Origin: Candidatus Peregrinibacteria bacterium Greene0416_19
Lineage (GTDB): Bacteria > Patescibacteriota > Gracilibacteria > Peribacterales > Peribacteraceae
NCBI GenBank assembly: GCA_007375735.1
Contig: VMEW01000009.1
Location: 48,569-112,568 of the forward strand
DNA: 64,000 bases
Reading direction: 5' to 3'
Shown here: positions 1-64,000 of the stretch, piece by piece
Layout of the letters: each line of letters opens with the position of its first letter
Numbering within the stretch: position 1 is the first letter of the stretch
Translations under genes and position numbers: made by a program
The notes under the pieces: generated by a model
What the model was told of the DNA's origin: nothing
Databases searched by the model: none
The model's input: the letters and a program-made list of their open reading frames with translations, nothing else

Positions 1-156
1 TCCGTGGACGAAAGATCCGATTGACAAACCCATCCATGGGTTTGGCCAATGTATATTATATAACATTTTATTTAATATGTAAAATCCCAGGCCTCGGACG
101 TGATGTGGGACCGTCAGATTTCTTCCCGAGTGATGCTGGTTGCTATATTGGATACG

Positions 157-792
157 ATGAAGCGTGCATTCCTCCTCATCGGCATTGTCATCGTCGGCGC
201 GGTTGCCTGGTACCTGGGTTCCCCTCTCTTTATCGATCGCACGGTGGACGAAGCATTGCCGGGAGGAACTATGAGCGCGGAAGATCGGGTGATGATCCGG
301 AAGATGGAACGCCTGACCGCTGCAGACGTGGCCGCGATGCCCCAGGGGGAGCGGATGGAAATGAAGGGGAAGATGGAAGCCGCCGGCGCCCGGATGCCGG
401 ATGTGATGGTGAAGGATCCCATGCCATCGGATGCGGCAACCAAGGAAAAGACAGCTGACCCGACGGTGCTTGCGGAGGGCCGCTTTCGCGATGCCGATTC
501 CTTCCACAAGGGATCCGGGCGCGCCGCGGTCTACATGCTCCCGGATGGGACGCGTGTGTTGCGGTTCGAGGACTTCGCGGTGACCAACGGTCCCGCCCTG
601 CGCGTGTACCTGGTGAAGGACACGGACGGAGATGTGGCGAGCGGGTACGTGGATCTTGGAAAGCTTAAGGGGAACAAAGGCAATCAGAACTATGTGCTCC
701 CGGCTGACTTCGAACCCAGCCAATACGGCAGCATTGTCATCTGGTGCGAGCCCTTCAGCGTCACCTTCAGCGTGGCAAAACTCGCCGCATGA
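157..792 (+). CDS. DM13 domain-containing membrane-anchored protein
   Basis: N-terminal TM helix, then GxF...HKGSG...LRFEDFAVTNGPALRVYL...LGKLKGNKGNQNY...IWCEPFSVTF typical of DM13; ATG 157 follows TG-C-TATATT. Confidence 0.88.
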   Translation: MKRAFLLIGIVIVGAVAWYLGSPLFIDRTVDEALPGGTMSAEDRVMIRKMERLTAADVAAMPQGERMEMKGKMEAAGARMPDVMVKDPMPSDAATKEKTADPTVLAEGRFRDADSFHKGSGRAAVYMLPDGTRVLRFEDFAVTNGPALRVYLVKDTDGDVASGYVDLGKLKGNKGNQNYVLPADFEPSQYGSIVIWCEPFSVTFSVAKLAA

Positions 793-818
793 GAGCGAAC
801 CACATCTCGGACAAGCGA

Positions 819-1967
819 TTAAGGTCCCCTGCTCTTCGCGATCTCCTCGGATTTCCTGGAGACATGATCGATGTCGGTCAGGAGCGTCTTCACCTCCCGC
901 TGCTCCATTCCCTGAGTCGCCTTCCACACGGCACGCACCTCCAGACGCTGGCTTTCGCCCATGTGCTTCTCCAGTCCGCTGCGCTCCTTCTGGGGGCTGG
1001 AGGCGACGCGGATCGTCTGCCCGATTTCGGAGAGGAAGAGGCGGTCGCCCGGGCTCCGTGACGCCACCTGTGCGAGCCTTTTGGGATTGCGGAGGAGCTG
1101 CCCGAGGAGCTCCAGCCCCTGCTGAGCACCGGGACCCTTGCCACTGCGCAGGAGTTCCCGTACGCGCCCGATGGTCAGCTCCTTCCCCGCCGCCGCGGGC
1201 GTGTGCCCGGCCGCCGCAGCCCGCTTGCTCTCCTGCAATCGTTCGTTCATTTCCCGTACCACCACCAGCGCCCACGCCTGGAGGGGCCCCTTCCGCTGCG
1301 CGAGTTCCTGGCAGAAGCGGAGGAGGCACCGTTGGTGAGCCGCCTGGATCGGATCCCGTGCGCTCTCCCGGGCGATGGCAGTGAAGAGTGTCAGGCAGAT
1401 CGGTTCGCCGGGGAGGCCCGCGAGTTGGGTGAGTTGTGCCGGCACTTTTTTCTGATCATTCCACCGGTTGATCTTCTTCAGCACCATCATCGCGAGCGCC
1501 TGCGCCCACGGCTCGGCATAGGCGCGTTCGATGATGGCCGCACGGAGAGCCAGTTCCGGGCCGGGAGCAGTCCGATTCTTCTGTTCCTTCTGCGCCGCGA
1601 CCGCTTGCATCGGTCCGGTGTCCTGCATCGCCGCTTCTTCTCTCAGCGTGTCTTCCGGCATCGCAGGCTTGAGCGCCGGGAACCCCACCGGACCGCCGTC
1701 GTGCTCCGCACCGGTGCACAGGACGCAGCCGCCTTCGATGCGCACCGTCAGCGTACGGACCGCGACCGGCAGCGGCAGGCCGGTGTTCGTGGGAAAAACC
1801 AGGGAGGTCAGTCGCCCCAACTGGAGCCGAATCGTCCCCTGGATGTGACCGAATCGCTTGATGATGCGCTCGCTCAACGCAGGATCGTCGATCACCAGGT
1901 TGCAGCCCGACTGCACCAGACGGATGGACTCTGTCGCGGCTTTCCCTGGAGCGCGATCCATGCGCAT
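819..1967 (-). CDS. hypothetical protein
   Basis: 382-aa ORF with TACCAT -10-like box 7 nt before ATG; no family recognised. Confidence 0.55.
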   Translation of the reverse strand: MRMDRAPGKAATESIRLVQSGCNLVIDDPALSERIIKRFGHIQGTIRLQLGRLTSLVFPTNTGLPLPVAVRTLTVRIEGGCVLCTGAEHDGGPVGFPALKPAMPEDTLREEAAMQDTGPMQAVAAQKEQKNRTAPGPELALRAAIIERAYAEPWAQALAMMVLKKINRWNDQKKVPAQLTQLAGLPGEPICLTLFTAIARESARDPIQAAHQRCLLRFCQELAQRKGPLQAWALVVVREMNERLQESKRAAAAGHTPAAAGKELTIGRVRELLRSGKGPGAQQGLELLGQLLRNPKRLAQVASRSPGDRLFLSEIGQTIRVASSPQKERSGLEKHMGESQRLEVRAVWKATQGMEQREVKTLLTDIDHVSRKSEEIAKSRGP

Positions 1968-2185
1968 AGTGAGGCATGGTACGCCTCAGCCGGTCGGGTG
2001 GGCAGGCATTCCTTTTCCAAAAGGGCATCAATCCTCCCCTCACCGTGTGCGCTACGCCCCGCAGAGCCGGATCGGGGATATGGGAAGTGGCTGCGATGGG
2101 AGCTTTCCTGTATCGCCCAGAAAAAATTGACTCTCCATTTTTTTGTGATTAAATGTTATTATCAGGTTTCATTGACCCCCCCACC

Positions 2186-3628
2186 ATGGCACTGAGAACG
2201 CCGGAGCCGATTCAGAGAATCTTTCGGGATCACCCGTACACACCGCTGGAGCAAATCCCCGAGGAGTCTCTCGCGGCCGCGGGAGTGGTGCGGCTCTACG
2301 ATGAGGCCCGTGGCCAGTACCGGATGGTCCTGCAGCAAGATTTTCAGGGGAGGGAACGGCAGTGCTGGTCGCTGCTGGCCCGGTACAGCGGGTACATCTT
2401 CGCGCACGATCTCGACCGGATGTGGCGACACATCTACCGTCAGGAAATGGTAGAGGACGATGTCCTCGCGCGCGTCGCGGGGCGGGCGCAGAAATTCATC
2501 GAGAGAGGCATCCCCCCCATCTTCGACCCCGCCTTCTACGGGCGATCGTCCTTCACACACATGCAGCCCGGCACGGAGGAGCGGATCCTGGTGCAGAAGA
2601 AAGAGAACCTGTTCCCGCTCACCGACTTCGTGATCCAGTTCGCCACGGGGGCTTACGAGAGGCGCCGCATTGCGATGGCCGTGCAGCTGCGGGACGCGAC
2701 ACACCAGAACCGGCCCGCGCTCTCCATCCTCCCCGCGACACTCACGGACGTAGAGGACTTCCGGCGCGTGGCGTTCACGGAGGACCGGAAAGTCAGCACG
2801 CTGCTTGTGCGGGAGACGATCGCCTACATGCACCAGTATTTCCGCCCCGACCGGGAAACCACGGAACAGAGGGAATGGAACCGCAGCACCCAGACGAACC
2901 AGGTCCAGTGCGTCATGCTCTTCCTGGAAGACGCTCTCCGCGACCTGCCGCGCGATCCTCCGCAGCACGAGGCGTGGAACGGCGACGTGAGCGTCGTCGA
3001 CGGGCGCCGCTGGTACCTTCGGTTCGCGCCATCGGAGCGCTCGGCGATCGCGGGCGCGTACTTCCGCTCACTCGCCCGGCGGCCGACCGGCAAGGATAAG
3101 GATCGGGGAACCTTCCTCCGCATGCGCGCGCTGTTCCCCGAGCTCGCGGAGCAGTGGGAGACGGCACAAGAGAAAGAGAAGCGGCTGTCCCTCCTGGAGA
3201 ACTGCCGCAGGGCGCTCTCATCGGGCGATTTCTCCGCTCTGCCTGCGACCGCGTTCGCCGAGCAGCCGTACCGGGATGTGGTTCTCCCCCGCGCGCAGGA
3301 TCTGTTCCGGTCCGCATGCCAGCGCCTGGCGACGCAGAACCCAGATGCGCTCTTCAGCAACGTGAATTTTCTGAAAGAGCATCTTCCGGTCCCCTACTTC
3401 GTGGCGACTATCCCGGGGTTCCGCCGGATCCTGGACGAGGAGCGGCTGGCCGCCCTCCACGCGCTGGACGACGACCTTTTCCGGCAGCTCTTTCCGCAGG
3501 CAAGCGGGCGGTACGCGGCGATCGCGCATTCCAAGAGCCGCGACCTCGGGCCGGCGGCGGAGACGTTTCGCGACTCACTCGAGCAACGCTTCCGGGCCGT
3601 GTACGGCGTCGATTTAGATGCCTCCTGA
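2186..3628 (+). CDS. hypothetical protein
   Basis: Long ORF with genome-like codon usage, downstream of an AT-rich promoter-like region (TTGACT ~2127). Confidence 0.65.
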   Translation: MALRTPEPIQRIFRDHPYTPLEQIPEESLAAAGVVRLYDEARGQYRMVLQQDFQGRERQCWSLLARYSGYIFAHDLDRMWRHIYRQEMVEDDVLARVAGRAQKFIERGIPPIFDPAFYGRSSFTHMQPGTEERILVQKKENLFPLTDFVIQFATGAYERRRIAMAVQLRDATHQNRPALSILPATLTDVEDFRRVAFTEDRKVSTLLVRETIAYMHQYFRPDRETTEQREWNRSTQTNQVQCVMLFLEDALRDLPRDPPQHEAWNGDVSVVDGRRWYLRFAPSERSAIAGAYFRSLARRPTGKDKDRGTFLRMRALFPELAEQWETAQEKEKRLSLLENCRRALSSGDFSALPATAFAEQPYRDVVLPRAQDLFRSACQRLATQNPDALFSNVNFLKEHLPVPYFVATIPGFRRILDEERLAALHALDDDLFRQLFPQASGRYAAIAHSKSRDLGPAAETFRDSLEQRFRAVYGVDLDAS

Positions 3629-3637
3629 CAGAGCACT

Positions 3638-4828
3638 CTAAGCATGCTCGACCCGAAGGTCGGATCCGGCCTTGCCGTGGCGAAACGCTTGCCGGTAGAA
3701 GAAGATACCGAGCAAGAGGACGAACTCGCTGATGATGAGTGTCTGCACAATCCCCACCCGGTCGGCGAGCACCCCGAGGAGGATCGCGCAGGCCCCGAAC
3801 ACGAGGCTGCCCCCGAGCTGGTTGAGCGACCCCATCGTCGCGCGCTGACGGTCGGTGAACTCGCGCTGGAGGAGCGTGCCCTCGGCCGTCTTCTTGATCC
3901 CGAAGAAACCCGAGAGCACGGAGAGGATCAGTGGTGATGCGACGGTCGGAACGGCGTAGATGACGATCGCGACCGACTCGCAGAACGCGCGGCCGGCGAT
4001 GAGCGTCCTGAGCGGCTCGAAGCGCTTGAGCACCCGTCCCGCGAACCAGAAACTGAGGCACGCGAAGATGTGCGAGAGCGTGCGTGCGATACCCACCGCC
4101 CACGCGGGCCAGAGCGACCCCAGGAAGACGGGGAGGAAGTCCCACTGCGCCTGGCCGAGGCCCCAGTCGAGCATCGAGGCCATGCTGAGGTTCCGCAGTC
4201 GCGCGTTCTTGCGGAAGTGCCGGAGCGCCTCGCCGACGTGCGCGAAGACGTTCGTCGATTCCCCGCTGGCATGCACCCGCGGCTCCGTCATGAAGAACGT
4301 GAGGATGGTGCCGAGGACCGGCGGGACGATACCGGCGAGCATGGTGGCACGAAGCGAGTGGAGCGCGAGCAGTCCGCCGAACAGCGCCGACACGCCGAGC
4401 CCCACCTGGAAGAGCGCACTCGTGCGGCCGAGGAAGTGCGCGTACTCGTCCCCCCTCCCCTCCTCCGCGAGCGTGTCGTGGAGGAAGGCGACGTTGTTGC
4501 CGCTCGCGAAGGCGGCGCCCAGGCCCATGACAACCGACCCCGCCGCGAGCGATGCAGTGGAGGTGCCCATCGACCAGAGCATCATGCCGAGCGCCGTGCT
4601 GATCGCCCCGAGCGCCATCGTCCGCACCCGCCCGACCATGTCGGAGAGGATGCCCGTGGGCACCTCGAAGGCCGACCACGCGACCATGGAGAGCGCGATC
4701 ACCCCTCCCCCCGCCGCATACGACCCCGTCACCTGCGCCAGGTAGAGGACGATGAAGGGTGCATACGGCCGGAAGTCCTCGAAGAAGTTGAAGGCGGAGA
4801 GGAGCCGGACGTTGCGGGAAACTGGCAC
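3638..4828 (-). CDS. MFS transporter
   Basis: ~12 hydrophobic segments, EVPTGILSDMVGR MFS motif A; GTG start 7 nt after TATACT. Confidence 0.9.
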   Translation of the reverse strand: MPVSRNVRLLSAFNFFEDFRPYAPFIVLYLAQVTGSYAAGGGVIALSMVAWSAFEVPTGILSDMVGRVRTMALGAISTALGMMLWSMGTSTASLAAGSVVMGLGAAFASGNNVAFLHDTLAEEGRGDEYAHFLGRTSALFQVGLGVSALFGGLLALHSLRATMLAGIVPPVLGTILTFFMTEPRVHASGESTNVFAHVGEALRHFRKNARLRNLSMASMLDWGLGQAQWDFLPVFLGSLWPAWAVGIARTLSHIFACLSFWFAGRVLKRFEPLRTLIAGRAFCESVAIVIYAVPTVASPLILSVLSGFFGIKKTAEGTLLQREFTDRQRATMGSLNQLGGSLVFGACAILLGVLADRVGIVQTLIISEFVLLLGIFFYRQAFRHGKAGSDLRVEHA

Positions 4829-4951
4829 GGGAGGGAGTATAGAACGAACGCAGAAGTGACATGCCTGTCTTTTCGACGCAGGCCCGGGAGCGGAGGACAG
4901 GCCCATCGATTGTAGTCCCTAGTTGCTGGCGGCAAGGGAAAGGGCATCGTG

Positions 4952-5092
4952 ATGGAAGCGGGCCTCTTCAATGACATCGCCCTGCAGGTGCTCCATCGTG
5001 ACGATATCCAGAACGACATGCGCCATCAGGAGATCTTCTACGAAACCGTCCGGCGGAAGATGGACGAAGGGTTCCGCGGCCGGCACCTCTGA
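4952..5092 (+). CDS. possible 46-aa small protein (MEAGLFNDIALQVLHRDDIQNDMRHQEIFYETVRRKMDEGFRGRHL)
   Basis: Intergenic ORF with purine-rich upstream sequence; not in ORF track. Confidence 0.35.
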   Translation: MEAGLFNDIALQVLHRDDIQNDMRHQEIFYETVRRKMDEGFRGRHL

Positions 5093-5228
5093 CCGCCTGC
5101 GCGGCTGCGCGTACAGCATATTTGACAATAGGAACTGGGAGGCCTTCAATGATCCGGCTCTTTGGCATCGTCCGGCTGCGTGAGCCGGATCTCGGTGTAC
5201 CCTTTACTCTTGTAAGGAGAACCCAGCC

Positions 5229-5798
5229 GTGAAGAAAGTCTTCACAACGGGCCAGGTTGCAAAGATTTGCAAGGTGGCTCCCTGCACGGTGTCGAAATGG
5301 TTCGATGCCGGGCGGCTCCGCGGATACTGCATCCCAGGATCGCAAACACGACGGATCCCGCGGGAGTACCTCGTCGCCTTCATGAAGGAACACGGGTTGC
5401 CCCTCGGCGATCTGGAGGACGGTTTCAAAATTCTCGTGGTGGGAGCGGACAAGGCTCTCCTCAATCGGCTCGACGAGCTGCTGCCTGCGACGGAGAAGTT
5501 TGAGATCGAGATCGCCGCGAACAGCTTCGAGGCGGGGATGATGGCCGAGGGCTCCCAGTCTCTCGTCATCATCATCGACCTGGCTATGGGCAGGAGCGAG
5601 GCGGTAACGATCGCCAAGCACCTGCGCCGGAACCCCATGTTCGAGCAGGCGCTCATCCTGGCGCTTGCGATCGAGGACGACGCGGAGCCCGATGCGCTCC
5701 GCACGTGCGGCTTCGATGAAGTCTTCAAGAAGCCATTCGACGCGGTCCTCCTGACCCAGCGAGTCCGCCGGCAGAAAGAGGCATGGGAGGCCGAGTGA
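5229..5798 (+). CDS. excisionase-type HTH + receiver-domain response regulator (Planctomycete-like)
   Basis: MKKVFTTGQVAKICKVAP.TVSKWFD.GRLRGY.IPGSQ.RRIPRE N-terminus; C-terminal REC-like region (IIIDL...GFDEVFKKPFD); AAGGAG SD upstream. Confidence 0.85.
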   Translation: MKKVFTTGQVAKICKVAPCTVSKWFDAGRLRGYCIPGSQTRRIPREYLVAFMKEHGLPLGDLEDGFKILVVGADKALLNRLDELLPATEKFEIEIAANSFEAGMMAEGSQSLVIIIDLAMGRSEAVTIAKHLRRNPMFEQALILALAIEDDAEPDALRTCGFDEVFKKPFDAVLLTQRVRRQKEAWEAE

Positions 5799-5886
5799 AA
5801 GAAAGCAGAGACGCGCATCTCCGGATGCGCACGCGCACCCGATCCCCCAAAGGGATCGGGTGCTTCGAAATGTGTACACTCCTGTC

Positions 5887-6234
5887 ATGCCCTACAACGC
5901 CATTCTCGCCGACCAGCTTCGTCCGTTCCTGCTCCCGCGGAAGGGAGTGACCGAAAAGAGCATGTTCGGCGGCATCGCGTTCCTCATCAACGGCAACATG
6001 TGTGTCGGCGTGTGGAAGGAATTCCTCATACTCCGGATGGACGTCGTTGATACGCCAACACTCCTCAAGAAACCCGGCATCCGCCCCATGGACATCACCG
6101 GCAAACCGATGAGGGGGTGGCTGATGGTGGAGCCAAAGGGGTACGGAAACGACGAGGAGCTGTTCCCGCTCGTGGAGCAGGCGTTCGGGTACGCGGCGGG
6201 GTTGCCCGCGAAATCCGGTTCAGGGTCAAAGTAG
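5887..6234 (+). CDS. TfoX N-terminal domain protein
   Basis: EKSMFGGIAFLINGNMCVGV...RPMDITGKPMRGWLMV motif. Confidence 0.88.
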   Translation: MPYNAILADQLRPFLLPRKGVTEKSMFGGIAFLINGNMCVGVWKEFLILRMDVVDTPTLLKKPGIRPMDITGKPMRGWLMVEPKGYGNDEELFPLVEQAFGYAAGLPAKSGSGSK

Positions 6235-6458
6235 AGACCGGGGGCAACGCGACAGCAGCTGCGTCCGCTGCAGGAGTGCCGCAACACGAGCCGCAGGAAA
6301 TATTTGCGGCTGTTTTGCGGGAGACACCATGCGCATTTGCGTTATACTTCACCCAGCTCTTTCACGCCATGCGGCCCCATCGCCTGCGATCCGTAGCTCC
6401 TCAGAGCGAAGGAGTTCGAAGGGAGAACGGGGCACCAGTCGTTGATCTTTTCTTCCAC

Positions 6459-6533
6459 GGCCCCATCGTCTAACGGTGAGGACACAGGATTTTCATTCCT
6501 GTAATCGGGGTTCGATTCCCCGTGGGGCTGCCA
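6459..6533 (+). tRNA. tRNA-Glu (TTC)
   Basis: GGCCCCA...TGGGGCT-G-CCA acceptor; anticodon arm CAGGA-TTTTCAT-TCCTG; T-loop GGTTCGATTCC. Confidence 0.97.
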
Positions 6534-8079
6534 AACAATCTTTGATGGCATCCAATTCCTCAATTGCCGCGTATACAAGCGAAATTTTGAGGGCTTGCTT
6601 ACCCAAAAGACCTTCGTACGTCACGCCCTCCGGGAAGATGAGGCTCTGTAGGCGATATTGGTTCTCCACAGAGGAAATCTCCCAAAGTTTGTGAGAGTTT
6701 GCGAGAAAGGAACAGCAATGTGCGACGACCGTTTCCGCGCTCACCTCTTCGGTCTCCTTGGTGTTCCGTTCCATCATGGCCAGCGTGTAGTCGTTGCTGA
6801 CCTTCTCAAAATCCTTCCGCAACCCGTCCATCAAATCGAGGTTCGCGTGGTTCTGCTTCATCAGTTCGATCAGGGCTTGCTTCTGCTCCTTCAAGTTCTG
6901 AATCTTCCGCTGCAACTCCGCGTTCTCGCGGGTGAGCATCTTGTACTTCTCGTCCCACCTCTCCAAGACCGCCTCCCTGAACAGCGCCAAGAGCTCCTTG
7001 GAGGGCGTGACGGTCTTCAGGTAATCCACGAAAGCCCTCTGGCCTTCTTCGGCGGTGATGCGGAAGCGCCCACACGCCTTGTTCGGGCAGCCGTAATAGT
7101 AGTAGTACCTCCCGTGGCGGTTGTAGGACGGGTAGCCCGTCGAGGGGGAGCCGCAATGCGAGCAGCGGAGGAAGCGGCGCAAGGGGAACTGGGGATTGAG
7201 CTTCTTGCGGGGAAAATTTACCAGCCTCTTTCCTTGTCCGCTCAGCGCCTTCTGCAAGCGGTTCCACTCCTCGGGCGTGAGTGCGCCCTTGAACTTCGCC
7301 TGTATGAGCTTTCCGTCCGTCCACTTCGAGCAGAGCATCCCGCCGTAGAGGGGACTGCGGCAGATCTTCGTCCACGTCTGTCTGGTGATGAGATTGCGCT
7401 TCACCTCGCCGCTCTTGGCGCGGTACTTGCGGGAGCAGAATCCCTTGGCCCGCAATTCGGCGGTTACTTGCGTAATGGTGTGCGTTCCTGCCATCTGCTT
7501 CCGTAGACCGTAACATAAGAGTTCCCACTGCTGAGTATCTTCAGTGGGGAGAAGGATTGGCTTCTCTCGCTCGTCCCTTGCGTTACGGAATCCTGTTGGA
7601 GCAGAACGACACCAGTAGCCCTCTTGCGTCAGCATTTTCTCAACACCGATTGTTCGCTGGGTTTTTACGCGGTTTTCAAACTGCGCAAATATGGCGTGTA
7701 TCCCTTCCATCATTTCACCTTCTGCGGTTCCGCTGTTGAAAGACTGTGTAGAAAACTCCATTCGCACACCAATCTTCTTCAAGTTTTCCTTGATTACCGC
7801 ATATGTCGCAAGTCCTCCGCGACTTGCCCTATCCACTTTGTGTAAAACCCAAACACCAACCTTCCCTTCGTTCTTTACCGTGTAATCAATAACCTTCTCA
7901 AATTCCAGCCTGTCATGTTTTGATGCGGATTCGGCGATCTCAAATTCTTTCAGGAGCTTATATCCTTTCTGAGCCATGTATTCCGCGTTGTCCCTGCGCT
8001 GCTTCTCCAAGCTGTCACCAATCTTTTGTTGTTTGATCGTCGAGACGCGGAGAATGGAAATGGCATACTCGGAGCGCAT
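6493..8079 (-). CDS. large serine recombinase (resolvase + recombinase + Zn-ribbon + coiled coil)
   Basis: ILRVST catalytic motif, ESAS, KVDRASR, LRCSHCG...YYYYGC Zn ribbon; 3' end runs antisense through the tRNA; start could be 8145. Confidence 0.93.
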   Translation of the reverse strand: MRSEYAISILRVSTIKQQKIGDSLEKQRRDNAEYMAQKGYKLLKEFEIAESASKHDRLEFEKVIDYTVKNEGKVGVWVLHKVDRASRGGLATYAVIKENLKKIGVRMEFSTQSFNSGTAEGEMMEGIHAIFAQFENRVKTQRTIGVEKMLTQEGYWCRSAPTGFRNARDEREKPILLPTEDTQQWELLCYGLRKQMAGTHTITQVTAELRAKGFCSRKYRAKSGEVKRNLITRQTWTKICRSPLYGGMLCSKWTDGKLIQAKFKGALTPEEWNRLQKALSGQGKRLVNFPRKKLNPQFPLRRFLRCSHCGSPSTGYPSYNRHGRYYYYYGCPNKACGRFRITAEEGQRAFVDYLKTVTPSKELLALFREAVLERWDEKYKMLTRENAELQRKIQNLKEQKQALIELMKQNHANLDLMDGLRKDFEKVSNDYTLAMMERNTKETEEVSAETVVAHCCSFLANSHKLWEISSVENQYRLQSLIFPEGVTYEGLLGKQALKISLVYAAIEELDAIKDCLAAPRGIEPRLQE

Positions 8080-8141
8080 CGGCTTCAACTCTCTTCCATT
8101 ATAGCTATAAGAGCAAGGAACTGAGTTACTGTCAACTTCGA

Positions 8142-8324
8142 TCATCGGTCCGAGGGGGAATCAGTGGATGGGAGAGGACGATTGGGAAGGAGTTCTTTGA
8201 GCGTTTGTTCGAGCGTCACGTCCGCGAGGGCGTATACGCGGTCGCATAGCTCCTCCACCTCTTTGTCCGTGAGGTCGTTCGCCTTCTTGCCGAGGATTTT
8301 GCGACAGCGCTCGATGCTTAGCAT
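8142..8324 (-). CDS. small protein upstream of recombinase (possible directionality factor)
   Basis: 60-aa MLSIERCRKILG...LTDKEVEELCDRVYALA, overlapping the ATPase stop; function is inference. Confidence 0.65.
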   Translation of the reverse strand: MLSIERCRKILGKKANDLTDKEVEELCDRVYALADVTLEQTLKELLPNRPLPSTDSPSDR

Positions 8325-9685
8325 GGTGAGGGGTCGCCACTCACGGCGTCGGAATTGCTTAAAGGGGGTTTAAGGAAATCAGACCCCGTGTCTCCTTCGA
8401 GGTACCGCTTGCATTCCTCCCCAAGGAACCATCGCAGGTCTTCCTTCAGTCGTATGTGGTTGGACGTGTCGAGCGTATCGCCTTCCGCTTCCTCGCAAAT
8501 GCCGAGGATCACGAAAGTTCGCATCTCCTTATGGGCCGTTCCGGGGACGCAATTCAGTAATGCCGTCACGTCGCTCGTCTTGAGTTCCCCGCCCTTGCGG
8601 ATCAGCTCATGGAAGAGCGGCGCTCGGTGTCCGGGTGCGGAATCGAACGCCAGCAACATGACAATGCGCATGTCCTGCGGTGCAAGCTGCGTGCGCCCTG
8701 TCGCAAGCGCGTGCCCGCGAGCGATGTTGTAGAGGCACTGGTTGATACGGTTCTCGTGCTCCACGCTTGGCACGGTGTGGCTGAACTCTTTTTCGTCACC
8801 CTCCCATTTCTCCTTATAGACGATTACCTGCCCGCGCAGGCGGGCCAGAAGCACGGAGCATCGAGAAACGACTTTCAGGAGCGAATCGTCCTCGGTTTGC
8901 TTGTTCCATTCCACGCCCTGTGGATATTGATGCCAGAGGGTATGCAGGAACTCCCGCGTGACCTTGCGACATTCAAGTTCCTTGCTCTTGTAGGATGTGT
9001 CCTTGAGCTGATGGGCGAGTTCCTCTGCCGTTTTCCGCCTCAAGTGGAGACCGAGGAAGAAGATGCGCTGCCCGAGAGTACCCATCGCCTTCCAGACCCG
9101 TGGAGAGATGGGCGTCGAAGCCGCGAGCATCATGAAGACGTAGTCCCCGCGCAATGTCCTTCTGCCGTGGATACCGGTGTCTGTTGACAACCCCTCGCCG
9201 TCGAGGACGCGGGTGAGGATGCCGAGATTCTTCATCAGGTCGTCATCGCGTGCGGAGAAGATCGTCGCCATATCCCGCACAAGGAACATGTGGCGTCGGA
9301 TGCGAGTGAGTAGATCGAGCTTCGGCAGATTTTCCTTCTTTACATTCGCGGCATTCGAGACGAACGACGCGGGAGTGAAGGTGTCTGACGAGTAGGTGAT
9401 TTTCTCGATTTCGTCGAAGATGTTGATAGCAATGGTCTTGCCCGCTGCAGGTGAGTCCACCAGCACTAGCGCGAAGCAGTTCGTGACGTCGCGGATGAGC
9501 AATTGCGTGACGACGGACATACTTACTTCCACTGCCGTGGCAAGTTCCGGGAAATTCTGCTTGATGGTCGCGTGCCACTCCTCAAAGGTCGTGGCTTTCG
9601 AGGGTTCCGGCACTTTGGCCACGCTGAAGGTAGGTTCTGCCGATGGAAGAAATTTTTGCTGATCTTGCGATTGTTTCGGACTCAT
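8318..9685 (-). CDS. P-loop ATPase, MCM/AAA+-like helicase of the element
   Basis: Walker A-like DSPAAGKT, FLVRD, ILTRVLDGEG, LAAST, C-terminal wHTH-like region. Confidence 0.7.
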   Translation of the reverse strand: MSPKQSQDQQKFLPSAEPTFSVAKVPEPSKATTFEEWHATIKQNFPELATAVEVSMSVVTQLLIRDVTNCFALVLVDSPAAGKTIAINIFDEIEKITYSSDTFTPASFVSNAANVKKENLPKLDLLTRIRRHMFLVRDMATIFSARDDDLMKNLGILTRVLDGEGLSTDTGIHGRRTLRGDYVFMMLAASTPISPRVWKAMGTLGQRIFFLGLHLRRKTAEELAHQLKDTSYKSKELECRKVTREFLHTLWHQYPQGVEWNKQTEDDSLLKVVSRCSVLLARLRGQVIVYKEKWEGDEKEFSHTVPSVEHENRINQCLYNIARGHALATGRTQLAPQDMRIVMLLAFDSAPGHRAPLFHELIRKGGELKTSDVTALLNCVPGTAHKEMRTFVILGICEEAEGDTLDTSNHIRLKEDLRWFLGEECKRYLEGDTGSDFLKPPLSNSDAVSGDPSPC

Positions 9686-9849
9686 TCTTATAAATTGGAA
9701 AAAATATAAAAAGACGCCGCCCCCGGAGGGCGGATAGCAGCAGTCTTTGCCCTTACGGGATTGCAGTCAAAAAAGTGAGGGTTCCCGTACCCTATTTTTC
9801 TGATTTGGCTTCTGCAGATTCTATTGATAAGTACTACAGCTGAGAAAAC

Positions 9850-10254
9850 TCAGACCTCTTGTGGTCGATCAAAGCGTTGCAAATACACCGTGAACATCTT
9901 CTCACCACCGCTCGTGACGTCCGTTCTCACCCGCATGCCGTGATTCGCAGAGAGCAGCAGCTTCGTAATATGCGGGTTCGTCTTATTGCCGAGTCCATAT
10001 GTCTGCAGCAGCCTTCCCTGATTTGCCATCAATGCATCAGCGGCGTTTCGAAATTCCTCGTATTGCTTACACCATTCGTAGTACGTCTTCTTGCCGATGC
10101 CGATCTCCACGCATGCGCCCTCGACCGTCGGAACGACGTCGCCGTACTTCTTGGGATGCGCGGCATAGTTAAGCACCAGTGCCACAAGCGCTGGCGCGTA
10201 TTTCGATGGTCTACCGACTTTCCTCTGCATCGGCATTAACTCTGCTCTCGGCAT
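9850..10254 (-). CDS. terminase small subunit-like (DNA-packaging gp3-type) protein
   Basis: GRPSKY...PTVEGACVEIGIGKKTYYEWCKQYEEF...ITKLLLSANHG...DVTSGGEK pattern. Confidence 0.75.
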   Translation of the reverse strand: MPRAELMPMQRKVGRPSKYAPALVALVLNYAAHPKKYGDVVPTVEGACVEIGIGKKTYYEWCKQYEEFRNAADALMANQGRLLQTYGLGNKTNPHITKLLLSANHGMRVRTDVTSGGEKMFTVYLQRFDRPQEV

Positions 10255-10421
10255 CCGCAAAGGCAAGTTCAAAGCTGGCAAGTACACACAGCCGATTTGT
10301 AGCCTCACTGCGATGTGTTCGGACCTCGCAGGAGAAAAACCCCGCCCACTCTGACTCCAACACTTCCAAGCCGATTTGCAGGAGCCAGCAGCACTTCACT
10401 TTCTATCATGGATATCTCCGG

Positions 10422-10979
10422 TCAAGTCCGTGCGTGGGCACCACTTTTCCTATTCTCACTTTTCCATTGCTCTAGTTTGGCAATAACAAGACGATCCCGC
10501 ATGTGCATCCATACTTCTTTCCATTCAGCTGGGACTCTATCTGCCCAATCTAACAAATTCTCTTTGTCTTTGGGCGCAAATATTTTCTTTCCTTCCCGGT
10601 CAGCAATAAGTCTCAGACAAAGAACCAATGTGTCGTAAACAAAATTTACATCGCTCCAATAACTTTCTGCCAACGATTCACAAGCCCCAATCATCTTTGC
10701 ATACTTTCTGATGAGTGATTTCTCTCTCCCTCTTTTTGTGATAACGCCTTGATACTTCCAGGTCGTTGCCTCCACGTGCTGACGCCAGTATTTAAAGAGC
10801 GGCAGGTGGGAGTACGAGACGCAGGGTTTCAAATTTTTGTTATGCAAAAAATACGCCCAGCAATCGTGCTGATACACAAAGGCTCTCAGCTCAATCTCGC
10901 ATTTTCCTTTGCCATTGGGAATCATCTGCTTGGAAGGGGGATCATCGAGTTGAGATTTTAGCGCAATAGAAACTTTCAT
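10422..10979 (-). CDS. hypothetical protein (element cargo)
   Basis: 185-aa ORF in AT-rich segment. Confidence 0.55.
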   Translation of the reverse strand: MKVSIALKSQLDDPPSKQMIPNGKGKCEIELRAFVYQHDCWAYFLHNKNLKPCVSYSHLPLFKYWRQHVEATTWKYQGVITKRGREKSLIRKYAKMIGACESLAESYWSDVNFVYDTLVLCLRLIADREGKKIFAPKDKENLLDWADRVPAEWKEVWMHMRDRLVIAKLEQWKSENRKSGAHART

Positions 10980-10985
10980 CGCGTG

Positions 10986-11780
10986 TCATGCATTTAGAGT
11001 TGAAACATTACTTTTGGTCGCATTTTGATTTAAGGTTTGTTCTGCAAACGTCGCTCGAACTCCGTTCACAAGGAAGATGAGGAATAAAATTCTCACGAGC
11101 CAACTGGCTGAATTTATTTGATTAGCAAAGGCTAGGTCCGGATTAGAATTGAAATTCATGAGAGCAACTAGCGCTCCGAGAGTTTCGATGCAGTACAGGG
11201 ATAAGCCGGCAATCGCAGCGACGCGTGACATCTTCGCAGTAAAGTAGGAGCAAAGAGCGAGTGCAATTATCAGTGCAATTGTCATAAAGTAGGTTGCACC
11301 GTACAAATTGGGATGAAATAGTAGTTGAAGCACGTTCGCCAGCGCTCCGATTCCTGACACCACTGCCGAAAACCAAGCCGCTCTCCGACGCGCCTTCGGA
11401 TCACTGAGATCCGGCTTCATCCATCCGAAAAATGAAACCCCTGCATCCTTTCGCACATACTTCTTTGCCACTTTCTGCGCGACTACACAGCACACGGTCA
11501 GCAGCACATACCCCGTCAGCATATTGAAAGCGTTATCACCGGAACGTCTTAGGAGGAGTTGATCTCCTATGATCGTGACGGTCAAGATCGAGAAGAGCAT
11601 GCACAGGAACGTGGCGATCCAGGCGACCAAAAACAGAATCGTTCCTTTGGGTGCCACCGGGGACGGCGCATTGCGCAACTTTGATGCGCAGTGCTTGCAC
11701 TTGATTGCTTCTTTCTGGATTTCTTCAGCGCAGAAAGGACACTTTGTTTTCCCCGAAGACGGGGTAACACGCGAACCCAT
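10986..11780 (-). CDS. zinc-ribbon membrane protein
   Basis: KCPFCAEEIQKEAIKCKHC followed by ~6 TM helices. Confidence 0.8.
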   Translation of the reverse strand: MGSRVTPSSGKTKCPFCAEEIQKEAIKCKHCASKLRNAPSPVAPKGTILFLVAWIATFLCMLFSILTVTIIGDQLLLRRSGDNAFNMLTGYVLLTVCCVVAQKVAKKYVRKDAGVSFFGWMKPDLSDPKARRRAAWFSAVVSGIGALANVLQLLFHPNLYGATYFMTIALIIALALCSYFTAKMSRVAAIAGLSLYCIETLGALVALMNFNSNPDLAFANQINSASWLVRILFLIFLVNGVRATFAEQTLNQNATKSNVSTLNA

Positions 11781-12076
11781 ACTGATAGGGGAAAGGAGGG
11801 TGGAGCACTCGCATTCCCGGATACTCTTAAGGGACGCGCTGTGCTCCGTGCGCCAGCAATCGCGTCGGGACGAGTCCCTAGGGAATGCTGAACGGAGTCA
11901 GCCGCGCCCCTTACGGGGCACTCCTAGGGACGACCAAAGTCAGGACGTCAGGCCGATGCAATTACTGGCGCGTTGAAATTATGCCCCTGTTTTTCGGCAA
12001 AGGAAAGCGAGTTTGACGCACAAATAGAGGCCTCTTTACGACGAATAATTGCTGCTACACTGTCGTTGCGCCAGCA

Positions 12077-13024
12077 ATGCAACGAGTCTCTTCACCATCT
12101 GCGATCCATGCGGATCGTGTCCGATACATCAAGCTCGGACAAAAAGGCAAATGGGAAAAGGAGTGCCTTGGGAAAGGCATCATCCGTTTCGGTTTTGGTA
12201 CTGGCACTGCCGAAAGATTTCCTTTATGCCGTGACCATAGGTGGGACGACCTTACGGAATCTTTTAAGGCTACAGGAAAGAACAGAGGAACGGTGACCCG
12301 ATCCTTAAACGAAACGCGACTGTTCTTTAAGGATGATGGATCGATACTTTGGATCACATTCGTAGGTGAGCGGTTATGTTGGGGATTCTTGGAACCCGAT
12401 CCGGCTGAAAAATATCAGGACGGCAATACTGTCTTTCGTAAAATAAAGAATGGATGGCGATGGGCTGATGTGAATGGTGAGCAGCTAACCAAAGATCGAC
12501 TTTCGGGCGCACTGACGAAGCTAGCGGCGTATCAGGGAACATCGTGCAATATGAATGCGAACGTAGCGAAGTACGTCGTTCGGCGCATTAATGCCCAGAA
12601 ACCACGCGAAGTTGAGCGTGCTCTCATCATTTTGGAGAAAATGCAGGCATCAGTGTTGGGGATGATGAAGCTACTGGAACCGAAGGATTTTGAGATGTTG
12701 GTCGATCTTGTTTTTTCCATCAGCGGATGGCGTCGCCAAGGAATCGTCGGCAAAACCCAAAAGACACTCGACCTGGATCTCCTGTTGCCAAGCACCGGGG
12801 AACGGGCATTCGTGCAGGTCAAATCTAAAACCGATCAAGCGGTTCTTGATGAATACATTGGAAAACTGAATGAGCTCGGTCCTTATGATCGGATGTTCTT
12901 TGTCTACCATTCGGGGAAAGCAGAAACTGACGATGGGCGGGTAATTGTCATTGGACCAGAAAAAATAGCAGAAATGGCAATTGATGCAGGTCTAGTGACT
13001 TGGCTTATACGCAAGGTTTCTTGA
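12077..13024 (+). CDS. Mrr-like restriction endonuclease (PD-(D/E)xK, QxK variant)
   Basis: DFEMLVDLVFS..GW...LDLDL...AFVQVKS C-terminal motif. Confidence 0.8.
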   Translation: MQRVSSPSAIHADRVRYIKLGQKGKWEKECLGKGIIRFGFGTGTAERFPLCRDHRWDDLTESFKATGKNRGTVTRSLNETRLFFKDDGSILWITFVGERLCWGFLEPDPAEKYQDGNTVFRKIKNGWRWADVNGEQLTKDRLSGALTKLAAYQGTSCNMNANVAKYVVRRINAQKPREVERALIILEKMQASVLGMMKLLEPKDFEMLVDLVFSISGWRRQGIVGKTQKTLDLDLLLPSTGERAFVQVKSKTDQAVLDEYIGKLNELGPYDRMFFVYHSGKAETDDGRVIVIGPEKIAEMAIDAGLVTWLIRKVS

Positions 13025-13028
13025 ATTT

Positions 13029-13361
13029 CTAATGCATAATTGCCCTCATCTCATCGAGGATTCGCAACTCACTTTGTTCCCACTGCTTACTCTGTTTATC
13101 AGATTTGTAACCCATCCAAATGGAAATAAATAATGCGACTGAAGAAACAGCAATGGAGGCGATGAGGTGCAAGTTGGCTGTTCTCCCCGCTAACTCATTT
13201 GTCGCTACATTGATCAGCGGCTGCACGCGATCAAGTTCGACTCTACCTGCTGGTCTAGATATCAATTCATAAGCTTCTTTTAATAGATTCCTCAGGTCTT
13301 TTTTTGCCCATTCCGATGGAAAGCCAGGATGGTCATGGAGGAGATCGTAAATATCTTTCAT
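13029..13361 (-). CDS. hypothetical membrane protein
   Basis: 110-aa ORF, one C-terminal TM helix. Confidence 0.6.
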   Translation of the reverse strand: MKDIYDLLHDHPGFPSEWAKKDLRNLLKEAYELISRPAGRVELDRVQPLINVATNELAGRTANLHLIASIAVSSVALFISIWMGYKSDKQSKQWEQSELRILDEMRAIMH

Positions 13362-13418
13362 GGCCTTATGCTAATTTATATACATGGAAATCCCTAAAAC
13401 AAATGAACAACCCTGTAT

Positions 13419-14072
13419 CTATACCTTAATCATGGTTACCCCTTTCCGTGGCTGATGACGTCTGTCGACCGCTACCAAATAACCGATGTCTTGCAGATGT
13501 TCGTACAAGCGATCGATGCGCCAAAGAAGGTCTTTCACATCGATGCTAGCTAGAGCTGCCATGTTGTAGCTCTTCCCTTTCCTTGTTTGAGGGTAGCGAA
13601 AGAGCTCATTCTGGGGATCATCAATTTCCTCCTGCAGAATCTTCCGCTGTGCGAAGTATGCAATGAGCTCTTGCAACTCGGGAATGACCTGCTGCTGCAG
13701 ACGATCAATCTCTTCTTGGGTCAGGATGTCTTGATCCTCGTTGATTTGAATGGGGATCCATTCTGTTTCGAGAATGACCCTCTGAATCTTCGTGAAGAGA
13801 TGCAAGATGTCGTGTGACGACCTATCGGATTGTCCAAGATCGGAGAGCGTAGATTTCAAGAACAATTCAATGCCATGATGGATGTCAAAAAGCGCGGACG
13901 GCAGCAAATCGAAGGATGTGTAGCGGATTGGCAGCCACCCATCAGGCACGCGGGGATTATCTGTGCTCCACAGATGCACAGGTTCCAGCAGTTGCTGGCA
14001 AATGAGCCGAGCGGTTTTGAAATATCCTTGGCCATGGAAGAGTAAGCCTTCTTTTTCAAGGTTGCGTTGCAC
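13419..14072 (-). CDS. HEPN-like domain protein
   Basis: HGIELFLKS...SHDILHLF...FRYP pattern. Confidence 0.65.
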   Translation of the reverse strand: MQRNLEKEGLLFHGQGYFKTARLICQQLLEPVHLWSTDNPRVPDGWLPIRYTSFDLLPSALFDIHHGIELFLKSTLSDLGQSDRSSHDILHLFTKIQRVILETEWIPIQINEDQDILTQEEIDRLQQQVIPELQELIAYFAQRKILQEEIDDPQNELFRYPQTRKGKSYNMAALASIDVKDLLWRIDRLYEHLQDIGYLVAVDRRHQPRKGVTMIKV

Positions 14073-14104
14073 AAGTTATTCTTACACCATTAGCTGCAGA
14101 CTGC

Positions 14105-14200
14105 CTAGGTCGTTGCAGGTACAGTCATGGGTGCAATATCCTTCAAAACCTTATACCAGTCCATCATCGTCTCTAGCAGAGGGCTTGTGATTCGCATCCT
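14105..14200 (-). other. detached recombinase C-terminal tail 1 (RMRITSPLLETMMDWYKVLKDIAPMTVPATT*)
   Basis: In frame with the recombinase LAAP codons across the att core. Confidence 0.8.
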
Positions 14201-14299
14201 TGGGGCTGCCACGAAGCAGAGTTCGCTGCGGCGAACACGCTTCATGGCACAGCCACGTCATAATGACAGAGACTGCTTCGTGGTCCTGTAGCGATGCGT
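14201..14299 (+). repeat. 99-bp direct repeat copy 1 (att core + multi-hairpin palindromic element)
   Basis: Identical to 17374-17472; outer stem CCACGAAGCAG/CTGCTTCGTGG. Confidence 0.95.
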
Positions 14300-14300
14300 T

Positions 14301-14600
14301 TTCTCGGAAAAGCTCCGAGATCGCGTGATGACGCACAATGCCGGGAAAGTCACATCCACCAAAAGCAGGGTGCCTTGGAAACTCATCTTTTTTGAATGTT
14401 ACGCGGAGAAAGGCGATGCTTTGCGTCGTGAACAGTATTTGAAAACAACCTCAGGAAAGAGAGCTTTGAAGTTGATGCTGAGAAATACGTTGCAGATTGA
14501 AAGCGAATCCTTCACTCATCCACCGCCAATCACGTCGAAAAAGATCTCAGGAAACTTACCGGCCCAGCGATGGCGGTTTGTTCAGGGGTTCCTAAGGTGA
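14301..14600 (+). pseudogene. 5'-truncated GIY-YIG (UPF0213-like) nuclease
   Basis: FSEKLRDRVMTHNAGKVTSTKSRVPWKLIFFECY...ALRREQYLKT; the N-terminal GIY-YIG motif is absent. Confidence 0.8.
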
Positions 14601-14631
14601 TTCGCGGTCTCGGTTTGCTAATTCAGAAAAA

Positions 14632-14676
14632 GCCGCCACCCGAAGGTGACGGCCCGTGGTCAGATGAAGACTGACC
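14632..14676 (-). terminator. intrinsic terminator plus adjacent hairpin
   Basis: GCCGCCACC-CGAA-GGTGACGGC with A-run on the left; related copy at 17558-17601. Confidence 0.65.
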
Positions 14677-14700
14677 GTCTGTTTCTATCGCTCCTTTCCG

Positions 14701-15963
14701 TCAGTACGTCGGCAGCGGAGGAGTGCGCCCCAGGACGACGCGTTGTGATTTGGCGAGCGCCGCAGACGTGATCTCCTCATCGCAGGAGAAGTTGTAGAGC
14801 TGCTGATGGGATTCCAATCCATCGCAGAAGCTGTTTTCCGCCACGCCTCCCATGGTGCCGAGTTGCTTCAGAGCCAGCTTGCGCAGCATCCAGCCGATAG
14901 GCTCGGTGAGCAGCTCCTGCAGCGGGAACAGCATGTTGCAGTCGATCGGATCGTCCGCGCTCCACCGGTCCTTGAGCTCCAGGCTGTGGAGCGTGATGCC
15001 GCGCAGAGTCGCGAGGTGCAGCAGTCCGCCTGAATTGATGATCCCGCAGCGATGGAAGGACAACCGTTTGAGCTGTTTCCACTGCCGGGAAGACAGGCAG
15101 TCCAGCAGGACGCCGGGCGAGTCCAGGTGTGCCACGCTCCATTCTTCCAGCTGCTCCGCCAGCACGGTTTCGCTGCACTCCAGGAGTTCCCGTCGCAGAG
15201 CAGCGGTGCTCCCGTCGACTGGCCATGCATGTCTGATCTGCAGAGCCTTCAGTGCGGGGAGCTGAGCAGCTGCTTTCGCGATCTCGCGCAGCGCACCGGG
15301 AAAGGGACTGTAGAGGATCAGCGTCTCCAGATTCCCGCTTTTCGGCAGCATGCGCTCGATCGTGGCCGGTTCCGCGAACCAGAGCCCGAGTTCCCTGAAG
15401 CGGTTCTCGGGGAGGGCGTCGAGCGCGGCGATCATCTGCTTGTGGAAATCGCCTTTGCGTTGCAGTACGTCTCGCGCCTCCTGCTTGTTCCACACGCTGC
15501 AGGTGAGCGAGAGGATCGGCCACTGTTCCAGGAGCGCGGGGAGCAGCCGAGGCAGTGCCCTCAGATCACGCGGAGCGATATGCTCGACGAATCCCCGGCG
15601 GAATTGGGCATAGTCCTTTTCGCCGCCCCAGCTGTAGCTGCAGTTCGACCTCGCGAGATCCCTGGTTTCCGGTGTGAGCCACTGCTTGGCATGCACCAGG
15701 AGTTCGGTTTCGCGCAGCAGAAGCTCCTGGAAGCCGGGATGCGATTCGCTGATGTAGAGATCGCGGCACGCTTGGACGGCATACTGCACGCGGATGCATT
15801 CCGCCCGACGGCGAGCATGCGGGCCTCCGGTGTCTTCGAGCGTCGCTGCGTAGCTGAGCCGCAGATCCTTGTTCGTCGGATCGTTGGCGATCGCACGAAG
15901 CAGGTCATCTGTCTCGTTCATGGTTTGCTCTCCGATGATGAGATGTTTGGAAACTCCCTTCAC
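14701..15963 (-). CDS. TIGR02996 (repeat-companion) domain protein with LRR-like repeats
   Basis: LLRAIANDP...LRLSYAATLEDTG...RAECIRVQ...FRRGFVEHI, then L.xL.L repeats; start may be 15921. Confidence 0.8.
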   Translation of the reverse strand: MKGVSKHLIIGEQTMNETDDLLRAIANDPTNKDLRLSYAATLEDTGGPHARRRAECIRVQYAVQACRDLYISESHPGFQELLLRETELLVHAKQWLTPETRDLARSNCSYSWGGEKDYAQFRRGFVEHIAPRDLRALPRLLPALLEQWPILSLTCSVWNKQEARDVLQRKGDFHKQMIAALDALPENRFRELGLWFAEPATIERMLPKSGNLETLILYSPFPGALREIAKAAAQLPALKALQIRHAWPVDGSTAALRRELLECSETVLAEQLEEWSVAHLDSPGVLLDCLSSRQWKQLKRLSFHRCGIINSGGLLHLATLRGITLHSLELKDRWSADDPIDCNMLFPLQELLTEPIGWMLRKLALKQLGTMGGVAENSFCDGLESHQQLYNFSCDEEITSAALAKSQRVVLGRTPPLPTY

Positions 15964-16502
15964 GACGTCTTTTCTTCCGAGGTCAGGATATTCTCGGCCT
16001 TCAGTTTCTCTTTCAGAAGCTCGAGCAATCGGGTGGCCTCAGCTGTCTCCGAGGGGCGGTCCCAGCCGAAGCGACGGAGGCAGGTGGACGAATCGAAGTA
16101 CCCGCTTGCCCCCTTGCTGCGCCTGGAGTACGTCCCCGCTCCTACGAAGGAGTCAGAAGCGAGCTCGCGGTACGGCGACTTGGCTTCACGGGAGACGAAG
16201 TCCGGCCTTCCTTCTGCCGGGAAGCAGTAGTGAAGGGAGACCAAGACCGACAGGTCGTGGTCAAACGCCTCCGGAAACACGAAGACCAGAAGCTCTTCCT
16301 CGCGACGGATGAAGCAGAACTTCAGCTCCCGTCTCTTCTCGAAATTTTGACGCAGGTAGGCGATTTCCTCCGGGTCTTGAGTCACACTTCCTGGCCACGG
16401 GTTCTGGCAAATGAACAGCAGCTGTGCAATCACTGTTTCCTCCGATGATGAAAAGAAGCGATTCACCAACGCCCAGTGCGCTGGTGGACGGCTACTAAAC
16501 AA
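15960..16502 (-). CDS. hypothetical protein
   Basis: ORF coupled (GTGA overlap) to the TIGR02996 gene; start uncertain. Confidence 0.55.
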   Translation of the reverse strand: MFSSRPPAHWALVNRFFSSSEETVIAQLLFICQNPWPGSVTQDPEEIAYLRQNFEKRRELKFCFIRREEELLVFVFPEAFDHDLSVLVSLHYCFPAEGRPDFVSREAKSPYRELASDSFVGAGTYSRRSKGASGYFDSSTCLRRFGWDRPSETAEATRLLELLKEKLKAENILTSEEKTS

Positions 16503-16514
16503 TAATCCATATGG

Positions 16515-16545
16515 GTGGTAAATAACACCACAGGTATGTTATAAT
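16515..16545 (+). promoter_or_regulatory. extended -10 promoter (TG-T-TATAAT) with GTGGT-N7-ACCAC palindrome
   Basis: TATAAT 16540-16545, 6 nt before the ATG; inverted repeat 16515-16531. Confidence 0.6.
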
Positions 16546-16551
16546 CACCAC

Positions 16552-17310
16552 ATGAATACGGACCTCCTTCTGGAACTGGGTTTAAAGCGTAACGAAGCCA
16601 AGATTTATGAGGCGTTGCTGAAGTACGGCGGTTCCGGTGTCAGCACTATCGCGCTCCGTTCCAAGATTGACCGTCGCACTGTCTATGACACGCTTAGGAA
16701 GCTCGTTGATAAAGGATTGGTGTATGAGATCTTCGGACAGAAGGAAACGACCTATGAAGCCGTGGATCCGACAAAGCTCTTGGAACTCGCTCAAGAGAAG
16801 GTCCATAAGCTGGAAACGGCTATGCCGGGCTTCCTCTCTGCCTATCAGAAGCATCTCACTCCTGAACGTGCATATCTCTACAAGGGCATTGAGGGCGTGA
16901 AGAATTACATTCGCCTCATGCTCCAGACCGGAGAGGATATTTACACGCTAGGGGGCAAGGGCGCATGGCTAGATCCGCGCTTACAGATGTTTGTGGAGTG
17001 GTTTTTGAAGGAAGCTAAGAAGAAAGGAATCAAGCTGCATAACATCTATGACTATGAGGTGCAGAAATCCATGCCGCACGGGCCTCCCACCTTGAGCGCC
17101 AAATACAAGTTTTTGCCAAAAGAAGCATCGAGCAGCGGCGCAATGGATGTCTTCGGTGAGTACGTCGTGACTTTTTCAGGGATGGAAGTCGGCACGATGT
17201 CCGATGACCTCACGATTTTCGTCATCGCCAGTCCGAATCTGGCAGAGAGTTACCGCAAATGGTGGAAGGTTCTGTGGGACTCGTTACCGGATGTTCAGCG
17301 TCGGAACTAG
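16552..17310 (+). CDS. TrmB-family transcriptional regulator
   Basis: LGLKRNEAKIYEALL...IDRRTVYDTLRKLVDKGLV...YKGIEGVK. Confidence 0.9.
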   Translation: MNTDLLLELGLKRNEAKIYEALLKYGGSGVSTIALRSKIDRRTVYDTLRKLVDKGLVYEIFGQKETTYEAVDPTKLLELAQEKVHKLETAMPGFLSAYQKHLTPERAYLYKGIEGVKNYIRLMLQTGEDIYTLGGKGAWLDPRLQMFVEWFLKEAKKKGIKLHNIYDYEVQKSMPHGPPTLSAKYKFLPKEASSSGAMDVFGEYVVTFSGMEVGTMSDDLTIFVIASPNLAESYRKWWKVLWDSLPDVQRRN

Positions 17311-17373
17311 CGATTGAAGTACGTTAAACCATCCCACCATTCCCTCAATTACAGAGTTTGTGATACGACTCCG
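17284..17373 (-). other. detached recombinase C-terminal tail 2 (RSRITNSVIEGMVGWFNVLQSLVPTLNIR*)
   Basis: In frame with att core; homologous to tail 1. Confidence 0.75.
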
Positions 17374-17533
17374 TGGGGCTGCCACGAAGCAGAGTTCGCT
17401 GCGGCGAACACGCTTCATGGCACAGCCACGTCATAATGACAGAGACTGCTTCGTGGTCCTGTAGCGATGCGTAACAACCTCAGGAAAGAGAGCTTTGAAG
17501 TTGATGCTGAGAAATACGTTGCAGATTGAAAGC
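17371..17533 (+). repeat. third att copy (CCGTGGGGCTGCCA) + repeat copy 2 + 61-bp GIY-YIG remnant
   Basis: 17374-17472 = 14201-14299; 17473-17533 = 14444-14504 (144-bp deletion between). Confidence 0.93.
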
Positions 17534-17618
17534 AGAGATACGTTTCACGAATACAAAGCCGCCACCCAAAGGTAGCGGCCCTGGTCAGACTGAATCTGAC
17601 CTTTTCCTTCTCAATGCA

Positions 17619-17753
17619 TCAGGCCGTCAGGTCCTGGAGAATTTTGGCCCAGTTTTTCTTCTCCCCAGGCCGCAGGCCGTTGCGGCAACTCCCGCAACCC
17701 TTTCCGCCGCAGGAGGTGCATGCCACCTCCACGAACGGTGCATGGACGAACAT
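17619..17753 (-). CDS. 44-aa CxxCGGKGCxxC zinc-finger microprotein
   Basis: MFVHAPFVEVACTSCGGKGCGSCRNGLRPGEKKNWAKILQDLTA*; ends just before the terminator 17558-17601. Confidence 0.6.
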   Translation of the reverse strand: MFVHAPFVEVACTSCGGKGCGSCRNGLRPGEKKNWAKILQDLTA

Positions 17754-17818
17754 CGCCAGGGGCAACGAGCATCACGCTGGCGCTGGAAGAGCAGGAATGA
17801 GCGCCCAGCAGCCATGCG

Positions 17819-18385
17819 TCAATCCGCCAGGATCTCCATCCACGCATGCACCCGCAGCGCCCTCCTGCCCAGATCCTGTTCGCGTGGAGCAATGTTGAGC
17901 AGCATTTCCCATTGGATGAGGGCATTTACAAAGGCGCGGATGCGCTCGTCGGCGTACAGGGCTTCTTGCATCTGCTTCGCCTCCGGCACCACCGCCACGC
18001 CCTTTTCCGCCTGCACACGGGCTTCCAGAATCTGTTCGATGCCCACCAAGCGTCCGAACAGGTTGCTCACCTGTGAGCGTCTGCCGGTGTAGTCCCGCTC
18101 CACCTCTTCCACTGCGGCGCGCAGGCCGGGGAGAGATCGTGACATCTTCTCGAGCGCCAGATGGATGACTTCCGACTTACTGCTCACCAGTCGCGGCATG
18201 GGGAGGGACTCTGGTCTTCGGGATTGTTGCGTCTGTTGCGCCGCCGCCTGCCCAAGCGCGCCCGCGATCATGAGGAAAACGGCACCCGCGCGGCCGAGGA
18301 TCTGCATCCTGACTGCACCCGATTCCGGCCGCAGTGCGGGTGCGCAGCCCGCGGTTTCCGCTTCCGGGCATTCGATATCCTCCAT
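17819..18385 (-). CDS. hypothetical protein with hydrophobic/signal-like segment
   Basis: 3' part of the ORF-track ORF, downstream of the terminator at 18432. Confidence 0.55.
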   Translation of the reverse strand: MEDIECPEAETAGCAPALRPESGAVRMQILGRAGAVFLMIAGALGQAAAQQTQQSRRPESLPMPRLVSSKSEVIHLALEKMSRSLPGLRAAVEEVERDYTGRRSQVSNLFGRLVGIEQILEARVQAEKGVAVVPEAKQMQEALYADERIRAFVNALIQWEMLLNIAPREQDLGRRALRVHAWMEILAD

Positions 18386-18431
18386 ATGCACGATTCTTTT
18401 CCGCGCGATGGGGGGTGTCAACGGCAACTGA

Positions 18432-18462
18432 AGAAGCCCCGGTCGCGGGGACCGGGGCTTCT
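18432..18462 (-). terminator. intrinsic terminator
   Basis: AGAAGCCCCGGTC-loop-GACCGGGGCTTCT hairpin after the WD40 gene. Confidence 0.75.
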
Positions 18463-18483
18463 CTGTGAACCTCCTTTCGGTGG

Positions 18484-19479
18484 TTAGCTCTTGGGAACGG
18501 TGTAGGCCACCTTCAGAAGGTGAAGGGTGTGCCCGTTCCCCTCCGAGTACCTGTACACCGTTGTATAACCCGCTTTGGGAGACAGTCTGCTGTAGAACTG
18601 ATGCTTGCTCCACAGCTTGTCGACGACGACAGGCAGCTCCTGAAGCTCCCCACCGTAGAACCGCCAGATTTTGACGGCATCATTGGTCGCGGCAGCCAGG
18701 TACTGGGGAGTGTCGCCCCACGTCCGCAGGGTGCCGTACGCGATCGAGCCGATGTTCGCGTGGGGCAGACCCTTGCGCTCTCGGCGGCGATCGTCCGGAC
18801 TGGTGCCCCACAGGTAGATGTCCCCTGTGTCGCTGTAGGACACGACTTCCTGGCGGAAGCCATCGAAGAAGCAGAGTCCGGCGATCTTGCCGGACTGCCG
18901 GGGGTAGTCCTTGATCTTGACCCCTGCGTTCGCATCCCACAGCTGGACGGAGTCGCCGACGGCGACTGCGATCAGATCCTGCTGGCACCATGTGTAGTGC
19001 GTGACACCGTGGATGGTGAGCAGAATCTCGCTGTCGTACTGGGAGACCACCTCCAAGGTGTTCTCGCGGGCGCTGCCGTTGAGGATGGCAAGGAGCGAGC
19101 CATCCTGGCAGTACGCAGCCGAGATCATGGAGCTGCGCTTCCGCGCGTTGTGCCACATTTGAGCCTTGCGGCCATCGGCGTACCACCGGGCGAACATGTC
19201 CTGCTGGACCGCAAGCAGCGATCCGTTCGGATGGAACGCGAGGGGGCGTGCCATGTCCGAGCCCTGGAGACGCTTCAGGAGAGTGTTCTCCTTGGCATCC
19301 CAGAGGTAGATGCCGTCATTTCGCACGGCCGTGGCGATGACGGCCTCATCGGAGCTGAAGATCAGCGTCTCGTTGTTCCTGGTGTGGAACGGGGTCGTGC
19401 TTTTGAAAAGCCCCCGACCGAACACCAGACCAACCGAGACGAGGCCGACAACCAACACGATCACAATCACCTTCTTCAT
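18484..19479 (-). CDS. secreted WD40/beta-propeller protein
   Basis: Signal/TM N-terminus; IYLWDA, LAFHPNGSLLAV, VQLWDA, VKIWR repeats; GGAGGA SD. Confidence 0.82.
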   Translation of the reverse strand: MKKVIVIVLVVGLVSVGLVFGRGLFKSTTPFHTRNNETLIFSSDEAVIATAVRNDGIYLWDAKENTLLKRLQGSDMARPLAFHPNGSLLAVQQDMFARWYADGRKAQMWHNARKRSSMISAAYCQDGSLLAILNGSARENTLEVVSQYDSEILLTIHGVTHYTWCQQDLIAVAVGDSVQLWDANAGVKIKDYPRQSGKIAGLCFFDGFRQEVVSYSDTGDIYLWGTSPDDRRRERKGLPHANIGSIAYGTLRTWGDTPQYLAAATNDAVKIWRFYGGELQELPVVVDKLWSKHQFYSRLSPKAGYTTVYRYSEGNGHTLHLLKVAYTVPKS

Positions 19480-19743
19480 GCGAACGTCCTCCAAAAAGAA
19501 GTTGAACCACCGATACTGTGAAGGAACACAGAGAAACCCGTTGAAGGGTCACTAATTTATAGTACAAATGTGTATTTCTGTCAACCACAAGACCGCAAAT
19601 TCAGCGACAGAACCCAAATTCTGGCAATCTACCACTTATCAAGGTGTTCCTGACCGACAGCCAGGACCTTTCCGTGCAGCCACGCGCAATTGATCTTCCG
19701 ATGACCGCAGGATAGCGTCTGCCTTAATTCCCCCCCCCCTTTA

Positions 19744-20166
19744 ATGGTCCTCAGCGTCCATTTCCCCGCCGTGCTGGTCGCCGCCGTGGCCGCCTTCGTG
19801 CTCGGCTTCCTCTGGCACGGGGCACTCTGCGGCAAGCAGTGGATCAAGCTCATGGGCATACCGCAATCCGAGGTCGATGCCATGAAGGCCAAAGGCATGG
19901 GAGCGATGGCACCGCAGATGGCCGCGGCCTTCGTCGCGCAGCTCGTCATGGCCTACGTGTTGGCGCGCTTCGCGACGGCATGGAGCGTGTCCGACGTGAT
20001 GGGCGCGCTCACACTCGCTTTCTGGATCTGGATCGGCTTCATCGTCACGGTACTCCTCAACGGCGTCCTGTGGGAGAAGAGGACGGTGCCGCTCTACCTC
20101 TTCAACATCACGTACCACCTGGTGTCCCTCTGCGTCATGACGACGATTGTGGTTCTGTGGAAATAG
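19744..20166 (+). CDS. DUF1761 membrane protein
   Basis: AVLVAAVAAFVLGFLWHGALCGKQW...FWIWIGF...YLFNITYHLV. Confidence 0.85.
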   Translation: MVLSVHFPAVLVAAVAAFVLGFLWHGALCGKQWIKLMGIPQSEVDAMKAKGMGAMAPQMAAAFVAQLVMAYVLARFATAWSVSDVMGALTLAFWIWIGFIVTVLLNGVLWEKRTVPLYLFNITYHLVSLCVMTTIVVLWK

Positions 20167-20237
20167 ACGCGCGAGAGGTCGAGCAAGAGAGGCCGAATGA
20201 AAAGAATGATTGTCACCATCAGGGGAACGGGCGTACG

Positions 20238-20567
20238 ATGACCTCGATGGTGGAAACCCCCTCTGCGCCCGAGCAATCTGAGACAGGACCGGCGACTGTG
20301 CCGGCACTCCCGCAAACCCCACACGTGCTCTCGGAGGCACAGATGCTCAAAGCCCGCATCGAGGAGATTCTGGTCGGCCTCGATGCAACCGGCCAAACCA
20401 TCATCCGGTGCAGGCTGGGAATGGACGGGCCGGTGGAGAGCGACTCCACCCTGAAGCAACGCCTGGGAGTGTCCTCGGACACCATCGTGATGGCACTCTC
20501 CGCGGTGGTGCGGACGCTGCACATGGGACCGGCTACGATCGTGGAGAAACTCAAGGAAAAGCCATAA
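20238..20567 (+). CDS. small protein with sigma70 region-4-like HTH
   Basis: LDATGQTIIRCRLGMDGP...TLKQRLGVSSDTI resembles a degenerate sigma region 4. Confidence 0.5.
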   Translation: MTSMVETPSAPEQSETGPATVPALPQTPHVLSEAQMLKARIEEILVGLDATGQTIIRCRLGMDGPVESDSTLKQRLGVSSDTIVMALSAVVRTLHMGPATIVEKLKEKP

Positions 20568-20585
20568 ACATACTGCCCGGAGCAA

Positions 20586-21239
20586 TCATTGTGAATGGGT
20601 GGGCGTCTGTGCCACATTGATCAGACAGCGAACCCGCTCTTCCTCTGAGTATTGGTACCTCCGTATGCGGGCATCGGCCGCCCATTCATCCTGTTGTTTC
20701 AGCGCCTCGAGCACCTGGCGGAAGCGCAGCCAGTAGACATTCGTGAAATCTGTATAGAGTGCACCGGCATCTTCTGCAGAAGCGTACTGCCTCAGTCGCA
20801 GAGCTGGCTGGGAGAACCGCTCCCGGAGAATCGGCAGAAGCATCGCCATCAGACGCTGACGTATCATCGGCGGCTCCTGCATATAGTCGCCGGAGTAATC
20901 ATCCAGAGCCATGCTGTTGTTGTTTCCAACATCCAGTACACCACCGCCGACGATGTGCCCCGTGCGCCCGGTGATGCGTATCCGGTTGTGCGGAATGACC
21001 TGAGAGTGGCGACCGGTGATGGGAATCGGTGCGACGAACAACGAATAACACATTCGCTGCGCGTCGAACTGGAGGTCATCGAGTGGGTTCCCCGCTTGAT
21101 CCACGAAGTGCTCCGCGACTACAAACTTGTTACCCTTGCTGATCAACTCAGCAAGCGGGTGCGTATCGACCACTCCAATACGCAGGCTCACTGTTTCGAT
21201 GTCGAGGGAGCCGGGGGTAATGACGGAAGGCTGATTCAT
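20586..21239 (-). CDS. hypothetical protein
   Basis: 217-aa ORF. Confidence 0.6.
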   Translation of the reverse strand: MNQPSVITPGSLDIETVSLRIGVVDTHPLAELISKGNKFVVAEHFVDQAGNPLDDLQFDAQRMCYSLFVAPIPITGRHSQVIPHNRIRITGRTGHIVGGGVLDVGNNNSMALDDYSGDYMQEPPMIRQRLMAMLLPILRERFSQPALRLRQYASAEDAGALYTDFTNVYWLRFRQVLEALKQQDEWAADARIRRYQYSEEERVRCLINVAQTPTHSQ

Positions 21240-21353
21240 GGTGAGGTAGATAATCACTCGTCAGTTGGAAAAACAAGCGCATTTGGAATGTTGTTTCCGT
21301 GCATCCCGTGCATTGTCATATGTGAAGAAAATTGGTATAATGGAGGGAAACCA

Positions 21354-21725
21354 ATGATACACACTTCTTTCCTCCGTTGCCTGACAGCCAGTTTCCTCAT
21401 CCTGGGATTCGCATTGATGGTATCGGTGCGGGCGCCGGAGTATGCCGCAGGACTCACGGGCCAGGGCGTGACGGTGCTCAGCAAGGCGGCACCCGCCGTT
21501 ACGCTGCAGCCGGGAGGTGACGTCCATCTGTCCGCTCCGGCGTTGCAGGCAGGCAGAGACCTGGCGACGATGCAGTTGATCATGGGAATGCTCCTCGTCA
21601 TCGCCGGATGCTTCGCCCACACGCTCTCCCTGCTCCGTCGCGAGAGACTGACAGAACGGAACCATGATCGGCTGATGATGGTGCGAGTGTGGTTTGAGCG
21701 GCACCTGGACCGGCCGTGGTGGTAA
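21354..21725 (+). CDS. hypothetical two-TM membrane protein
   Basis: TATAAT and GGAGG upstream; two hydrophobic segments. Confidence 0.65.
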   Translation: MIHTSFLRCLTASFLILGFALMVSVRAPEYAAGLTGQGVTVLSKAAPAVTLQPGGDVHLSAPALQAGRDLATMQLIMGMLLVIAGCFAHTLSLLRRERLTERNHDRLMMVRVWFERHLDRPWW

Positions 21726-21766
21726 TCTCTTGAGGATTAGTCCCGTGGGGACCACGTCCCTTTACG

Positions 21767-21846
21767 GGATACCGAAGAATCCGAAGAGCCCGAGGAGTGA
21801 TTACTGTTCCTCGGACTCGTCGGTATCGTCGGACTCATCGGACTCT
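21767..21846. repeat. palindromic element built of 9-bp units (CCGAGGAxT / TCGGAxTCx)
   Basis: Inverted arms of degenerate 9-mers; related copy at 55941-56033. Confidence 0.75.
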
Positions 21847-21859
21847 TGAGGCCGCATTG

Positions 21860-21988
21860 AAGAAAGGGGCGGACGGAGCCACCCCCTTCCCTATTTCTTG
21901 GTGCGGTGCTCTGACACGACTCACCGTCAGCAGCAGCTACCGCAACCATCACCACCACGAGACATAGCGAGGAGGGAAAGAAATAACA
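21860..21988 (-). ncRNA. candidate small RNA or 12-aa Cys-peptide mRNA
   Basis: TAGACA-N17-TATACT promoter (22022-21994), internal hairpin, terminator-like hairpin 21861-21889. Confidence 0.45.
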
Positions 21989-22084
21989 GCCAGAGTATAG
22001 CAAAGCAAAGGGCGCCTGTCTATCACTCGTACTTGACGAGTGATATTTTCGAGACTTTCCGAATCAATTGTACGATGGAATGGC

Positions 22085-22219
22085 AAATGAACAAAAACCG
22101 TCTCCAATCGTGAAGGACGGTTTTTGTGTGTGTCTCCCGACTGTGCACGGAGAGTCGAAACCCTGTGCGCGTCGGAGATGGCACCGGCCGTACGGGGATA
22201 TCCCGGACTGGTCGATGCA
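22085..22219 (-). ncRNA. candidate structured small RNA
   Basis: TG-C-TATAAT at 22233-22225, two hairpins, then terminator 22091-22127. Confidence 0.4.
22091..22127. terminator. bidirectional intrinsic terminator
   Basis: ACAAAAACCGTC...GACGGTTTTTGT. Confidence 0.8.
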
Positions 22220-22238
22220 TGAATATTATAGCATAATT

Positions 22239-23129
22239 TTACTTTTTTTCAAAATACTGTTTTTTTCCCATTCCATCCCGGTGATACGTGCCAAATTCCT
22301 CTATCTTCACGCACAGATCGTTCTTCACCACCGGCCCCTCCACGCACAATCGAATGCCGAGAGGATCGACCACGCAGTTGCCGCAGAGCCCGTAGCCGCA
22401 CTTCATGTAGCGTTCGAGTGAGAGCTGGCTTGGAACCTTGTGCGCAGCAGTGATCTCCGAGACACGCTTGAGCATGATCTCCGGTCCGCAGGCGAAGACC
22501 CGATCGATGGGATCGCAGTCCTGGGCGCCTTTTCGTTTGGGCCCCTGAGGGACGGGACAGGAAGCGAGGAGCTTCTCGAGAATGTCAACGTTGTACCCCT
22601 TGTACCCTACGGAGCCGTCGTTCGTGGCGATGTGGAGCGAGACGTGCGGGAGCGACTCGAGTTCCTCGACGTACAGCAGGTGCTCCTTGCCGCGCGCGCC
22701 GACGATCACCTCGAGTGTACAACCATGACCGACGGTTTCTTTGGCGACGAAGTACATCGGCGCCGCCCCGTAGCCGCCCGCCACGAGCACGATGTGCTGA
22801 CCGGGTTCCCATTGATAACAAGTGCCGAACGGCCCCCGCAGTCCCACCAGATCACCCACCGATGCTTTCGCGAGTTCTTCCGTCATGTCCCCGACCGCGA
22901 AGAACGTGATCTTCGTATGCGCCCCGTCGTCGAACGCCACGCTCATGGGCACTTCGTCCACGCCGGGCAGCCACACCATCACGAACTGCCCCGGCCTGGC
23001 CCCCAGCGACCCATCGAACGTGTAGGTCCGCACCATCTCCGTCTCCTGCTTGATGTCGACAATGCGGTAGGTCTTGGGGAGCCGGGATTGGAGCGGGATG
23101 GTGCTCATATCAGGATCGCGATGGCGCAT
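22239..23129 (-). CDS. pyrK: dihydroorotate dehydrogenase B electron transfer subunit
   Basis: RPGQFVMVW, LRGPFG, VAGGYGAAP, CGPEIM, ERYMKCGYGLCGNC...LCVEGPV. Confidence 0.93.
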   Translation of the reverse strand: MRHRDPDMSTIPLQSRLPKTYRIVDIKQETEMVRTYTFDGSLGARPGQFVMVWLPGVDEVPMSVAFDDGAHTKITFFAVGDMTEELAKASVGDLVGLRGPFGTCYQWEPGQHIVLVAGGYGAAPMYFVAKETVGHGCTLEVIVGARGKEHLLYVEELESLPHVSLHIATNDGSVGYKGYNVDILEKLLASCPVPQGPKRKGAQDCDPIDRVFACGPEIMLKRVSEITAAHKVPSQLSLERYMKCGYGLCGNCVVDPLGIRLCVEGPVVKNDLCVKIEEFGTYHRDGMGKKQYFEKK

Positions 23130-24090
23130 GCGACATTGCCGTCCCCTTCATGCCCCGCGCGAGCAATTCCTTGTGCATGCCCCCGATCAGATCCTTCACA
23201 TCCCACACTCCTTCGTTCGTGCACCAGAGCTGCATCTCATCGCACACCTTCTTGAACACATCGATCCCCCGCTCGCCGACCGCCGTGCCGATCCCGACCA
23301 GCGTGGCGCCAGCCAGCATCATTTCGATCGCGTCTTCGCCGGTGTAGACGCCTCCCGTACCGATGATGGGAACCTTGCCCGCCGTCGATTCGTAGATTTC
23401 CGCGACGCACCGGACCGCAATCGTCTTGAGCGCCGGGCCGCTGAGTCCGCCCTTGTGGGTGGAGAGGATGGGCATGCGGCTGCGGAGATCGATGGCCATG
23501 CCGGGTCCGACGGTGTTGATGGCGGTGATCCCGTCGGCTCCTGCATCGACGCATGCCTTTGCGATCTCGCCGATAGCGGGAACATTGGGAGTGAGTTTCG
23601 CGAAGAGTGGAATGCCGCCGATCTCCTTCTTCACGGCTTTGAGAATCGCCGCCGACTCCGATTCATCCTCCGCAAAGAGCTTGCCGCGTAACTTGAGGAA
23701 CGTGGGGGTCGACAGGTTGACCTCGATGAAATCTGGCTTGAGCGGCGCGATCATGCCCGCGATGGCGGCGAATTCGTCCGCGGAGAGCCCGATGATGTTC
23801 GCAATGAGCGGCGTCGGGTGCTCCTTGAGGTAGTCGCCTATTTCCTCCCGCGCCTTCTCCGGTCCTGCATCCGGCACACCCACGGCGTTGAGCGTCCAGT
23901 GTTCTGTGGAGATAATGACCGGATTCCGATTCCCCTGATGTTCCTGAGGCCAGAGTGATTTGGTCGTGATGCCGCCGGCCCCGTTCTCCGCGACGAGCCG
24001 CCAGGATGCCGCCGTGATCCCCATGATGCCCGAGGCGAGAACCGTCGGGTTGTCGAAGGTGACACCGAGGACGGAGTGGGAAAGGTTCAT
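23110..24090 (-). CDS. pyrD: dihydroorotate dehydrogenase (family 1B) catalytic subunit
   Basis: NPTVLASG, ITTKS, AKLTPN, AINT, GGLSGPALK, IIGTGGV. Confidence 0.93.
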   Translation of the reverse strand: MNLSHSVLGVTFDNPTVLASGIMGITAASWRLVAENGAGGITTKSLWPQEHQGNRNPVIISTEHWTLNAVGVPDAGPEKAREEIGDYLKEHPTPLIANIIGLSADEFAAIAGMIAPLKPDFIEVNLSTPTFLKLRGKLFAEDESESAAILKAVKKEIGGIPLFAKLTPNVPAIGEIAKACVDAGADGITAINTVGPGMAIDLRSRMPILSTHKGGLSGPALKTIAVRCVAEIYESTAGKVPIIGTGGVYTGEDAIEMMLAGATLVGIGTAVGERGIDVFKKVCDEMQLWCTNEGVWDVKDLIGGMHKELLARGMKGTAMSHAPSRS

Positions 24091-24128
24091 TGAAGTGAGT
24101 GTAGCATGGTCGTTCCGTCCTTGTTCAT

Positions 24129-24360
24129 GCCCCCTCCCTGCGGCCCTCCCCCTCGGCCGCAACCCCCTGCGGGTGTGCGGCCTGGGAGAGGGCAAGCGTA
24201 GGTGAATGCCGCACGGCGGAGCCGTGCTGCTACGATCAATTGTTCATTATTGCAATCAGCAGCACGGCTCCGCCGTGCGGCATTGAAAGATTGACCCTGC
24301 CCTCTCCCAGACCGCAAGCCCGCAGGCTGAGGCCGAGGGGGAGGGCCGCAGGGAGGGGGC
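24129..24360. repeat. compound REP-like inverted repeats between livM and pyrD
   Basis: CCCCTCCCTGCGGCCCTCCCCCTCGGCC.../...GGCCGAGGGGGAGGGCCGCAGGGAGGGG arms around the hairpin AATGCCGCACGGCGGAGCCGTGCTGCT/AGCAGCACGGCTCCGCCGTGCGGCATT; related copy at 55268-55407. Confidence 0.85.
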
Positions 24361-24363
24361 AAG

Positions 24364-25218
24364 TTACACGCTTCGCTGCACCGGAAACAACGTCTCCCTC
24401 CGCCACCACACCGCGGCAAAGAGGATGACCCCAAACAGGATGAGCCTCAGCGGGCCCAGCGCGCCGGGTGCGAACGGCAGGAACCGCAAACCTTCGCGCA
24501 ACGGGACCAGCAGAGCGGTCGCGAGCGCCGCCCCCCTCACGCTCCCCGGCCTGCCGGCGACGACGATGGTGATGAGGAAGACGAAGACGGGGAACTGATA
24601 ATCGTTGGGATGCAGCAGTCGCAGATACTGCGGGAACAGCAGATTATCGGTCCAGAGCGCGAGGCCGAGCAGCAGGAACACGATGACGTACACGCGGGTC
24701 CGGCTGACCCCGATCGCAGTGGCGTTCCACTCCTGTTCGCCCATAGCTTGCAGGTTGCGGCCGAACGCGCCGCGGTCGATGCGCAGGAGGGCGAGCACCC
24801 ACACCACGGCGATGACGAGCGCGAGCAGCGCGAAGGCCGGCGTGCTCTCCAGCCCCGGCATCCGCGCGATGCGGGGAATGCCGAGCGCACCGCGGGTGAG
24901 CGACGGCCAGTTGAGCACGAGCGCGATGAGCCCCAAGTGCACCGCGATGGCCATGACGCCGAATGCGTCGTCGCGCAGCCGCAGCGCGAGCCAGGCGTAG
25001 AGGAGCGAGACCGCGGCAGTGAGGGCGAGTCCCGCCACGGCGCCCAGCACGTAGCTGCCGGTCGCGGTCTGCACGATGAAGATAGCGTAGGCGGCCACCA
25101 GGCCCACCCCGATGGGCCCCCAGTTGAGAATGCGCCCCCGCCCGAGCATGAGCGTGTAGGCGCAGGCAAGGGGCACCCAGTTGGCCGTGATGAAGAGCAT
25201 GTGCCAGAAGAAATCCAT
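24364..25218 (-). CDS. livM: branched-chain amino acid ABC permease (LivM-like)
   Basis: LALRLRDDAF, LTRGALGIPRI, FGRNLQAMGEQE...AIGV. Confidence 0.82.
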   Translation of the reverse strand: MDFFWHMLFITANWVPLACAYTLMLGRGRILNWGPIGVGLVAAYAIFIVQTATGSYVLGAVAGLALTAAVSLLYAWLALRLRDDAFGVMAIAVHLGLIALVLNWPSLTRGALGIPRIARMPGLESTPAFALLALVIAVVWVLALLRIDRGAFGRNLQAMGEQEWNATAIGVSRTRVYVIVFLLLGLALWTDNLLFPQYLRLLHPNDYQFPVFVFLITIVVAGRPGSVRGAALATALLVPLREGLRFLPFAPGALGPLRLILFGVILFAAVWWRRETLFPVQRSV

Positions 25219-25225
25219 AGGGGAA

Positions 25226-26104
25226 TCAGCCGAGCCGCCGGCCCGACTGGAAGAGCCCGGACGGCTTGATGAGGAGAATGAAAATAATGAAGAGCAGAGG
25301 GATCGTCGCCTGGTAGCCGGCCGGCACGTAGAACCGGCCGAACCACCGGATCCCCACCGTCAGTTGCTCCAGGAGCGCGATGAGGAAGGCGCACGCGATG
25401 GCACCCCACACATTTCCGAGCCCGCCGGCGATGACCGCAGCATACGCTTTGATCGTGAGCGGAAACGCGAGGGTGGGGCTCAGGTTCTGGTCGATGCCGA
25501 TGAAAATCCCTCCGCAGGCGGCGAGCGTGCCGCTCAGGACGACGATCAGCCGGTGCAGGCGCGGCGCGTCCACGCCCACGCTGAGCGCCGCATGATCGTG
25601 CTGTGCAACGGCCCGGAGCCTGCGCCCGAAGGCCGTGTGATGGAGCGTCCACCCGAAGAGCGCGAGGATGAGGAGCGTGAAGCCGATGAGCATCATCTGT
25701 TCCAGGCTGATCTGGAAGGCCCCGGCATCGAACACGCGCTTGGTCTCGCGGAGAATGGCGCGAGGCCGCTCCCCGAAGAGCAGGATGATGAGGCCGTCCA
25801 GGATCATCCCGAGCGCGATGGTCGTGACGAGCGGCAGCCGGATGTGGCGCCGGTAGAATGGGCGGATGAAGACGTCGAATGTGAGCCACGAGAGCAGCGC
25901 CCCCGCCACGATACCGCCGGGGATGGCGAGCGCGAGCGGCAATCCGGCCACCTGCCGCAGCCACCAGGCGGCGAAGCCTCCCACCAGCACCGTCTGCCCC
26001 AGCGCCAGGTTGTAGACGCCGAGGATCCCGAACACGAGGGACAGCCCCCCCGCAATGAGCGCCGCGAGGGAGCCCGCAATGAGCGCATTGACGAGGAGCT
26101 GCAT
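25226..26104 (-). CDS. livH: branched-chain amino acid ABC permease (LivH-like)
   Basis: QLLVNALIAGS..ALIAGGLSLVFG..GVYNLA, TAFGRRLRAVAQ, KAYAAVIAGGLG. Confidence 0.88.
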   Translation of the reverse strand: MQLLVNALIAGSLAALIAGGLSLVFGILGVYNLALGQTVLVGGFAAWWLRQVAGLPLALAIPGGIVAGALLSWLTFDVFIRPFYRRHIRLPLVTTIALGMILDGLIILLFGERPRAILRETKRVFDAGAFQISLEQMMLIGFTLLILALFGWTLHHTAFGRRLRAVAQHDHAALSVGVDAPRLHRLIVVLSGTLAACGGIFIGIDQNLSPTLAFPLTIKAYAAVIAGGLGNVWGAIACAFLIALLEQLTVGIRWFGRFYVPAGYQATIPLLFIIFILLIKPSGLFQSGRRLG

Positions 26105-26124
26105 CCCAGGAACTGTACCAGATC

Positions 26125-27390
26125 TTACTTGGAGCTGGCCGCCTTCTCCATCGCGTCGCCCTTCTTTTCCATGGCACTGGCGGGCTTCTTCTCCATCGCA
26201 GCTCCCGGCTCTTTCTCCATGACCGCCCCGGACCCGTCCTCCACCGTCGCTCCGGTGGCGGTGGCCGACGGGGCATCCAGCGACAGCTCCTGCACTTTGA
26301 CGATCTTCCCGCCCTGGTGCTGCTTGACCACGTAGCCGACGCCCACCACGTCGCCGTTCACATCGAAGTGGAAGTCACCGATGATACCAACGTGGTTCGT
26401 GAGCGCGGCGAGAGCGTCTTTGATCGCGGTGCCATTCATGGCGCCGGCTTTCATGGCATCCGCCACTACCATCGTCGCGTCGTACGCATGGGCCACGATG
26501 GCAATGGTCGCCTGCGGCTTGCCGTAGGTCTGGATCACCTTGGCTTCGAAGCCGGTCCCCTCTCCGAAGGCCGGCACGTTGATGACGTACATCCCCTCCA
26601 CAGCGTCTTTCGCAATCTCAGGCAGCGTGAGTGAATCGCCCACATCGTGGGAAACCACCGGCTGGGCCAGCTTCTGCTCCCGCAGCTGCTGCAGCATGGC
26701 CGCCATCACGGCATCGGTCTGGGCATTGGGGAAGAAAACGTCGAATTCGACCTTCTTCAGACGCGTCATCAGCGTGCGAAAATCCTTGGTGCCGGGATCA
26801 ACCATTTCGTCGAACACGATCGCGTCCTCCCCCAGATCTTTCGTCAGGGACGTCCGGAAGGCGGAGGCGAAGTCGGTGTTCTCGGTGATGAGGGCCACTT
26901 TCTTGTAGCCTTTCTCCGCGAAGAATCGGGCAATGGCTTTCGTTTTCAATGCATCACTCGGATAGTCGCGGAAGATGTACTCCCCTGCCTGCGTGATGTC
27001 CGGGCTGCTGCTGAAGGGGGAGATGAGTACCACCTTGCCCGCCTCCGCGATGGGGGCCGCCGCCAGCGTCTCGCCGCTGCACTGTCCGCCGATGATCGCC
27101 GATACGTTGTCGACATTCACCAGCTTCTGCGCGGCACTCGCGCTATCGGCACCGGTGCACTTGCCGTCCTCCGCGATGACCTCGACCTTCTTGCCATTGA
27201 TCCCACCCGCGGCATTCAATTCCTCCACCGCGAATAAAACCCCGTTGAGCGTGTCTTTGCCGTAGGAAGCTGCGTCACCCGTGAGCGGACCGATGTAGCC
27301 GAGCTTGATCGTGCCGCCGCCCTGTCCGGCAGGCTGGCACGCAGACAGTGCAATCGCGAGCAGACCCACGAGGGCGATGTGTTTTTTCAT
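26125..27390 (-). CDS. livK: branched-chain amino acid ABC substrate-binding lipoprotein
   Basis: Lipobox LSAC, IKLGYIGPLTG, INGKKVEVIAED, AYDA; charged repetitive C-tail. Confidence 0.88.
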   Translation of the reverse strand: MKKHIALVGLLAIALSACQPAGQGGGTIKLGYIGPLTGDAASYGKDTLNGVLFAVEELNAAGGINGKKVEVIAEDGKCTGADSASAAQKLVNVDNVSAIIGGQCSGETLAAAPIAEAGKVVLISPFSSSPDITQAGEYIFRDYPSDALKTKAIARFFAEKGYKKVALITENTDFASAFRTSLTKDLGEDAIVFDEMVDPGTKDFRTLMTRLKKVEFDVFFPNAQTDAVMAAMLQQLREQKLAQPVVSHDVGDSLTLPEIAKDAVEGMYVINVPAFGEGTGFEAKVIQTYGKPQATIAIVAHAYDATMVVADAMKAGAMNGTAIKDALAALTNHVGIIGDFHFDVNGDVVGVGYVVKQHQGGKIVKVQELSLDAPSATATGATVEDGSGAVMEKEPGAAMEKKPASAMEKKGDAMEKAASSK

Positions 27391-27539
27391 GGAATATGGG
27401 GGAAGTTGCATAGATTGTGTTTGCTTGGGGAAAGATTGTCAAAAATATAAATTGCCGCAACCTGCAGCCGGGATTCGCGTAAAGCGACGTGGCCGCCACG
27501 CGACTTTACGTCGTAATCCCGGATTCATACGAAATTATT

Positions 27540-28277
27540 TCAATCCGTCGGATCCGCCCCAAAGTATATTTCTTGGAGTTTCCGCTCTCCCTTGACCTCC
27601 TTCGGCGTTCCCCGCAGCACAATCTCTCCCACATCCAGGACGATCACCCGGTCGCAGATGCGGGAAATGAACGGCAGATCATGCTCGACAATGAGAACCG
27701 TCTTGCCCTCCGCCTTGAGTTCCCGGATGAGGTCCGCCACCTGGCTGGTCATTTTGGGGGAGACGCCGGCCGTGGGTTCATCGAGGAGGAAGAGGGATTT
27801 GCCGCTGCGGAGCGTCCGGGCAATTTCGAGGAGGCGCATCTGTCCGCCGCTGAGCGACCCTGCTTTCTCCCTCGCGCGATCGAGCAAACCGACCATGTTG
27901 AGCGTGCCGCGGACCAGATCATTCAAATTTCCAAGCGCCCGACGCTGCTCCCTCGGCAATGCCTCGAGCGCCACCAGCACATTCTCCTCCAGCGTCATCT
28001 CCCGGAAGATCCCGAAGTTCTGGAACACCCGTCCGATGCCGCACTGCGCCCGGCGGGCCGGCGCGAGATTCGTGATGTCCTGATCGCGGAAACGGACCGT
28101 GCCCGAGGTCGGCTTCAGAAAACCCGAGAGCACGTTGAAGAGCGTCGTCTTGCCGGATCCATTGGGACCGATGACGCCGATCACCTCCCCCTCCGCCACA
28201 TCGAAACTGACGTCCCTCAGAATATGCTGGCCGTTGAGGCTGAGAGAGACGCGGGAGAGTGTAAGAATTGCGGACAT
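27540..28277 (-). CDS. livG: branched-chain amino acid ABC ATP-binding protein (LivG-like)
   Basis: GPNGSGKTTLFN, LSGGQ, LLDEPTAGV, VEHD. Confidence 0.85.
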   Translation of the reverse strand: MSAILTLSRVSLSLNGQHILRDVSFDVAEGEVIGVIGPNGSGKTTLFNVLSGFLKPTSGTVRFRDQDITNLAPARRAQCGIGRVFQNFGIFREMTLEENVLVALEALPREQRRALGNLNDLVRGTLNMVGLLDRAREKAGSLSGGQMRLLEIARTLRSGKSLFLLDEPTAGVSPKMTSQVADLIRELKAEGKTVLIVEHDLPFISRICDRVIVLDVGEIVLRGTPKEVKGERKLQEIYFGADPTD

Positions 28278-28394
28278 GGAAGCAGAAAAATCCTAGCGGA
28301 ACGGCCCTGCGCGCGCGAGGAGGGGGAGGCGGCGGGAATCCAGTTGACTGCGGAGCGGACCGTAGTAGTTTTGCCCACGTGCTCCCCCATTCGT

Positions 28395-28598
28395 ATGAAC
28401 CCTGACCATGACATGCCGGCGGCCCCCGGCGGCAATCACGTAAACGCACCGACCGACCCGCAGCGCATCCAGCAGGTATTCGAGGAGGAATGGGCAGCGG
28501 CATTCCAGCGGGAACACGCTGGTAAGGAAGTCGACAAGCACTCGACCGCCAGCGTCGACATGTACAGCATCCACGCGAGAGTGCGCGGCATTCTCTGA
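28395..28598 (+). CDS. small hypothetical protein (67 aa)
   Basis: MNPDHDMP...RVRGIL, downstream of a TTGACT promoter-like box. Confidence 0.4.
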   Translation: MNPDHDMPAAPGGNHVNAPTDPQRIQQVFEEEWAAAFQREHAGKEVDKHSTASVDMYSIHARVRGIL

Positions 28599-28844
28599 AT
28601 GATCCGCGGCCTGGCACGGACGCCCACATACCCCGCCGTTCCACTCGGGTGTGGAACGCCTTTCGTGTTGTCCCGTAGAGGAAAAAACGGGGAGCGGCAT
28701 TTTTGTTGCCGCGGGAGGACTTCCACATGCATGGGAGGGAAAGGATGCTGATGCACTTTCATTTCTCTTCCCCTCTTTTTTATGCCCGGTTCCACTCTTT
28801 CCTCTCCTCCGGCAACTGTCGCCAGCAAGTCGCTGACCGTTGCC

Positions 28845-29204
28845 ATGGAGCAGCGGACGCTGCAGTTCGCGGAGAACGTCCGCTCGTTCGTCAAGCGGCT
28901 GCCCCGCTCTTCCATCCTCAGCGAGGATGTCATCCAGCTGATGCACGCCTCCTCCGCCATCGGCGTCAACTACATCGAGGCCTGCAACGCCCCGAGCGCC
29001 AGGGACTTCCAGCTGCGCATGCGTACCTGCCTGAAGGAAGCCAAGAACTCCTGCTTCTGGCTCAAGCTGATCGATGTGGGCAATGGTCCCACTCTCCCCG
29101 AGATGCGCAAGACTCTGGTGGAGGACGGCACGGTGCTGTGCAAGATCTTCTTCAGCGCCGTGAAGAAGATGCGGGAGAAGGAGGCGGCGAGGCAGGGGGC
29201 ATGA
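28845..29204 (+). CDS. four helix bundle protein (TIGR02436 / 23S IVP-like)
   Basis: RTLQFA...QLMHASSAIGVNYIEA...DF...CLKEAKNSCFWLKL. Confidence 0.88.
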   Translation: MEQRTLQFAENVRSFVKRLPRSSILSEDVIQLMHASSAIGVNYIEACNAPSARDFQLRMRTCLKEAKNSCFWLKLIDVGNGPTLPEMRKTLVEDGTVLCKIFFSAVKKMREKEAARQGA

Positions 29205-29229
29205 CAAACGCGTTTTCTCTCCTCTGCCT

Positions 29230-29346
29230 GGCCCAGCCCCCATCCCCTTGCCCCTTCCCCCGACGGGGGAAGGGGGGATGACATCAACGCTCTCCGAGGT
29301 TCTCCCCCTCCCCCGACGGGGGAGGGGGTCGGGGGGTGGGGGCTGG
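29230..29346. repeat. G/C-rich REP-like inverted repeat pair
   Basis: CCCCTTCCCCCGACGGGGGAAGGGG and CCCCTCCCCCGACGGGGGAGGGG units. Confidence 0.8.
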
Positions 29347-29390
29347 ACATGAAAAAGAAGATAAAAATCCAGGATCTGCAAAGGATGGTA

Positions 29391-31226
<1,836 letters not shown>

Positions 31227-31352
31227 TCATTGGAACCGTCCGCAGGAGCCCGCCCTTATGGTAGCGAGAAGAGGGAGCGATTCAAGGTCAATTCTCTGGT
31301 ATGGAAGCGCGAATTTCTTGACGGCGCTGCGGATGAACAGTAACCATATCTC

Positions 31353-33566
31353 ATGCTTGAAAGCTCCAGCCCCCTGAGCTTCACCGGCAAGTACCTTGCG
31401 GTCGCCGGTCACCCAAGAGAACGGCAGGATGGCAGTGTGAAAGTGACCCTGCTCGGGAAACAGACGGACCATCATTTTCTCGCTCTCTGCAAAAATGAAA
31501 CCGGGAAAGTGCAGATTGCACTTCGTCGGATGCTGCTGGCAAACGGGGTGACCATGGAAATACAGGCGGTGGATGTACACAATCAGACCTTGGAAATGAC
31601 CGTGCTCCTCAAGCAGGTGGCGAATGGAAGCCGTGAGAAAATGCTGACGTTGCTGGCGGAAGGGATGTACGTAGCGCAACCACACCATTTCAACGGCCGG
31701 AAACCGATCAATGCCGATCAGGTGAAATTCGCCGTGAAGCAGGGATTCCTGGAAATGGACGAACGGCACATCGATGCACTGCCCGACGATCGTCATGCGC
31801 AAGCGTTCATTGCGTACGGCAAACCCGGCAGACTCGTGTACTACCCCGAAGCGAATGAGAAACAGCGCGAGGATCTGCTGAGGAATCGTCTCCGCATGCA
31901 GCCCGGCAACATCGACAAGTACTCTTCCCCCGTGTGGCTGTCCGAAGAGAAGGTATCTCACCAGCCGGGTGAATTCATCGCACTGCGGGTGAACGGCATC
32001 CGCTCGCGCTTCCATGCATTCGTCCTCCACCCGGACCAGCCGGAGCAGCGATCCATCGTGGACGGACCTGACGGATCGTTCATCGCTTTCAATCACAATC
32101 CCGCCCCGCACCTGGTGGACACGGAGGATGCGAGGATGGTGCCTTTCCAAGCCTACGACAAGCGACGCAGGCATTTGATCAAGCCGGAGAACAGGAGACT
32201 GACGGCATCGGAGATCTTGATCAGGAATCCGACAGTGACGCACCGGCTGCTCGACAAACTGGAAGTGCTGTCGGGGAAGGGCCTGAACAGCCGGACATCC
32301 GGCATCGTCCTCAATAACATCGGTATCAGAAAAATATTGCAGAAGAAGAATGATCCTCGCGTGAAGAGCATCGACGACCCATCGCAGCGCGAACAATTGG
32401 AAAGGCGGGCGCGCAAGCTCCAATCATCGCTGGCACCGGAAGAGAATAAGCTCTTCTGGGACTCGGTCGATTCTTCGGAACTGCGCCTGATCCGCCAGAT
32501 GCAGGAAGAAGGCATGGATGCCGGCGCCTCCATCGTGAGCGTCACCTTTCCGGAACACGCGGCGATGAGGGCGGTCATGGAATCCGACGTGCACAGCGGG
32601 CGCCGCGCGGTGACATCCCTCTTTTTCCGTCATCCATCGGCCAACCACGGCCCCTTCTTCTCCGGCGACGATTTCATGGAATTGAAGAACTGCAAAGACA
32701 AGGGAATGCAGGTGTTCTGGCTCCATCCCAAGCTGAATGAAACCGGGAGAGACAATGCCAATGGTACGCTGCTGGAGCTGGTTCGACTGGAGAAGGAACA
32801 GGACGGGAAGCACAAGAGTCTGGCGTTCGTTCCTCTGTCCAGAAAGCAGGAATTTTTGAACGGTTTTCACATGTCGTTCTATGGGACGGCACGCACGCTC
32901 AAACCGCAGTACATCGCTTTCATGGAAGAGCTGTTTGAGATGTTGCCGGCCATCGCCAGTAAGGAGCGGCCGTTCGTCATCCATTCGGGAGGCGGGCCGA
33001 ACCGGAGCACCATGGGAATTGCCAACCGCAAAGCGCGGGAAAATGGGTTCCTGTCCGTCGGGCACGTGCTTGGCATCAGCAAAGAACCCATGAACGAGCA
33101 CCTGGATGCCCTGATGCCGTTCAGGGATCACGACCGAGATTTGCGCCAGGGAAACATGGCTAAAGCCAACGACCTCTCCGCAGCCCTGGAAGGAGGCGGA
33201 GGGACGCGTGAGGAACGTGGCATTTCCCAGACCGATCTCGCGATCGCACGGGAGAGGCCATTCCCTCTCCTCCTCATCGGTGACGATTTCTACCACTACG
33301 AGTACCTTCAATATCTGCACGAGGTATCACAGGGCACACTGGATAAATCGGTCATGGACTGTGTGTCACTGATTAACGTCCACCGCCCGGAAGACGCAGT
33401 CGCTGTCATTCAGTCATACATCGAGACTGGCAAGGTCCTGTCCGTGATCCCCGAAGAGTTCAGGGATAAGCGGGTACAGGCCTACAATGAATTCGACACG
33501 ATCATTCCATTCCGCAAACAAGCGTGGCATGAAGATGAGCAGCGCAAGCCCCCACAAGCGTCATGA
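31353..33566 (+). CDS. large protein with C-terminal LOG/SLOG domain
   Basis: SFYGTAR...SGGGP...MGIANRKA...GGGGTREE...PLLLIG. Confidence 0.75.
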   Translation: MLESSSPLSFTGKYLAVAGHPRERQDGSVKVTLLGKQTDHHFLALCKNETGKVQIALRRMLLANGVTMEIQAVDVHNQTLEMTVLLKQVANGSREKMLTLLAEGMYVAQPHHFNGRKPINADQVKFAVKQGFLEMDERHIDALPDDRHAQAFIAYGKPGRLVYYPEANEKQREDLLRNRLRMQPGNIDKYSSPVWLSEEKVSHQPGEFIALRVNGIRSRFHAFVLHPDQPEQRSIVDGPDGSFIAFNHNPAPHLVDTEDARMVPFQAYDKRRRHLIKPENRRLTASEILIRNPTVTHRLLDKLEVLSGKGLNSRTSGIVLNNIGIRKILQKKNDPRVKSIDDPSQREQLERRARKLQSSLAPEENKLFWDSVDSSELRLIRQMQEEGMDAGASIVSVTFPEHAAMRAVMESDVHSGRRAVTSLFFRHPSANHGPFFSGDDFMELKNCKDKGMQVFWLHPKLNETGRDNANGTLLELVRLEKEQDGKHKSLAFVPLSRKQEFLNGFHMSFYGTARTLKPQYIAFMEELFEMLPAIASKERPFVIHSGGGPNRSTMGIANRKARENGFLSVGHVLGISKEPMNEHLDALMPFRDHDRDLRQGNMAKANDLSAALEGGGGTREERGISQTDLAIARERPFPLLLIGDDFYHYEYLQYLHEVSQGTLDKSVMDCVSLINVHRPEDAVAVIQSYIETGKVLSVIPEEFRDKRVQAYNEFDTIIPFRKQAWHEDEQRKPPQAS

Positions 33567-33682
33567 ACGAACGGGCCTCAGACCAAATTGCGATCAAAAC
33601 GGGGGGAATAGCGGCGTAGCATGGGCCAGTCGTAAGCCAATCATTGATGACCAATTCCTAACGATTTGAATGCGAAGCCGTA

Positions 33683-34150
33683 TCAGACGTTCTTCTCCGT
33701 AAATCCCCCCTTCTTCGCCGCCGTCTTCTTGCCACCCTTGCCCTGCCTGTCCTGAGCTTGCTTGCCGGGCGTAGCCTTGGCGAAGACTGGTCGAATGGAA
33801 GCGGAGTCGAAGGGCTTCTTTGCCATCTTCGCCATGGACTGCGCCCCCCGCCCCACCACCTTCTCTCCCCTCGTCACGATCTCCCGAAAGCCCTGCTTCG
33901 CCTCCCTGAACCTGCCCTGCGCGAACTGCCTGGCCTTCTGCAAATTCTGCTGCACATCGTCGCTCTGCACGAATGCCTGCACGTCCTTTACCACCTTGCT
34001 CCCGTCCTTCTGCAGATACTTGCCCAGCACCCTGGCGGCATCCTCCGGCTTCTTGGCTTTCGCCAGTTCGTTGCGGAGCTTCTCGTTACTGAGCAGATAC
34101 CCGGCCATCGCGCCGCCGAGCGCGCCGAGGAGGAGGGAGAATTTGCGCAT
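33683..34150 (-). CDS. YtxH-like small protein with repeat-derived C-terminal insertion
   Basis: LLLGALGGAMAGYLL N-terminal helix then charged helices. Confidence 0.65.
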   Translation of the reverse strand: MRKFSLLLGALGGAMAGYLLSNEKLRNELAKAKKPEDAARVLGKYLQKDGSKVVKDVQAFVQSDDVQQNLQKARQFAQGRFREAKQGFREIVTRGEKVVGRGAQSMAKMAKKPFDSASIRPVFAKATPGKQAQDRQGKGGKKTAAKKGGFTEKNV

Positions 34151-34249
34151 AGATCGTGGGGAAGAGAAGTGCATTATAGGAGTGAGGGACGGTTTGTTCA
34201 ATGAATCATTGCACAAATGGCAGTCCGCCGGCAGCCGGTGCGGTGCTCG

Positions 34250-34435
34250 GGTAGCGTCAACGGCACGACCGCGCCAAGGCGGCGTTCATCGCCATTCGAT
34301 CACGAGAACCCGCTATCTCCGCCGTGAAGCGATTGGCAATCTTGACCCGCATCCGCGTCACGGCGGAGATCACCGGTTCTATCCAGCGGGATGCCGCCAT
34401 GATCGCAGTGAGTTGGTCGTGCCGTTGACGCTACC
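34250..34435. repeat. 186-bp long hairpin element with 21-bp perfect terminal inverted repeats
   Basis: GGTAGCGTCAACGGCACGACC / GGTCGTGCCGTTGACGCTACC plus inner ATCTCCGCCGTGA/TCACGGCGGAGAT. Confidence 0.85.
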
Positions 34436-36932
34436 TAAGTGGCAGCAACCGGCGGAGCTCCCGCAGTTGACCCTCGGACAGAATGACTAGCAACTCTCCA
34501 TCTGACGCGGCTTTGATCGCACCGACGCTGCCGAACTTCTTCAGCAGCTTCACCTTCGTCTCCTCCCCGATCCCCGGAATCTCATCGAGCGCCGATTTCT
34601 TCATCTGCTTCATCCCCCGCTTCTCACGGTGGTGATTGGCGAAGCGGTGCGCCTCATCGCGCAGGCGCATGAGGAGGAACTTGGCCGGCGAGTCTGGGGG
34701 GAAAAGAAGGGGGGTGCTCCGATCGGGGACGAACACTTCCTCTTCCCTCTTCGCGAGTCCGATCACCGGAATCTGCACCCCGAATTTCTGCAGCACGGCC
34801 GTGACTGCGGAGAGCTGGCCCTTGCCACCGTCGATGACAAGCAGATCAGGACAACTGCTCAAGGATACATCGATTTTGTTCTGGCTCGCGTCGTAGACCA
34901 TGATCAAGCTCGGCTCCGCGTCGGGATGCTCGGCGTGGAATCGTTCCAGTTTCTCGCGGAGAGCGGGGGGCGGGGTGAGCACATGACGGAATCCGACGGC
35001 CGCATAGTAATCCTCAAGTGACGCTTTGGAGTGCAGATACATTTTGCCTCTCTTGAGACCGCGCAGAATCTTGCGCACCAGAAACTGCCCGAGTTTGTTC
35101 CCTCGCCAAGCGTCGTGCACCCACACGGAACGAATGGTCGGGATCTTCGGCGGATAGACGAAGAGACGTGCCATCCCGATGACCGCACCGCCATGCCTGG
35201 CAACGACATAATCGCGGTAATCGACCATGTCGCTCCCGATATCACCGGGATTGGCACGGCTGATCGTTTCGATCTGTTCCTGCTCCTTCTTCAGCGCCTT
35301 CCCGAACGTAACGCCTTTCCCCTTCCACTTCTCCTGTTCAGCAGGCAAATCCTCCACCAGCCGCCGGATGCGGCGCGTGAGGACTTCCTGCAGAGCTTTG
35401 TAGTCATCGACGTCGCCCTCCTTGAGCGAACGGATGGTGAACGAGCGGTACTGGTCGTTCGCGGCTCTGCCTGCGATCGCGACCGTCATGCTGCCGACCG
35501 TCTCGGTCCCGCCGAGGTGCGAGATGTCGTAGCACTCGATGCGGTGCGGCAGGACCGGCAGGTGAAGAATCTCCTGCAGCTGACGCTGCGCGTTTTCCGC
35601 GTTGCCTCGCGCCGCCTCCCACTTGAGCTCCCGCTGCCGCGCCTTCTCCTGCACGTTCTTCTCGGCGAGTTGCAGCAAGTGCGACTTGCGGCCGCGCTCG
35701 GGGAGGAGGATCTGGACTTTCCGACCTTTCAGACCAGTGAGCCATCCCTCAAGCGTCTTCGCATCCAGCAATTCCTCGGAAACGATGAGCGTACCAGGAA
35801 TGTCGATCCCGTCGCCGTAGTACTGCGGGAGGAACTGCGCGAGCACCCCGGCCTCGCTCTCCGCCTGGCCGCTGAGCGAGAAGCAGCTGTCCCCAATCAG
35901 CTTTCCGCCACGACGGTACATCACGCAGACATCGGCGCGGCCTGAGAGCAACGCGACCGCGATGACGTCGGAGTCCTCCCCCGTGGTATCGGTGATGATC
36001 TGCTGCCCGCTCTGCAGCCGCTCGATGGTGCCCAGGTAATCGCGGAGTTGCGCCGCCAGCTCGAACTTCTTCTCCAGCGCCGCCTGCCGCATCTTCACCT
36101 TCACCAGATCTTTCACGCTCTCGTAATCGCCCTTGAGGAACCGTATGACCCCGTCAATCGATTCGCGAAAATATTCCTCCGGCGTTTTCGTCCCGACGCA
36201 GGGAGCGGTGCAGGATCCGATGTGATGATCGAGGCAGGGGGTGGGGCGGTCTTTGTGAGTGCAGACGACGTCCATTTTGATAGACCAGCCCCCACCCCCC
36301 ATCCCCCCTCCCCCGTCGGGGGAGGGGGCCAGGGGGTGGGGGCTGGGGTTCTTAAGTGAAGGGGGGTGGGGGCTGGGGTTCTTAGGCTGAGAAACCGGCT
36401 CGATTTCCATCCTGCACATCCGAAACGGAAATATCTTCCGCAGCATCGTCAGCGTGTTCACAAGCTCGCTCCCACTCAGCATCGGCCCGAAGTACTTGGC
36501 GCCGTCATGCGGATCGAACCGGCGGACCGTCTCGACGCGCGGGAAGGGATCCTGCACCGTCACACGCGCGTAGACGTAGTTCTTGTCGTCCTTCATCAGG
36601 ACGTTGTATTTCGGCCTAAGCTCCTTGATCAGGTTGGTCTCGAGGATGAGCGCCTCGATTTCGTTCCCGACCACCGTCACCTCGAAGTCGGCGATCTGCC
36701 GGAGGAAGCTCTGCTTCCAAGGCCCGCTCGCATCCTTCATCTGAACGTAGCTGCGCAACCGATTCTTCAAGTTCTTCGCCTTGCCGACGTAGAGAACCGT
36801 GCCCTCGGCGTCCTTCCACTTGTAGATCCCCGGCCCAGCGGGCGCCGTGGCGACCCTCTTACGAAGTTCGTCGAGATGCGGGTTCAGGACCGCGACCTTC
36901 TTCTTCGGCGCTGTGCGTCCGCGGTTGGGCAC
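34431..36932 (-). CDS. uvrC: excinuclease ABC subunit C with inserted GNAT domain
   Basis: PGIY...LYVGKAKNLKNRLRSY, RIECYDISH, PDLLVIDGGKGQ, LRDEAHRFA, HhH; GTG start 6 nt after TATGAT. Confidence 0.95.
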   Translation of the reverse strand: MPNRGRTAPKKKVAVLNPHLDELRKRVATAPAGPGIYKWKDAEGTVLYVGKAKNLKNRLRSYVQMKDASGPWKQSFLRQIADFEVTVVGNEIEALILETNLIKELRPKYNVLMKDDKNYVYARVTVQDPFPRVETVRRFDPHDGAKYFGPMLSGSELVNTLTMLRKIFPFRMCRMEIEPVSQPKNPSPHPPSLKNPSPHPLAPSPDGGGGMGGGGWSIKMDVVCTHKDRPTPCLDHHIGSCTAPCVGTKTPEEYFRESIDGVIRFLKGDYESVKDLVKVKMRQAALEKKFELAAQLRDYLGTIERLQSGQQIITDTTGEDSDVIAVALLSGRADVCVMYRRGGKLIGDSCFSLSGQAESEAGVLAQFLPQYYGDGIDIPGTLIVSEELLDAKTLEGWLTGLKGRKVQILLPERGRKSHLLQLAEKNVQEKARQRELKWEAARGNAENAQRQLQEILHLPVLPHRIECYDISHLGGTETVGSMTVAIAGRAANDQYRSFTIRSLKEGDVDDYKALQEVLTRRIRRLVEDLPAEQEKWKGKGVTFGKALKKEQEQIETISRANPGDIGSDMVDYRDYVVARHGGAVIGMARLFVYPPKIPTIRSVWVHDAWRGNKLGQFLVRKILRGLKRGKMYLHSKASLEDYYAAVGFRHVLTPPPALREKLERFHAEHPDAEPSLIMVYDASQNKIDVSLSSCPDLLVIDGGKGQLSAVTAVLQKFGVQIPVIGLAKREEEVFVPDRSTPLLFPPDSPAKFLLMRLRDEAHRFANHHREKRGMKQMKKSALDEIPGIGEETKVKLLKKFGSVGAIKAASDGELLVILSEGQLRELRRLLPLR

Positions 36933-36994
36933 GGGGCTATCATACGCAATTCCACACATTGACGCTCCGGCCTCAGAAGAAAAGAATGGAAGGC

Positions 36995-37234
36995 ATGGAA
37001 GAAAAACGTGTCCCGGATGCGTATCTGAAGAGGCTTGTGCAAGGGAAAATCTCTTTTGATGAATCAAAAAACTTCACCATCCAGTACTACGACGACGAGG
37101 GCATGCAACAGCGCGTGCATGCCCTCATCGATGGCATGCGGGACTTCGACGAATGGAAGCACGCGCGCCTGATCTACGCGACAATGCGCACGATCTTCCT
37201 GCCCATCCACCGCCTGCTCAGGGAGATTGAATGA
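36995..37234 (+). CDS. small hypothetical protein
   Basis: 79-aa ORF divergent from uvrC. Confidence 0.55.
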   Translation: MEEKRVPDAYLKRLVQGKISFDESKNFTIQYYDDEGMQQRVHALIDGMRDFDEWKHARLIYATMRTIFLPIHRLLREIE

Positions 37235-37336
37235 ATGAGATGACTCATCGACGAAGAAAAGCATGTGCTCCGCGGACAGGCCTACAGGGAGTAAGCCGGC
37301 AATTGACTTTGTGAGACTTTTGCGTACCATTGACCA

Positions 37337-37388
37337 CGGTTTCGGCGCTACGCCGAAGGGTTTCGGATGAGCCATCGTCCGGGTTCCG
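37337..37388 (+). promoter_or_regulatory. structured 5' leader of hppA, possible Na+ riboswitch (DUF1646 motif)
   Basis: CGGTT-[hairpin]-AGGGTT-[hairpin]-GTTCCG right after the TTGACT/TACCAT promoter. Confidence 0.45.
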
Positions 37389-37425
37389 CACCCCCCCACT
37401 CCTAACGTTCTCCTCCCCAATTCCA

Positions 37426-39567
37426 ATGTCCACCCTCTCCCTCGAACTCTTCGCCCCTGTTCTCGCCCTCGCCGGGCTCCTCTACAGCCTCGTCTTCTGG
37501 AACGGCGTGAAAGCGGCCGATGACGGCAATGCCGCCATGCAGAAGGTTGCCCACGCGATCTCGACGGGCGCCAGGGCGTTCGTGCGCCGCCAGTACCGCA
37601 CCATCACCATCCTCTCGATCATCGTCGGCCTCGGGATGGTGCTCGCCTACGGCCTGACGGGCGCTACCGGCAGCAGTCACGGCAGTGTCGTGAGTGCCTC
37701 GAGCGGCTGGATGTACGGCTGGCAGGTGGGCGGCGCGTTCCTGCTCGGCGCGCTGTTCTCTGGCCTCTCGGGCGTGGTGAGCATGGTGGTGGCCACGAAG
37801 GCGAACCTCAAGACCGCTGCCTCCGCCAAGCACGGCCTCAACGCAGCGCTCCAGATGTCGCTGCGCGGCGGCACGGTGTCGGCCATCGTCATCACGTCGC
37901 TCTCGCTCCTGGGCATCAGCGGGCTGTACTTGCTCTACCGCTTCGGGCTCGGCATGGAAGTGCAGACTATCCCCGGCTTGATCGTCGGCTACGGCTTCGG
38001 CGCCAGCTTCGTAGCGCTCTTCGCGCAACTGGGAGGAGGCATCTACACCAAAGCTGCGGATGTGGGCGCGGACCTGGTCGGGAAAATCGAGGCGGGTATT
38101 CCAGAGGATGATCCGCGGAACCCGGCTGTGATCGCTGACCTCGTCGGCGACAACGTGGGTGACTGCGCGGGACGCGGGGCGGACCTCTTCGAATCCATCT
38201 CCGCAGAGAACATCGGGGCCATGATCCTCGGCGTTGCGCTGTATCCATATTTCGGTCTCAAAGGGATTCTCTTCCCACTGATCCTTCGTTCGATCGGCCT
38301 CGTTGCCGCCATCATCGGCGTCTACACGGTGAAAGCGAAGAAGGGCGACCACCCGATGAAGGCCATGACGCGGGGCTTCTGGGTGACCGCGGTCCTGACG
38401 ACGATCGCGCTCTTTGTCTGCGCCAGGTACATGCTCGAGGCACCGGCGACTCTGGCGGACGGCACGCCCTCGGAGATTGCGCCGGGTTCGCACTGGTGGT
38501 TCTTCTTCGCAGGTCTTGCTGGCGTCCTCTGCTCGGTGGCCTTCGTGTACATCACCGACTACTACACCGGCAAGCAGCACCGCCCGGTGCAGGCGATTGC
38601 GAATGCGTCGACCACCGGTCACGCGACAAATATCATCGCGGGCACGGCCATCGGCATGGAATCCACGGCGCTGTCGGTGATCGCGGTGTGCGCCGCGCTC
38701 TTCGCCTCCTACTGGTTCGGCACGCAGACGGGCCTGCCGCACGGCGGGCTCTATGGGACGGCCGTGGCCACCATCGGGATGCTCGCAGTGGTCGGGTACA
38801 TCCTGTCCATGGACATGTTCGGCCCCATCACAGATAACGCAGGGGGGATCGTGGAAATGTCCAAAGCGCCGGAAGACATGCGCGAGGTGACCGACGAGCT
38901 GGACGCGGCCGGCAACACCACCAAGGCCCTGACGAAGGGCTACGCCGTCGGCTCCGCCGCCCTCGCCGCCTTCCTCCTCTTCTCCGCCTACCTGCAGGAA
39001 GCCGGCTTCGAAGTGGTCGACTTGGCTGATGTGAAGGTATTCGTGGGGTCCTTCCTCGGCGCCATGGTCATCTTCTTCTTCACCTCGCTCACCATCCGGG
39101 CGGTCGGGAAAGCCGCCGGGGTGATCGTCGAGGAAGTCCGCCGCCAGTTCCACGAGAAGAAAGGTATCATGGACGGCTCCGAGGAGCCGGACTACGCCGC
39201 GGCGGTGGACATAGCGACCAGATCCGCCCTGCGGGAGATGGTGATGCCGGGCATCCTGGCGGTCGCCGCCCCCATCGTCGTGGGCCTGATGCTGGGCAAG
39301 GAAGCGGTCGCCGGCCTGCTGATGGTCGGGACCATCGTCGGGGTGCTGCTCGCGTGTTACTTGAACAACGCCGGCGGCGCGTGGGACAACGCGAAGAAGT
39401 ACATCGAGAGCGGCGCGCATGGCGGGAAGAGGAGCCCCGCGCATCAAGCGGCGGTGACGGGCGACACGGTGGGTGATCCGTTCAAGGACACGGCGGGTCC
39501 GAGTCTCCACGTCTTGATCAAGCTGTTCTCGACGTTGACGCTGGCGCTCGCGGCGCTGTTTGTGTGA
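37426..39567 (+). CDS. hppA: membrane-bound pyrophosphatase, K+-independent type
   Basis: GGGIYTKAADVGADLVGKIE, DNVGDCAG, GNTTKA (Lys = K+-independent), GDTVGDPFKDTAGP. Confidence 0.96.
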   Translation: MSTLSLELFAPVLALAGLLYSLVFWNGVKAADDGNAAMQKVAHAISTGARAFVRRQYRTITILSIIVGLGMVLAYGLTGATGSSHGSVVSASSGWMYGWQVGGAFLLGALFSGLSGVVSMVVATKANLKTAASAKHGLNAALQMSLRGGTVSAIVITSLSLLGISGLYLLYRFGLGMEVQTIPGLIVGYGFGASFVALFAQLGGGIYTKAADVGADLVGKIEAGIPEDDPRNPAVIADLVGDNVGDCAGRGADLFESISAENIGAMILGVALYPYFGLKGILFPLILRSIGLVAAIIGVYTVKAKKGDHPMKAMTRGFWVTAVLTTIALFVCARYMLEAPATLADGTPSEIAPGSHWWFFFAGLAGVLCSVAFVYITDYYTGKQHRPVQAIANASTTGHATNIIAGTAIGMESTALSVIAVCAALFASYWFGTQTGLPHGGLYGTAVATIGMLAVVGYILSMDMFGPITDNAGGIVEMSKAPEDMREVTDELDAAGNTTKALTKGYAVGSAALAAFLLFSAYLQEAGFEVVDLADVKVFVGSFLGAMVIFFFTSLTIRAVGKAAGVIVEEVRRQFHEKKGIMDGSEEPDYAAAVDIATRSALREMVMPGILAVAAPIVVGLMLGKEAVAGLLMVGTIVGVLLACYLNNAGGAWDNAKKYIESGAHGGKRSPAHQAAVTGDTVGDPFKDTAGPSLHVLIKLFSTLTLALAALFV

Positions 39568-39569
39568 AA

Positions 39570-39650
39570 GGACCCAGAGGACCCAGAGGACCCAGAGGAC
39601 CCAGAGGACCCAGAGGACCCAGAGGACCCAAAGGACCCAAAGGACGAAAA
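39570..39650 (+). repeat. 9-bp tandem repeat (GGACCCAGA)x6 + 3 variants
   Basis: Seen directly; inverted degenerate counterpart at 40148-40190. Confidence 0.95.
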
Positions 39651-39775
39651 AGGGGCCGTTCCACTCGCTCATGGAACGGTTGTTTTGGCTCTATGGTGAA
39701 TAAATGAACTTGTCGGAGAAAAAGGATGGATGAAAAGGAATTTTCCTGTGTCGAATAGACTCTTACCCTAGCCAT

Positions 39776-40132
39776 ATGCGTGAACGCCCTTATCAAAAAC
39801 TTGTCGTTTGGAAAGAAGCGCACGTCCTTTGTAGAGAAACGTACCGCTTAACAGCAACGTTCCCACCAACCGAAAAATTCGGCTTGGTGAGTCAAATGCG
39901 GCGTTCCAGTTACAGTGTTCCAACCAATCTCGCCGAGGGAAATGTAAAATATTCATCCAAAGATCAGATCCGCTTCATAGACATAGCAGCGGGGTCGCTC
40001 GAGGAATTGCATTACCAATACCTTCTTTCGATGGAGCTTGGATTTCTGTCTCAGGAAGAACAGGAGAAATTGGACAGTAAAATCCAGAGAGTGGGCTTTC
40101 TCCTTGCACGACTCCGTGCTTCTTTACGCTAA
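39776..40132 (+). CDS. four helix bundle protein (TIGR02436 / 23S IVP-like)
   Basis: YQKLVVWKEA...FPPTEKFGLVSQMRRSSYSVPTNLAEG...IAAGSLEEL. Confidence 0.93.
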   Translation: MRERPYQKLVVWKEAHVLCRETYRLTATFPPTEKFGLVSQMRRSSYSVPTNLAEGNVKYSSKDQIRFIDIAAGSLEELHYQYLLSMELGFLSQEEQEKLDSKIQRVGFLLARLRASLR

Positions 40133-40194
40133 AATACCGCCATCGCTTGGGTCTTTTGAGTCCCTTGGGTCCTCTGGATCCTTTTCGTCCACAC

Positions 40195-41001
40195 ATGCCT
40201 CTCGTCTCCGCCATCATCCTCAACTACCGCACCGGTCGGCTGGCGGTGCGCTGCGCGGAGGCGCTGCTCAGGCAGACGATCGGCGGGCAGCTTGAGGTGA
40301 TCATCATCGACAACCACTCCGACGACGATTCGATCGGCTTCATCCGCAATCGCTTCCGTGGAAATCCTTCTGTGCGCATCGTGGAGACGCGCCGGAATAT
40401 CGGCTACGGCAGGGGCAATGCCGAGGGCATTCGGTTCGCGAGCGGGACGTACCTCCTCATCATCAACCCCGACAATGAGTTGGAGCCGGATGGACTGGAA
40501 CGTATGGTCGCCGCGATGGAGGCGGATCCGGAGATCGGGATCCTGGGTCCGCAGCTCCGGCACCAGGACGGCAGCATCCGCGACTCCACCCGCGCGTTCC
40601 CGACGATGACGGACATTTTCCTCAAGCGGACATTTCTCCGGCACCTCTTCCCCCACCGTGTGCACCAGTACCTCCACCATCTGGAGGATCCGAGGAAGGT
40701 GCGCGGAGTGGACTGGGTGGCGGGCGCGTGCCTGCTCATCCGACGGGACTTCTTCGGGGAACTCGGCGGATTCGACCCCCGATTCTTCCTGTTCTTCGAG
40801 GATACCGACCTCTGCCGCCGGTGCTGGCGGGCCGGCCGCAGGGTCGTCTACTTCCCACTTGCCAAAGCGACGGATCGTAAGCATCGGCTGAGCGAGGGGG
40901 GGCTGCTGACCTTCTTCACCAAAAAAACGGTCCGTATCCACCTCGTGAGCGCCCTCAAGTACTTCTGGAAATGGAAGCATGCGCCCCTGACACCGCATTG
41001 A
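40195..41001 (+). CDS. family 2 glycosyltransferase
   Basis: SAIILNY, IDNHSDD, NIGYGRGN, INPD, WVAGACLLIR, FFLFFEDTDLC. Confidence 0.92.
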   Translation: MPLVSAIILNYRTGRLAVRCAEALLRQTIGGQLEVIIIDNHSDDDSIGFIRNRFRGNPSVRIVETRRNIGYGRGNAEGIRFASGTYLLIINPDNELEPDGLERMVAAMEADPEIGILGPQLRHQDGSIRDSTRAFPTMTDIFLKRTFLRHLFPHRVHQYLHHLEDPRKVRGVDWVAGACLLIRRDFFGELGGFDPRFFLFFEDTDLCRRCWRAGRRVVYFPLAKATDRKHRLSEGGLLTFFTKKTVRIHLVSALKYFWKWKHAPLTPH

Positions 41002-41046
41002 CGCCGCAAACGGCATCCATTAGCCTAGTCCGGCCTTCCACTGCCC

Positions 41047-41775
41047 ATGGACATGCTTCCCCTCACCGTCACGACCCGCGACCCCAAGGCGAAGGGCAAC
41101 CAGCTCCGCAGCAGGGGACAGGTGCCGGCGGTGGTGTACGGATCGGACGTGAAGGATTTGCTGATCCAGTGTGACGAAAAGGAGCTCCATAAGACCTTCG
41201 TGAAGGCCGGGGAATCGACGCTGGTGGAGCTGGAAATGGCAGGGAAGAAAATCCCCGTCCTGTTCAAGCAGATCCAGTTCGACCCCATCTCCGATCGCGA
41301 GATTCATGCCGACTTCTACGCGGTGGACATGAAAAAAGAAATCGAGACAACGGTCCCCGTTCACTTGGATGGTGAATCACCCGCCGTGAAAGAGCAGGCC
41401 GGCATTCTCGTCATCGCACACGAAACGGTGACGGTGCGCTGTCTGCCCAAGGACCTGCCGCACAGCCTGACGGTCTCCATCGTGGGGCTCGCCAACTTCC
41501 ATGACGTGGTGACGGTGAAGGATCTGCAGGTGCCCAGGGGGGTCAAAGTGATGGATGCCGCAACAACGGTCATCGCCACGGTGCAGGAACCGCGCGCTGA
41601 GGAGGAGATCGCCCCGCCGCCGGCAGCGACCGTGGAAGGGGCCGTCCCGGCCGAAGGAGCCGTGCCGGCCGAAGGCGCCCCGGCAGTGGAGGGAGCGGCG
41701 ACCACAGCAAGCCCCGGAGCGGCGCCGGCCAAGGCGGAAGAGAAGGGAGGGAAAGGGAAGAAGGAGAAGAAATAG
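41047..41775 (+). CDS. rplY: 50S ribosomal protein L25/CTC
   Basis: LRSRGQVPAVVYG, QFDPI...HADFY, VRCLPKDLP. Confidence 0.93.
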   Translation: MDMLPLTVTTRDPKAKGNQLRSRGQVPAVVYGSDVKDLLIQCDEKELHKTFVKAGESTLVELEMAGKKIPVLFKQIQFDPISDREIHADFYAVDMKKEIETTVPVHLDGESPAVKEQAGILVIAHETVTVRCLPKDLPHSLTVSIVGLANFHDVVTVKDLQVPRGVKVMDAATTVIATVQEPRAEEEIAPPPAATVEGAVPAEGAVPAEGAPAVEGAATTASPGAAPAKAEEKGGKGKKEKK

Positions 41776-41889
41776 CATCACCATTTCCAGCAGCACCCAT
41801 CCTTGGGTGCGGTCCCAGAGCCATTGATGGCCAACCGCGGGCAGGCCTGCCTGCCGGTAGGCAGGGATGCCCGCTCCCGTGGGTGAGAT

Positions 41890-44271
41890 TTATTGCTTTT
41901 CCCGCAACCACTCCGGCAGCAGCAACGCCGGCTGCACCCCTGGCACCTGCTCCGCAAGATCCAGATCATCGATCGCGACTTTGCCGACGTAGAGCCGGCG
42001 CAGATCTCCGCCCTCCGACACGAATCGCTCGATCCGACGCTGCCCGCGAAAGTAGACGATGCCTTTGGTGAAACAGCCCGGTTCCGAGGGATCGTGCAGA
42101 CCGCGCTTGAGCTCAATGGCCTTCGTGAGAGCTTTGGGCGCGGCGTACCCCAGCTGCTCTTCCAGGTGACGACGGGTATCGACGAAGGAGTGCGTGAGGG
42201 CGTAGGCAACCGCCAGAAAGCTGCGGGCCGGGCCGTAGCGCTTCTCGTGAAACGGCGACAGCACGCGGTTCTGATGGAAGACGGCCAGACCCTCCTGGGT
42301 GTCCAAGTAATCAGCGAATCCCCGCCGGAAGATTTCGAACGGCTGATGATCGCCGTTCACCACGGTCAGAATGTGCGTCTCGACCTCGTGCACGATCAGC
42401 GATGCGATGTGCTCCCGTGAGAACAGTGCCCCTTCCCGCAGATAGAGCTCCTTCCAGCCGACGCTGCAGTCGGCCACCACACTCCCCCGGACCAGCACCT
42501 GCCAGTCATGGAGACCGTAGCGCAGGAACGCTTCCTCGAAGAGTGGTGCCGCCTCCTGGGCGTTCAGGAGGTCTGTCGCGGGCGGCAGCAGGTCGCATGC
42601 CGCGCGCGCGGACAGGAAAGCCCTGGCTTCCGAGAGCAGCGGCTCCTGGGGGAGGCCGAAGAGCTGGGCCGAGGAACGCGTGACCGCCTCCGCGTTGCCG
42701 CGACTCTGTAGCACCGCCATCCGTTCCAGGAGTTCCCGGCGCTTCTTGGCCAGAATGATGCCGAGCGGCGAGTCGTCGGTATCAACACTGATCATGCGTT
42801 GCGTCATATCGTCCAAATCGAGCGCCACATCGGGATACGAGAAGAGCGGGCTGTACGAGCGGTCGGTTTCCAGGCGCGCGCGCTCCTCGGCGAGGTTCAT
42901 GGGCTTGAGGTACTTGAGGAGCAACAGATCCTGGTCCATATCCGCCAGAATCCGGTCGAACGCCCGCAGATCCGTGCGCATCTTCTGACGAATGGGGGCG
43001 CCCGATGCCTCCTTGGCTGGGTCGATGAGAAAGCCCTGCAAATCCCGCCGACCGATGACCGCCCGCACGGACATCAAGGGGACGGTCCCCGGTTGCACCA
43101 GCGTCTGGAGCCGGCGACCCCCCAGTGTGAACTTCACATGGAAGAGTCCCTCGTCCTGACGCTCCGCCCCGCCGGCCCGCTCCAGTTCCCGCAGCAGATC
43201 CGGCGTGAAGATGCTGCGGTCGGTGAGCATCGGTGACACGAGCGCCGACACCTCCATGGAAGCCCCCTCCGCGCTCACCGTGATCGTTTCGCGCAGGCCG
43301 AGAATCGGACGGTCCACGGTCTCGCGACGCTCCGGGCGTTCCGGCCGGTGACCGAAGAGATCACGCGCCAAGCGCACGCCCTTCTCCGGGGTCGTGACCT
43401 TCACCCCTTCCACCCGTTCCAGACGGGTACGCAGCCCCGCGAGATTCGCCACCTGCACCATCAGCCCTGCCCGGGCATTCACCTCCAGCAAGACCGGCCC
43501 CTGATCGCGGTCGAGCGTGAGGTCGACGGCCAGGTACCCGATGTTCGTGATGTACTGGATACGGGCTGCGTGCAGCAGCAACTCGTCCCAGTAGGGAATC
43601 TGGATGCCGGACGGGGACACGCCGTGCGGGAGGATGCGGATGAGGTGGTGGTATTGCGTGGCGTACGTCGTGACGCCTTTGGTGATATCGATGCCGATGC
43701 CGATGCCCCCCAGGTGCACGTTCGCCTTGCCGCCGCTCTCGGCGGTCGGCACCCGCAGCATCGCCATCACCGGCACCAGATTGAAGACGACAATCCTCAC
43801 GTCGGGCAGCCCCGCCGGTCTGAACGGCGCGAACGCGGGGTGAGGAGTGAGGATCTTCTCGAAGAATGCCGTGTCATTTTTGCCGTTGATGGAGAACCGC
43901 CCGTCCAAGATGTCCTCGATATGTTCACGCAGGCGTCTCTCGGTGATCGGCCTCTTCCCCTCCTCCAGGAACTCCCCTTTCCGCCGACCCTTGAGGATGA
44001 GGATGCCCTCGCCGCCATAGCCGTAGTTGGGCTTGAGGACGCACTCGTCGGGCAGCGTGGAGAAGTCGAACTCCCGCAGTTGACGCCGATCCTCGATGCG
44101 CGCGTAGATCTTGGCGACGGGGATGCGTCGCGCCGACAGGAAGGCCTTCGTCTTCAGTTTGTCATCGGCGAACGCCACCGCCTTCTTGGGATTGTAGGGC
44201 CGCATGTAGAGGAGATTCCGGGCGTTGAGGCCCAGGACGCCGTGCCGGCGGGTGAGGAATGGGAAGATCAT
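41890..44271 (-). CDS. ATP-grasp amino-acid ligase fused to DUF1704/MATCAP-like metallopeptidase
   Basis: LGLNARN...ADDKLKTK, KPNYGYGGEG, AMLRVPT..SGGKANVHLGG, LEVNARAGL; C-terminal HEVETH, TQEGLAV, KRGL.D...FTK.IVYFRG, LYVGKV. Confidence 0.88.
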   Translation of the reverse strand: MIFPFLTRRHGVLGLNARNLLYMRPYNPKKAVAFADDKLKTKAFLSARRIPVAKIYARIEDRRQLREFDFSTLPDECVLKPNYGYGGEGILILKGRRKGEFLEEGKRPITERRLREHIEDILDGRFSINGKNDTAFFEKILTPHPAFAPFRPAGLPDVRIVVFNLVPVMAMLRVPTAESGGKANVHLGGIGIGIDITKGVTTYATQYHHLIRILPHGVSPSGIQIPYWDELLLHAARIQYITNIGYLAVDLTLDRDQGPVLLEVNARAGLMVQVANLAGLRTRLERVEGVKVTTPEKGVRLARDLFGHRPERPERRETVDRPILGLRETITVSAEGASMEVSALVSPMLTDRSIFTPDLLRELERAGGAERQDEGLFHVKFTLGGRRLQTLVQPGTVPLMSVRAVIGRRDLQGFLIDPAKEASGAPIRQKMRTDLRAFDRILADMDQDLLLLKYLKPMNLAEERARLETDRSYSPLFSYPDVALDLDDMTQRMISVDTDDSPLGIILAKKRRELLERMAVLQSRGNAEAVTRSSAQLFGLPQEPLLSEARAFLSARAACDLLPPATDLLNAQEAAPLFEEAFLRYGLHDWQVLVRGSVVADCSVGWKELYLREGALFSREHIASLIVHEVETHILTVVNGDHQPFEIFRRGFADYLDTQEGLAVFHQNRVLSPFHEKRYGPARSFLAVAYALTHSFVDTRRHLEEQLGYAAPKALTKAIELKRGLHDPSEPGCFTKGIVYFRGQRRIERFVSEGGDLRRLYVGKVAIDDLDLAEQVPGVQPALLLPEWLREKQ

Positions 44272-44323
44272 GAGAAGGGCAAGTGTCAGGGCATGGGGCA
44301 AGGCAATTATCCTTGCCCTAGCC

Positions 44324-45859
44324 CTACTCCTCGGAACCAAGATGCCGGAACACCTCACGAAAACGGAAATATTCCACCAGGCGCAACCCCGTGAATCTCC
44401 CCAGGATGATGTTGATGACGATGGTGATGAGGATCAGTTCCGGGTAGGCGAGGAGCATCGACTGGAAGGACGGCCACTGGACGACGAAGACGCACAGAAG
44501 CGCCGCACCAACGGTCTGGGCGATTCCCAGCACCGCCGAGAGCCACCCCTGCTCCGTCTTCGCCGTCAGGAAGCTCTCCGAGAGCGTGGACATGATGAGC
44601 AGGATGAACACGGTATCGCGCGCCAAGAGGAGGCCCAAGGATGATCCGAGCGCCAGGAGGATGAGGAGGATGATACTGCTCACGATCAGGATGATCGCCA
44701 CCTTGGGCACGTAGAGCAGGTGCCACCTCCGCATGGCCGCGCGGGTGGCGTAGCCGGTGCTGACGATGAGGATGAGGAAGATGAGGCCCACCCACCAGCC
44801 GAGCGCCAGGAAACTCAGCGCGACGATGGACGGGGCAAAGAGGCCGAACGTGGTGATGCCGATCACCTGCTTGAGGAACGAGAGAATAGTGGCGATGACA
44901 GGCAGCATGAGGAGGAGGATGACCGTCTGGCTGGAGACACCGTGGGTCAGCATGTACGTGACGAGCGCAGACAGGACGTTCCACGGGCGGACGCGCACGC
45001 GGGCATCCGTGAGCACCGCCACCTCCAGATTCTGCTGCGCCGCCTTTCCCAGGAATGCATCGATCGTCGGTGTCGTGAGGAGCGGCGTCATGGCCGCCGG
45101 ATGGGCCAGGAGTATCTGACGCGGGCGGAGCACCGCTTTCATACCGGCGGCAGTGCGCGCCAGGGTGGAGATGCCGCCGTCCGTCACCACCATCACGGTG
45201 CGACTGTTCAGGTTGAGGAGGGAGCGCGCAGGCCCCTGCGCTGCCTCCAGAAGACTCTGGAGTGCCAGGACACCGTCCGTCCACAGCACGATCGCGTCGG
45301 CGCCCAGGAACGCGGCTGCATGTTCGGCGAAGACGGCGGCGAGCGCTTCCTCTCCGCCCCGCACGGCGACTGCAACGCGGGGCCGCAGCACGCGGAGGTA
45401 CACCCCCGCCCCGCTCGCGGTACGCTCATGGAGAGCGATCTTCTCCCCCGGCACGCCCGGATCGGCCACGAGAACGACCTTGCGGCGGTACACGATCACC
45501 GTGTGGACGGCCTCCGAATGCAGAAGCTTGCGATTCTGCATGACACGCACGACCAGCCGGAACGTCAGCGTTCCATCCCGCTCGGGCGTGTAGATGGCAT
45601 CCACCGATCGGCTGAACGGCTCGGCCTGCTTGTCCAGGTACCACTCGTACCGTACGTCTCCGGCCCCGACGCGGCTGGCGGACGCATCCAGAATAATGGT
45701 CCGTCCGGCCATGGTGTCCTCCGGCCCCTGGATGAGCGCGAGCGGCTGCGCGCCGGCATCCTCGACCGGCGGGTCGAGGATGGGATCCTGCGCCAGGACA
45801 GGGACTGCCGCGCATACAAGAAGCGCGCTTGCGACTGCCCGGAGGAGAGTGATTCGCAT
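44324..45859 (-). CDS. PKD-like ectodomain + 7TM domain protein (7TM of the inactive-transglutaminase-fused family)
   Basis: Signal peptide, ILDASAS...YEWY; C-terminal LPVIAT...KQVIGITTFGLFAP, LLYVPK, LGRFTGLRLVEYFRF. Confidence 0.85.
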   Translation of the reverse strand: MRITLLRAVASALLVCAAVPVLAQDPILDPPVEDAGAQPLALIQGPEDTMAGRTIILDASASRVGAGDVRYEWYLDKQAEPFSRSVDAIYTPERDGTLTFRLVVRVMQNRKLLHSEAVHTVIVYRRKVVLVADPGVPGEKIALHERTASGAGVYLRVLRPRVAVAVRGGEEALAAVFAEHAAAFLGADAIVLWTDGVLALQSLLEAAQGPARSLLNLNSRTVMVVTDGGISTLARTAAGMKAVLRPRQILLAHPAAMTPLLTTPTIDAFLGKAAQQNLEVAVLTDARVRVRPWNVLSALVTYMLTHGVSSQTVILLLMLPVIATILSFLKQVIGITTFGLFAPSIVALSFLALGWWVGLIFLILIVSTGYATRAAMRRWHLLYVPKVAIILIVSSIILLILLALGSSLGLLLARDTVFILLIMSTLSESFLTAKTEQGWLSAVLGIAQTVGAALLCVFVVQWPSFQSMLLAYPELILITIVINIILGRFTGLRLVEYFRFREVFRHLGSEE

Positions 45860-45928
45860 GGTGGGTAGTATAGAGGACGGTAGACGCAAAAGGATCCTTC
45901 GGGTGGTTCTATCCGTCCTCGTTCCATG

Positions 45929-46098
45929 CCCCCTCCCCCGACCCCTCCCCCTCGCTGCGCTCGGGAGAGGGGAGAGCCATGCAGTGCACGGTAGTGTCAT
46001 GCTTTCATCGTGAGAGATCTGGAGAGGTAAGATGACTTCTCCCTGAATGGAGCTCCCCTCCCCGACGATAGGAGGGGGAGGGGTCGGGGGTGGGGGCA
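45929..46098. repeat. REP-like CCCTC(T/C)CCC...GGGAGAGGG elements
   Basis: Two G/C-rich palindromes of the same family as 29230-29346. Confidence 0.7.
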
Positions 46099-46109
46099 CA
46101 TTCACCCAT

Positions 46110-46460
46110 TCACCTCCCCACCCTTCTCCTCTTCCTATGCGCCCGGTCCCTCCCCGTGTGCATCTCCTTGTAACGCTTCAGCTGCGGTTCCAGCTTCTCG
46201 ATGCAACGGTCGACGCCGTCGATGGCACTCATGCGGCGGGACTCGGCCCGCAACTGACGGCGCGGCAGGATGACAGTGATCATCACCTTCACCATGTCAC
46301 GCTGCTTCTTGGTGGCCCGTCGCTCGGCCTCGATGCGGATGGCGGAATCCTCGTTCTGCAAGCGGTTGCAGTACGTGGCCAATTTCCCCAGTTTGCGGGC
46401 TACGATGATGAGTTCCTCGGCGGTGTAGGACAGTCCTTTTTCGAAGTGCTGGATGTTCAT
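46110..46460 (-). CDS. hpf: ribosome hibernation factor (HPF/RaiA family)
   Basis: KLGKL...LRAES...AIDGVDRCIEKLEPQLKRYKE. Confidence 0.78.
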   Translation of the reverse strand: MNIQHFEKGLSYTAEELIIVARKLGKLATYCNRLQNEDSAIRIEAERRATKKQRDMVKVMITVILPRRQLRAESRRMSAIDGVDRCIEKLEPQLKRYKEMHTGRDRAHRKRRRVGR

Positions 46461-46551
46461 AAACGCAGGATAGAGCAGGTTCCGCGGGGAGCGGAAGAGA
46501 TTGTGAGAAATGGCAAAAAGTGCTATAATTTTAGGATTTACTGCCAATTCA

Positions 46552-46809
46552 ATGAACCAAAGCGAACTCCGTTCCCTGATGGACATGATCCGGCTCTCCA
46601 CGCTGCTGAACGACGCGGAGCGGCGCGAATGGCTGCAGACCCTGGAGTTGTATTCTGATGCCGAATTGGATCAGTTGTATCAGATTTTTGCCGACTCCCA
46701 GGCGGTGGAACCGGCCAGCGAACTGGGGCACTGGCGGCAGGCGCTCCGCGAAACGGAAAGCATCGCGCGTGAATTCACTGCCCCTCTCTCCGCAATCACC
46801 CATGTCTGA
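46552..46809 (+). CDS. small hypothetical protein
   Basis: TG-C-TATAAT upstream; 8-nt overlap with the next gene. Confidence 0.65.
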   Translation: MNQSELRSLMDMIRLSTLLNDAERREWLQTLELYSDAELDQLYQIFADSQAVEPASELGHWRQALRETESIAREFTAPLSAITHV

Positions 46810-47806
46810 ACCAGAGAAACCACAGGCAGCACCGGCGGAGGATCCTCAGCTGGTCGAGGCGAAGAAGCAGCTCCAGAGCACGATTGACACGAACCACGGT
46901 GATGTTGAGAAGGTAGCGCAGGATATCGACACCAGGCTGGGCGGTCTTGAAACGAAGGTGAAGAACATCAAAGCCAACCTTCCGGCCCAGATCGAGACGG
47001 CGAAGAAAGAGGTGCTCGCGCACGCCGAGGCACTCCGGCAGTTATCCGCACAGGCGCAGGGACCCCTGAAGCAGAAACTGGATCTCGCTATCGACAGAAT
47101 CAGCCGCATCTATGCGGACACTGCAAATGAAGTGACGGACGGCAAGGCCGAATTCTACCGTCGTCTGGCCGAATTCAAAGCCAGGAATGCACCACCGGCC
47201 GCTCCCGGCGCACAGGGCCAGACCCCGGCTGCACAGCAGATGGAGAGCGGCGAGTACGCGCCCGGCACCGATCACCTGACTGAGCAGCAGGCCAAGGAGT
47301 CGCTAGATAATCGCGACTTCCTGACCAAGACGGCCGACTTTCTGAAGATGCCGCTGCTGGCCCAGTTTGCGGGACAGATCTCCTCCTTCTTCCAGGCCCA
47401 TCCCACGCTCGACAAGGCCAAGTCCTGGCTGATGAGCTTCCTCCCGATCCCCAACCTACAGCAGACAGGCGAGGGCATCAACAGCGTCTACCAAGCGATG
47501 TTCTTCGAGACCGACGTGCAGGCGCAGCTGTCCGCGCTCTCGCCGGCGAGCATGAAGTTCCTGGAGCCGCAGCTCTGGAAGAGGAACGGCACCGGTGGCA
47601 ACCCCACTGACCGCTTCCTGCGCGAATGGCAGGAAGTGGCCAAGACCCGCGCCATCACGCCGGTGAAGTACGCTGCGGAGAAGCTGAAACAGGCCCAGAC
47701 ACAGAACGCGGATGCGCTGGCCACCTACGACGTCAAGAATCCCCTCCCCTACACCATCGAGCTCCTCATAGGCCAAAAGACCATTCCAAAGCGGGCGGCC
47801 CCGTAA
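46802..47806 (+). CDS. coiled-coil hypothetical protein
   Basis: 334-aa ORF in operon. Confidence 0.7.
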   Translation: MSEPEKPQAAPAEDPQLVEAKKQLQSTIDTNHGDVEKVAQDIDTRLGGLETKVKNIKANLPAQIETAKKEVLAHAEALRQLSAQAQGPLKQKLDLAIDRISRIYADTANEVTDGKAEFYRRLAEFKARNAPPAAPGAQGQTPAAQQMESGEYAPGTDHLTEQQAKESLDNRDFLTKTADFLKMPLLAQFAGQISSFFQAHPTLDKAKSWLMSFLPIPNLQQTGEGINSVYQAMFFETDVQAQLSALSPASMKFLEPQLWKRNGTGGNPTDRFLREWQEVAKTRAITPVKYAAEKLKQAQTQNADALATYDVKNPLPYTIELLIGQKTIPKRAAP

Positions 47807-47834
47807 TTCGCAATTCTTCATTCTCAATTCCATT

Positions 47835-48893
47835 ATGGACCCCTTCGACCTCCTCCTCCAGAGCTCCAATCAACCGGTGCTGGACCAGCCACGCATCAAG
47901 GACGCAGCCGGCGAATTGACGCGCGGCTTCGACCAGGCGGGCAAGTCCCGCCAGCAGTGGCGGGAGCTGCGCGCGAGCGTGGAGAAGCTCCGGCAGCGCA
48001 ACGATCTTGCAGCTGACACACGGACGGCGATCGACGAATTGCAGAAGGAACTGGAGGGGCGTCACATTCTGCCGCCGCTGTTCACGGGCGGCATGCTGCA
48101 GGATGCGGCGGACAAGGCTCCCGAGCAGCTGAAGAACGCCGCCAAGGGCGCGGCAGATCTTGTGGAGCAAGGCGCCCAGGGCGCGGTGGAGGGCATGAAC
48201 TTCCTGGGCGTGGAAGGCGCAAAGAAGCTGGAGACGATCGCACCGCAGGCGAAAGACGCGGTGAAGCAGTGGCGGGAGTTCACGGAGAAGAACCCGAAGA
48301 CGGGGTTACTCATCGGCGGTGGCGTACTCGCTGCCGCGGCGGCCGGCGTCTACCTGGCTGTGAAAACCGTTTTCAAGGCGGTGAAATGGGTGGGCCGGAC
48401 AATAGGACAAGGTTTGTCCTGGCTGTGGAACAACAAGTGGAAAGTACTCACGCTCGGGGGAATCGGGTACGGCATGTACCGGCTGAGTCAGAACCGATCG
48501 AAAGCACCAGCGGGCGCGCCCGCGACACCTTCGCATGCGCCTGGCGAAAATCTGGTCGGGAAGACCCAGCAGATCGAGATCGCAGGCAGGAAGCACACGG
48601 TCAGCATCGCACCCGACGCGACGGTGACGGTCGACGGACGGCATTGGAAGCTGCAGGGCCGCGGCGCCGCCAGCCTCGCGACGTTCTCGGTCCGAACAGT
48701 GGAGCGCGACGCGCACGACAATGCGGTGCTGGAAGTGACCGGCAAGCTGCTGCTGTTCCAGAAGACCGCCCGCCACCGGATCCCCGCCGCCGAGCTCCGC
48801 TCGCTCATCGCCGGCCTCGCCGCTGGCACCCCGCCCCCGCCGCTGAAGGTGGAGAACGGGAGGTACGAGATTGAGCTGGTGCGGAAGACGTAA
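47835..48893 (+). CDS. hypothetical protein with central hydrophobic hairpin
   Basis: Helical N-terminus, GLLIGGGVLAAAAAGVYLAV and KVLTLGGIGYGMY segments, beta-rich C-terminus. Confidence 0.7.
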   Translation: MDPFDLLLQSSNQPVLDQPRIKDAAGELTRGFDQAGKSRQQWRELRASVEKLRQRNDLAADTRTAIDELQKELEGRHILPPLFTGGMLQDAADKAPEQLKNAAKGAADLVEQGAQGAVEGMNFLGVEGAKKLETIAPQAKDAVKQWREFTEKNPKTGLLIGGGVLAAAAAGVYLAVKTVFKAVKWVGRTIGQGLSWLWNNKWKVLTLGGIGYGMYRLSQNRSKAPAGAPATPSHAPGENLVGKTQQIEIAGRKHTVSIAPDATVTVDGRHWKLQGRGAASLATFSVRTVERDAHDNAVLEVTGKLLLFQKTARHRIPAAELRSLIAGLAAGTPPPPLKVENGRYEIELVRKT

Positions 48894-48919
48894 TCATCAC
48901 AACAAACACAAACTCCCAC

Positions 48920-51900
48920 ATGGAAAAACAAACGACACCAGAGGCGCCGAAGGATGGATTTTTCGGCCTCAACCGCCTCGTACGTCGAGAGGGGGGCGAG
49001 GGCCAGCTGCCAACACTGGATGCGAAGGAAGTGGAAGCTGCAGCAAATGGTGGTTGGGATGCGCTCGAGAAGTTCATCGGAATGAATCCGGATGGGACTG
49101 CGCGCAGCGAAACGGAGAAGGCGCAGCGGCTCCGTCAGGCGCTGAAAACCCTGCAGGAAAAGTTCCCCGAGCTCTACAAGCAAAAGCGCGAGGAAATCCT
49201 GAGCCATAGCCACGAATTACTGAAGAAGAGCCGAGCAGATACAGCAAAGGAATTACAGGCGGCAGTGGGTGACAAGCAGAAGGAGTTGCAAAAAACGATC
49301 GAAGAAGTGGCCGACTCCCACCGGGATGTGCTTGCGAGGCAGCGCGAGGCGGCTGAGGGCATTGGCAAGGTGACGGTGGAGTTCCGGCAGGCATACGACA
49401 GGGTACTGAGCGCAGACAAAAATGAAGCGTGGAAAATAGGTGCGGCCGCCATCGGCGGTGCCGTCATAGCGAGCGCAGTCTGGAACTATCTCCGTGAGTC
49501 GTGGACCGGCGAGAAGCTCACACTCTGGCAGAAGATCAAGAAGAGCTTTGGCGCTATCGCGTTCGGTGCGGCTGCGGGAGTGGTGGGGTACAACATGGCG
49601 TCGCGCATCGCGCCGAAGGGAGTGCGGGGACTGTTCGATGGCGCTGTTGACAAGTTCATGGCAGACCACCCGACCTTGCGCGATAGCATCAAGGCGGCGG
49701 AACAAGTCCCCGAAGGTATGACCACAGGTGCGCTCAAGTTCGTCGGCGATGTCGCCAACATCCCCGCGCAACTCATGAACGGGGGGCTGGTGTCGGTGGA
49801 CATGGATAAGAACCCCCTCCTGACGATTCCCGGAGAGACGATGACGCTCCCGTGGGACGCGCTTCTGAAGTTTCTGAAGCTCAAAGAGGTGCAGAAGGGC
49901 GAGTCCGTCTTGACCGTGTGGTTTGGTGCCGGCATGTACGCTGTGATGAGCAGGGCGACTTACCAGCTGATCAGACACATGAATCCATCGGCGTTGGCTG
50001 AATTTCTTTCCGTTCGCGGGATCGTGATGAATGCTGCCCGCGCAGGGCTTGCCCCGGTCGTGGTTCCCGTAGAGCACATGTACAAGGCAGTGAAAATTGC
50101 CAACACGCTCCGGATGAATAATCCGCTAGAGATCATGCGAGCGGAGTCCACCACGTGGGGCCCGTCCATTATGCGCGACCGGCAGCTGCGCTGGATCAAA
50201 AAGGGGACCGCTGGGAAACTGGAAGGTGCATTCGCGCGCTTCGCCGAGATCGACCAGTCCACCGCCCTCATGCGGGGCAACCGATCGGATACCCTGACCT
50301 ACGGCTACACCCAGGAAGAGATCACCGCGCGGGAAGCGCTCAGCGACACATATAAAGACCGGTTCGTCGAGCGCCTGAAACGGATGAATCCCGGCGAGCT
50401 CCAGGACGCGCCCGAATGGCTGGAGGAGCTGCACAAGGACGTCCTCAACAATCCCGACGCCGAGGTGAAGAGGATCCGCGATAGGTACTTCAACAAGGCA
50501 CGGGACAGGTTCCAAGCATTGCAGGAAGCGAAGACCGAGCTGCAACCTGGCAAGGTCAGGCGGGCGGCAGAATGGGGCAAGCGGAGTATCGGTCTCGGCG
50601 AGCGCGAGAGCGTCAAGCTGTCGCGCGCATCGGAAACTTTGCGCCGTGCGGACGTGAGCGCGAACGACATTCGTCGCACCCTAGGTGACGCCCAAGCCGA
50701 TCGCGTCGCCGCCCTCCGGAACGCCGAACCCCTCACGCAGGAAATTGCTGACAAGCAGGCTGCCATCCTCGGAAAGAAAATGCAGATCGACCTGAAGCAG
50801 ACCCGTCTGGCCGCCACAACCGACCCTGCTGTCAAGATGGCACTGCAGGATGAGATCGTTAAATTGAGAAAATATCTCGCCACACTGAATGCACAGCGGA
50901 CGGCCGCCGGCGAGAAGCTGGTGAAGCACCTGGCCACGCAGGACGAAGCGGTGCGCGGGGCGGTGGCCCGCCGAATGACCTCGCAGGCATTGGAAAATCC
51001 GGTCATCGAGGCATCTGTGCGGGCGGAACTGATCGATGAGCACGCCAGGCGTTTCGCGCCAACGACGAAAGGACGCGCAGCAGCTGCGCTGGAGGCCGAG
51101 CAGGAGCTCCAGGCTCTTAAAAAAGGGGGCATTCCTGCGAAGTGGGAAACAGCCTGGAAGAATGCACATAACAGCACTCCTCATAAAGGGAGCGGCACTC
51201 TGACGCTGAACGAGATTCATGCAAAAGATGTCATCCTTCAGGATGCCAAGATACCCAAAGCCCTACGCGATGGTTACCTCCAAGGTATCTGTGGCCAGGA
51301 AGGCGCCTCCCGCACACCGGAAAATCTGGCCGCAGCGGAAAGGGGGCGCGCCCCTGCACCTGCGGAGGAAGCGAAGGGGCCGAGGCAGACTGAAACGACC
51401 AAGACCAAACCGAGTGAACCTGCCGCCAGGAATACAGAAATAGAAACGAAGAAACCCGGATCGACAGTGCCAGAGAGGACGAAACCACCTGTTCTCAGCG
51501 AAGGAAAAACAACGAAATCACAAGCGCCCATGGAAGGAACAAGCGGAACCACTGAGGCAAAGCTAGGTACCGGATCAAAAGCCGGCCACGAAATAGGCGT
51601 ACTTGGAAAGACAATGATCTACGGCGGAACACTGGCAGCCGGTCTGAATCTGAAGCACGAACTGCTCTCGACCGCCGATGAGATGCTGCGGGTGGAGAAG
51701 GTGCGTCAAGACATGGAACGACAGGTCAAGGCGGCCGGCTTCGTGGAGGAACCGCGCGGCAGTGGCAGGTTCAAGCACCCGCTGGGTCCGGAATTCTCCA
51801 TGACGCTCATGAATCCGATTGAAGAACAGAAAGCCACCCAGTACATAAAGACCGGCGTCGCTGTGGCGGAAGTTGGGGTGGGACTCAGCGCCATCGTGAT

Positions 51901-54763
51901 GCCAAGCCTTGCGTTGGGACCTGCCGGATGGGCGGTTGCCGGTGTGGCCGTCTCAATCCACACCGCTCTGGAATCATTGAAAAATAAGGATGCGCGCGAA
52001 TTCGTCGCCAAGTGTCCACCGTGGCTGCTCGTGGCCATGGGAGGGAGCGCCGGGACGGTCGGCCGTTCCGAGTACGAAATGCTCAGTAATGCCTCCAGTT
52101 GGAACTTTGTGGAGTCATCGCCGGAAGTGAACCAGGAAACGCGCAGCAAAATGCTGTTCACGATCTTCACGCATGAAGTGGGGGGGGCGTCTCCCGCAAT
52201 GTTGCGTGAAATGACCGACGACCATCGATCTTTCCAAGCCATGGACAATCTGTATACGAATGACTTCCGGAACATCGTGCAAAAATACATGGCTGTCCGC
52301 TTCTATCAGAGAAATAGGGATGCCGGAAACAGACGGGCTTCATGGTCACAGGTGAAGGAAGGGCGCGTCGATAGCGGCGATATCATCCATTCTTCATACC
52401 TGTCCTATCTCGATGTCCGCACGACCATGCGTGAGGGAGCGGCCATGGAGCAGGCTCATGTCCGCGAGCGAAGGTACATGGAGCTTCTGAAAAGTGAACG
52501 GCATCTGATGCAGACAAAGGAAGGATTGGAGAAAGGCCAACAGACAGAGAGAGCAAAAAAGGATCTTGCGGACACCGGCACCGCACTGGAGCAAGTGAAG
52601 GCGGAATTGACCCGGCAGGGCGCTATTCTCGTGTATGGGCAGCCGCTCCAGTCTCTCACGACTGCGATGACCGAAAAGAATGGGTGGAAGACTCGCACGG
52701 AGCTCCTGATCTCCCGCATCCACGATCAGATCGAGCGCAGTCCGGACAAGCCGGATTTTCGGGTGGATACCAAGGGCATAGAGGGGTTACCTCCGTCGAT
52801 CGATCTGTCAAATGGTACGGCAGTCTACGACATCGTGAGTACCGATGCCGTGAGCGCACACAATCTACGCCATGTGGCCCCCCTGACCACTGATGAGGAT
52901 GAAGCGACAATATCTTCACAGAAGATGCTTACGCGGGAGAGTGTCTTTCACCGCCCCATCACTGGACTCGATGAGAACTTTGCACTCAATGGCATGCGCG
53001 AGCGGGCGCGGGACGTGGCGATGGTGAGTGGTGGCCAGATCAATGGAAATGAATCATGGGAAGCTTCCCAGGACATCATCACGAATGGCATCACAAGCTT
53101 GATTGCCAAGGACCGAGAGACGGCTGGCAAACTCGAACGAAATGACCCACTTGCAGCATCTCTGTACGGCAAGGACACCGATATCCTGGTATTCCAGGAT
53201 CTTCGCAGTCCGCCACAAGGCGGCTCTGACTCTTTCTTCGCGCAACGCGAGATGATCAAACGGATCGCCCAGCCACCCAATCAGGGGAATTTTGCGCGCA
53301 AGAATGTGGTCGCCGTCTGCTTCGAAGGTCGTTCCACTCCGCGCGGTGACGTGATGCTTGCAACATTCGTGTACGGAGATGGCGGATCGAAAGTGAATGG
53401 AAGCCAAAATCTCCATGTGTTGCAACAGGCGGCGATCGGCCGTACCCAGTACCGCAAAGGGGAACCATACGTGAATCACTGGAGCGGATCGCAGCGTGCG
53501 GCGCCTGAGAAGGAATTCTTCCAGCAACAAGGGGCCGAGAAGATGCTTGCATCTACCGCACCGGAAATCGCACAGGCACTGGAGCAACGTGCACTCAAGG
53601 CAGAGCAAAAGAAAATAGAGGAAAGCCGGCGGGTCGTTCAGGCTGATAATCAGAAAGAGCGTGCCCGCGCTGCCTTCCAGCCGCGCATCGACCGCGCGGA
53701 GAAGTCACAGGATGCCTTCGTGGAGACAACAGATCCGACACAGCCCTACGATAGGCATGTGCGGGAATACCGGCGACGGTATGGCGATGCAGTCATCATC
53801 AATGAATACAAGCCGCATGTCGACGGCAGAACGCCTGACCAGCCGACGGTGAGTAATGCCCTTTCTCTGGACCGACGCGCGTCCGGGCTACGGAACGGAA
53901 CGTACATGCGGGAACCGACAAAAGTGGACATTCAGACGGCTGATCTGGATGATGAAAGTATCGCATTCAGGATCATGAAGGATGGGCAGGAACGGACACT
54001 CTCGGTCACTTCATGGCAGGATGTCCAGCGGTTACCGGACGATGACCGGCGGATTTTCATGGATCTCATCACCACTCCCATCGAGGACAGAGGAACCGCC
54101 CTCTACCGCATGATCGGGCTCTTCCCCCGAATGATCTCCGTCGATCGCGGATACCTGCGGGGATCTGAGAAGTTCGATCTTTTCAACCGACTCGGGCCGC
54201 TGTACGAAGCTGCAGCGGATAAGAAAACATTCCTCGTCAATCTATGGCCGCAACTTGTGAGTGCCACCCAGAAAGACGGTGGCCTGATGAAGGACAACGT
54301 CATCGCAATCGCAGGGTGGTACGATGGGCACCGGAACTACTTCAGATCGCTGCCCGAGGACGTCGCAGGGCGCTTGCGGGAGCAGAGCCGTCGCTTGGGC
54401 GAGGAAACGCTCAAAGCCAGCGGAGCGACACTGTTGAGCGAAGGCGAGGGAACCTATCAGCTCGCTTCCGGCTATAAAGAGAAGGATTCCAAAGCCGAGC
54501 ACCTGCTCATCCGCTTCACGGACAAATGGGAATGCAAAGCCGACTGGGAGAAGAACTGGGCGCCGGCTGGTGTGCGTGGCTTCAACACGCAGAAAATCGA
54601 GGAAGGACTCGGCGGAGGAAGCCTGACGGCCGAAATGCGCGCCAAGCGCAATGAATGGAACATCCTCCTGGGGAGTCTCCGCAAAGCCGACGCCGGCAAC
54701 GCCGCCGACCTGGACAAAATCCTCATCGCAACCCGCAAGCCCAATCCAAAGAAACCCGCCTGA
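48920..54763 (+). CDS. giant 1947-aa membrane-associated coiled-coil protein
   Basis: Uninterrupted ORF with several Gly/Ala-rich hydrophobic helices. Confidence 0.85.
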   Translation: MEKQTTPEAPKDGFFGLNRLVRREGGEGQLPTLDAKEVEAAANGGWDALEKFIGMNPDGTARSETEKAQRLRQALKTLQEKFPELYKQKREEILSHSHELLKKSRADTAKELQAAVGDKQKELQKTIEEVADSHRDVLARQREAAEGIGKVTVEFRQAYDRVLSADKNEAWKIGAAAIGGAVIASAVWNYLRESWTGEKLTLWQKIKKSFGAIAFGAAAGVVGYNMASRIAPKGVRGLFDGAVDKFMADHPTLRDSIKAAEQVPEGMTTGALKFVGDVANIPAQLMNGGLVSVDMDKNPLLTIPGETMTLPWDALLKFLKLKEVQKGESVLTVWFGAGMYAVMSRATYQLIRHMNPSALAEFLSVRGIVMNAARAGLAPVVVPVEHMYKAVKIANTLRMNNPLEIMRAESTTWGPSIMRDRQLRWIKKGTAGKLEGAFARFAEIDQSTALMRGNRSDTLTYGYTQEEITAREALSDTYKDRFVERLKRMNPGELQDAPEWLEELHKDVLNNPDAEVKRIRDRYFNKARDRFQALQEAKTELQPGKVRRAAEWGKRSIGLGERESVKLSRASETLRRADVSANDIRRTLGDAQADRVAALRNAEPLTQEIADKQAAILGKKMQIDLKQTRLAATTDPAVKMALQDEIVKLRKYLATLNAQRTAAGEKLVKHLATQDEAVRGAVARRMTSQALENPVIEASVRAELIDEHARRFAPTTKGRAAAALEAEQELQALKKGGIPAKWETAWKNAHNSTPHKGSGTLTLNEIHAKDVILQDAKIPKALRDGYLQGICGQEGASRTPENLAAAERGRAPAPAEEAKGPRQTETTKTKPSEPAARNTEIETKKPGSTVPERTKPPVLSEGKTTKSQAPMEGTSGTTEAKLGTGSKAGHEIGVLGKTMIYGGTLAAGLNLKHELLSTADEMLRVEKVRQDMERQVKAAGFVEEPRGSGRFKHPLGPEFSMTLMNPIEEQKATQYIKTGVAVAEVGVGLSAIVMPSLALGPAGWAVAGVAVSIHTALESLKNKDAREFVAKCPPWLLVAMGGSAGTVGRSEYEMLSNASSWNFVESSPEVNQETRSKMLFTIFTHEVGGASPAMLREMTDDHRSFQAMDNLYTNDFRNIVQKYMAVRFYQRNRDAGNRRASWSQVKEGRVDSGDIIHSSYLSYLDVRTTMREGAAMEQAHVRERRYMELLKSERHLMQTKEGLEKGQQTERAKKDLADTGTALEQVKAELTRQGAILVYGQPLQSLTTAMTEKNGWKTRTELLISRIHDQIERSPDKPDFRVDTKGIEGLPPSIDLSNGTAVYDIVSTDAVSAHNLRHVAPLTTDEDEATISSQKMLTRESVFHRPITGLDENFALNGMRERARDVAMVSGGQINGNESWEASQDIITNGITSLIAKDRETAGKLERNDPLAASLYGKDTDILVFQDLRSPPQGGSDSFFAQREMIKRIAQPPNQGNFARKNVVAVCFEGRSTPRGDVMLATFVYGDGGSKVNGSQNLHVLQQAAIGRTQYRKGEPYVNHWSGSQRAAPEKEFFQQQGAEKMLASTAPEIAQALEQRALKAEQKKIEESRRVVQADNQKERARAAFQPRIDRAEKSQDAFVETTDPTQPYDRHVREYRRRYGDAVIINEYKPHVDGRTPDQPTVSNALSLDRRASGLRNGTYMREPTKVDIQTADLDDESIAFRIMKDGQERTLSVTSWQDVQRLPDDDRRIFMDLITTPIEDRGTALYRMIGLFPRMISVDRGYLRGSEKFDLFNRLGPLYEAAADKKTFLVNLWPQLVSATQKDGGLMKDNVIAIAGWYDGHRNYFRSLPEDVAGRLREQSRRLGEETLKASGATLLSEGEGTYQLASGYKEKDSKAEHLLIRFTDKWECKADWEKNWAPAGVRGFNTQKIEEGLGGGSLTAEMRAKRNEWNILLGSLRKADAGNAADLDKILIATRKPNPKKPA

Positions 54764-54842
54764 ATTGTTCTTTGAACTCCAGTAAAATACTGACCATCAC
54801 CTTCAAATTCTTAATTCATAAATCTTAATTCTCAATTCCGTC

Positions 54843-55256
54843 ATGTCCCTCCTCCGCACCTACCTCTTCCTCATCCCCCTCCTCGTCCTCCTCCTGGCCG
54901 AGGTGACAAAGGCCGCTGTCGCGCGCGCGCGGACGGGCACCTGGCACGACAAGATCTTCCACCCGGGCGGCATGCCGAGCAGCCACTCGGCATTCGTGAC
55001 ATCTCTCCTCATCATTGTAGAAAGGAAACTTAGCACAGAGTCTATAGAATTTGCCATCGCCTTCTGCTTCGCCTGCATCGTGTGGTACGACGCCGTCATG
55101 GTGCGCGGTATGCTCGGCAAGCAGGCGGAAATTCTCAATCACCTGCAGCCCTGGAGGCACCTGAGAACCAGACTGGGGCACTCGCTGCCGGAAGTAGCCG
55201 GGGGGATTCTATTCGGGGCGGTAGTGACGTGGATTGGGATTGCGGTGAGTGCGTGA
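54843..55256 (+). CDS. divergent PAP2 family protein (DUF212)
   Basis: GGMPSSHSA, YDA..VR...GKQAEILN, LGHSLPEV. Confidence 0.92.
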   Translation: MSLLRTYLFLIPLLVLLLAEVTKAAVARARTGTWHDKIFHPGGMPSSHSAFVTSLLIIVERKLSTESIEFAIAFCFACIVWYDAVMVRGMLGKQAEILNHLQPWRHLRTRLGHSLPEVAGGILFGAVVTWIGIAVSA

Positions 55257-55267
55257 GGAGGGATTGT

Positions 55268-55407
55268 GCCCCCTCCCTGCGGCCCTCCCCCTCGCTTCGC
55301 TGGGAGAGGGCGAGATCAATACGTATTATTTTCATACTGAAGTCGCCCTCTCCCAGGCCGCAAGCCCGCAGGCTGAGGCCGAGGGGGAGGGCCTTTAGGG
55401 AGGGGGC
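55268..55407. repeat. REP-like inverted repeat pair between convergent genes
   Basis: Same family as 24129-24360. Confidence 0.8.
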
Positions 55408-55431
55408 ATGAACAAGGCCAGAAACCGCTGA

Positions 55432-55917
55432 TCACGTAGACGACTTCCATCTGCCCCGCACCACTCTCCGGAACGTATCGACAATGACCGGCAGCTCCAG
55501 GTAATCGATCACAATCGCCACCCACGCCAGCCATAACGGCAGCACCGTACCGGGGTTGCCCTCGAACGCGTTCACCACGAATTCGTCGGTGATCCAGAAC
55601 AGGTGCAGCCACTGGATGTTGAGGAAGAGGAGAAACGCGATCCCTTTCCAATGGAACGATCGCCGGAGATCGTACAGGTACACGAGCGACGTGCCGATGA
55701 TGGCGGGGATTTCCGTGTAGTCGACCGCGACGATGAGCAGTTCCCAGTACGGCGGAGGGGCGAACGGATGCCAATCCAGCAACCGCGGCACGACCACGTC
55801 GAGGGTCAGCCATGTCAGGTGAACGAGCTGGAGCGCAAAGAGCGCGGCCGCCACGGCTATGTTCCGCTCCTCGTGAAGGGCGTACCAGCGCCAGAATCGG
55901 TCGGTGAGTCCGGGCAT
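55432..55917 (-). CDS. hypothetical membrane protein
   Basis: 4 TM segments with repeated (V/I)DYxE(I/L)P motif; TACACT 7 nt upstream. Confidence 0.75.
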   Translation of the reverse strand: MPGLTDRFWRWYALHEERNIAVAAALFALQLVHLTWLTLDVVVPRLLDWHPFAPPPYWELLIVAVDYTEIPAIIGTSLVYLYDLRRSFHWKGIAFLLFLNIQWLHLFWITDEFVVNAFEGNPGTVLPLWLAWVAIVIDYLELPVIVDTFRRVVRGRWKSST

Positions 55918-55940
55918 GAATGGGAGTGTAGCAAACTCTG

Positions 55941-56033
55941 AAGGAGTCCGAGGATACCGAGGAATCCGACGAGTCCGAGGATTGACAGCATTCCCTCGGA
56001 CTCCTCGGTATCGTCGGATTCCTCGGACTCTTC
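55941..56033. repeat. palindromic element of 9-bp units
   Basis: GAGTCCGAG GATACCGAG GAATCCGAC... / ...CTCGGACTC; related to 21767-21846. Confidence 0.8.
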
Positions 56034-56065
56034 CGTCAGGAGAAGGTACAACCTATACTCCCTCC

Positions 56066-57499
56066 ATGCCAAGACTCGCCGATCAACAGGCAGATTTTCC
56101 GCAATGGTACCTCGACGTCATCGAGCAGGCCGACCTGGCCGAGCATGCGGATGTGAAGGGCTGCATCATCTTCAAGCCCTACGGCTACGCCCTGTGGGAG
56201 GCCATCCAGCGGGATCTGGACCGGCGCATCAAGGCGCTGGGAGTGGAGAACGCGTACTTTCCGCTTTTCATTCCGGAGTCGATGATCGCGAAAGAGAAAG
56301 AGCACGTGAAGGGCTTCGCGCCGGAGTGCGCGGTGGTGACCCACGGCGGCGGGAAGGAGCTGACCGAGAAGCTCTACATTCGCCCGACGAGCGAGACCAT
56401 CATCTACAACTCCTTCGCCAAGTGGGTCCACAGCCACCGCGATCTGCCGCTCAAGATCAACCAGTGGGCCAACGTGGTCCGGTGGGAGATGCGTACGCGC
56501 CCCTTCCTCCGCACGCTTGAGTTCCTGTGGCAGGAAGGACACACCTGCCATGCCACCAAAGAGGATGCGGATCAGATGGTCGAGGCCGCCCTTGCGATGT
56601 ACGCCGACTTCGACCGGGAATTCCTGGCGCTCCCCGTGATGAGGGGCCGCAAGCCGGAGCACGAGAAGTTTGCCGGCGCCCTCTACACCCTCAGCACCGA
56701 GGCGCTTGCCCGTGACGGCAAGGCCATCCAGGCGGGCACCTCACACAACCTGGGACAGGGATTCTCGGAAGCGTATGACGTGAACTTCCTGGACGCCGTG
56801 GGCAAGCAGCAACGCCCCTGGATGACCAGTTGGGGACTCTCCACCCGCATCATCGGCACCGTCATCGTGGTGCACGGGGATGCCAAGGGTCTGCGCCTGC
56901 CCCCCATGCTCGCACCGATCCAAATGGTCATAGTGCCCATCTATAAGACCGATGAGGAGAAGACGGCAGTGCTGAAAATTGCTCGCGAGATCGAAGCGGT
57001 GCTCAAACCGACCGTCCGCATCAAGGTCGACGACCGCGACGAGAAGTCCCCCGGCTTCAAGTTCAACGAGTGGGAGGTGAAGGGCGTGCCCGTCCGCATC
57101 GAGCTCGGGCCCAGGGACCTGGAGAAGAAACAGGTGACTGTGGTGCGGCGGGACACTGGGGAGAAGACGGCAATGCCGATCGCGTCGTGTACGCCGTCAG
57201 CGATGCAGACGTTGCTCGCTGGGATCCAGCAATCCCTCTACGACCAGGCCGAGGAATTCCTCAAGAGTCACACCCATACCGTTGAATCGTACGATGATCT
57301 GAAGAAGATCATCGCGAGCGACGAGGGAGGATTCGTCTGGGCTCCGTGGGACGGCACGCGGGAGACGGCTGAGCGGGTGAAGAACCAGACGAAAGCCTCT
57401 ATCCGACTCCTGGGCGAGGAGAAGCCGGCGGAGGGCGTGAAGGATGGTCTTTCGGGGGTGCCGGCAACGGAGATGGCGCTGTACGCGAAGGCGTACTGA
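56066..57499 (+). CDS. proS: proline--tRNA ligase (archaeal/eukaryote type)
   Basis: RPTSET, QWANVVRWE..TRPFLRT.EFLWQEGH, QAGTSHNLGQ, SWGLSTR, C-terminal Tyr. Confidence 0.97.
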   Translation: MPRLADQQADFPQWYLDVIEQADLAEHADVKGCIIFKPYGYALWEAIQRDLDRRIKALGVENAYFPLFIPESMIAKEKEHVKGFAPECAVVTHGGGKELTEKLYIRPTSETIIYNSFAKWVHSHRDLPLKINQWANVVRWEMRTRPFLRTLEFLWQEGHTCHATKEDADQMVEAALAMYADFDREFLALPVMRGRKPEHEKFAGALYTLSTEALARDGKAIQAGTSHNLGQGFSEAYDVNFLDAVGKQQRPWMTSWGLSTRIIGTVIVVHGDAKGLRLPPMLAPIQMVIVPIYKTDEEKTAVLKIAREIEAVLKPTVRIKVDDRDEKSPGFKFNEWEVKGVPVRIELGPRDLEKKQVTVVRRDTGEKTAMPIASCTPSAMQTLLAGIQQSLYDQAEEFLKSHTHTVESYDDLKKIIASDEGGFVWAPWDGTRETAERVKNQTKASIRLLGEEKPAEGVKDGLSGVPATEMALYAKAY

Positions 57500-58427
57500 C
57501 CGGCGCCTCTTTTTTCTCCAGCTGCTGCAGGCGCTGGCTGAGATCCTGTTGGGCAGCCCTGATCTGCCCGGAGTAGCTCTCGATGAGCGGAGAAAATTGC
57601 TGCAGCAGCGCAGGCTGATCGGATGGGATGGCGCTGCGGACGCGATGCAGGCTCTCGCGCGTATCGGTGAGGACGCGGATGGCCCGGTGCAGCCTGCCCA
57701 CCGCATCCGCGGGATCGGCTGCATCCTCGACCCGCACCCGGCTCTCGTGGAGCATCTTGGCGTACAGAGCGATGACCCAGGCGCGTTTGGCCCGGTCACG
57801 CAGGACTTCCTCATGGATGATCCATCGCAGGACGCCGCCGGGTTCCCGCGGAAAGAGGACGAAGGAGTAGAGCGGATTTCCGGCCATCAGGGGAGTCCTC
57901 TTGCGCCCATGTTTCTCGGCTTCGATCTCCGGATCGGGATCCGGCTGTACGATGAGACGCTGGCGCCGATACCACGCGGCTATTTCCGGGTCGCGGAGCG
58001 CCAGTGCATGGATCTCTTCGAAAGCCACAAGGCACTCCTCGCAGAGATTCATGGGCATGCCCCGCAGGAAGTGCATGTCCTGCACCATGTCCCGGTCCAC
58101 TTCCATATCCGATCCCGGCAGCCGGATGGAGCCCGACCGCATCTGTTCCCTCCGATGGAGCCGCCGCATGGATATCTCCATCGACCGGCGGAGCGCTCCC
58201 GGCGACTCGCCGGGAGAGAGAGAATGCTCCGACCGGCCGCGTGAAGCGGAAGCGACGAATGCCCCTCCGGCGAGATGACGGAACGACCGGCTGTACTCCT
58301 GCCGCAGCCGCGTCACGCGGGCGCCATGCGGAGAACCACGCTCTGCGGAAGCAGGCGCCGGCAACTGCCCCTCCGCGGAGGAAGCGAGGAAGGCGAGCGC
58401 CGCGAAGACGTTCCGGAGTGCAGACAA
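57399..58427 (-). CDS. hypothetical protein
   Basis: 342-aa ORF convergent with proS, overlapping it by ~100 bp; TTG start uncertain. Confidence 0.5.
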   Translation of the reverse strand: MSALRNVFAALAFLASSAEGQLPAPASAERGSPHGARVTRLRQEYSRSFRHLAGGAFVASASRGRSEHSLSPGESPGALRRSMEISMRRLHRREQMRSGSIRLPGSDMEVDRDMVQDMHFLRGMPMNLCEECLVAFEEIHALALRDPEIAAWYRRQRLIVQPDPDPEIEAEKHGRKRTPLMAGNPLYSFVLFPREPGGVLRWIIHEEVLRDRAKRAWVIALYAKMLHESRVRVEDAADPADAVGRLHRAIRVLTDTRESLHRVRSAIPSDQPALLQQFSPLIESYSGQIRAAQQDLSQRLQQLEKKEAPVSTPSRTAPSPLPAPPKDHPSRPPPASPRPGVG

Positions 58428-58498
58428 GAGGGCAATCTAACCATCGGGCCCGCCCCCCTGTCAACGGCTCCGCCGCCTGTGGAAAGAGGATCCGGGCA

Positions 58499-59044
58499 TC
58501 AGGCTGAGGCCTGCCGCCGCTGGAACTGGACCAATACCTCCCCCACGACCTTTGCCACGCGTTCGGCCTCGGGGATGTACTTCAGGCACATCTTCTGTCC
58601 CGTCCCCTCCTTGAGATCGAAGCAGACAATGCCGAAAGGCAGCAAGTTCCAGTACTGCGTCTCAGCGTGCACGCTCGCCAGATTCTCCAGGTTCATCTGC
58701 CGGACGATGCGATGGACGATGGACGTCTGGTTCACGAGCACGATCTTCTCGTCCGTGACGAAGAGCAGATCGAACTTCCAGTCGATGTAGGCCTTGAGCA
58801 ACCGGAAGAAGATGGCGACGAACCAGAGGACGAAGGCGAGACCGATGGCCCAGAGGAGTGGGAGACCGACTTCGGAGGCCACGACTGCGATGCCCGCGAG
58901 GAGGAGCGTCAGCAGCATCGCGACGACGAACCGCAGGAAAAAGAGGAAGCCGTGGAACCGGACGGTCAGCATCGGGCACTCCTGGTCGGCGAGCAGGCTC
59001 TCACAGAGCTTGCCGGTATCGGTTTCGAGAGCGAAGAGACGCAT
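58499..59044 (-). CDS. bacterial PH (bPH_2-like) membrane protein
   Basis: 2 TM then VTDEKIV...MNLENLASV...FGIV. Confidence 0.75.
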   Translation of the reverse strand: MRLFALETDTGKLCESLLADQECPMLTVRFHGFLFFLRFVVAMLLTLLLAGIAVVASEVGLPLLWAIGLAFVLWFVAIFFRLLKAYIDWKFDLLFVTDEKIVLVNQTSIVHRIVRQMNLENLASVHAETQYWNLLPFGIVCFDLKEGTGQKMCLKYIPEAERVAKVVGEVLVQFQRRQASA

Positions 59045-59124
59045 GGAACCATTGTACCCCTTCTAGATGTTAACTAAACATTACTGACCAACGTATCGTT
59101 TTTTGCTAGAATAGAGAGATTCCT

Positions 59125-60327
59125 ATGCACATCCACTTCACTCTCGATCTGTGCCGCAAGGTGGGGATGGGCGCTCTGACCGCCGCCGTCTTCGGGATCA
59201 CCGCGCAGATACTCCTGACCGACCACCAGGTGGGCATCGCCTCCTCCCTTCTGGAAGCGCAGAAAAGCCAACCGGTGTGCGGCAACGGCAAGGTGGAAGC
59301 TGACGAAACCTGCGACGACGGCAATGCGTGGTACGGCGATGGCTGCACGCGCTGCCGGACCGAAGTGGGATATTCCTGCACCGGTTCCCCGAGCGTCTGC
59401 GGCCCGGCCGATGCCAGCCGCGTCCCCTCGGCGGGCTGCGGCGACGGCGTCATCGATCCGCAGACCGAGCAGTGCGATGACGGGAATGTGGGGGCGGACG
59501 ATGGCTGTTCGAACGTCTGCATGTTCGACCCCGGATACGTTTGCCGGGGCCAGCCGAGTGTGTGCAGGCCCGTGCCCGGTTGCGGGAACGGCACCATCGA
59601 CAGTGATGAGCAGTGCGATGACGGGAACGCCGGGGATAGAGACGGCTGCTCACAGACCTGCAGCTGGGAACCGGGCTTCTCCTGCGCCGGCCAGCCGAGC
59701 GTCTGCGCAGGCGTGCCGGCTACTTCTGATTCGACCTCCTCCAGCTCGAGCAGTTCCTCTCTCTCGTCGAGCTCTTCAAGTTCGTCTCCCCCTCCATCGT
59801 CAGCATCCCATTCGTCTTCCTCGTCTTCCTCGTCTTCCTCGTCTTCCTCGTCTTCCTCGTCTTCCTCGTCTTCCTCGTCTTCCTCGTCTTCTTCGTCTTC
59901 TTCCTCGTCCTTCCTGCGCCCCCGCACCCGCTACGATGGCAGCGAAGCCTCTTCTTCCTCCTCGTCGATCCGCACGTTCACCATCCCCGGCCCCGAGTGC
60001 GGCGATGACGCCATCACCGGCACGGAGGAGTGCGACGACGGCAATGCGGGCGACGGGGACGGCTGCTCGGCGACTTGCAAAACGGAGACAGGTTGGCGCT
60101 GCAAGGACATCCCCAGTCGTTGCATCATCCCCTGCGGGGACGGGATCGTCGCCAGCTCCGAAAGTTGCGATGACGGCAATAACAGCGACGGAGATGGCTG
60201 CAACCAGGTCTGCAAACTGGAATTCGGCTATGCCTGTTCAGGGACGCCGTCGAGCTGCCGTCTGCTGACACCGCCGCCGGGGACTGCGACGAGTTCGGCG
60301 GCGGGATCATCATCGTCATCGAAGTAA
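59125..60327 (+). CDS. Myxococcus-type cysteine-rich repeat (DUF4215-like) surface protein with poly-Ser linker
   Basis: Five CG(N/D)x...E.CDDGN...GDGC...C..E.G(Y/F/W).C...PS.C repeats. Confidence 0.9.
   Translation: MHIHFTLDLCRKVGMGALTAAVFGITAQILLTDHQVGIASSLLEAQKSQPVCGNGKVEADETCDDGNAWYGDGCTRCRTEVGYSCTGSPSVCGPADASRVPSAGCGDGVIDPQTEQCDDGNVGADDGCSNVCMFDPGYVCRGQPSVCRPVPGCGNGTIDSDEQCDDGNAGDRDGCSQTCSWEPGFSCAGQPSVCAGVPATSDSTSSSSSSSSLSSSSSSSSPPPSSASHSSSSSSSSSSSSSSSSSSSSSSSSSSSSSSSSSFLRPRTRYDGSEASSSSSSIRTFTIPGPECGDDAITGTEECDDGNAGDGDGCSATCKTETGWRCKDIPSRCIIPCGDGIVASSESCDDGNNSDGDGCNQVCKLEFGYACSGTPSSCRLLTPPPGTATSSAAGSSSSSK
59812..59910 (+). repeat. (TCGTCTTCC)n coding microsatellite (poly-Ser)
   Basis: Seen directly. 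Confidence 0.9.
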
Positions 60328-60366
60328 TCGTGCTCATTGTAGGAGCGGAGTAGGATGCGAAGCACG

Positions 60367-60678
60367 ATGGATGCACTCTTCGCGACTCCGGGGATGACGG
60401 CGGTGACGGTCGTTGTGGGACTCACTGAGCTCCTGTCCGCAGCTATGCTCCTCTTCATCATCCGGTTGTTCCTGCGCGTACGCCACAGCCAGGAGAACCT
60501 GCTCCTGATGCTGCAGCGGCACCTGCGGAATCCGGCCCTCGACCGGCTCCTGGGTGAAGTGACAGTCCGGCGCTTCCTTGCCCCGAACCGCAAGCTCCTG
60601 TGGATGTACGTGCTCTCGACCGTGATCATCACGATCCTGAGCATGCTGCTGTTCACGTTTCAGCCTCACCTCCTCTGA
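60367..60678 (+). CDS. small two-TM membrane protein
   Basis: Hydrophobic termini; adjacent to the next gene. Confidence 0.6.
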   Translation: MDALFATPGMTAVTVVVGLTELLSAAMLLFIIRLFLRVRHSQENLLLMLQRHLRNPALDRLLGEVTVRRFLAPNRKLLWMYVLSTVIITILSMLLFTFQPHLL

Positions 60679-60679
60679 C

Positions 60680-61162
60680 ATGCCTGCCACAGGTGCCACC
60701 GGCGAGGAGCTGCTGGCCGTGGTGCACGAACACTGGATCAAGTACGCGGCCCCGTTCTTCGTCGGCCTCATCCTCCTCATGATCAGCGTCGCTCTCTTCG
60801 TGCTCGCCGGAATCAGCGCTCATCATGCGATGTGGCTGTCCCATACCTCCTTCGTCACCGGGCTCCTGCTCCTGCTCGCTACCAACCACTGGTTCTTCGC
60901 CATGCTCCTGAGCGAAAATTCCGCGCGAATCATCATCACCAACAAGCGGGTCATTCACCTCCGGACCCGGCTCTTCATCCATGAGGAGATGAAGGAGATC
61001 ACCTTCGAGAAGATGCGGTTCGTCGATGCCAAGATGCACGGCCTCCTGCAGGTGCTCTTCCGGTACGGAACGGTCTGGTTCGAGAACGGAGCGAGTCTCA
61101 CGTACGTCCCCCACCCCAACCGGATGGTGAAGCAGATTCAGCAGGCAATGGGGATGAAATGA
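60680..61162 (+). CDS. bacterial PH (bPH_2-like) membrane protein
   Basis: HEHW..Y, 2 TM, IITNKRVI...GLLQVLFRYGTV...VPHP. Confidence 0.8.
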   Translation: MPATGATGEELLAVVHEHWIKYAAPFFVGLILLMISVALFVLAGISAHHAMWLSHTSFVTGLLLLLATNHWFFAMLLSENSARIIITNKRVIHLRTRLFIHEEMKEITFEKMRFVDAKMHGLLQVLFRYGTVWFENGASLTYVPHPNRMVKQIQQAMGMK

Positions 61163-61193
61163 ACGGCTCCGCACTCAACAGCGACGTGACGCA

Positions 61194-62177
61194 TTACCTC
61201 TTTGCAATGCCAGGCAGATCACACACCACATTCACCGGTTTCACCACATGATCCGGCGTCTTCCCCCGTGTCCACTGGTCGATCGACTCGAACGCGTCCA
61301 GGTACATGTTCCGCATGCTGTCGTCGGCATAGAAGGCGATGTGCGGGGTGGTGACGACCTTGGGATGGTTGACGAGAGCGCGGTTCTGCTCGAAGTTCTG
61401 CTCGTGCTCCAGAACGTCGAGCAGGGCATGGGACAGCTTCCCCGCATGCAGCGCCTCGAGCAGGGCACGGGAATCGATGAGAGAGCCCCGGGCGGTGTTC
61501 ACGAGGATGGCCCCGTCCTTCATCTGTGCGAAACGCTCGGCATCGAAGAGATGGTGCGTCTCCGGGAGTGCCGGCATGTGGAGCGTGACGATGTCGCTCC
61601 CGGCAAGGAGCTCCGTGAGCGGCACGTACCTGACCCCGAGCAGGTCCTCGAGCTCCAGCGTGCGGCACTTGTCCGTCGCGAGAATCTTCATGCCGAAGCC
61701 ATGCGCGATCTGCGCCACCCGGCGGCCGATCTTGCCGGTGCCGACAATGCCGATGGTCTTGCCCCGCAGCGCGATGCCACGCAGGCCGTGGTAATCGAAC
61801 TGTCCGCCCTCCACCCGCGCGTCCCCTTCGTGAATGTGACGGAGCGTGGCCAGGAGCAGCGCGAAGACGTGCTCGGCGATCACGTGCGACCCGTAGTCCG
61901 GCACGTTGCACAGGGCGACCCCCGCCCCCCTGCAAGCATCGGCATCGATGTGGTCATACCCGACGGAGCGCGTGACGAGGAGCTTGAGAGACGGAAGCCT
62001 GTCGAGCACCTTCTTCGGGAACGCCGTCGTGATGAAGCAGCTCACGATCTCCGCAACATCGCACGACGCAATGACCTCCTTCTCCGGCAGCGTCCCTTTG
62101 ATGACGGCCTCCTGAAACCGCCCGGCGACGAGCGCCTGGTCTTCGGGATCGACGTCGAGGAAGACGATGCGAGTCAT
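61194..62177 (-). CDS. D-isomer-specific 2-hydroxyacid dehydrogenase (D-lactate dehydrogenase-like)
   Basis: RSVGYDHID, GIVGTGKIG, LVNTARG, LDVLEHE, TPHIAFY. Confidence 0.92.
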   Translation of the reverse strand: MTRIVFLDVDPEDQALVAGRFQEAVIKGTLPEKEVIASCDVAEIVSCFITTAFPKKVLDRLPSLKLLVTRSVGYDHIDADACRGAGVALCNVPDYGSHVIAEHVFALLLATLRHIHEGDARVEGGQFDYHGLRGIALRGKTIGIVGTGKIGRRVAQIAHGFGMKILATDKCRTLELEDLLGVRYVPLTELLAGSDIVTLHMPALPETHHLFDAERFAQMKDGAILVNTARGSLIDSRALLEALHAGKLSHALLDVLEHEQNFEQNRALVNHPKVVTTPHIAFYADDSMRNMYLDAFESIDQWTRGKTPDHVVKPVNVVCDLPGIAKR

Positions 62178-62647
62178 CCGGAGCGCAGGATACACCGGTG
62201 GAGTCGCTCCGCCCACGCCTCGATCTTCCCAGCCTGTTCGTACGGTTCATTCAGGATGATGAGCGGCGGAAGGAGCTGCGTGCCGCCGTGCTCCCTCATG
62301 AAGCGCAGAAAGTGCTCGGTGCACCGGGTGGTGAAGTAGTAGCGGTCATCCCCCAGGCTGATGAACGCCATCGGCTTGCCCGCGAGATCGATGCCGGCGG
62401 CGCGCTCGAGCAGCAGCGCATGCATGTGCGGATTCAGCTGCCCCTCCTGTCCGCCAGTGTTCCAGGTGCCGCTCGCCAGGATGAGCGCATCGGCCCGCAG
62501 AAGATCGTCCGGCGCGGCTTCTTCGGCGCGACGAACATCGACCGGCACATCCGGTGCAAGGTCGTGGAGGGCGGAAACGAGCGTCTGGACGACGAACTCG
62601 GTGTGTCCGCTCGTGGAGGCGTAGATGATGCGCAGGGAGGGGGACAT
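62174..62647 (-). CDS. flavodoxin
   Basis: IIYASTSGHTE, SGTWNTG, SLGDDRY. Confidence 0.9.
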   Translation of the reverse strand: MSPSLRIIYASTSGHTEFVVQTLVSALHDLAPDVPVDVRRAEEAAPDDLLRADALILASGTWNTGGQEGQLNPHMHALLLERAAGIDLAGKPMAFISLGDDRYYFTTRCTEHFLRFMREHGGTQLLPPLIILNEPYEQAGKIEAWAERLHRCILRSG

Positions 62648-62767
62648 AGGCGGGGAAGCGCGGCGCGGAGAGGGCGAGGGTGAGGTGGAGGCACAGTATG
62701 GCAGGGAACCGCCTTCACAGTCAGCGACGGCTACTTTACAATGTGTATCCTTTCGATCCCCATATCC

Positions 62768-63112
62768 ATGTCAGAGAAGTCAATGGCATCGTCGACTGAT
62801 TGGGAGATCCTGATTCCGCGTGTGGATCAGGTGGCAAACCAGGTGGGCGATCAACTCAACGACACGCAGCAATTATTGGGAAAAATCAAATCGGAAGAGT
62901 ATAAGGAAGAGCTGATCACCTGCCTGATGAAGACGGGCATGAACCGGAGACGGGCTCAGCGCAAGGCCGGACAGCTCATTACGGACTGGACGCTGGAACT
63001 CAAGCGCACGGCCGGCGTGAGCCTGCGAGACGCTCTGTCCGGATTGCGATCGAGAGTGCGACGGTTTTTCGGTCCTCGTGCGAACAGCGGCGGTGGAAGC
63101 GAGGCCGAATAG
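62768..63112 (+). CDS. hypothetical protein
   Basis: 114-aa ORF after TACAAT. Confidence 0.55.
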   Translation: MSEKSMASSTDWEILIPRVDQVANQVGDQLNDTQQLLGKIKSEEYKEELITCLMKTGMNRRRAQRKAGQLITDWTLELKRTAGVSLRDALSGLRSRVRRFFGPRANSGGGSEAE

Positions 63113-63150
63113 AGCGCGGAGTGCCTGCGGCTGCGGAATCGATGACCCGC

Positions 63151-63999
63151 TCAGTTGATGGAAGGCTGCTGAATTTTCTCGTGGAACTTGAAGCGCACCT
63201 TCGCTGTCTCCGTGTTGATCCTCTGCAGCTGGACCCGTTCGGAGGCGGTGCGCATGAGGAGTTCGGCGTACCACTTTTCCCATGCGTTGCCGTCCCCCCA
63301 TTCCGCTTTGAGTTCCTCCTTGTGCCGTCCGCTCTCACGATCCGCGTAATCCATCATGCCGCCCATGAGCAGCCGCGTCAGGTCGGCTTCGCTCTCCTCG
63401 CCCGTGATGCGCCGCTCCGCGGTTTTGATTTGCAGGGCTTGCAGGAATCCCTGCAGCGGCAGCGCGGAACCGCCCGCCATGCTTGCCCGGAAAACCGGAT
63501 TCTCCGGCAGTTTCGCTTTCTCTGCGTCGACGATTTGCGCACGGTCCTCCTCGGTCATCTGCACGTACTGCTCGCCCGTGATGCCGTTCGCGCGCATGAG
63601 CATCGGCACGACGGCGGTGTCATCGCCCTTGAAGCTCAGCAGATCGCTCACGTCCAGATCGAAGACGCCTTTCTCCAGAACCTCCACGATCTCGTCGAGG
63701 AGATCATCCGCGCGCTCCCGCCTCTCCAGAAAATTCCCGCCATCGGCGAGAGGTTGCCTATTCCCCGTCGCGATGAGAACGAAGAACTCGTCGCCGCCCC
63801 CGGCCGTAGCGGGGGTGTACTCAACGTCGAGCGGAAGAATCTTGCGCAGCGCCTCCGGCGGATCAAAGATCGTCTGGGCGATGCGCTGGAGGTACTGGTC
63901 GCCCTTGTCGTGGGAACCGGTGATGTCGTTCACCGTCTTCAGGCCGTTGGCGTCGAAGGTGAGGAGGGCGACGCTGTCGATCGCGCGTTTTCCCTGCAC
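63151..63999 (-). CDS. GGDEF-domain protein (5' end outside window)
   Basis: FDANGLKTVND..GSHDKGDQYL...GGDEF. Confidence 0.85.
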   Translation of the reverse strand: MQGKRAIDSVALLTFDANGLKTVNDITGSHDKGDQYLQRIAQTIFDPPEALRKILPLDVEYTPATAGGGDEFFVLIATGNRQPLADGGNFLERRERADDLLDEIVEVLEKGVFDLDVSDLLSFKGDDTAVVPMLMRANGITGEQYVQMTEEDRAQIVDAEKAKLPENPVFRASMAGGSALPLQGFLQALQIKTAERRITGEESEADLTRLLMGGMMDYADRESGRHKEELKAEWGDGNAWEKWYAELLMRTASERVQLQRINTETAKVRFKFHEKIQQPSIN

Positions 64000-64000
64000 C

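Follow-up and report, generated by a model that had tools for sequence, protein, structure and literature searches.

The gene of a large serine recombinase in the 64,000-nucleotide stretch of DNA analysed here (the window) spans its own attachment site, and integration therefore appears to swap the conserved last helix of the enzyme for a few tRNA-encoded residues. The preliminary description had proposed a recombinase divided in this way, and the conserved C-terminal segment is indeed parted from the gene and lies in frame at the far core, both here and at related loci. At the level of sequence, this split architecture and its recurrence in relatives are well established. We favour, with moderate confidence, a reading in which one unit, E2, was integrated by its own serine recombinase with an intragenic att site and a tail helix borne on the circle, and in which the neighbouring unit, E3, is a relic.

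The recombinase gene, its target and the two units

The target site, the recombinase, the attachment cores and the tails have the following positions in the window.

6459..6533, + strand: tRNA-Glu (anticodon UUC), integration target (ARAGORN; Rfam RF00005 tRNA, 62.8 bits)
6493..8145, - strand: large serine recombinase in its integrated form; 550 aa, or 528 aa when started at Met23 as in P0002
6520..6533, + strand: attL core, CCGTGGGGCTGCCA, common to att3, with the last 11 nt common to att2
14105..14200, - strand: tail 2, 31 codons and a stop, in frame with the core (HMM E 9.8e-6)
14201..14211, + strand: core copy 2 at attR, carrying the displaced 3' end of the tRNA
14212..14655, + strand: flank F, copy 1, native sequence downstream of tRNA-Glu with a decayed GIY-YIG cassette and a hairpin
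17284..17373, - strand: tail 3, 29 codons and a stop, in frame with the core (HMM E 6.9e-8)
17371..17384, + strand: core copy 3 at attR, with 14 nt the same as in the tRNA
17385..17581, + strand: flank F', copy 2 of the native flank, without 143 nt of copy 1

The recombinase has an N-terminal catalytic domain (Resolvase, PF00239, E 2.9e-18, residues 29-171, Pfam), and R33, V34 and S35, the catalytic serine included, are invariant in 22 sequences. Zn_ribbon_recom (PF13408) was matched exactly at its cut-off with 25.3 bits and Recombinase (PF07508) below its cut-off with E 0.0076; the zinc-ribbon cysteines C328, C353 and C358 are invariant and C331 is at least 90% conserved in 22 sequences. The Pfam matches were of the resolvase/serine type only, without a tyrosine-recombinase domain (Phage_integr_3). 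The frame crosses the core and stops within tRNA-Glu, giving the C-terminus ...DCLAAPRGIEPRLQE*. The final 41 nt of the ORF are antisense to the 3' part of the tRNA, and nine tRNA-antisense residues (RGIEPRLQE) close the protein after L-A-A-P.

The attL core corresponds to the 3' strand of the tRNA acceptor stem, the discriminator and CCA, and its opposite strand supplies the recombinase codons L-A-A-P. The tRNA-Glu 3' end, GTGGGGCTGCCA, is exact in 7 of the 9 relatives' loci shown and differs by 1-2 bases in the other two. In a scan of the window, the 11-nt core TGGGGCTGCCA had exact copies at 6523, 14201 and 17374 and nowhere else, so that the three core copies, coordinates and translations given in the preliminary description were borne out. 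Allowing at most one mismatch gave 4 matches against 1.46 expected, a number that 3 of 100 shuffles reached. Identity blocks compared across loci suggest that the crossover can be narrowed to GGGCT.

The att2 and att3 copies exceed bare 11-mers. Rightward of the core, 89 nt are identical (14212-14300 = 17385-17473), followed by a second identical block of 61 nt (14444-14504 = 17473-17533); the 143 nt between the blocks in the att2 flank copy are absent from the att3 copy. Flank F contains a GIY-YIG match at 14325-14600 (Pfam E 3.6e-5) and the repeats D1, D3 and D10, and F-like repeats occur after tRNA-Leu in contig C24 and also in contig C14. An empty site was found in a 460-nt contig (related run X2) comprising the tRNA T-arm, core, F and the att3 right flank, with neither E2 nor E3. 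This contig carries 114 extra nt as well as the 143 nt missing from the att3 flank copy, and therefore comes from another lineage; it is not an excision product of the array described here.

E2 occupies 6534-14211 of the window (7.7 kb) at the tRNA-Glu 3' end, and E3 follows it. Their genes are listed below.

8142..8324, - strand: 60-aa ORF, directly upstream of the recombinase with a 4-nt overlap
8318..13361, mixed strands: E2 cargo region
8318-9685, - strand: 455-aa ORF, common to L001 (tblastx)
9850-10308, - strand: terminase-small-subunit-like ORF (Pfam GP3_package E 1.2e-9; PHROG terminase small subunit E 8e-7)
10422-10979: E2 cargo ORF
10986-11780: E2 cargo ORF, zinc ribbon
12077-13024, + strand: E2 cargo ORF
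13029-13361: E2 cargo ORF
13419..14072, - strand: HEPN-domain gene (Pfam HEPN E 5.6e-5, 23.7 bits, cut-off 22)
14505..17283, mixed strands: E3 body, a remnant without recombinase; the 3.2-kb unit ends in tail 3
14701-15963, - strand, or alternatively 15052-16230, + strand: E3 ORF, no family
15960-16502, - strand: E3 ORF, no family
16552-17310, + strand: TrmB-type regulator (Pfam TrmB E 2.7e-19)

The GC content of the E2 cargo is 0.45-0.57, against 0.60-0.67 in the flanks. Besides the recombinase, the 60-aa ORF is the only gene conserved between the elements compared, with homologues in five of six related elements (L004, L005, L006, L014 and L017; blastp, E 1e-10 to 1e-6) and 61% aa identity to L001 over 56 residues. 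It matched no Pfam or PHROG family and may be an accessory or directionality factor. L001, the closest related element, has in common with E2 the recombinase, the 60-aa ORF, the 455-aa ORF and an orthologue of tail 2. In E3, tblastn (E<=1e-3) detected no recombinase remnant, and no protein of at least 50 aa was shared with any of the six compared elements at E<=1e-5. Because it has neither, and is absent together with E2 from the empty-site contig, we read E3 as the relic of an earlier integration.

The recombinase is present in a single copy in the 1.4-Mb genome, so the full-length gene can arise here only by joining att1 to att2 or att1 to att3; this supports, for this genome, the earlier proposal that the complete gene exists only after rejoining. 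By the coordinates, the proposed circles would measure 7678 bp (att1 x att2) and 10851 bp (att1 x att3), and in the 7.7-kb circle the HEPN gene would begin 32 nt past the tail-2 stop, downstream of the recombinase as had been predicted.

The tails, their relatives and the predicted structure

Read in the frame of the core, 14209-14108 gives AAPRMRITSPLLETMMDWYKVLKDIAPMTVPATT and 17382-17287 gives AAPRSRITNSVIEGMVGWFNVLQSLVPTLNIR. Compared directly, the two tails resemble each other only weakly (10 identical residues in 29 codons, 49% nt identity), and five of the ten identical residues use different codons. We built a profile HMM from the C-termini of 37 foreign full-length homologues, with the four junction residues removed. 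Among the 1688 six-frame pieces of the window it matched tails 2 and 3 alone (E 9.8e-6 and 6.9e-8; next best 2.2), and across the whole genome (37,828 pieces) tails 2 and 3 were likewise the sole matches (E 2.2e-4 and 1.5e-6; next best 0.093). Judged by this homology, the tail is the natural C-terminus of the recombinase family. Its motif is an amphipathic helix, R.R[IV]TN..I..M..W[YF]..L, with W18 and L22 present in every one of 21 tails.

Tail 2 shares 73% aa identity over 33 residues and 79.5% nt identity with the tail of L001, and tail 3 shares 39% aa identity with it. Since the closest related element carries its orthologue, tail 2 is the C-terminal helix that is cognate to this recombinase lineage. 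Tail 3 belongs to another lineage and was in all likelihood left behind by an earlier, decayed element, not stored as an alternative. At attR, an NTG codon always precedes A-A-P, and ORFs of 46 aa (14105-14245) and 44 aa (17284-17418) begin in the flank and run through the tails; the tail could consequently also be made as a free peptide, complementing or inhibiting the truncated enzyme in trans.

We found 94 recombinase homologues, that of the window included. Of the 93 others, 37 run on past [ML]A[AP]P into the tail motif, 32 have tRNA-antisense peptide ends (RGIEPR.., RRIELR.., GRIELP..) and 24 have other ends. Among 20 fetched loci, the recombinase stops within antisense tRNA-Glu in ten, all from related Peregrinibacteria/Peribacteria, and within antisense tRNA-Arg in two, and four have an intact gene with its tail. 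Two additional, more distant genomes have tRNA-Arg and tRNA-Met as targets. An in-frame tail adjoins a 9-13-nt core repeat at 6 of the 10 tRNA-Glu loci, and when 23 loci were scanned with the HMM (11,107 pieces, E<0.01), 12 free-standing tails turned up in 10 of them, in frame and 1.4-10.5 kb away. Tail homologues beside att copies, which the preliminary description had suggested seeking in other genomes, are therefore present in related loci. The same scan gave no tail at L003 and L013, with 8.5-10 kb of flank; at the tRNA-Met locus, an in-frame piece at 8.2 kb, unscored by the HMM, has N, W and L at the family spacing. Intact genes with tails lie on contigs of 9.33 Mb (P0026) and 5.3 Mb (P0076) and inside a 74-kb contig (L011), so a chromosome can harbour a full-length gene; these may be tandem arrays. 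A search of IMG/VR found no relative, so that no independent circular genome is known from that source.

The AF2 model of the homologue P0017 has a mean pLDDT of 83.7, with values below 50 at the junction (535-540) and of 71-86 in the tail helix (547-561). It includes a predicted coiled coil (helices 387-435 and 440-468, pLDDT ~90), and its fold matches the serine integrase complexes 9y66_A and 9dxh_A (Foldseek E 2e-17, 509-521 columns). A complex prediction of body residues 300-538 with tail 2 gave an ipSAE of 0.83, against 0.00 for the best of three controls, with contacts at recombinase residues 392-400, 468-480, 487-502 and 522-527; the runs agreed in at least 74% of contacts, with a partner pLDDT of at least 63. 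Among 80 solved complexes 58 reached this docking mark, and among 110 mismatched pairs 2 did so, counts that apply here only roughly since our own alignments were used; split-gene halves tend to pass such a complex test regardless of biology. The predictions thus make the tail a helix, attached by a flexible linker and packed against the coiled-coil base and the subsequent helices.

Proposed integration mechanism and alternative explanations

In the reading we favour, E2 would have inserted at tRNA-Glu, in a small Peregrinibacteria-like genome, by means of its own large serine recombinase. The attachment site would lie inside the last part of the recombinase gene, at the codons L-A-A-P, antisense to the acceptor end and CCA. 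On the free circle the gene would encode ~570 aa ending in the conserved amphipathic helix. Recombination of attP with attB, the crossover being placed within GGGCTGCCA, would join the gene body to the tRNA, adding nine tRNA-antisense residues and a stop, and would leave the helix-coding piece 7.7 kb off beside the displaced tRNA 3' end (attR). The tRNA-Glu 3' end from the crossover to CCA would now be provided by the element. The native flank F appears to have been duplicated, which would restore a tRNA-plus-F target at which E2 integrated after the earlier, related element E3. Several observations weigh against this reading: neither an attP junction nor an excision product of the array turned up in the contigs of the runs, in which rare forms would not show; L003 and L013 gave no tail; full-length genes occur within large contigs; IMG/VR yielded no relative; and, as set out below, the reconstructed sites showed no dyad symmetry and the window's own P arms no clear +5 motif.

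We infer that the full-length protein is the integration-state enzyme, and that the truncated one is either the excision-state enzyme, possibly acting with the 60-aa upstream ORF, or a weakened enzyme. As the gene end is swapped at each recombination, each event would rewrite the enzyme that catalysed it. It is conceivable, and we propose it only tentatively, that the integrase is self-rewiring: recombination would add or remove a helix at the coiled-coil base, on which directionality factors act in other serine integrases, and direction would be encoded in the topological state of the integrase's own gene. A separate directionality factor would then be less needed or unneeded.

The tails might alternatively be maintained C-termini, such that excision at att2 or att3 deliberately yields two circles and two enzyme variants. 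This would fit tails 2 and 3 both being intact, in frame and matched by the family profile, the att1 x att2 and att1 x att3 combinations both being formally attL x attR pairs, and the recurrence of extra tails at L004 (two) and L012 (three). We nevertheless consider it improbable: of the two tails only tail 2 has its orthologue in the closest element, neither a recombinase nor a gene shared with the compared elements lies between att2 and att3, the 1-kb segment between the L004 tails holds neither recombinase remnant nor flank repeat, two of the three L012 tails have no junction residues, and both units are missing from the empty-site contig, as would fit two separate insertions. The two interchangeable, stored tails of the preliminary description are not supported in that form, given the identities to the L001 tail (73% and 39%) and a tail-3 unit of 3.2 kb without recombinase or protein shared with any of the six compared elements. 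Suicidal integration, in which the truncated enzyme is inactive and the element stays locked in until a related element supplies the full-length enzyme, has been proposed for archaeal SSV-type integrases (in passages of PMC7253208 and PMC8371274). The tail is strongly conserved and is predicted to be part of a folded C-terminal bundle, so its loss could cripple the enzyme, and decayed remnants without recombinase build up at the same tRNA (window, L004, L012). We judge this unlikely, however, since just ~30 of ~570 residues are lost, while the enzyme retains its catalytic, recombinase, zinc-ribbon and coiled-coil parts in full. Moreover, the integrated recombinase genes are open in 10 of 10 tRNA-Glu loci, free-standing tails retain the motif in 10 loci, which is unexpected for trapped and decaying elements, and an analogous change left the Mx8 integrase active (as related in part of PMC6070905).

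We give little credence to the tail's extreme C-terminus being a degradation signal that gives the circle enzyme a short life and the integrated form a long one, or the opposite. The window tails end in PATT and LNIR, and conservation within the tail falls on the helix instead of on the end. The endings that do suggest a tag come from a small count of related loci: the last residue is V or A in 10 of 13 Peregrinibacteria-type tails, among which ..TLA[HIT]V recurs, and 10 of 37 tail-carrying homologues end in A, against 10% of the 1299 long ORFs in the genome, whose own tmRNA tag ends in ..VLAFA. It is very improbable that the overlap is incidental, with tail conservation owed to constraint on the DNA of the attP arm, through recombinase binding and tRNA mimicry, and not to a functional peptide. 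The codons for R-V-T-N are antisense to a T-loop-like GGTTCG motif, with the near-invariant Asn codon inside, and the junction codons are fixed by the tRNA end, but conservation reaches ~75 nt from the core, past the 40-50-bp sites given for studied serine integrases in a part of 10.1101/2025.05.02.651858. The invariance of W18 and L22 (21/21 tails), the synonymous differences between tails 2 and 3 (49% nt identity, different codons for 5 of 10 identical residues), the retention of frame in 8 of 9 core-adjacent tails (by HMM scan; L004a only by core-repeat comparison) and the confidently predicted helix and docking all speak for a peptide.

Relation to known integration systems

As far as the account in PMC6070905 extends, Mx8 IntP is a closer, bacterial precedent than the archaeal split integrases. 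There, as here, the 3' part of the integrase gene contains attP and integration yields a recombinant gene with a new 3' end; host-encoded residues likewise replace the C-terminal end of the integrase studied here. Integration is described as changing the properties of Mx8 IntP without inactivating it (part of PMC6070905; also the titles of Tojo 1996 and Magrini 1999). As a tyrosine recombinase, Mx8 IntP differs in mechanism and site logic from the serine recombinase described here, and the piece swapped here is a ~30-aa helix predicted at the coiled-coil base.

The archaeal precedents named in the preliminary description apply in part: the SSV-type gene is split, whereas the pNOB8 integrase is listed as 'classical' in the relevant passage of PMC8371274. 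The SSV-type 'suicidal' integrases (SSV1, pTN3, pT26-2) resemble the present one in having the att site in frame, usually a tRNA target and a partitioned gene (passages of PMC7253208 and PMC8371274). They are tyrosine recombinases divided into two inactive halves, whereas here a serine recombinase exchanges only its extreme C-terminus (~30 residues). SSV-type splitting is called exclusive to archaea in a passage of a 2021 review (PMC8371274), and the host here is bacterial (CPR). Our enzyme resembles a bacterial equivalent, built on a serine recombinase, of both Mx8 IntP and the SSV-type integrases of archaea, and would extend self-splitting integrases past archaeal tyrosine recombinases. We found no published description of this self-splitting serine integrase family.

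The mycobacteriophage integration-dependent immunity of Broussard et al. 2013 reportedly also involves an attP inside a coding region, where removal of a C-terminal segment changes the behaviour of the protein. The split gene there is said to be a repressor, the integrase a tyrosine integrase and the removed part a degradation tag, whereas here the integrase gene itself is split.

The phage serine integrases (phiC31, Bxb1, A118/LI, SPbeta SprA) have the same domain set and predicted fold as the enzyme described here. The known ones have attP outside the int frame, protein-coding or intergenic targets and a separate RDF protein. Serine integrases are leading tools for large-DNA insertion, and their one-way behaviour normally needs a separate directionality protein. 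A family with an integration-rewritten C-terminus, predicted at the coiled-coil base, would offer a testable model for built-in, self-limiting directionality. It is at this base that the studied serine integrases have their directionality set, and the title of Abe et al. 2021 makes the SprA extreme C-terminus part of a directionality 'toggle switch'. A 2014 database paper gives the serine family as without known tRNA 3'-end targets; the present family adds serine integrases aimed at tRNA 3' ends, namely Glu, and Arg and Met in distant relatives. It would also add a class of very small integrative elements (~3-10 kb by core/tail spacing) in Peregrinibacteria-like genomes to the poorly known CPR mobilome.

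Serine integrases use short attP and attB sites with a 2-bp crossover. Reconstructed attP and attB sites showed no dyad symmetry (means of 5.1-8.8 of 26 matches, against 6.5 at random), and the window's own P arms have no clear +5 motif (5/7 at 23 nt and 4/7 at 30 nt by eye). All 7 tRNA arms have a GGTTCGA-like motif that begins 25 nt from the CCA end. The distance is 30 nt for 5 of the 9 attR arms and for all 4 intact attP sites (one tied with 42 nt). The relatives may thus resemble the phage serine integrases in their short sites and 5-nt motif shift between P and B arms, a spacing that would match the 5-bp shift of the zinc-ribbon motif between attP and attB, nearer the centre in attB, that is described in a part of PMC3783163.

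The split recombinase and its detached C-terminus

The window is part of contig C26 of a 1.40-Mb genome (37 contigs, 97.9% complete). By their titles, the nearest relatives bearing the recombinase are Candidatus Peregrinibacteria or Peribacteria MAGs. Two features of the window overlap.

6459-6533, plus strand: tRNA-Glu(UUC) gene
8145 to 6493, minus strand: large serine recombinase ORF of 550 aa, with Pfam domains

The recombinase ORF matched Pfam Resolvase (E 2.9e-18), Zn_ribbon_recom exactly at the cut-off and, weakly, Recombinase. Its final 41 nt are the antisense of the 3' part of tRNA-Glu, so that the protein ends in ...DCL-AAP-RGIEPRLQE* with the stop in the anticodon-loop region. A core of 11 nt, TGGGGCTGCCA, consisting of the tRNA acceptor 3' strand, discriminator and CCA, occurs in exact copies at 6523, 14201 and 17374 (att1, att2 and att3). 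Translation in the recombinase frame, starting at the copies at 14201 and 17374, yielded the two peptides given in the preliminary description, here called tail 2 (14105-14200, minus strand) and tail 3 (17284-17373, minus strand).

We collected 94 homologues and classified the C-termini of 93, leaving out the window's own protein. In 37 of them, [ML]A[AP]P is followed by R.RVTN..I..MI.WY..L..LP and about 10 further residues; 32 run on for no more than about 10 residues, as antisense translations of tRNA T-arms (RGIEPRLQE, RRIELRLTD, GRIELPLTD, AGFEPAT...), and 24 have other ends or are truncated. A profile built from the 37 foreign tails only, with the four junction residues removed, was searched on six-frame pieces and gave two significant matches both in the window (1688 pieces; E 6.9e-8 and 9.8e-6, next best 2.2) and in the whole genome (37,828 pieces; E 1.5e-6 and 2.2e-4, next best 0.093). 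These matches, the only significant ones, coincide with the two tails named in the preliminary description and lie in the same frame, which confirms that observation. By this profile match, the two tails are the missing natural C-terminus of the recombinase family. In the alignment of 21 tails, W18 and L22 never vary and N9 hardly does; the comparison of tail 2 with tail 3 covers 29 codons, too short and too diverged for a useful codon-level selection test.

The place of the tail in the protein fold was modelled with AF2 on P0017, a natural full-length homologue with 49% identity to the window protein in the 57-row alignment used (50% by BLASTP). The model has a mean pLDDT of 83.7, falling below 50 at the junction (535-540) and reaching 71-86 in helix 547-561, and it matches the solved serine integrase-DNA complexes 9y66 and 9dxh (E about 2e-17) as well as phiC31 integrase. 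In a two-chain fold of the window recombinase body (300-538) and its own tail 2 (34 aa), the complex scored 0.83 and the best of three controls 0.00; the mark applied to this score was reached by 58 of the 80 solved complexes and by 2 of the 110 mismatched pairs, counts that hold only roughly since our own alignments were used. At least 74% of the contacts agreed between runs, with a partner pLDDT of at least 63. Tail residues 7-28 are predicted to contact body residues 392-400, 468-480, 487-502 and 522-527, which correspond to the base of the rising coiled-coil helix and the helices after the returning one (P0017 model, offset 4). Because halves of one gene tend to pass this test, the prediction supports the tail being a docked part of the fold, not a regulatory role. 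The predicted docking place at the coiled-coil base is suggestive of relevance to directionality. The extreme C-terminus of SprA was reportedly named by Abe et al. in 2021 as part of a directionality toggle.

Several further features of the tails were observed. Ten of 13 Peregrinibacteria-type tails, from loci L001, L004-L006, L012, L014-L017 and L037, end in V or A, four of these in TLA[HIT]V; tails 2 and 3 do not fit this pattern. The tag of the genome's tmRNA (C22:49423-49827) ends in VLAFA. Tails 2 and 3 sit in small minus-strand ORFs (14105-14245, 46 aa; 17284-17418, 44 aa), both of which open with an identical MKRVRRSELCFV within the duplicated flank. At the far site of every locus, A-A-P/R is preceded by an NTG codon (ATG, GTG, TTG or CTG), since its TG derives from the tRNA CCA. 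It is conceivable from these reading frames that the tail is made as a free peptide. The longer homologues P0061 (590 aa) and P0068 (599 aa) have an end resembling the 60-aa ORF upstream of the recombinase (MSIDRCRELL...), as if a recombinase frame ran on into the small ORF of an adjacent unit.

An attP within the integrase gene, so that integration alters the enzyme, is known for Mx8 IntP (PMC6070905) and for archaeal SSV-type integrases (PMC8371274). The window enzyme shares this principle, but it is a serine recombinase whereas both known systems are tyrosine recombinases. A 2021 review describes self-disrupting recombinases as exclusive to archaea (PMC8371274), and according to a 2026 survey RNA targets are preferred by tyrosine integrases and not by serine ones (PMC13626063). 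The accessible portions of PMC4383910, PMC6070905, PMC12884075, PMC9580842, PMC13626063, PMC3783163, PMC11722253 and PMC8371274 describe no serine integrase aimed at tRNA genes. Likewise, the literature accessible to us yielded no serine integrase with attP in its own reading frame, although the supplementary tables of TIGER/Islander and ProBord might list such cases. We have high confidence in the split recombinase architecture as read from the sequence, and moderate to low confidence in the functional reading of tail exchange.

Recurrence in relatives and site geometry

Recombinase 3' ends were sorted at 20 related loci from species-representative genomes. The stop lies inside antisense tRNA-Glu at ten loci (L002, L004-L007, L012-L015 and L017) and inside tRNA-Arg at two distant acidobacterial ones; four planctomycete-type loci (L008-L011) have an intact gene with the tail attached, and at the remaining four the 3' end is cut, broken or otherwise. 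In two more distant members of the same class, the recombinase overlaps tRNA-Arg and tRNA-Met. When the tRNA-end repeat was sought upstream of each recombinase, an in-frame tail adjoined a 9-13-nt core copy at six of the ten tRNA-Glu loci, at distances of 3.8-10.5 kb. An unbiased scan with the tail profile, covering 11,107 pieces of 23 loci at E<0.01, detected 12 free-standing tails spread over ten loci (L001, L004, L005, L006, L012 with three, L014, L015, L016, L017 and L037). The same scan found none at L002, L007 and L038, where the flank on the needed side is under 2.5 kb, none at L003 and L013 despite 8.5-10 kb of flank, and none at the two acidobacterial loci. At the tRNA-Met locus an in-frame piece lies 8.2 kb away; its N, W and L are spaced as in the family, but the profile does not score it.

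The elements have just two genes in common (five of six compared), the recombinase and an ORF of roughly 55-60 aa immediately upstream of it, and the cargo varies. Searches of Pfam and PHROGs gave no family for the 60-aa ORF, the 455-aa ORF of E2 (the integrated 7.7-kb element, 6534-14211) or the ORFs of E3 (the 3.2-kb unit between att2 and att3). In sequencing run X1, one contig of depth 4.4 lacks 168 nt, or 56 codons, within the 455-aa ORF (window 9244-9413), an in-frame length variant in part of the population.

The family is patchy: of 201 genomes sampled across the class, 12 contain it (E<=1e-30, this genome counted). A scan of IMG/VR returned 21 pattern matches and no relatives. When relatives were searched for synteny or an unoccupied target, 38 of 41 genomes matched in the tRNA alone, and the tRNA loci of nine relatives had no recombinase and unrelated flanks. 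Intact genes are found on megabase contigs (P0026 and P0076). The planctomycete-type contig C37 of genome G042 (L011/L034) carries an intact recombinase with tail (37146-38750) and, on the same strand 6.5 kb downstream, a duplicated C-terminal fragment of 112 aa (45225-45539) with a near-identical tail; there is no tRNA within 21.5 kb.

In most loci the tRNA and the far copy are identical over GGGCTGCCA; the identical stretch in L012 is CTACGGGCT, after which the discriminator is mismatched. Assuming a single crossover position for the whole family, it would lie within GGGCT, inside the Ala-Ala-Pro/Arg codons. Dyad symmetry in the reconstructed attP and attB (22 centre positions, nine site pairs) gave no signal, with means of 5.1-8.8 of 26, and did not place the crossover. 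In all seven tRNA arms examined, a motif resembling GGTTCGA begins 25 nt from the CCA end; its start is at 30 nt in five of nine far-end arms and all four intact genes (in L008 tied with 42 nt). A shift of the zinc-ribbon motif by the same 5 nt between attP and attB was found by Rutherford et al. (PMC3783163). Because both arms in the window are degenerate at that position, the shift is only suggestive for E2. The codon of the tail's near-invariant Asn is part of the motif, and the first tail residues may therefore also be constrained at the DNA level.

Origin of the two tails

E2 and L001, its closest related element, have the recombinase, the small ORF, the 455-aa ORF and the tail in common, and the L001 tail is 73% identical to tail 2 versus 39% to tail 3. 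No recombinase remnant was found in E3, and its proteins of at least 50 aa had no match to the six elements compared. We conclude that tail 2 is the cognate tail and that tail 3 is most likely a relic. The preliminary description had proposed two stored, interchangeable tails; both do match the family profile, but the comparison with L001 and the lack of a recombinase in E3 leave tail 2 alone as the cognate. Judged by similar arrangements at L004 and L012, relic tails accumulate at tRNA-Glu elsewhere too. L012:4721-6827 has three tail-like pieces, two without the junction residues, and L004:1053-2203 has two tails 1 kb apart, between which a recombinase remnant was sought and not found.

The att2 and att3 copies are followed by the same flank (F), with 89 and then 61 identical nt, between which the att2 copy has 143 nt absent from the att3 copy; F contains a decayed GIY-YIG gene. 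In a 460-nt contig from the study's second run, X2, the order is tRNA-Glu T-arm, core, F and att3 right flank, and the native target is thus tRNA-Glu followed by F. Relative to the lineage of this contig, E2 and E3 are by their arrangement insertions. Its F has 114 nt absent from both window copies and the 143 nt kept only by the att2 copy; these indels assign it to another lineage and not to an excision product. The extra 114 nt are positioned at window 14299/14300 (and 17472/17473), and with the extra nucleotides that lineage may have a complete GIY-YIG gene.

A first element would destroy attB on entry, and a duplicated F would restore the tRNA-core-F junction and allow a second element in. 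A circle could gain F by aberrant excision and re-enter by homologous recombination; we infer that such an F-bearing circle would yield exactly F-X-tail3-core-F. Among the contigs of runs X1, X2 and X3, of which no X3 contig could be placed here, none joins 14200 or 17373 to 6534, a result with no bearing on circles, as rare forms are invisible in contigs. Depths in X1 were 4.9-8.9 for the listed E2 contigs, 11.9 and 12.9 for the flank contigs and 11.2 for the E3 contig, a weak hint that some cells are without E2, though depth is unfit to rank the parts.

The repeat CCACGAAGCAGA[CG]TTCGCTGCGGC... was observed in C24:1-1250, C14:10017-10063 and window 14212-14300 and 17385-17473. The repeat-bracketed unit resembles a small GIY-YIG cassette linked to the 3' ends of tRNA genes. 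In C24 the repeat begins right after the CCA of tRNA-Leu(tag) and recurs about 1.1 kb on, the two copies bracketing an intact GIY-YIG gene and one further ORF, and in C14 a third copy is preceded by a core-like GGGCTGCC.

Follow-up and report, generated by a model that had tools for sequence, protein, structure and literature searches.

We describe a two-gene module in which a membrane protein with seven transmembrane helices (7TM) accompanies a single chain that joins an ATP-grasp ligase, an apparently dead retropepsin-like domain, and a metallocarboxypeptidase of the MATCAP family. The module lies in a stretch of 64,000 nucleotides (the window) from an uncultured groundwater bacterium, whose 1.4-Mb genome is of the CPR (ultra-small candidate-phyla) type. 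We read this CPR/Patescibacteria module, tentatively and as something short of probable, as a variant of the Rlo/Rim systems of ATP-grasp ligases and peptidases that might extend and trim C-terminal tails, preferably that of the 7TM protein. A literature search found no publication on this CPR gene pair.

A recurrent fusion with an upstream 7TM gene

The fusion gene (41890..44271, minus strand) encodes 793 amino acids plus the stop, going by the ORF list, Pfam, an alignment of homologs, and an AlphaFold2 model. Its ATG at 44271 lies inside a longer minus-strand ORF (41890-44358), and we favor this start because homologs of 788-839 amino acids align from residues 1-10. We saw no signal peptide or transmembrane helix in the protein, so we take it to be cytoplasmic. 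The model has a mean pLDDT of 91.0, and its pTM of 0.55 does not fix the mutual arrangement of the three domains. An initial annotation, made from the DNA alone, had placed the 793-residue fusion, the 7TM gene upstream, and the flanking genes correctly, and its three-domain make-up agrees with Pfam, with the alignment of relatives, and with the structure model.

That annotation had raised the worry that the fusion might be an assembly artefact. It is not, because it recurs: of 121 genomes sampled from the order, 84 carry ligase and MATCAP domain as one ORF, and 129 of 401 genomes sampled from the phylum have both, fused or split. Several families of other classes also have full fusions, and elsewhere the two are separate genes, adjacent or about 5 kb apart. 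The 7TM gene (44324..45859, minus strand) lies directly upstream of the fusion gene in the same orientation. Its association with the enzyme, also proposed earlier, is tight: it is directly upstream on the same strand at 19 of 20 chosen loci and unlinked in the twentieth genome.

The ligase domain

The ATP-grasp domain (residues 10-306; 43354..44244, minus strand) is of the RloC / TIGR02291 type. ATPgrasp_ST (PF14397) matches residues 18-288 (E 5.9e-60; 203.3 bits, cut-off 31.4), and TIGR02291 matches with E 6.3e-74, although its 248.8 bits are under the cut-off of 314.2. The ATP-grasp motifs are intact (K80 in KPN, and E263-x-N265): these three residues are conserved in at least 90% of 45 diverse fusions, and among 120 close homologs, counting the window protein, ExNA is present in all and KPN in 118.

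The best three fold matches of this domain are ArgX (3vpb, Z 18.4), LysX (5k2m, Z 16.7), and RimK (4iwx, Z 16.5), all of them enzymes whose acceptor, going by the entry titles, is a protein's C-terminal Glu. This ranking is only suggestive of C-terminal Glu ligation, because VanA is close behind (Z 16.1). The family likeness to RimK, at scores under the cut-offs of both TIGR02291 and the RimK model PF08443 (16.9 bits, cut-off 21), suggests that the amino acid added is most likely glutamate.

VanA and DdlA (Z 14.5) belong to the D-Ala-D-Ala ligase family, and their place near the top would suit an editor of cell-wall precursors, one whose ligase and carboxypeptidase would work on the stem peptides of peptidoglycan, or on some similar envelope precursor, while the 7TM protein connected this to the outside. 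At one locus (L040) the MATCAP gene adjoins mreB, and in Pseudomonas aeruginosa, which has the related operon rloABC (Lormand et al. 2025, mBio; PMC12239564), a triple rloA mutant is defective in its shape, in its sensitivity to cell-wall antibiotics, and in surviving hypo-osmotic conditions. But the sequence matches are to RimK-related Glu ligases rather than to Ddl or Mur, the adjacency to mreB was seen at that one locus only, and the MATCAP-family enzymes that have been studied act on the C-termini of proteins made of L-amino acids (PMC10499314). We consider cell-wall editing improbable.

The carboxypeptidase domain

The C-terminal domain (residues 432-793; 41893..42978, minus strand) is of the MATCAP / DUF1704 / QEGLA type (profile E 7e-33). 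MATCAP (PF08014, formerly DUF1704) matches residues 470-775 with E 3.4e-41 and 141.9 bits (cut-off 27). The HExxxH zinc/catalytic motif is HEVETH at residues 628-633 (H628, E629, H633; 42373..42390, minus strand), and a second invariant Glu, E660, lies in the QEGLA of TQEGLA (residues 659-663; 42283..42297, minus strand). The four residues named here, along with A663, do not vary in any of the 45 diverse fusions; among the close homologs, HExxxH is found in 120 of 120, the window protein included, and [QE]EG[LI]A in 111 of 120. The model of the domain matches human MATCAP (7z5g) with Z 26.1 (rmsd 2.6, 286 aligned residues, 23% identity), far above the runner-up (DUF885 3iuk, Z 16.5), and HEVETH and the QEGLA region align with HEIGTH and TEEGLA of the human enzyme. 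Human TMCP1/MATCAP loses its activity through the E281A mutation, and the family takes off Tyr and also Glu (PMC10499314). The DUF1704 peptidase that had been read from the sequence is thus borne out by the Pfam match, the intact motifs, and the fold, and neither catalytic domain of the fusion is dead by its motifs, which the homologs keep.

The middle domain

A beta-rich domain (residues 323-420; 43012..43305, minus strand) lies between the two enzymes and includes the stretch ILGLRETITV...VIGRRDLQGFLIDP. It had been called a degenerate RimB/retropepsin domain that lacks DTGA, and the relatives support this. Over the aligned segment, PF05618 matches 3 of the 45 diverse fusions (best E 3e-9) and Asp_protease_2 matches 4. 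DTGA or DSGA is intact in three relatives (P0144, P0159, P0160), and the window protein has VSPMLT at that site. The window protein's middle region alone has no Pfam match at E<=10, so the case for its retropepsin origin is made by alignment with relatives. That alignment indicates a domain derived from a RimB/RloA-type retropepsin that has lost the catalytic Asp-Thr/Ser-Gly; D[TS]G occurs anywhere in the middle region of only 4 of 120 close homologs.

The domain is nevertheless conserved, with a mean identity of 53% to the window protein versus 14-27% in the linkers. At least 80% conservation is seen at 32 of its 98 columns and at the basic residues R378, K380, K387, R403, R408, R409, and K420. 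The channel for polyglutamate in RloA is positively charged (PMC12239564).

The membrane partner

The 7TM gene encodes 511 amino acids plus the stop: a signal peptide, a PKD domain, an alpha/beta domain, seven transmembrane helices, and a tail that ends in Glu-Glu. Given the signal peptide and seven helices of the model (mean pLDDT 84.5, pTM 0.74), the C-terminal tail should be cytoplasmic, on the same side as the enzyme. The PKD-fold beta-sandwich (residues 36-125; 45485..45754, minus strand) is extracytoplasmic and resembles the PKD domains of ColH (4u7k; Z 12.0, rmsd 2.2, 85 aligned) and ColG (4aqo; Foldseek E 2.5e-5). Pfam finds PKD in 3 of 120 close 7TM homologs, and the homolog at locus L039 has PKD_4 (E 1.1e-21). 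The second extracytoplasmic domain (residues 126-288; 44996..45484, minus strand) is, by the secondary structure of the model, a five-stranded alpha/beta domain that is flavodoxin/Rossmann-like. We found no Pfam family for it and only generic fold matches (Z 8.9-9.4). It occupies the place of the inactive transglutaminase domain of RloB. The RloB-type 7TM module (residues 292-510; 44330..44986, minus strand) matches 7TM_transglut (PF14402) over residues 307-503 (E 5.7e-27; 95.2 bits, cut-off 25) and the RloB model NF052267 over residues 309-504 only (E 4.3e-14). PF14402 and the PKD fold bear out the PKD-plus-7TM gene of the initial annotation; its product had been cast as a receptor, and it could equally be a substrate, an anchor, or an exporter.

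Export is part of an alternative that is the simplest transfer of RloABC genetics: the ligase would make free poly-alpha-glutamate or a short acidic peptide, the 7TM protein would export it or present it at the envelope, which would be the target, and the MATCAP domain would trim it, recycle it, or make primers. In P. aeruginosa, mutations in rloB and rloC make up for losing the RloA proteases, which are secreted; RloA cleaves stretches of at least eight Glu, and its location in the periplasm speaks for a product that is exported; free poly-alpha-glutamate is made by RimK too, and the authors discuss the free polymer as one possibility (PMC12239564). In other CPR lineages this 7TM/ligase core is joined by two to four extra ATP-grasp ligases and by an FGase-like hydrolase, a set better suited to building a defined peptide, free or exported, than to merely lengthening a tail, and the conserved extracytoplasmic domains speak for a role at the cell surface. 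However, the two peptidase-type modules here are in the cytoplasm, in one chain with the ligase, and would break the product down before export. A genome search for a secreted retropepsin found none (PF05618, no matches at E<=1), and no transporter fold was recognized for the 7TM module, which the fold search barely covered. A free peptide would also leave the conserved Glu-Glu tail unexplained. We think that this alternative is on the unlikely side, though it deserves to be taken seriously.

A candidate acceptor

The codons for the terminal Glu-Glu of the 7TM protein (44327..44332, minus strand) mark a candidate acceptor tail. Among close homologs the tail ends in EE in 117 of 120 and in E in 119, while an EE end is found in only 10 of 1111 crude ORFs of the genome. 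The last 25 residues are conserved throughout in these homologs, so the EE may reflect a general constraint. Outside the window's family, EE ends 8 of 15 partners, and the preceding residues vary (AEE, HEE, IEE, QEE, REE, EEEE). The other seven end in KTRK, DKSA (twice), KHRA, RKSH, NLD, or NVSK, and three of these adjoin full fusions of one family (L032-L034). These seven suit a free peptide, and because of them the 7TM tail cannot be the universal substrate.

We also predicted a complex of the fusion with residues 310-511 of the 7TM protein. It scored 0.39, against 0.00 for the best of three controls, and a score of 0.39 falls where the tool is more often wrong than right unless the complex was likely beforehand. 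Of 157 solved complexes, 116 reach the mark for this score, as do 2 of 215 mismatched pairs; with a score of at most 0.60, only 18 of the 157 solved complexes reach it, along with both of the passing mismatches. The runs had at least 79% contact agreement and a partner pLDDT of at least 71, and the output gave no interface. This prediction lends weak support to the tail as substrate. The protein's own cytoplasmic Glu-Glu end is our leading candidate, held with low confidence.

The genes on either side had hinted at a translation-related substrate, with the enzyme adding a tail to HPF or to a ribosomal protein, on the model of RimK and S6. Directly upstream of the 7TM gene, co-oriented, is hpf (46110..46460, minus strand; PF02482, E 2e-7), which encodes a short ribosome hibernation factor; rplY (L25/TL5; 41047..41775, plus strand) is a convergent neighbor downstream; and RimK/RimB is the best-known precedent (PMC12239564). 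But of the 20 loci only 4 have hpf and rplY beside the pair, and these 4 belong to the window's own family, and the partner that is invariably linked is the 7TM protein. None of the candidate targets ends in Glu (S6 ends in ...SLDL, L25 in ...KEKK, and HPF in ...RVGR), and between hpf and the 7TM gene there is a repeated palindromic element. The hint is not supported: hpf is probably not part of the system, and we regard a translation-related target as very improbable.

A proposed tail ligase and trimmer

Ligase and carboxypeptidase have been kept together, fused or adjacent, over many CPR lineages, which makes the add-and-remove cycle of the initial annotation a reasonable inference, while the chemistry itself is inferred only. 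That the two act in opposition on one acidic C-terminal substrate seems to us slightly favored. In the tail-directed reading that we prefer, the first gene would supply a membrane protein with PKD and alpha/beta domains outside, seven membrane crossings, and a short cytoplasmic tail ending in Glu-Glu, and the second a single cytoplasmic chain of three parts. The ATP-grasp part would add alpha-linked amino acids, glutamate being the likeliest, to a carboxylate at a C-terminus. The dead, conserved, and basic retropepsin domain might bind the acidic tail or mediate dimerization, and the MATCAP-type zinc carboxypeptidase would take C-terminal residues off again. With two opposed activities in one membrane-held protein, the length of the target's tail would be set by their balance, and the preferred target would be the tail of the 7TM protein itself.

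Comparison with known systems

The bacterial QEGLA family is the same domain family as the MATCAP part (E 1.5e-46 over residues 447-791), but the window protein scores 159.3 bits, under the equivalog cut-off of 338.65, and is fused to a ligase. Glutathione synthetases are ATP-grasp enzymes. In Photobacterium damselae at low salinity, a QEGLA gene (RS17025) was induced 27.5-fold and RS17020, its neighbor by locus tag and annotated as the glutathione synthase GshB, 38-fold (PMC10308900). Our literature search found no biochemical study of this family.

As in the tubulin tail cycle (TTL/TTLL with MATCAP, TMCP1/2), an ATP-grasp ligase and a HExxxH carboxypeptidase of the MATCAP family would work against each other on an acidic C-terminal tail, here a predicted one, and the domain has the fold and motifs of human MATCAP. 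Unlike in that cycle, a single chain combines the two activities, and the context is not tubulin but a membrane protein as partner. The ligase is RimK/RloC-like and not of the TTL family: PF03133 does not match the window protein, and it matches 9 of 45 relatives weakly (best E 1.2e-7).

The S6 acceptor of RimK ends in Glu-Glu, as does our candidate acceptor, and RimK/RimB/RpsF likewise pairs an ATP-grasp ligase with a retropepsin. RimK adds Glu to the C-terminus of RpsF (PMC12239564). RimK is a top structural neighbor of the ligase domain, yet the fusion is under the cut-off of the RimK profile PF08443, which had no match at E<=0.01 in a genome-wide search. The S6 of this genome lacks a Glu end, and the module here has both a MATCAP domain and a partner of the 7TM type.

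Beyond the RimK/RimB and TTL/MATCAP pairs named earlier, the closest studied system is RloABC. Both encode together an RloB-type 7TM module, a cytoplasmic RimK-related ATP-grasp ligase of the TIGR02291 type, and a RimB/RloA-type retropepsin module (PMC12239564). But the retropepsin, a separate secreted enzyme in RloABC, appears here as a dead domain inside the cytoplasmic ligase. The ligase is also fused to a metallocarboxypeptidase of the MATCAP type, and the parts of the paper covered here name none for rloABC. Outside the membrane, the 7TM protein has PKD and alpha/beta domains where RloB has its inactive transglutaminase. Finally, the host is a CPR bacterium with a small genome, while 96% of RloB matches are in Proteobacteria (PMC12239564).

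The fusion protein and its catalytic domains

We show, at the level of sequence, that the ATP-grasp site and the MATCAP-type site are both intact in a single cytoplasmic chain. The chain is encoded on the minus strand (open reading frame 41890-44358, with an ATG at 44271) and is 793 amino acids long; its first ten residues are covered by homologs of 788-839 amino acids. Residues 18-288 match the Pfam family ATPgrasp_ST (PF14397) with 203.3 bits (cut-off, 31.4). The NCBIfam model TIGR02291, "alpha-L-glutamate ligase-like protein," matches residues 8-309 (E = 6.3e-74) and is spanned from position 8 to position 316 of 317, with a score of 248.8 bits that is below the cut-off of 314.2. Going by the name of TIGR02291 and by the Pseudomonadota clusters in the Atlas, this family is probably of the RloC type (after RloABC of Pseudomonas aeruginosa). 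The RimK family (PF08443) reaches 16.9 bits, below its cut-off of 21, and the tubulin-tyrosine ligase family (PF03133) is absent among the fusion's matches at E ≤ 1; weak matches to PF03133 occur in 9 of 45 fusion relatives (best E = 1.2e-7). In a set of 45 diverse fusions, K80, E263, and N265 of the ligase domain are at least 90% conserved. We take K80 to be the ATP-binding lysine and E263-x-N265 to be the Mg-binding E-x-N motif. In a separate set of 120 close homologs (window protein included), ExNA and KRG are present in all 120 and KP[NTV] in 118.

Residues 470-775 match MATCAP (PF08014, formerly DUF1704) with 141.9 bits (Pfam cut-off, 27), and all 45 diverse fusions match this family too. 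The NCBIfam model TIGR02421, "QEGLA motif protein," matches residues 447-791 (E = 1.5e-46); because the score of 159.3 bits is below the equivalog cut-off of 338.65, we consider the domain to be a relative of TIGR02421 and not an equivalog. H628, E629, H633, and E660 are invariant in the 45 diverse fusions, and among the close homologs HExxxH is kept in 120/120 and [QE]EG[LI]A in 111/120. If the fusion is aligned with human MATCAP by sequence, HEVETH falls on HEIGTH and TQEGLA on TEEGLA. So the kept motifs rule out dead catalytic domains for the ligase and for MATCAP; death holds for the retropepsin part only. For comparison, TMCP1 E281A and TMCP2 E329A and E364A are inactive mutants, and MATCAP-family enzymes take C-terminal Tyr and Glu off acidic tails (PMC10499314, in part). 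ATP-grasp enzymes of the RimK type extend a C-terminal carboxylate with alpha-linked Glu, and they produce free poly-Glu as well (PMC12239564, in part).

A structure model of the fusion (mean pLDDT 91.0 and pTM 0.55, from a 45-sequence alignment) consists of an ATP-grasp part (residues 10-306), a beta-rich part (323-420), and a helical part (432-793), with two low-confidence linkers between them. Residues 452-793 of the model resemble human MATCAP (7z5g_A; Z = 26.1, rmsd 2.6, 286 residues aligned), and the runner-up, DUF885, has Z = 16.5. The Pfam score and this fold match both agree with the initial annotation, which had assigned the C-terminal domain to DUF1704. For the ligase domain, the fold matches are ArgX (Z = 18.4), LysX (Z = 16.7), and RimK (Z = 16.5), with VanA close at Z = 16.1. 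The whole-model fold searches, for this protein and for its membrane partner, were dominated by ATP-grasp, MATCAP, and PKD, and they barely probed the middle, alpha/beta, and 7TM parts.

Distribution of the fusion and of its split form

The distribution of the fusion, which the initial annotation had proposed to check, turns out to be wide. Of 121 genomes in a sample of the order, 84 match (47 of 62 genera), and almost every match runs from residues 1-10 to residue 790 in a single open frame. A sample of 401 genomes from across the phylum yielded 129 that match (E ≤ 1e-5); full fusions occur there both within the window's class and in several families that belong to other classes. An exhaustive search of representative proteins gave 3342 at E ≤ 0.001, of which 548 reach E ≤ 1e-30; full-length fusions were found down to 27-30% identity, and many representatives have 780-820 amino acids. 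Because most of the 84 matching order genomes have stop-free single frames and such diverse representatives are many, we can rule out that the fusion is an assembly artifact. Some distant fusions have Trp in place of an expected Gly, which would fit lineages that read TGA as Gly and that were translated here under another code. In the Atlas, Candidatus Altimarinota and Candidatus Absconditibacteriota are the most frequent phyla of some fused clusters. The sources of the close homologs are named Candidatus Peribacteria or Peregrinibacteria. The window's own genome (1.40 Mb in 37 contigs, 97.9% complete) contains one MATCAP match and one 7TM_transglut match.

Elsewhere in the phylum sample, the module is split into an ATP-grasp protein with the middle domain (about 430-510 amino acids) and a separate MATCAP protein (about 380 amino acids) that is adjacent or about 5 kb away. 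We also noticed a second, stand-alone MATCAP-like frame of about 350-376 amino acids in four genomes of the order, with 26-29% identity to the fused domain (genome, contig, and positions: G006:C26:21241-22197, G026:C9:239794-240456, G076:C43:62465-63406, and G054:C11:195850-196431).

A probable retropepsin descendant in the middle

Between the two enzymes lies a domain that we consider to be a diverged descendant of the retropepsins and not a scoring member, because relatives of the fusion match over the aligned region. Searched alone, window residues 318-432 match nothing in Pfam at E ≤ 10, and the alignment of whole fusions, used as a profile against the PDB, retrieved no retropepsin chain at E ≤ 1. 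Among the 45 fusions, PF05618 matches the aligned middle region in 3 (in the relative P0144, 37.3 bits at residues 368-432, with a cut-off of 27), Asp_protease_2 in 4, and gag-asp_proteas in 3. The relatives P0144, P0159, and P0160 have DTGA or DSGA; the window protein has VSPMLT at that position. Across the 120 close homologs, the variants listed have S, A, N, G, Q, or T in place of the catalytic Asp, and just 4 homologs contain D[TS]G at any point of the middle region.

On average, the middle domain is 53% identical to that of the window protein; the value is 77% for the ligase, 57% for MATCAP, and 27% and 14% for the linkers. Of its 98 columns, 32 are at least 80% conserved, and seven Arg/Lys are among them. 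Our impression is that it is a dead protease that has been kept for binding or dimerization. Its active cousins, the retropepsins RimB and RloA, cleave poly-Glu (PMC12239564, in part).

The membrane partner and its Glu-Glu tail

In the reading that we favor, the ligase and the carboxypeptidase would counteract each other, at the membrane, on a single substrate with an acidic C-terminus, and the basic, dead protease domain would hold the acidic tail. That tail may be the one of the 7TM protein, whose gene (44324-45859, minus strand, 511 amino acids) is co-oriented and lies 52 bases upstream of the fusion gene. To describe the linkage, we used about 8 kb on each side in 20 genomes chosen from the order and phylum matches; 2 of these have split forms, and the other 18, which belong to several families, have full fusions. 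In 19 of the 20 loci, the 7TM gene comes immediately before the ligase gene on the same strand, and it often overlaps or abuts that gene; the twentieth genome (G388) has a 515-amino-acid protein of the same architecture on another contig.

The 7TM protein matches 7TM_transglut (PF14402) at residues 307-503 with 95.2 bits (Pfam cut-off, 25). The RloB model, NF052267, matches residues 309-504 only, with 52.1 bits against a cut-off of 900, and Pfam finds no transglutaminase family in the protein. In the structure model (mean pLDDT 84.5), we see a signal helix (residues 2-17), a beta-sandwich (40-125), a five-stranded alpha/beta domain (126-285), and seven long helices (292-510). The sandwich has the PKD fold (ColH PKD, 4u7k, with Z = 12.0 and rmsd 2.2 over 85 residues; ColG PKD with E = 2.5e-5 in Foldseek). 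The alpha/beta domain has generic fold matches only (Z = 8.9-9.4), and PKD aside, Foldseek gave only partial matches of high rmsd. Given a signal peptide and seven helices, the C-terminal tail should be in the cytoplasm; the PKD and alpha/beta domains, which are conserved, lie outside.

The tail reads ...FRHLGSEE. Among 120 close 7TM homologs (window protein included), 117 end in Glu-Glu and 119 in Glu; the genome's background, in a crude set of open reading frames, is 10 of 1111 and 69 of 1111, respectively. Outside of the window's family, 8 of 15 partners end in Glu-Glu (AEE and IEE twice each, HEE, QEE, REE, and EEEE) and 7 do not (KTRK, DKSA twice, KHRA, RKSH, NLD, and NVSK). From 117/120 versus 8/15, Glu-Glu ends are a strong trait of the window's class that does not hold everywhere: the 7TM partners of three full fusions, all from one other family, are without it. 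The main rival explanation is that the module, in an Rlo-like way, synthesizes a free or exported peptide. The tails without Glu are in its favor, while the conservation of Glu-Glu argues against it.

A free or exported peptide is also favored by operons with several ligases. For example, the split locus L039, from another lineage of candidate-phyla bacteria, has overlapping genes for the PKD-7TM protein, the ATP-grasp protein with the middle domain, and MATCAP, followed by an FGase-like protein (612 amino acids with an N-formylglutamate-amidohydrolase-like domain, 10512-12350) and, overlapping that gene, a further ATP-grasp protein (12347-13828). The other split locus, L040, encodes a 222-amino-acid 7TM-only protein, an ATP-grasp protein with retropepsin, and three more ATP-grasp proteins; its MATCAP gene is convergent and adjoins mreB. 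What does not suit a peptide that is free or exported is that the peptidase parts are wholly cytoplasmic.

For a substrate in the partner itself, complex prediction gives weak support for the pairing. The whole fusion with 7TM residues 310-511 scored 0.39 (0.00 for the best of 3 controls). Of 157 solved complexes, 116 reach this mark, as do 2 of 215 mismatched pairs; at scores of 0.60 or under, the number falls to 18 of the 157, and both of the mismatched pairs that pass are in this range. The runs share at least 79% of contacts and the partner's pLDDT is at least 71; the interface is not given.

The most specific form of our idea is that the fusion reversibly lengthens and shortens the Glu tail of its 7TM partner, and that tail length switches the partner according to what the PKD and alpha/beta domains encounter outside. 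We think it rather unlikely that all of this is right. If it were, then the pairing of an ATP-grasp ligase with a MATCAP-type trimmer would predate the tubulin tyrosination and glutamylation cycle of eukaryotes and would have first served membrane signaling in ultra-small bacteria, and a long-sought kind of substrate for Rlo systems would have a name. The partner's -Glu-Glu tail is a concrete and cheap test substrate.

Neighboring genes and the improbable translation-related substrate

The initial annotation took the flanking genes rplY and hpf as a hint that the substrate is related to translation. The gene rplY (41047-41775, plus strand) is convergent to the fusion gene, with a GT2 glycosyltransferase, an H+-pyrophosphatase, and uvrC beyond it, and a short hpf (46110-46460, minus strand) is upstream; we rejected a plus-strand open reading frame at 46047-46658 as the shadow of hpf. 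These five neighbors are near the pair in only 4 of the 20 loci, all from the window's own family. Also, the C-termini of S6 (...SDDSLDL), L25 (...KGKKEKK), and HPF (...RRRVGR) in this genome lack a terminal Glu, and the genome has no match to the RimK family (PF08443) at E ≤ 0.01. Because of the C-termini, the missing RimK match, and the confinement of the synteny to one family, we consider a translation-related substrate to be very improbable. The S6 frame in this genome (759-1472 of the locus L043, on contig C16) gives 237 amino acids from its first start codon, and the 90-residue S6 domain is followed by a Lys/Glu-rich C-terminal extension.

We made some other observations about this region. 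The spacer between hpf and the 7TM gene contains a palindrome (45927-46098) with 44-nt arms that are 80% complementary and 84 nt apart, and the whole 250-nt spacer, as RNA, folds at -143.9 kcal/mol. In appearance, it is a miniature inverted-repeat or REP-like element. The genome has copies or arm fragments in other places; for example, contig C23 has a copy with 84% identity over 176 nt, and pieces are found on C16, C36, C11, C28, and C25. The palindrome matches no Rfam family; within 41000-47000, Rfam gave only two chance-level miRNA matches, far under the gathering scores, and a scan for promoters and terminators across 41600-46800 found no more sites than in shuffles. No RNA sequencing runs that contain this DNA are listed; the DNA is present in three groundwater metagenome runs of one study, and one of these may be its source. 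The UvrC homolog (34431-37067, minus strand) has matches to GNAT acetyltransferases at residues 619-696 (E = 1e-7 to 8e-5), an unusual insert between UvrC's two RNase H-like/endonuclease regions, and the gene is kept in relatives of the window's family. Finally, three large open reading frames at 46658-54763 (plus strand; 382, 352, and 1947 amino acids) have no Pfam family at E ≤ 0.001.

Comparison with known systems

Our search for literature that joins DUF1704/MATCAP with ATP-grasp ligases, or Rlo with candidate-phyla bacteria (CPR), found none, with most subscription papers outside of the search. Iyer et al. 2009 may, reportedly, predict parts of the coupling of MATCAP to ATP-grasp.

The pairing may not be limited to the CPR. 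In Photobacterium damselae at low salinity, a stand-alone QEGLA gene is up 27.5-fold and its neighbor, annotated as GshB, is up 38-fold (PMC10308900, in part). This co-induction hints that both the pairing of MATCAP-like proteins with ATP-grasp proteins and a link to osmotic conditions extend more widely.

Of the systems studied so far, rloABC of P. aeruginosa comes closest. In that system, rloB encodes a 7TM protein with an inactive transglutaminase and rloC a cytoplasmic ATP-grasp protein; mutations in either one rescue the loss of secreted retropepsins, and the substrate is unknown (PMC12239564, in part). Rlo and Rim ligase-peptidase systems in Pseudomonas affect osmotic tolerance, biofilm formation, cell shape, and antibiotic sensitivity (PMC12239564, in part). 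The window's module differs from RimK/RpsF, as its genome has no RimK-family match (E ≤ 0.01) and its S6 has no C-terminal Glu. With RloABC, it has the 7TM family, retropepsin ancestry, and probably the ligase type in common. However, the periplasmic inactive transglutaminase of RloB is not in the window's 7TM protein, which has PKD and a five-stranded alpha/beta domain instead. The separate, secreted RloA has no counterpart (0 matches to PF05618 at E ≤ 1 in this 97.9%-complete genome): unlike RloA, the only retropepsin-derived module is internal to a protein without a signal peptide. And the active retropepsin site of Rlo has been lost, whereas a MATCAP domain has been gained. Because three features of Rlo fail and MATCAP is added, we view the window's module as a variant of the Rlo kind and not as a member. 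This CPR version consists of two genes, with all of the enzyme parts in one cytoplasmic chain, and many genomes of around 1 Mb have retained it. It also gives MATCAP, which has been studied so far as a tubulin enzyme of eukaryotes, a bacterial context, in which it is habitually coupled to an ATP-grasp ligase.
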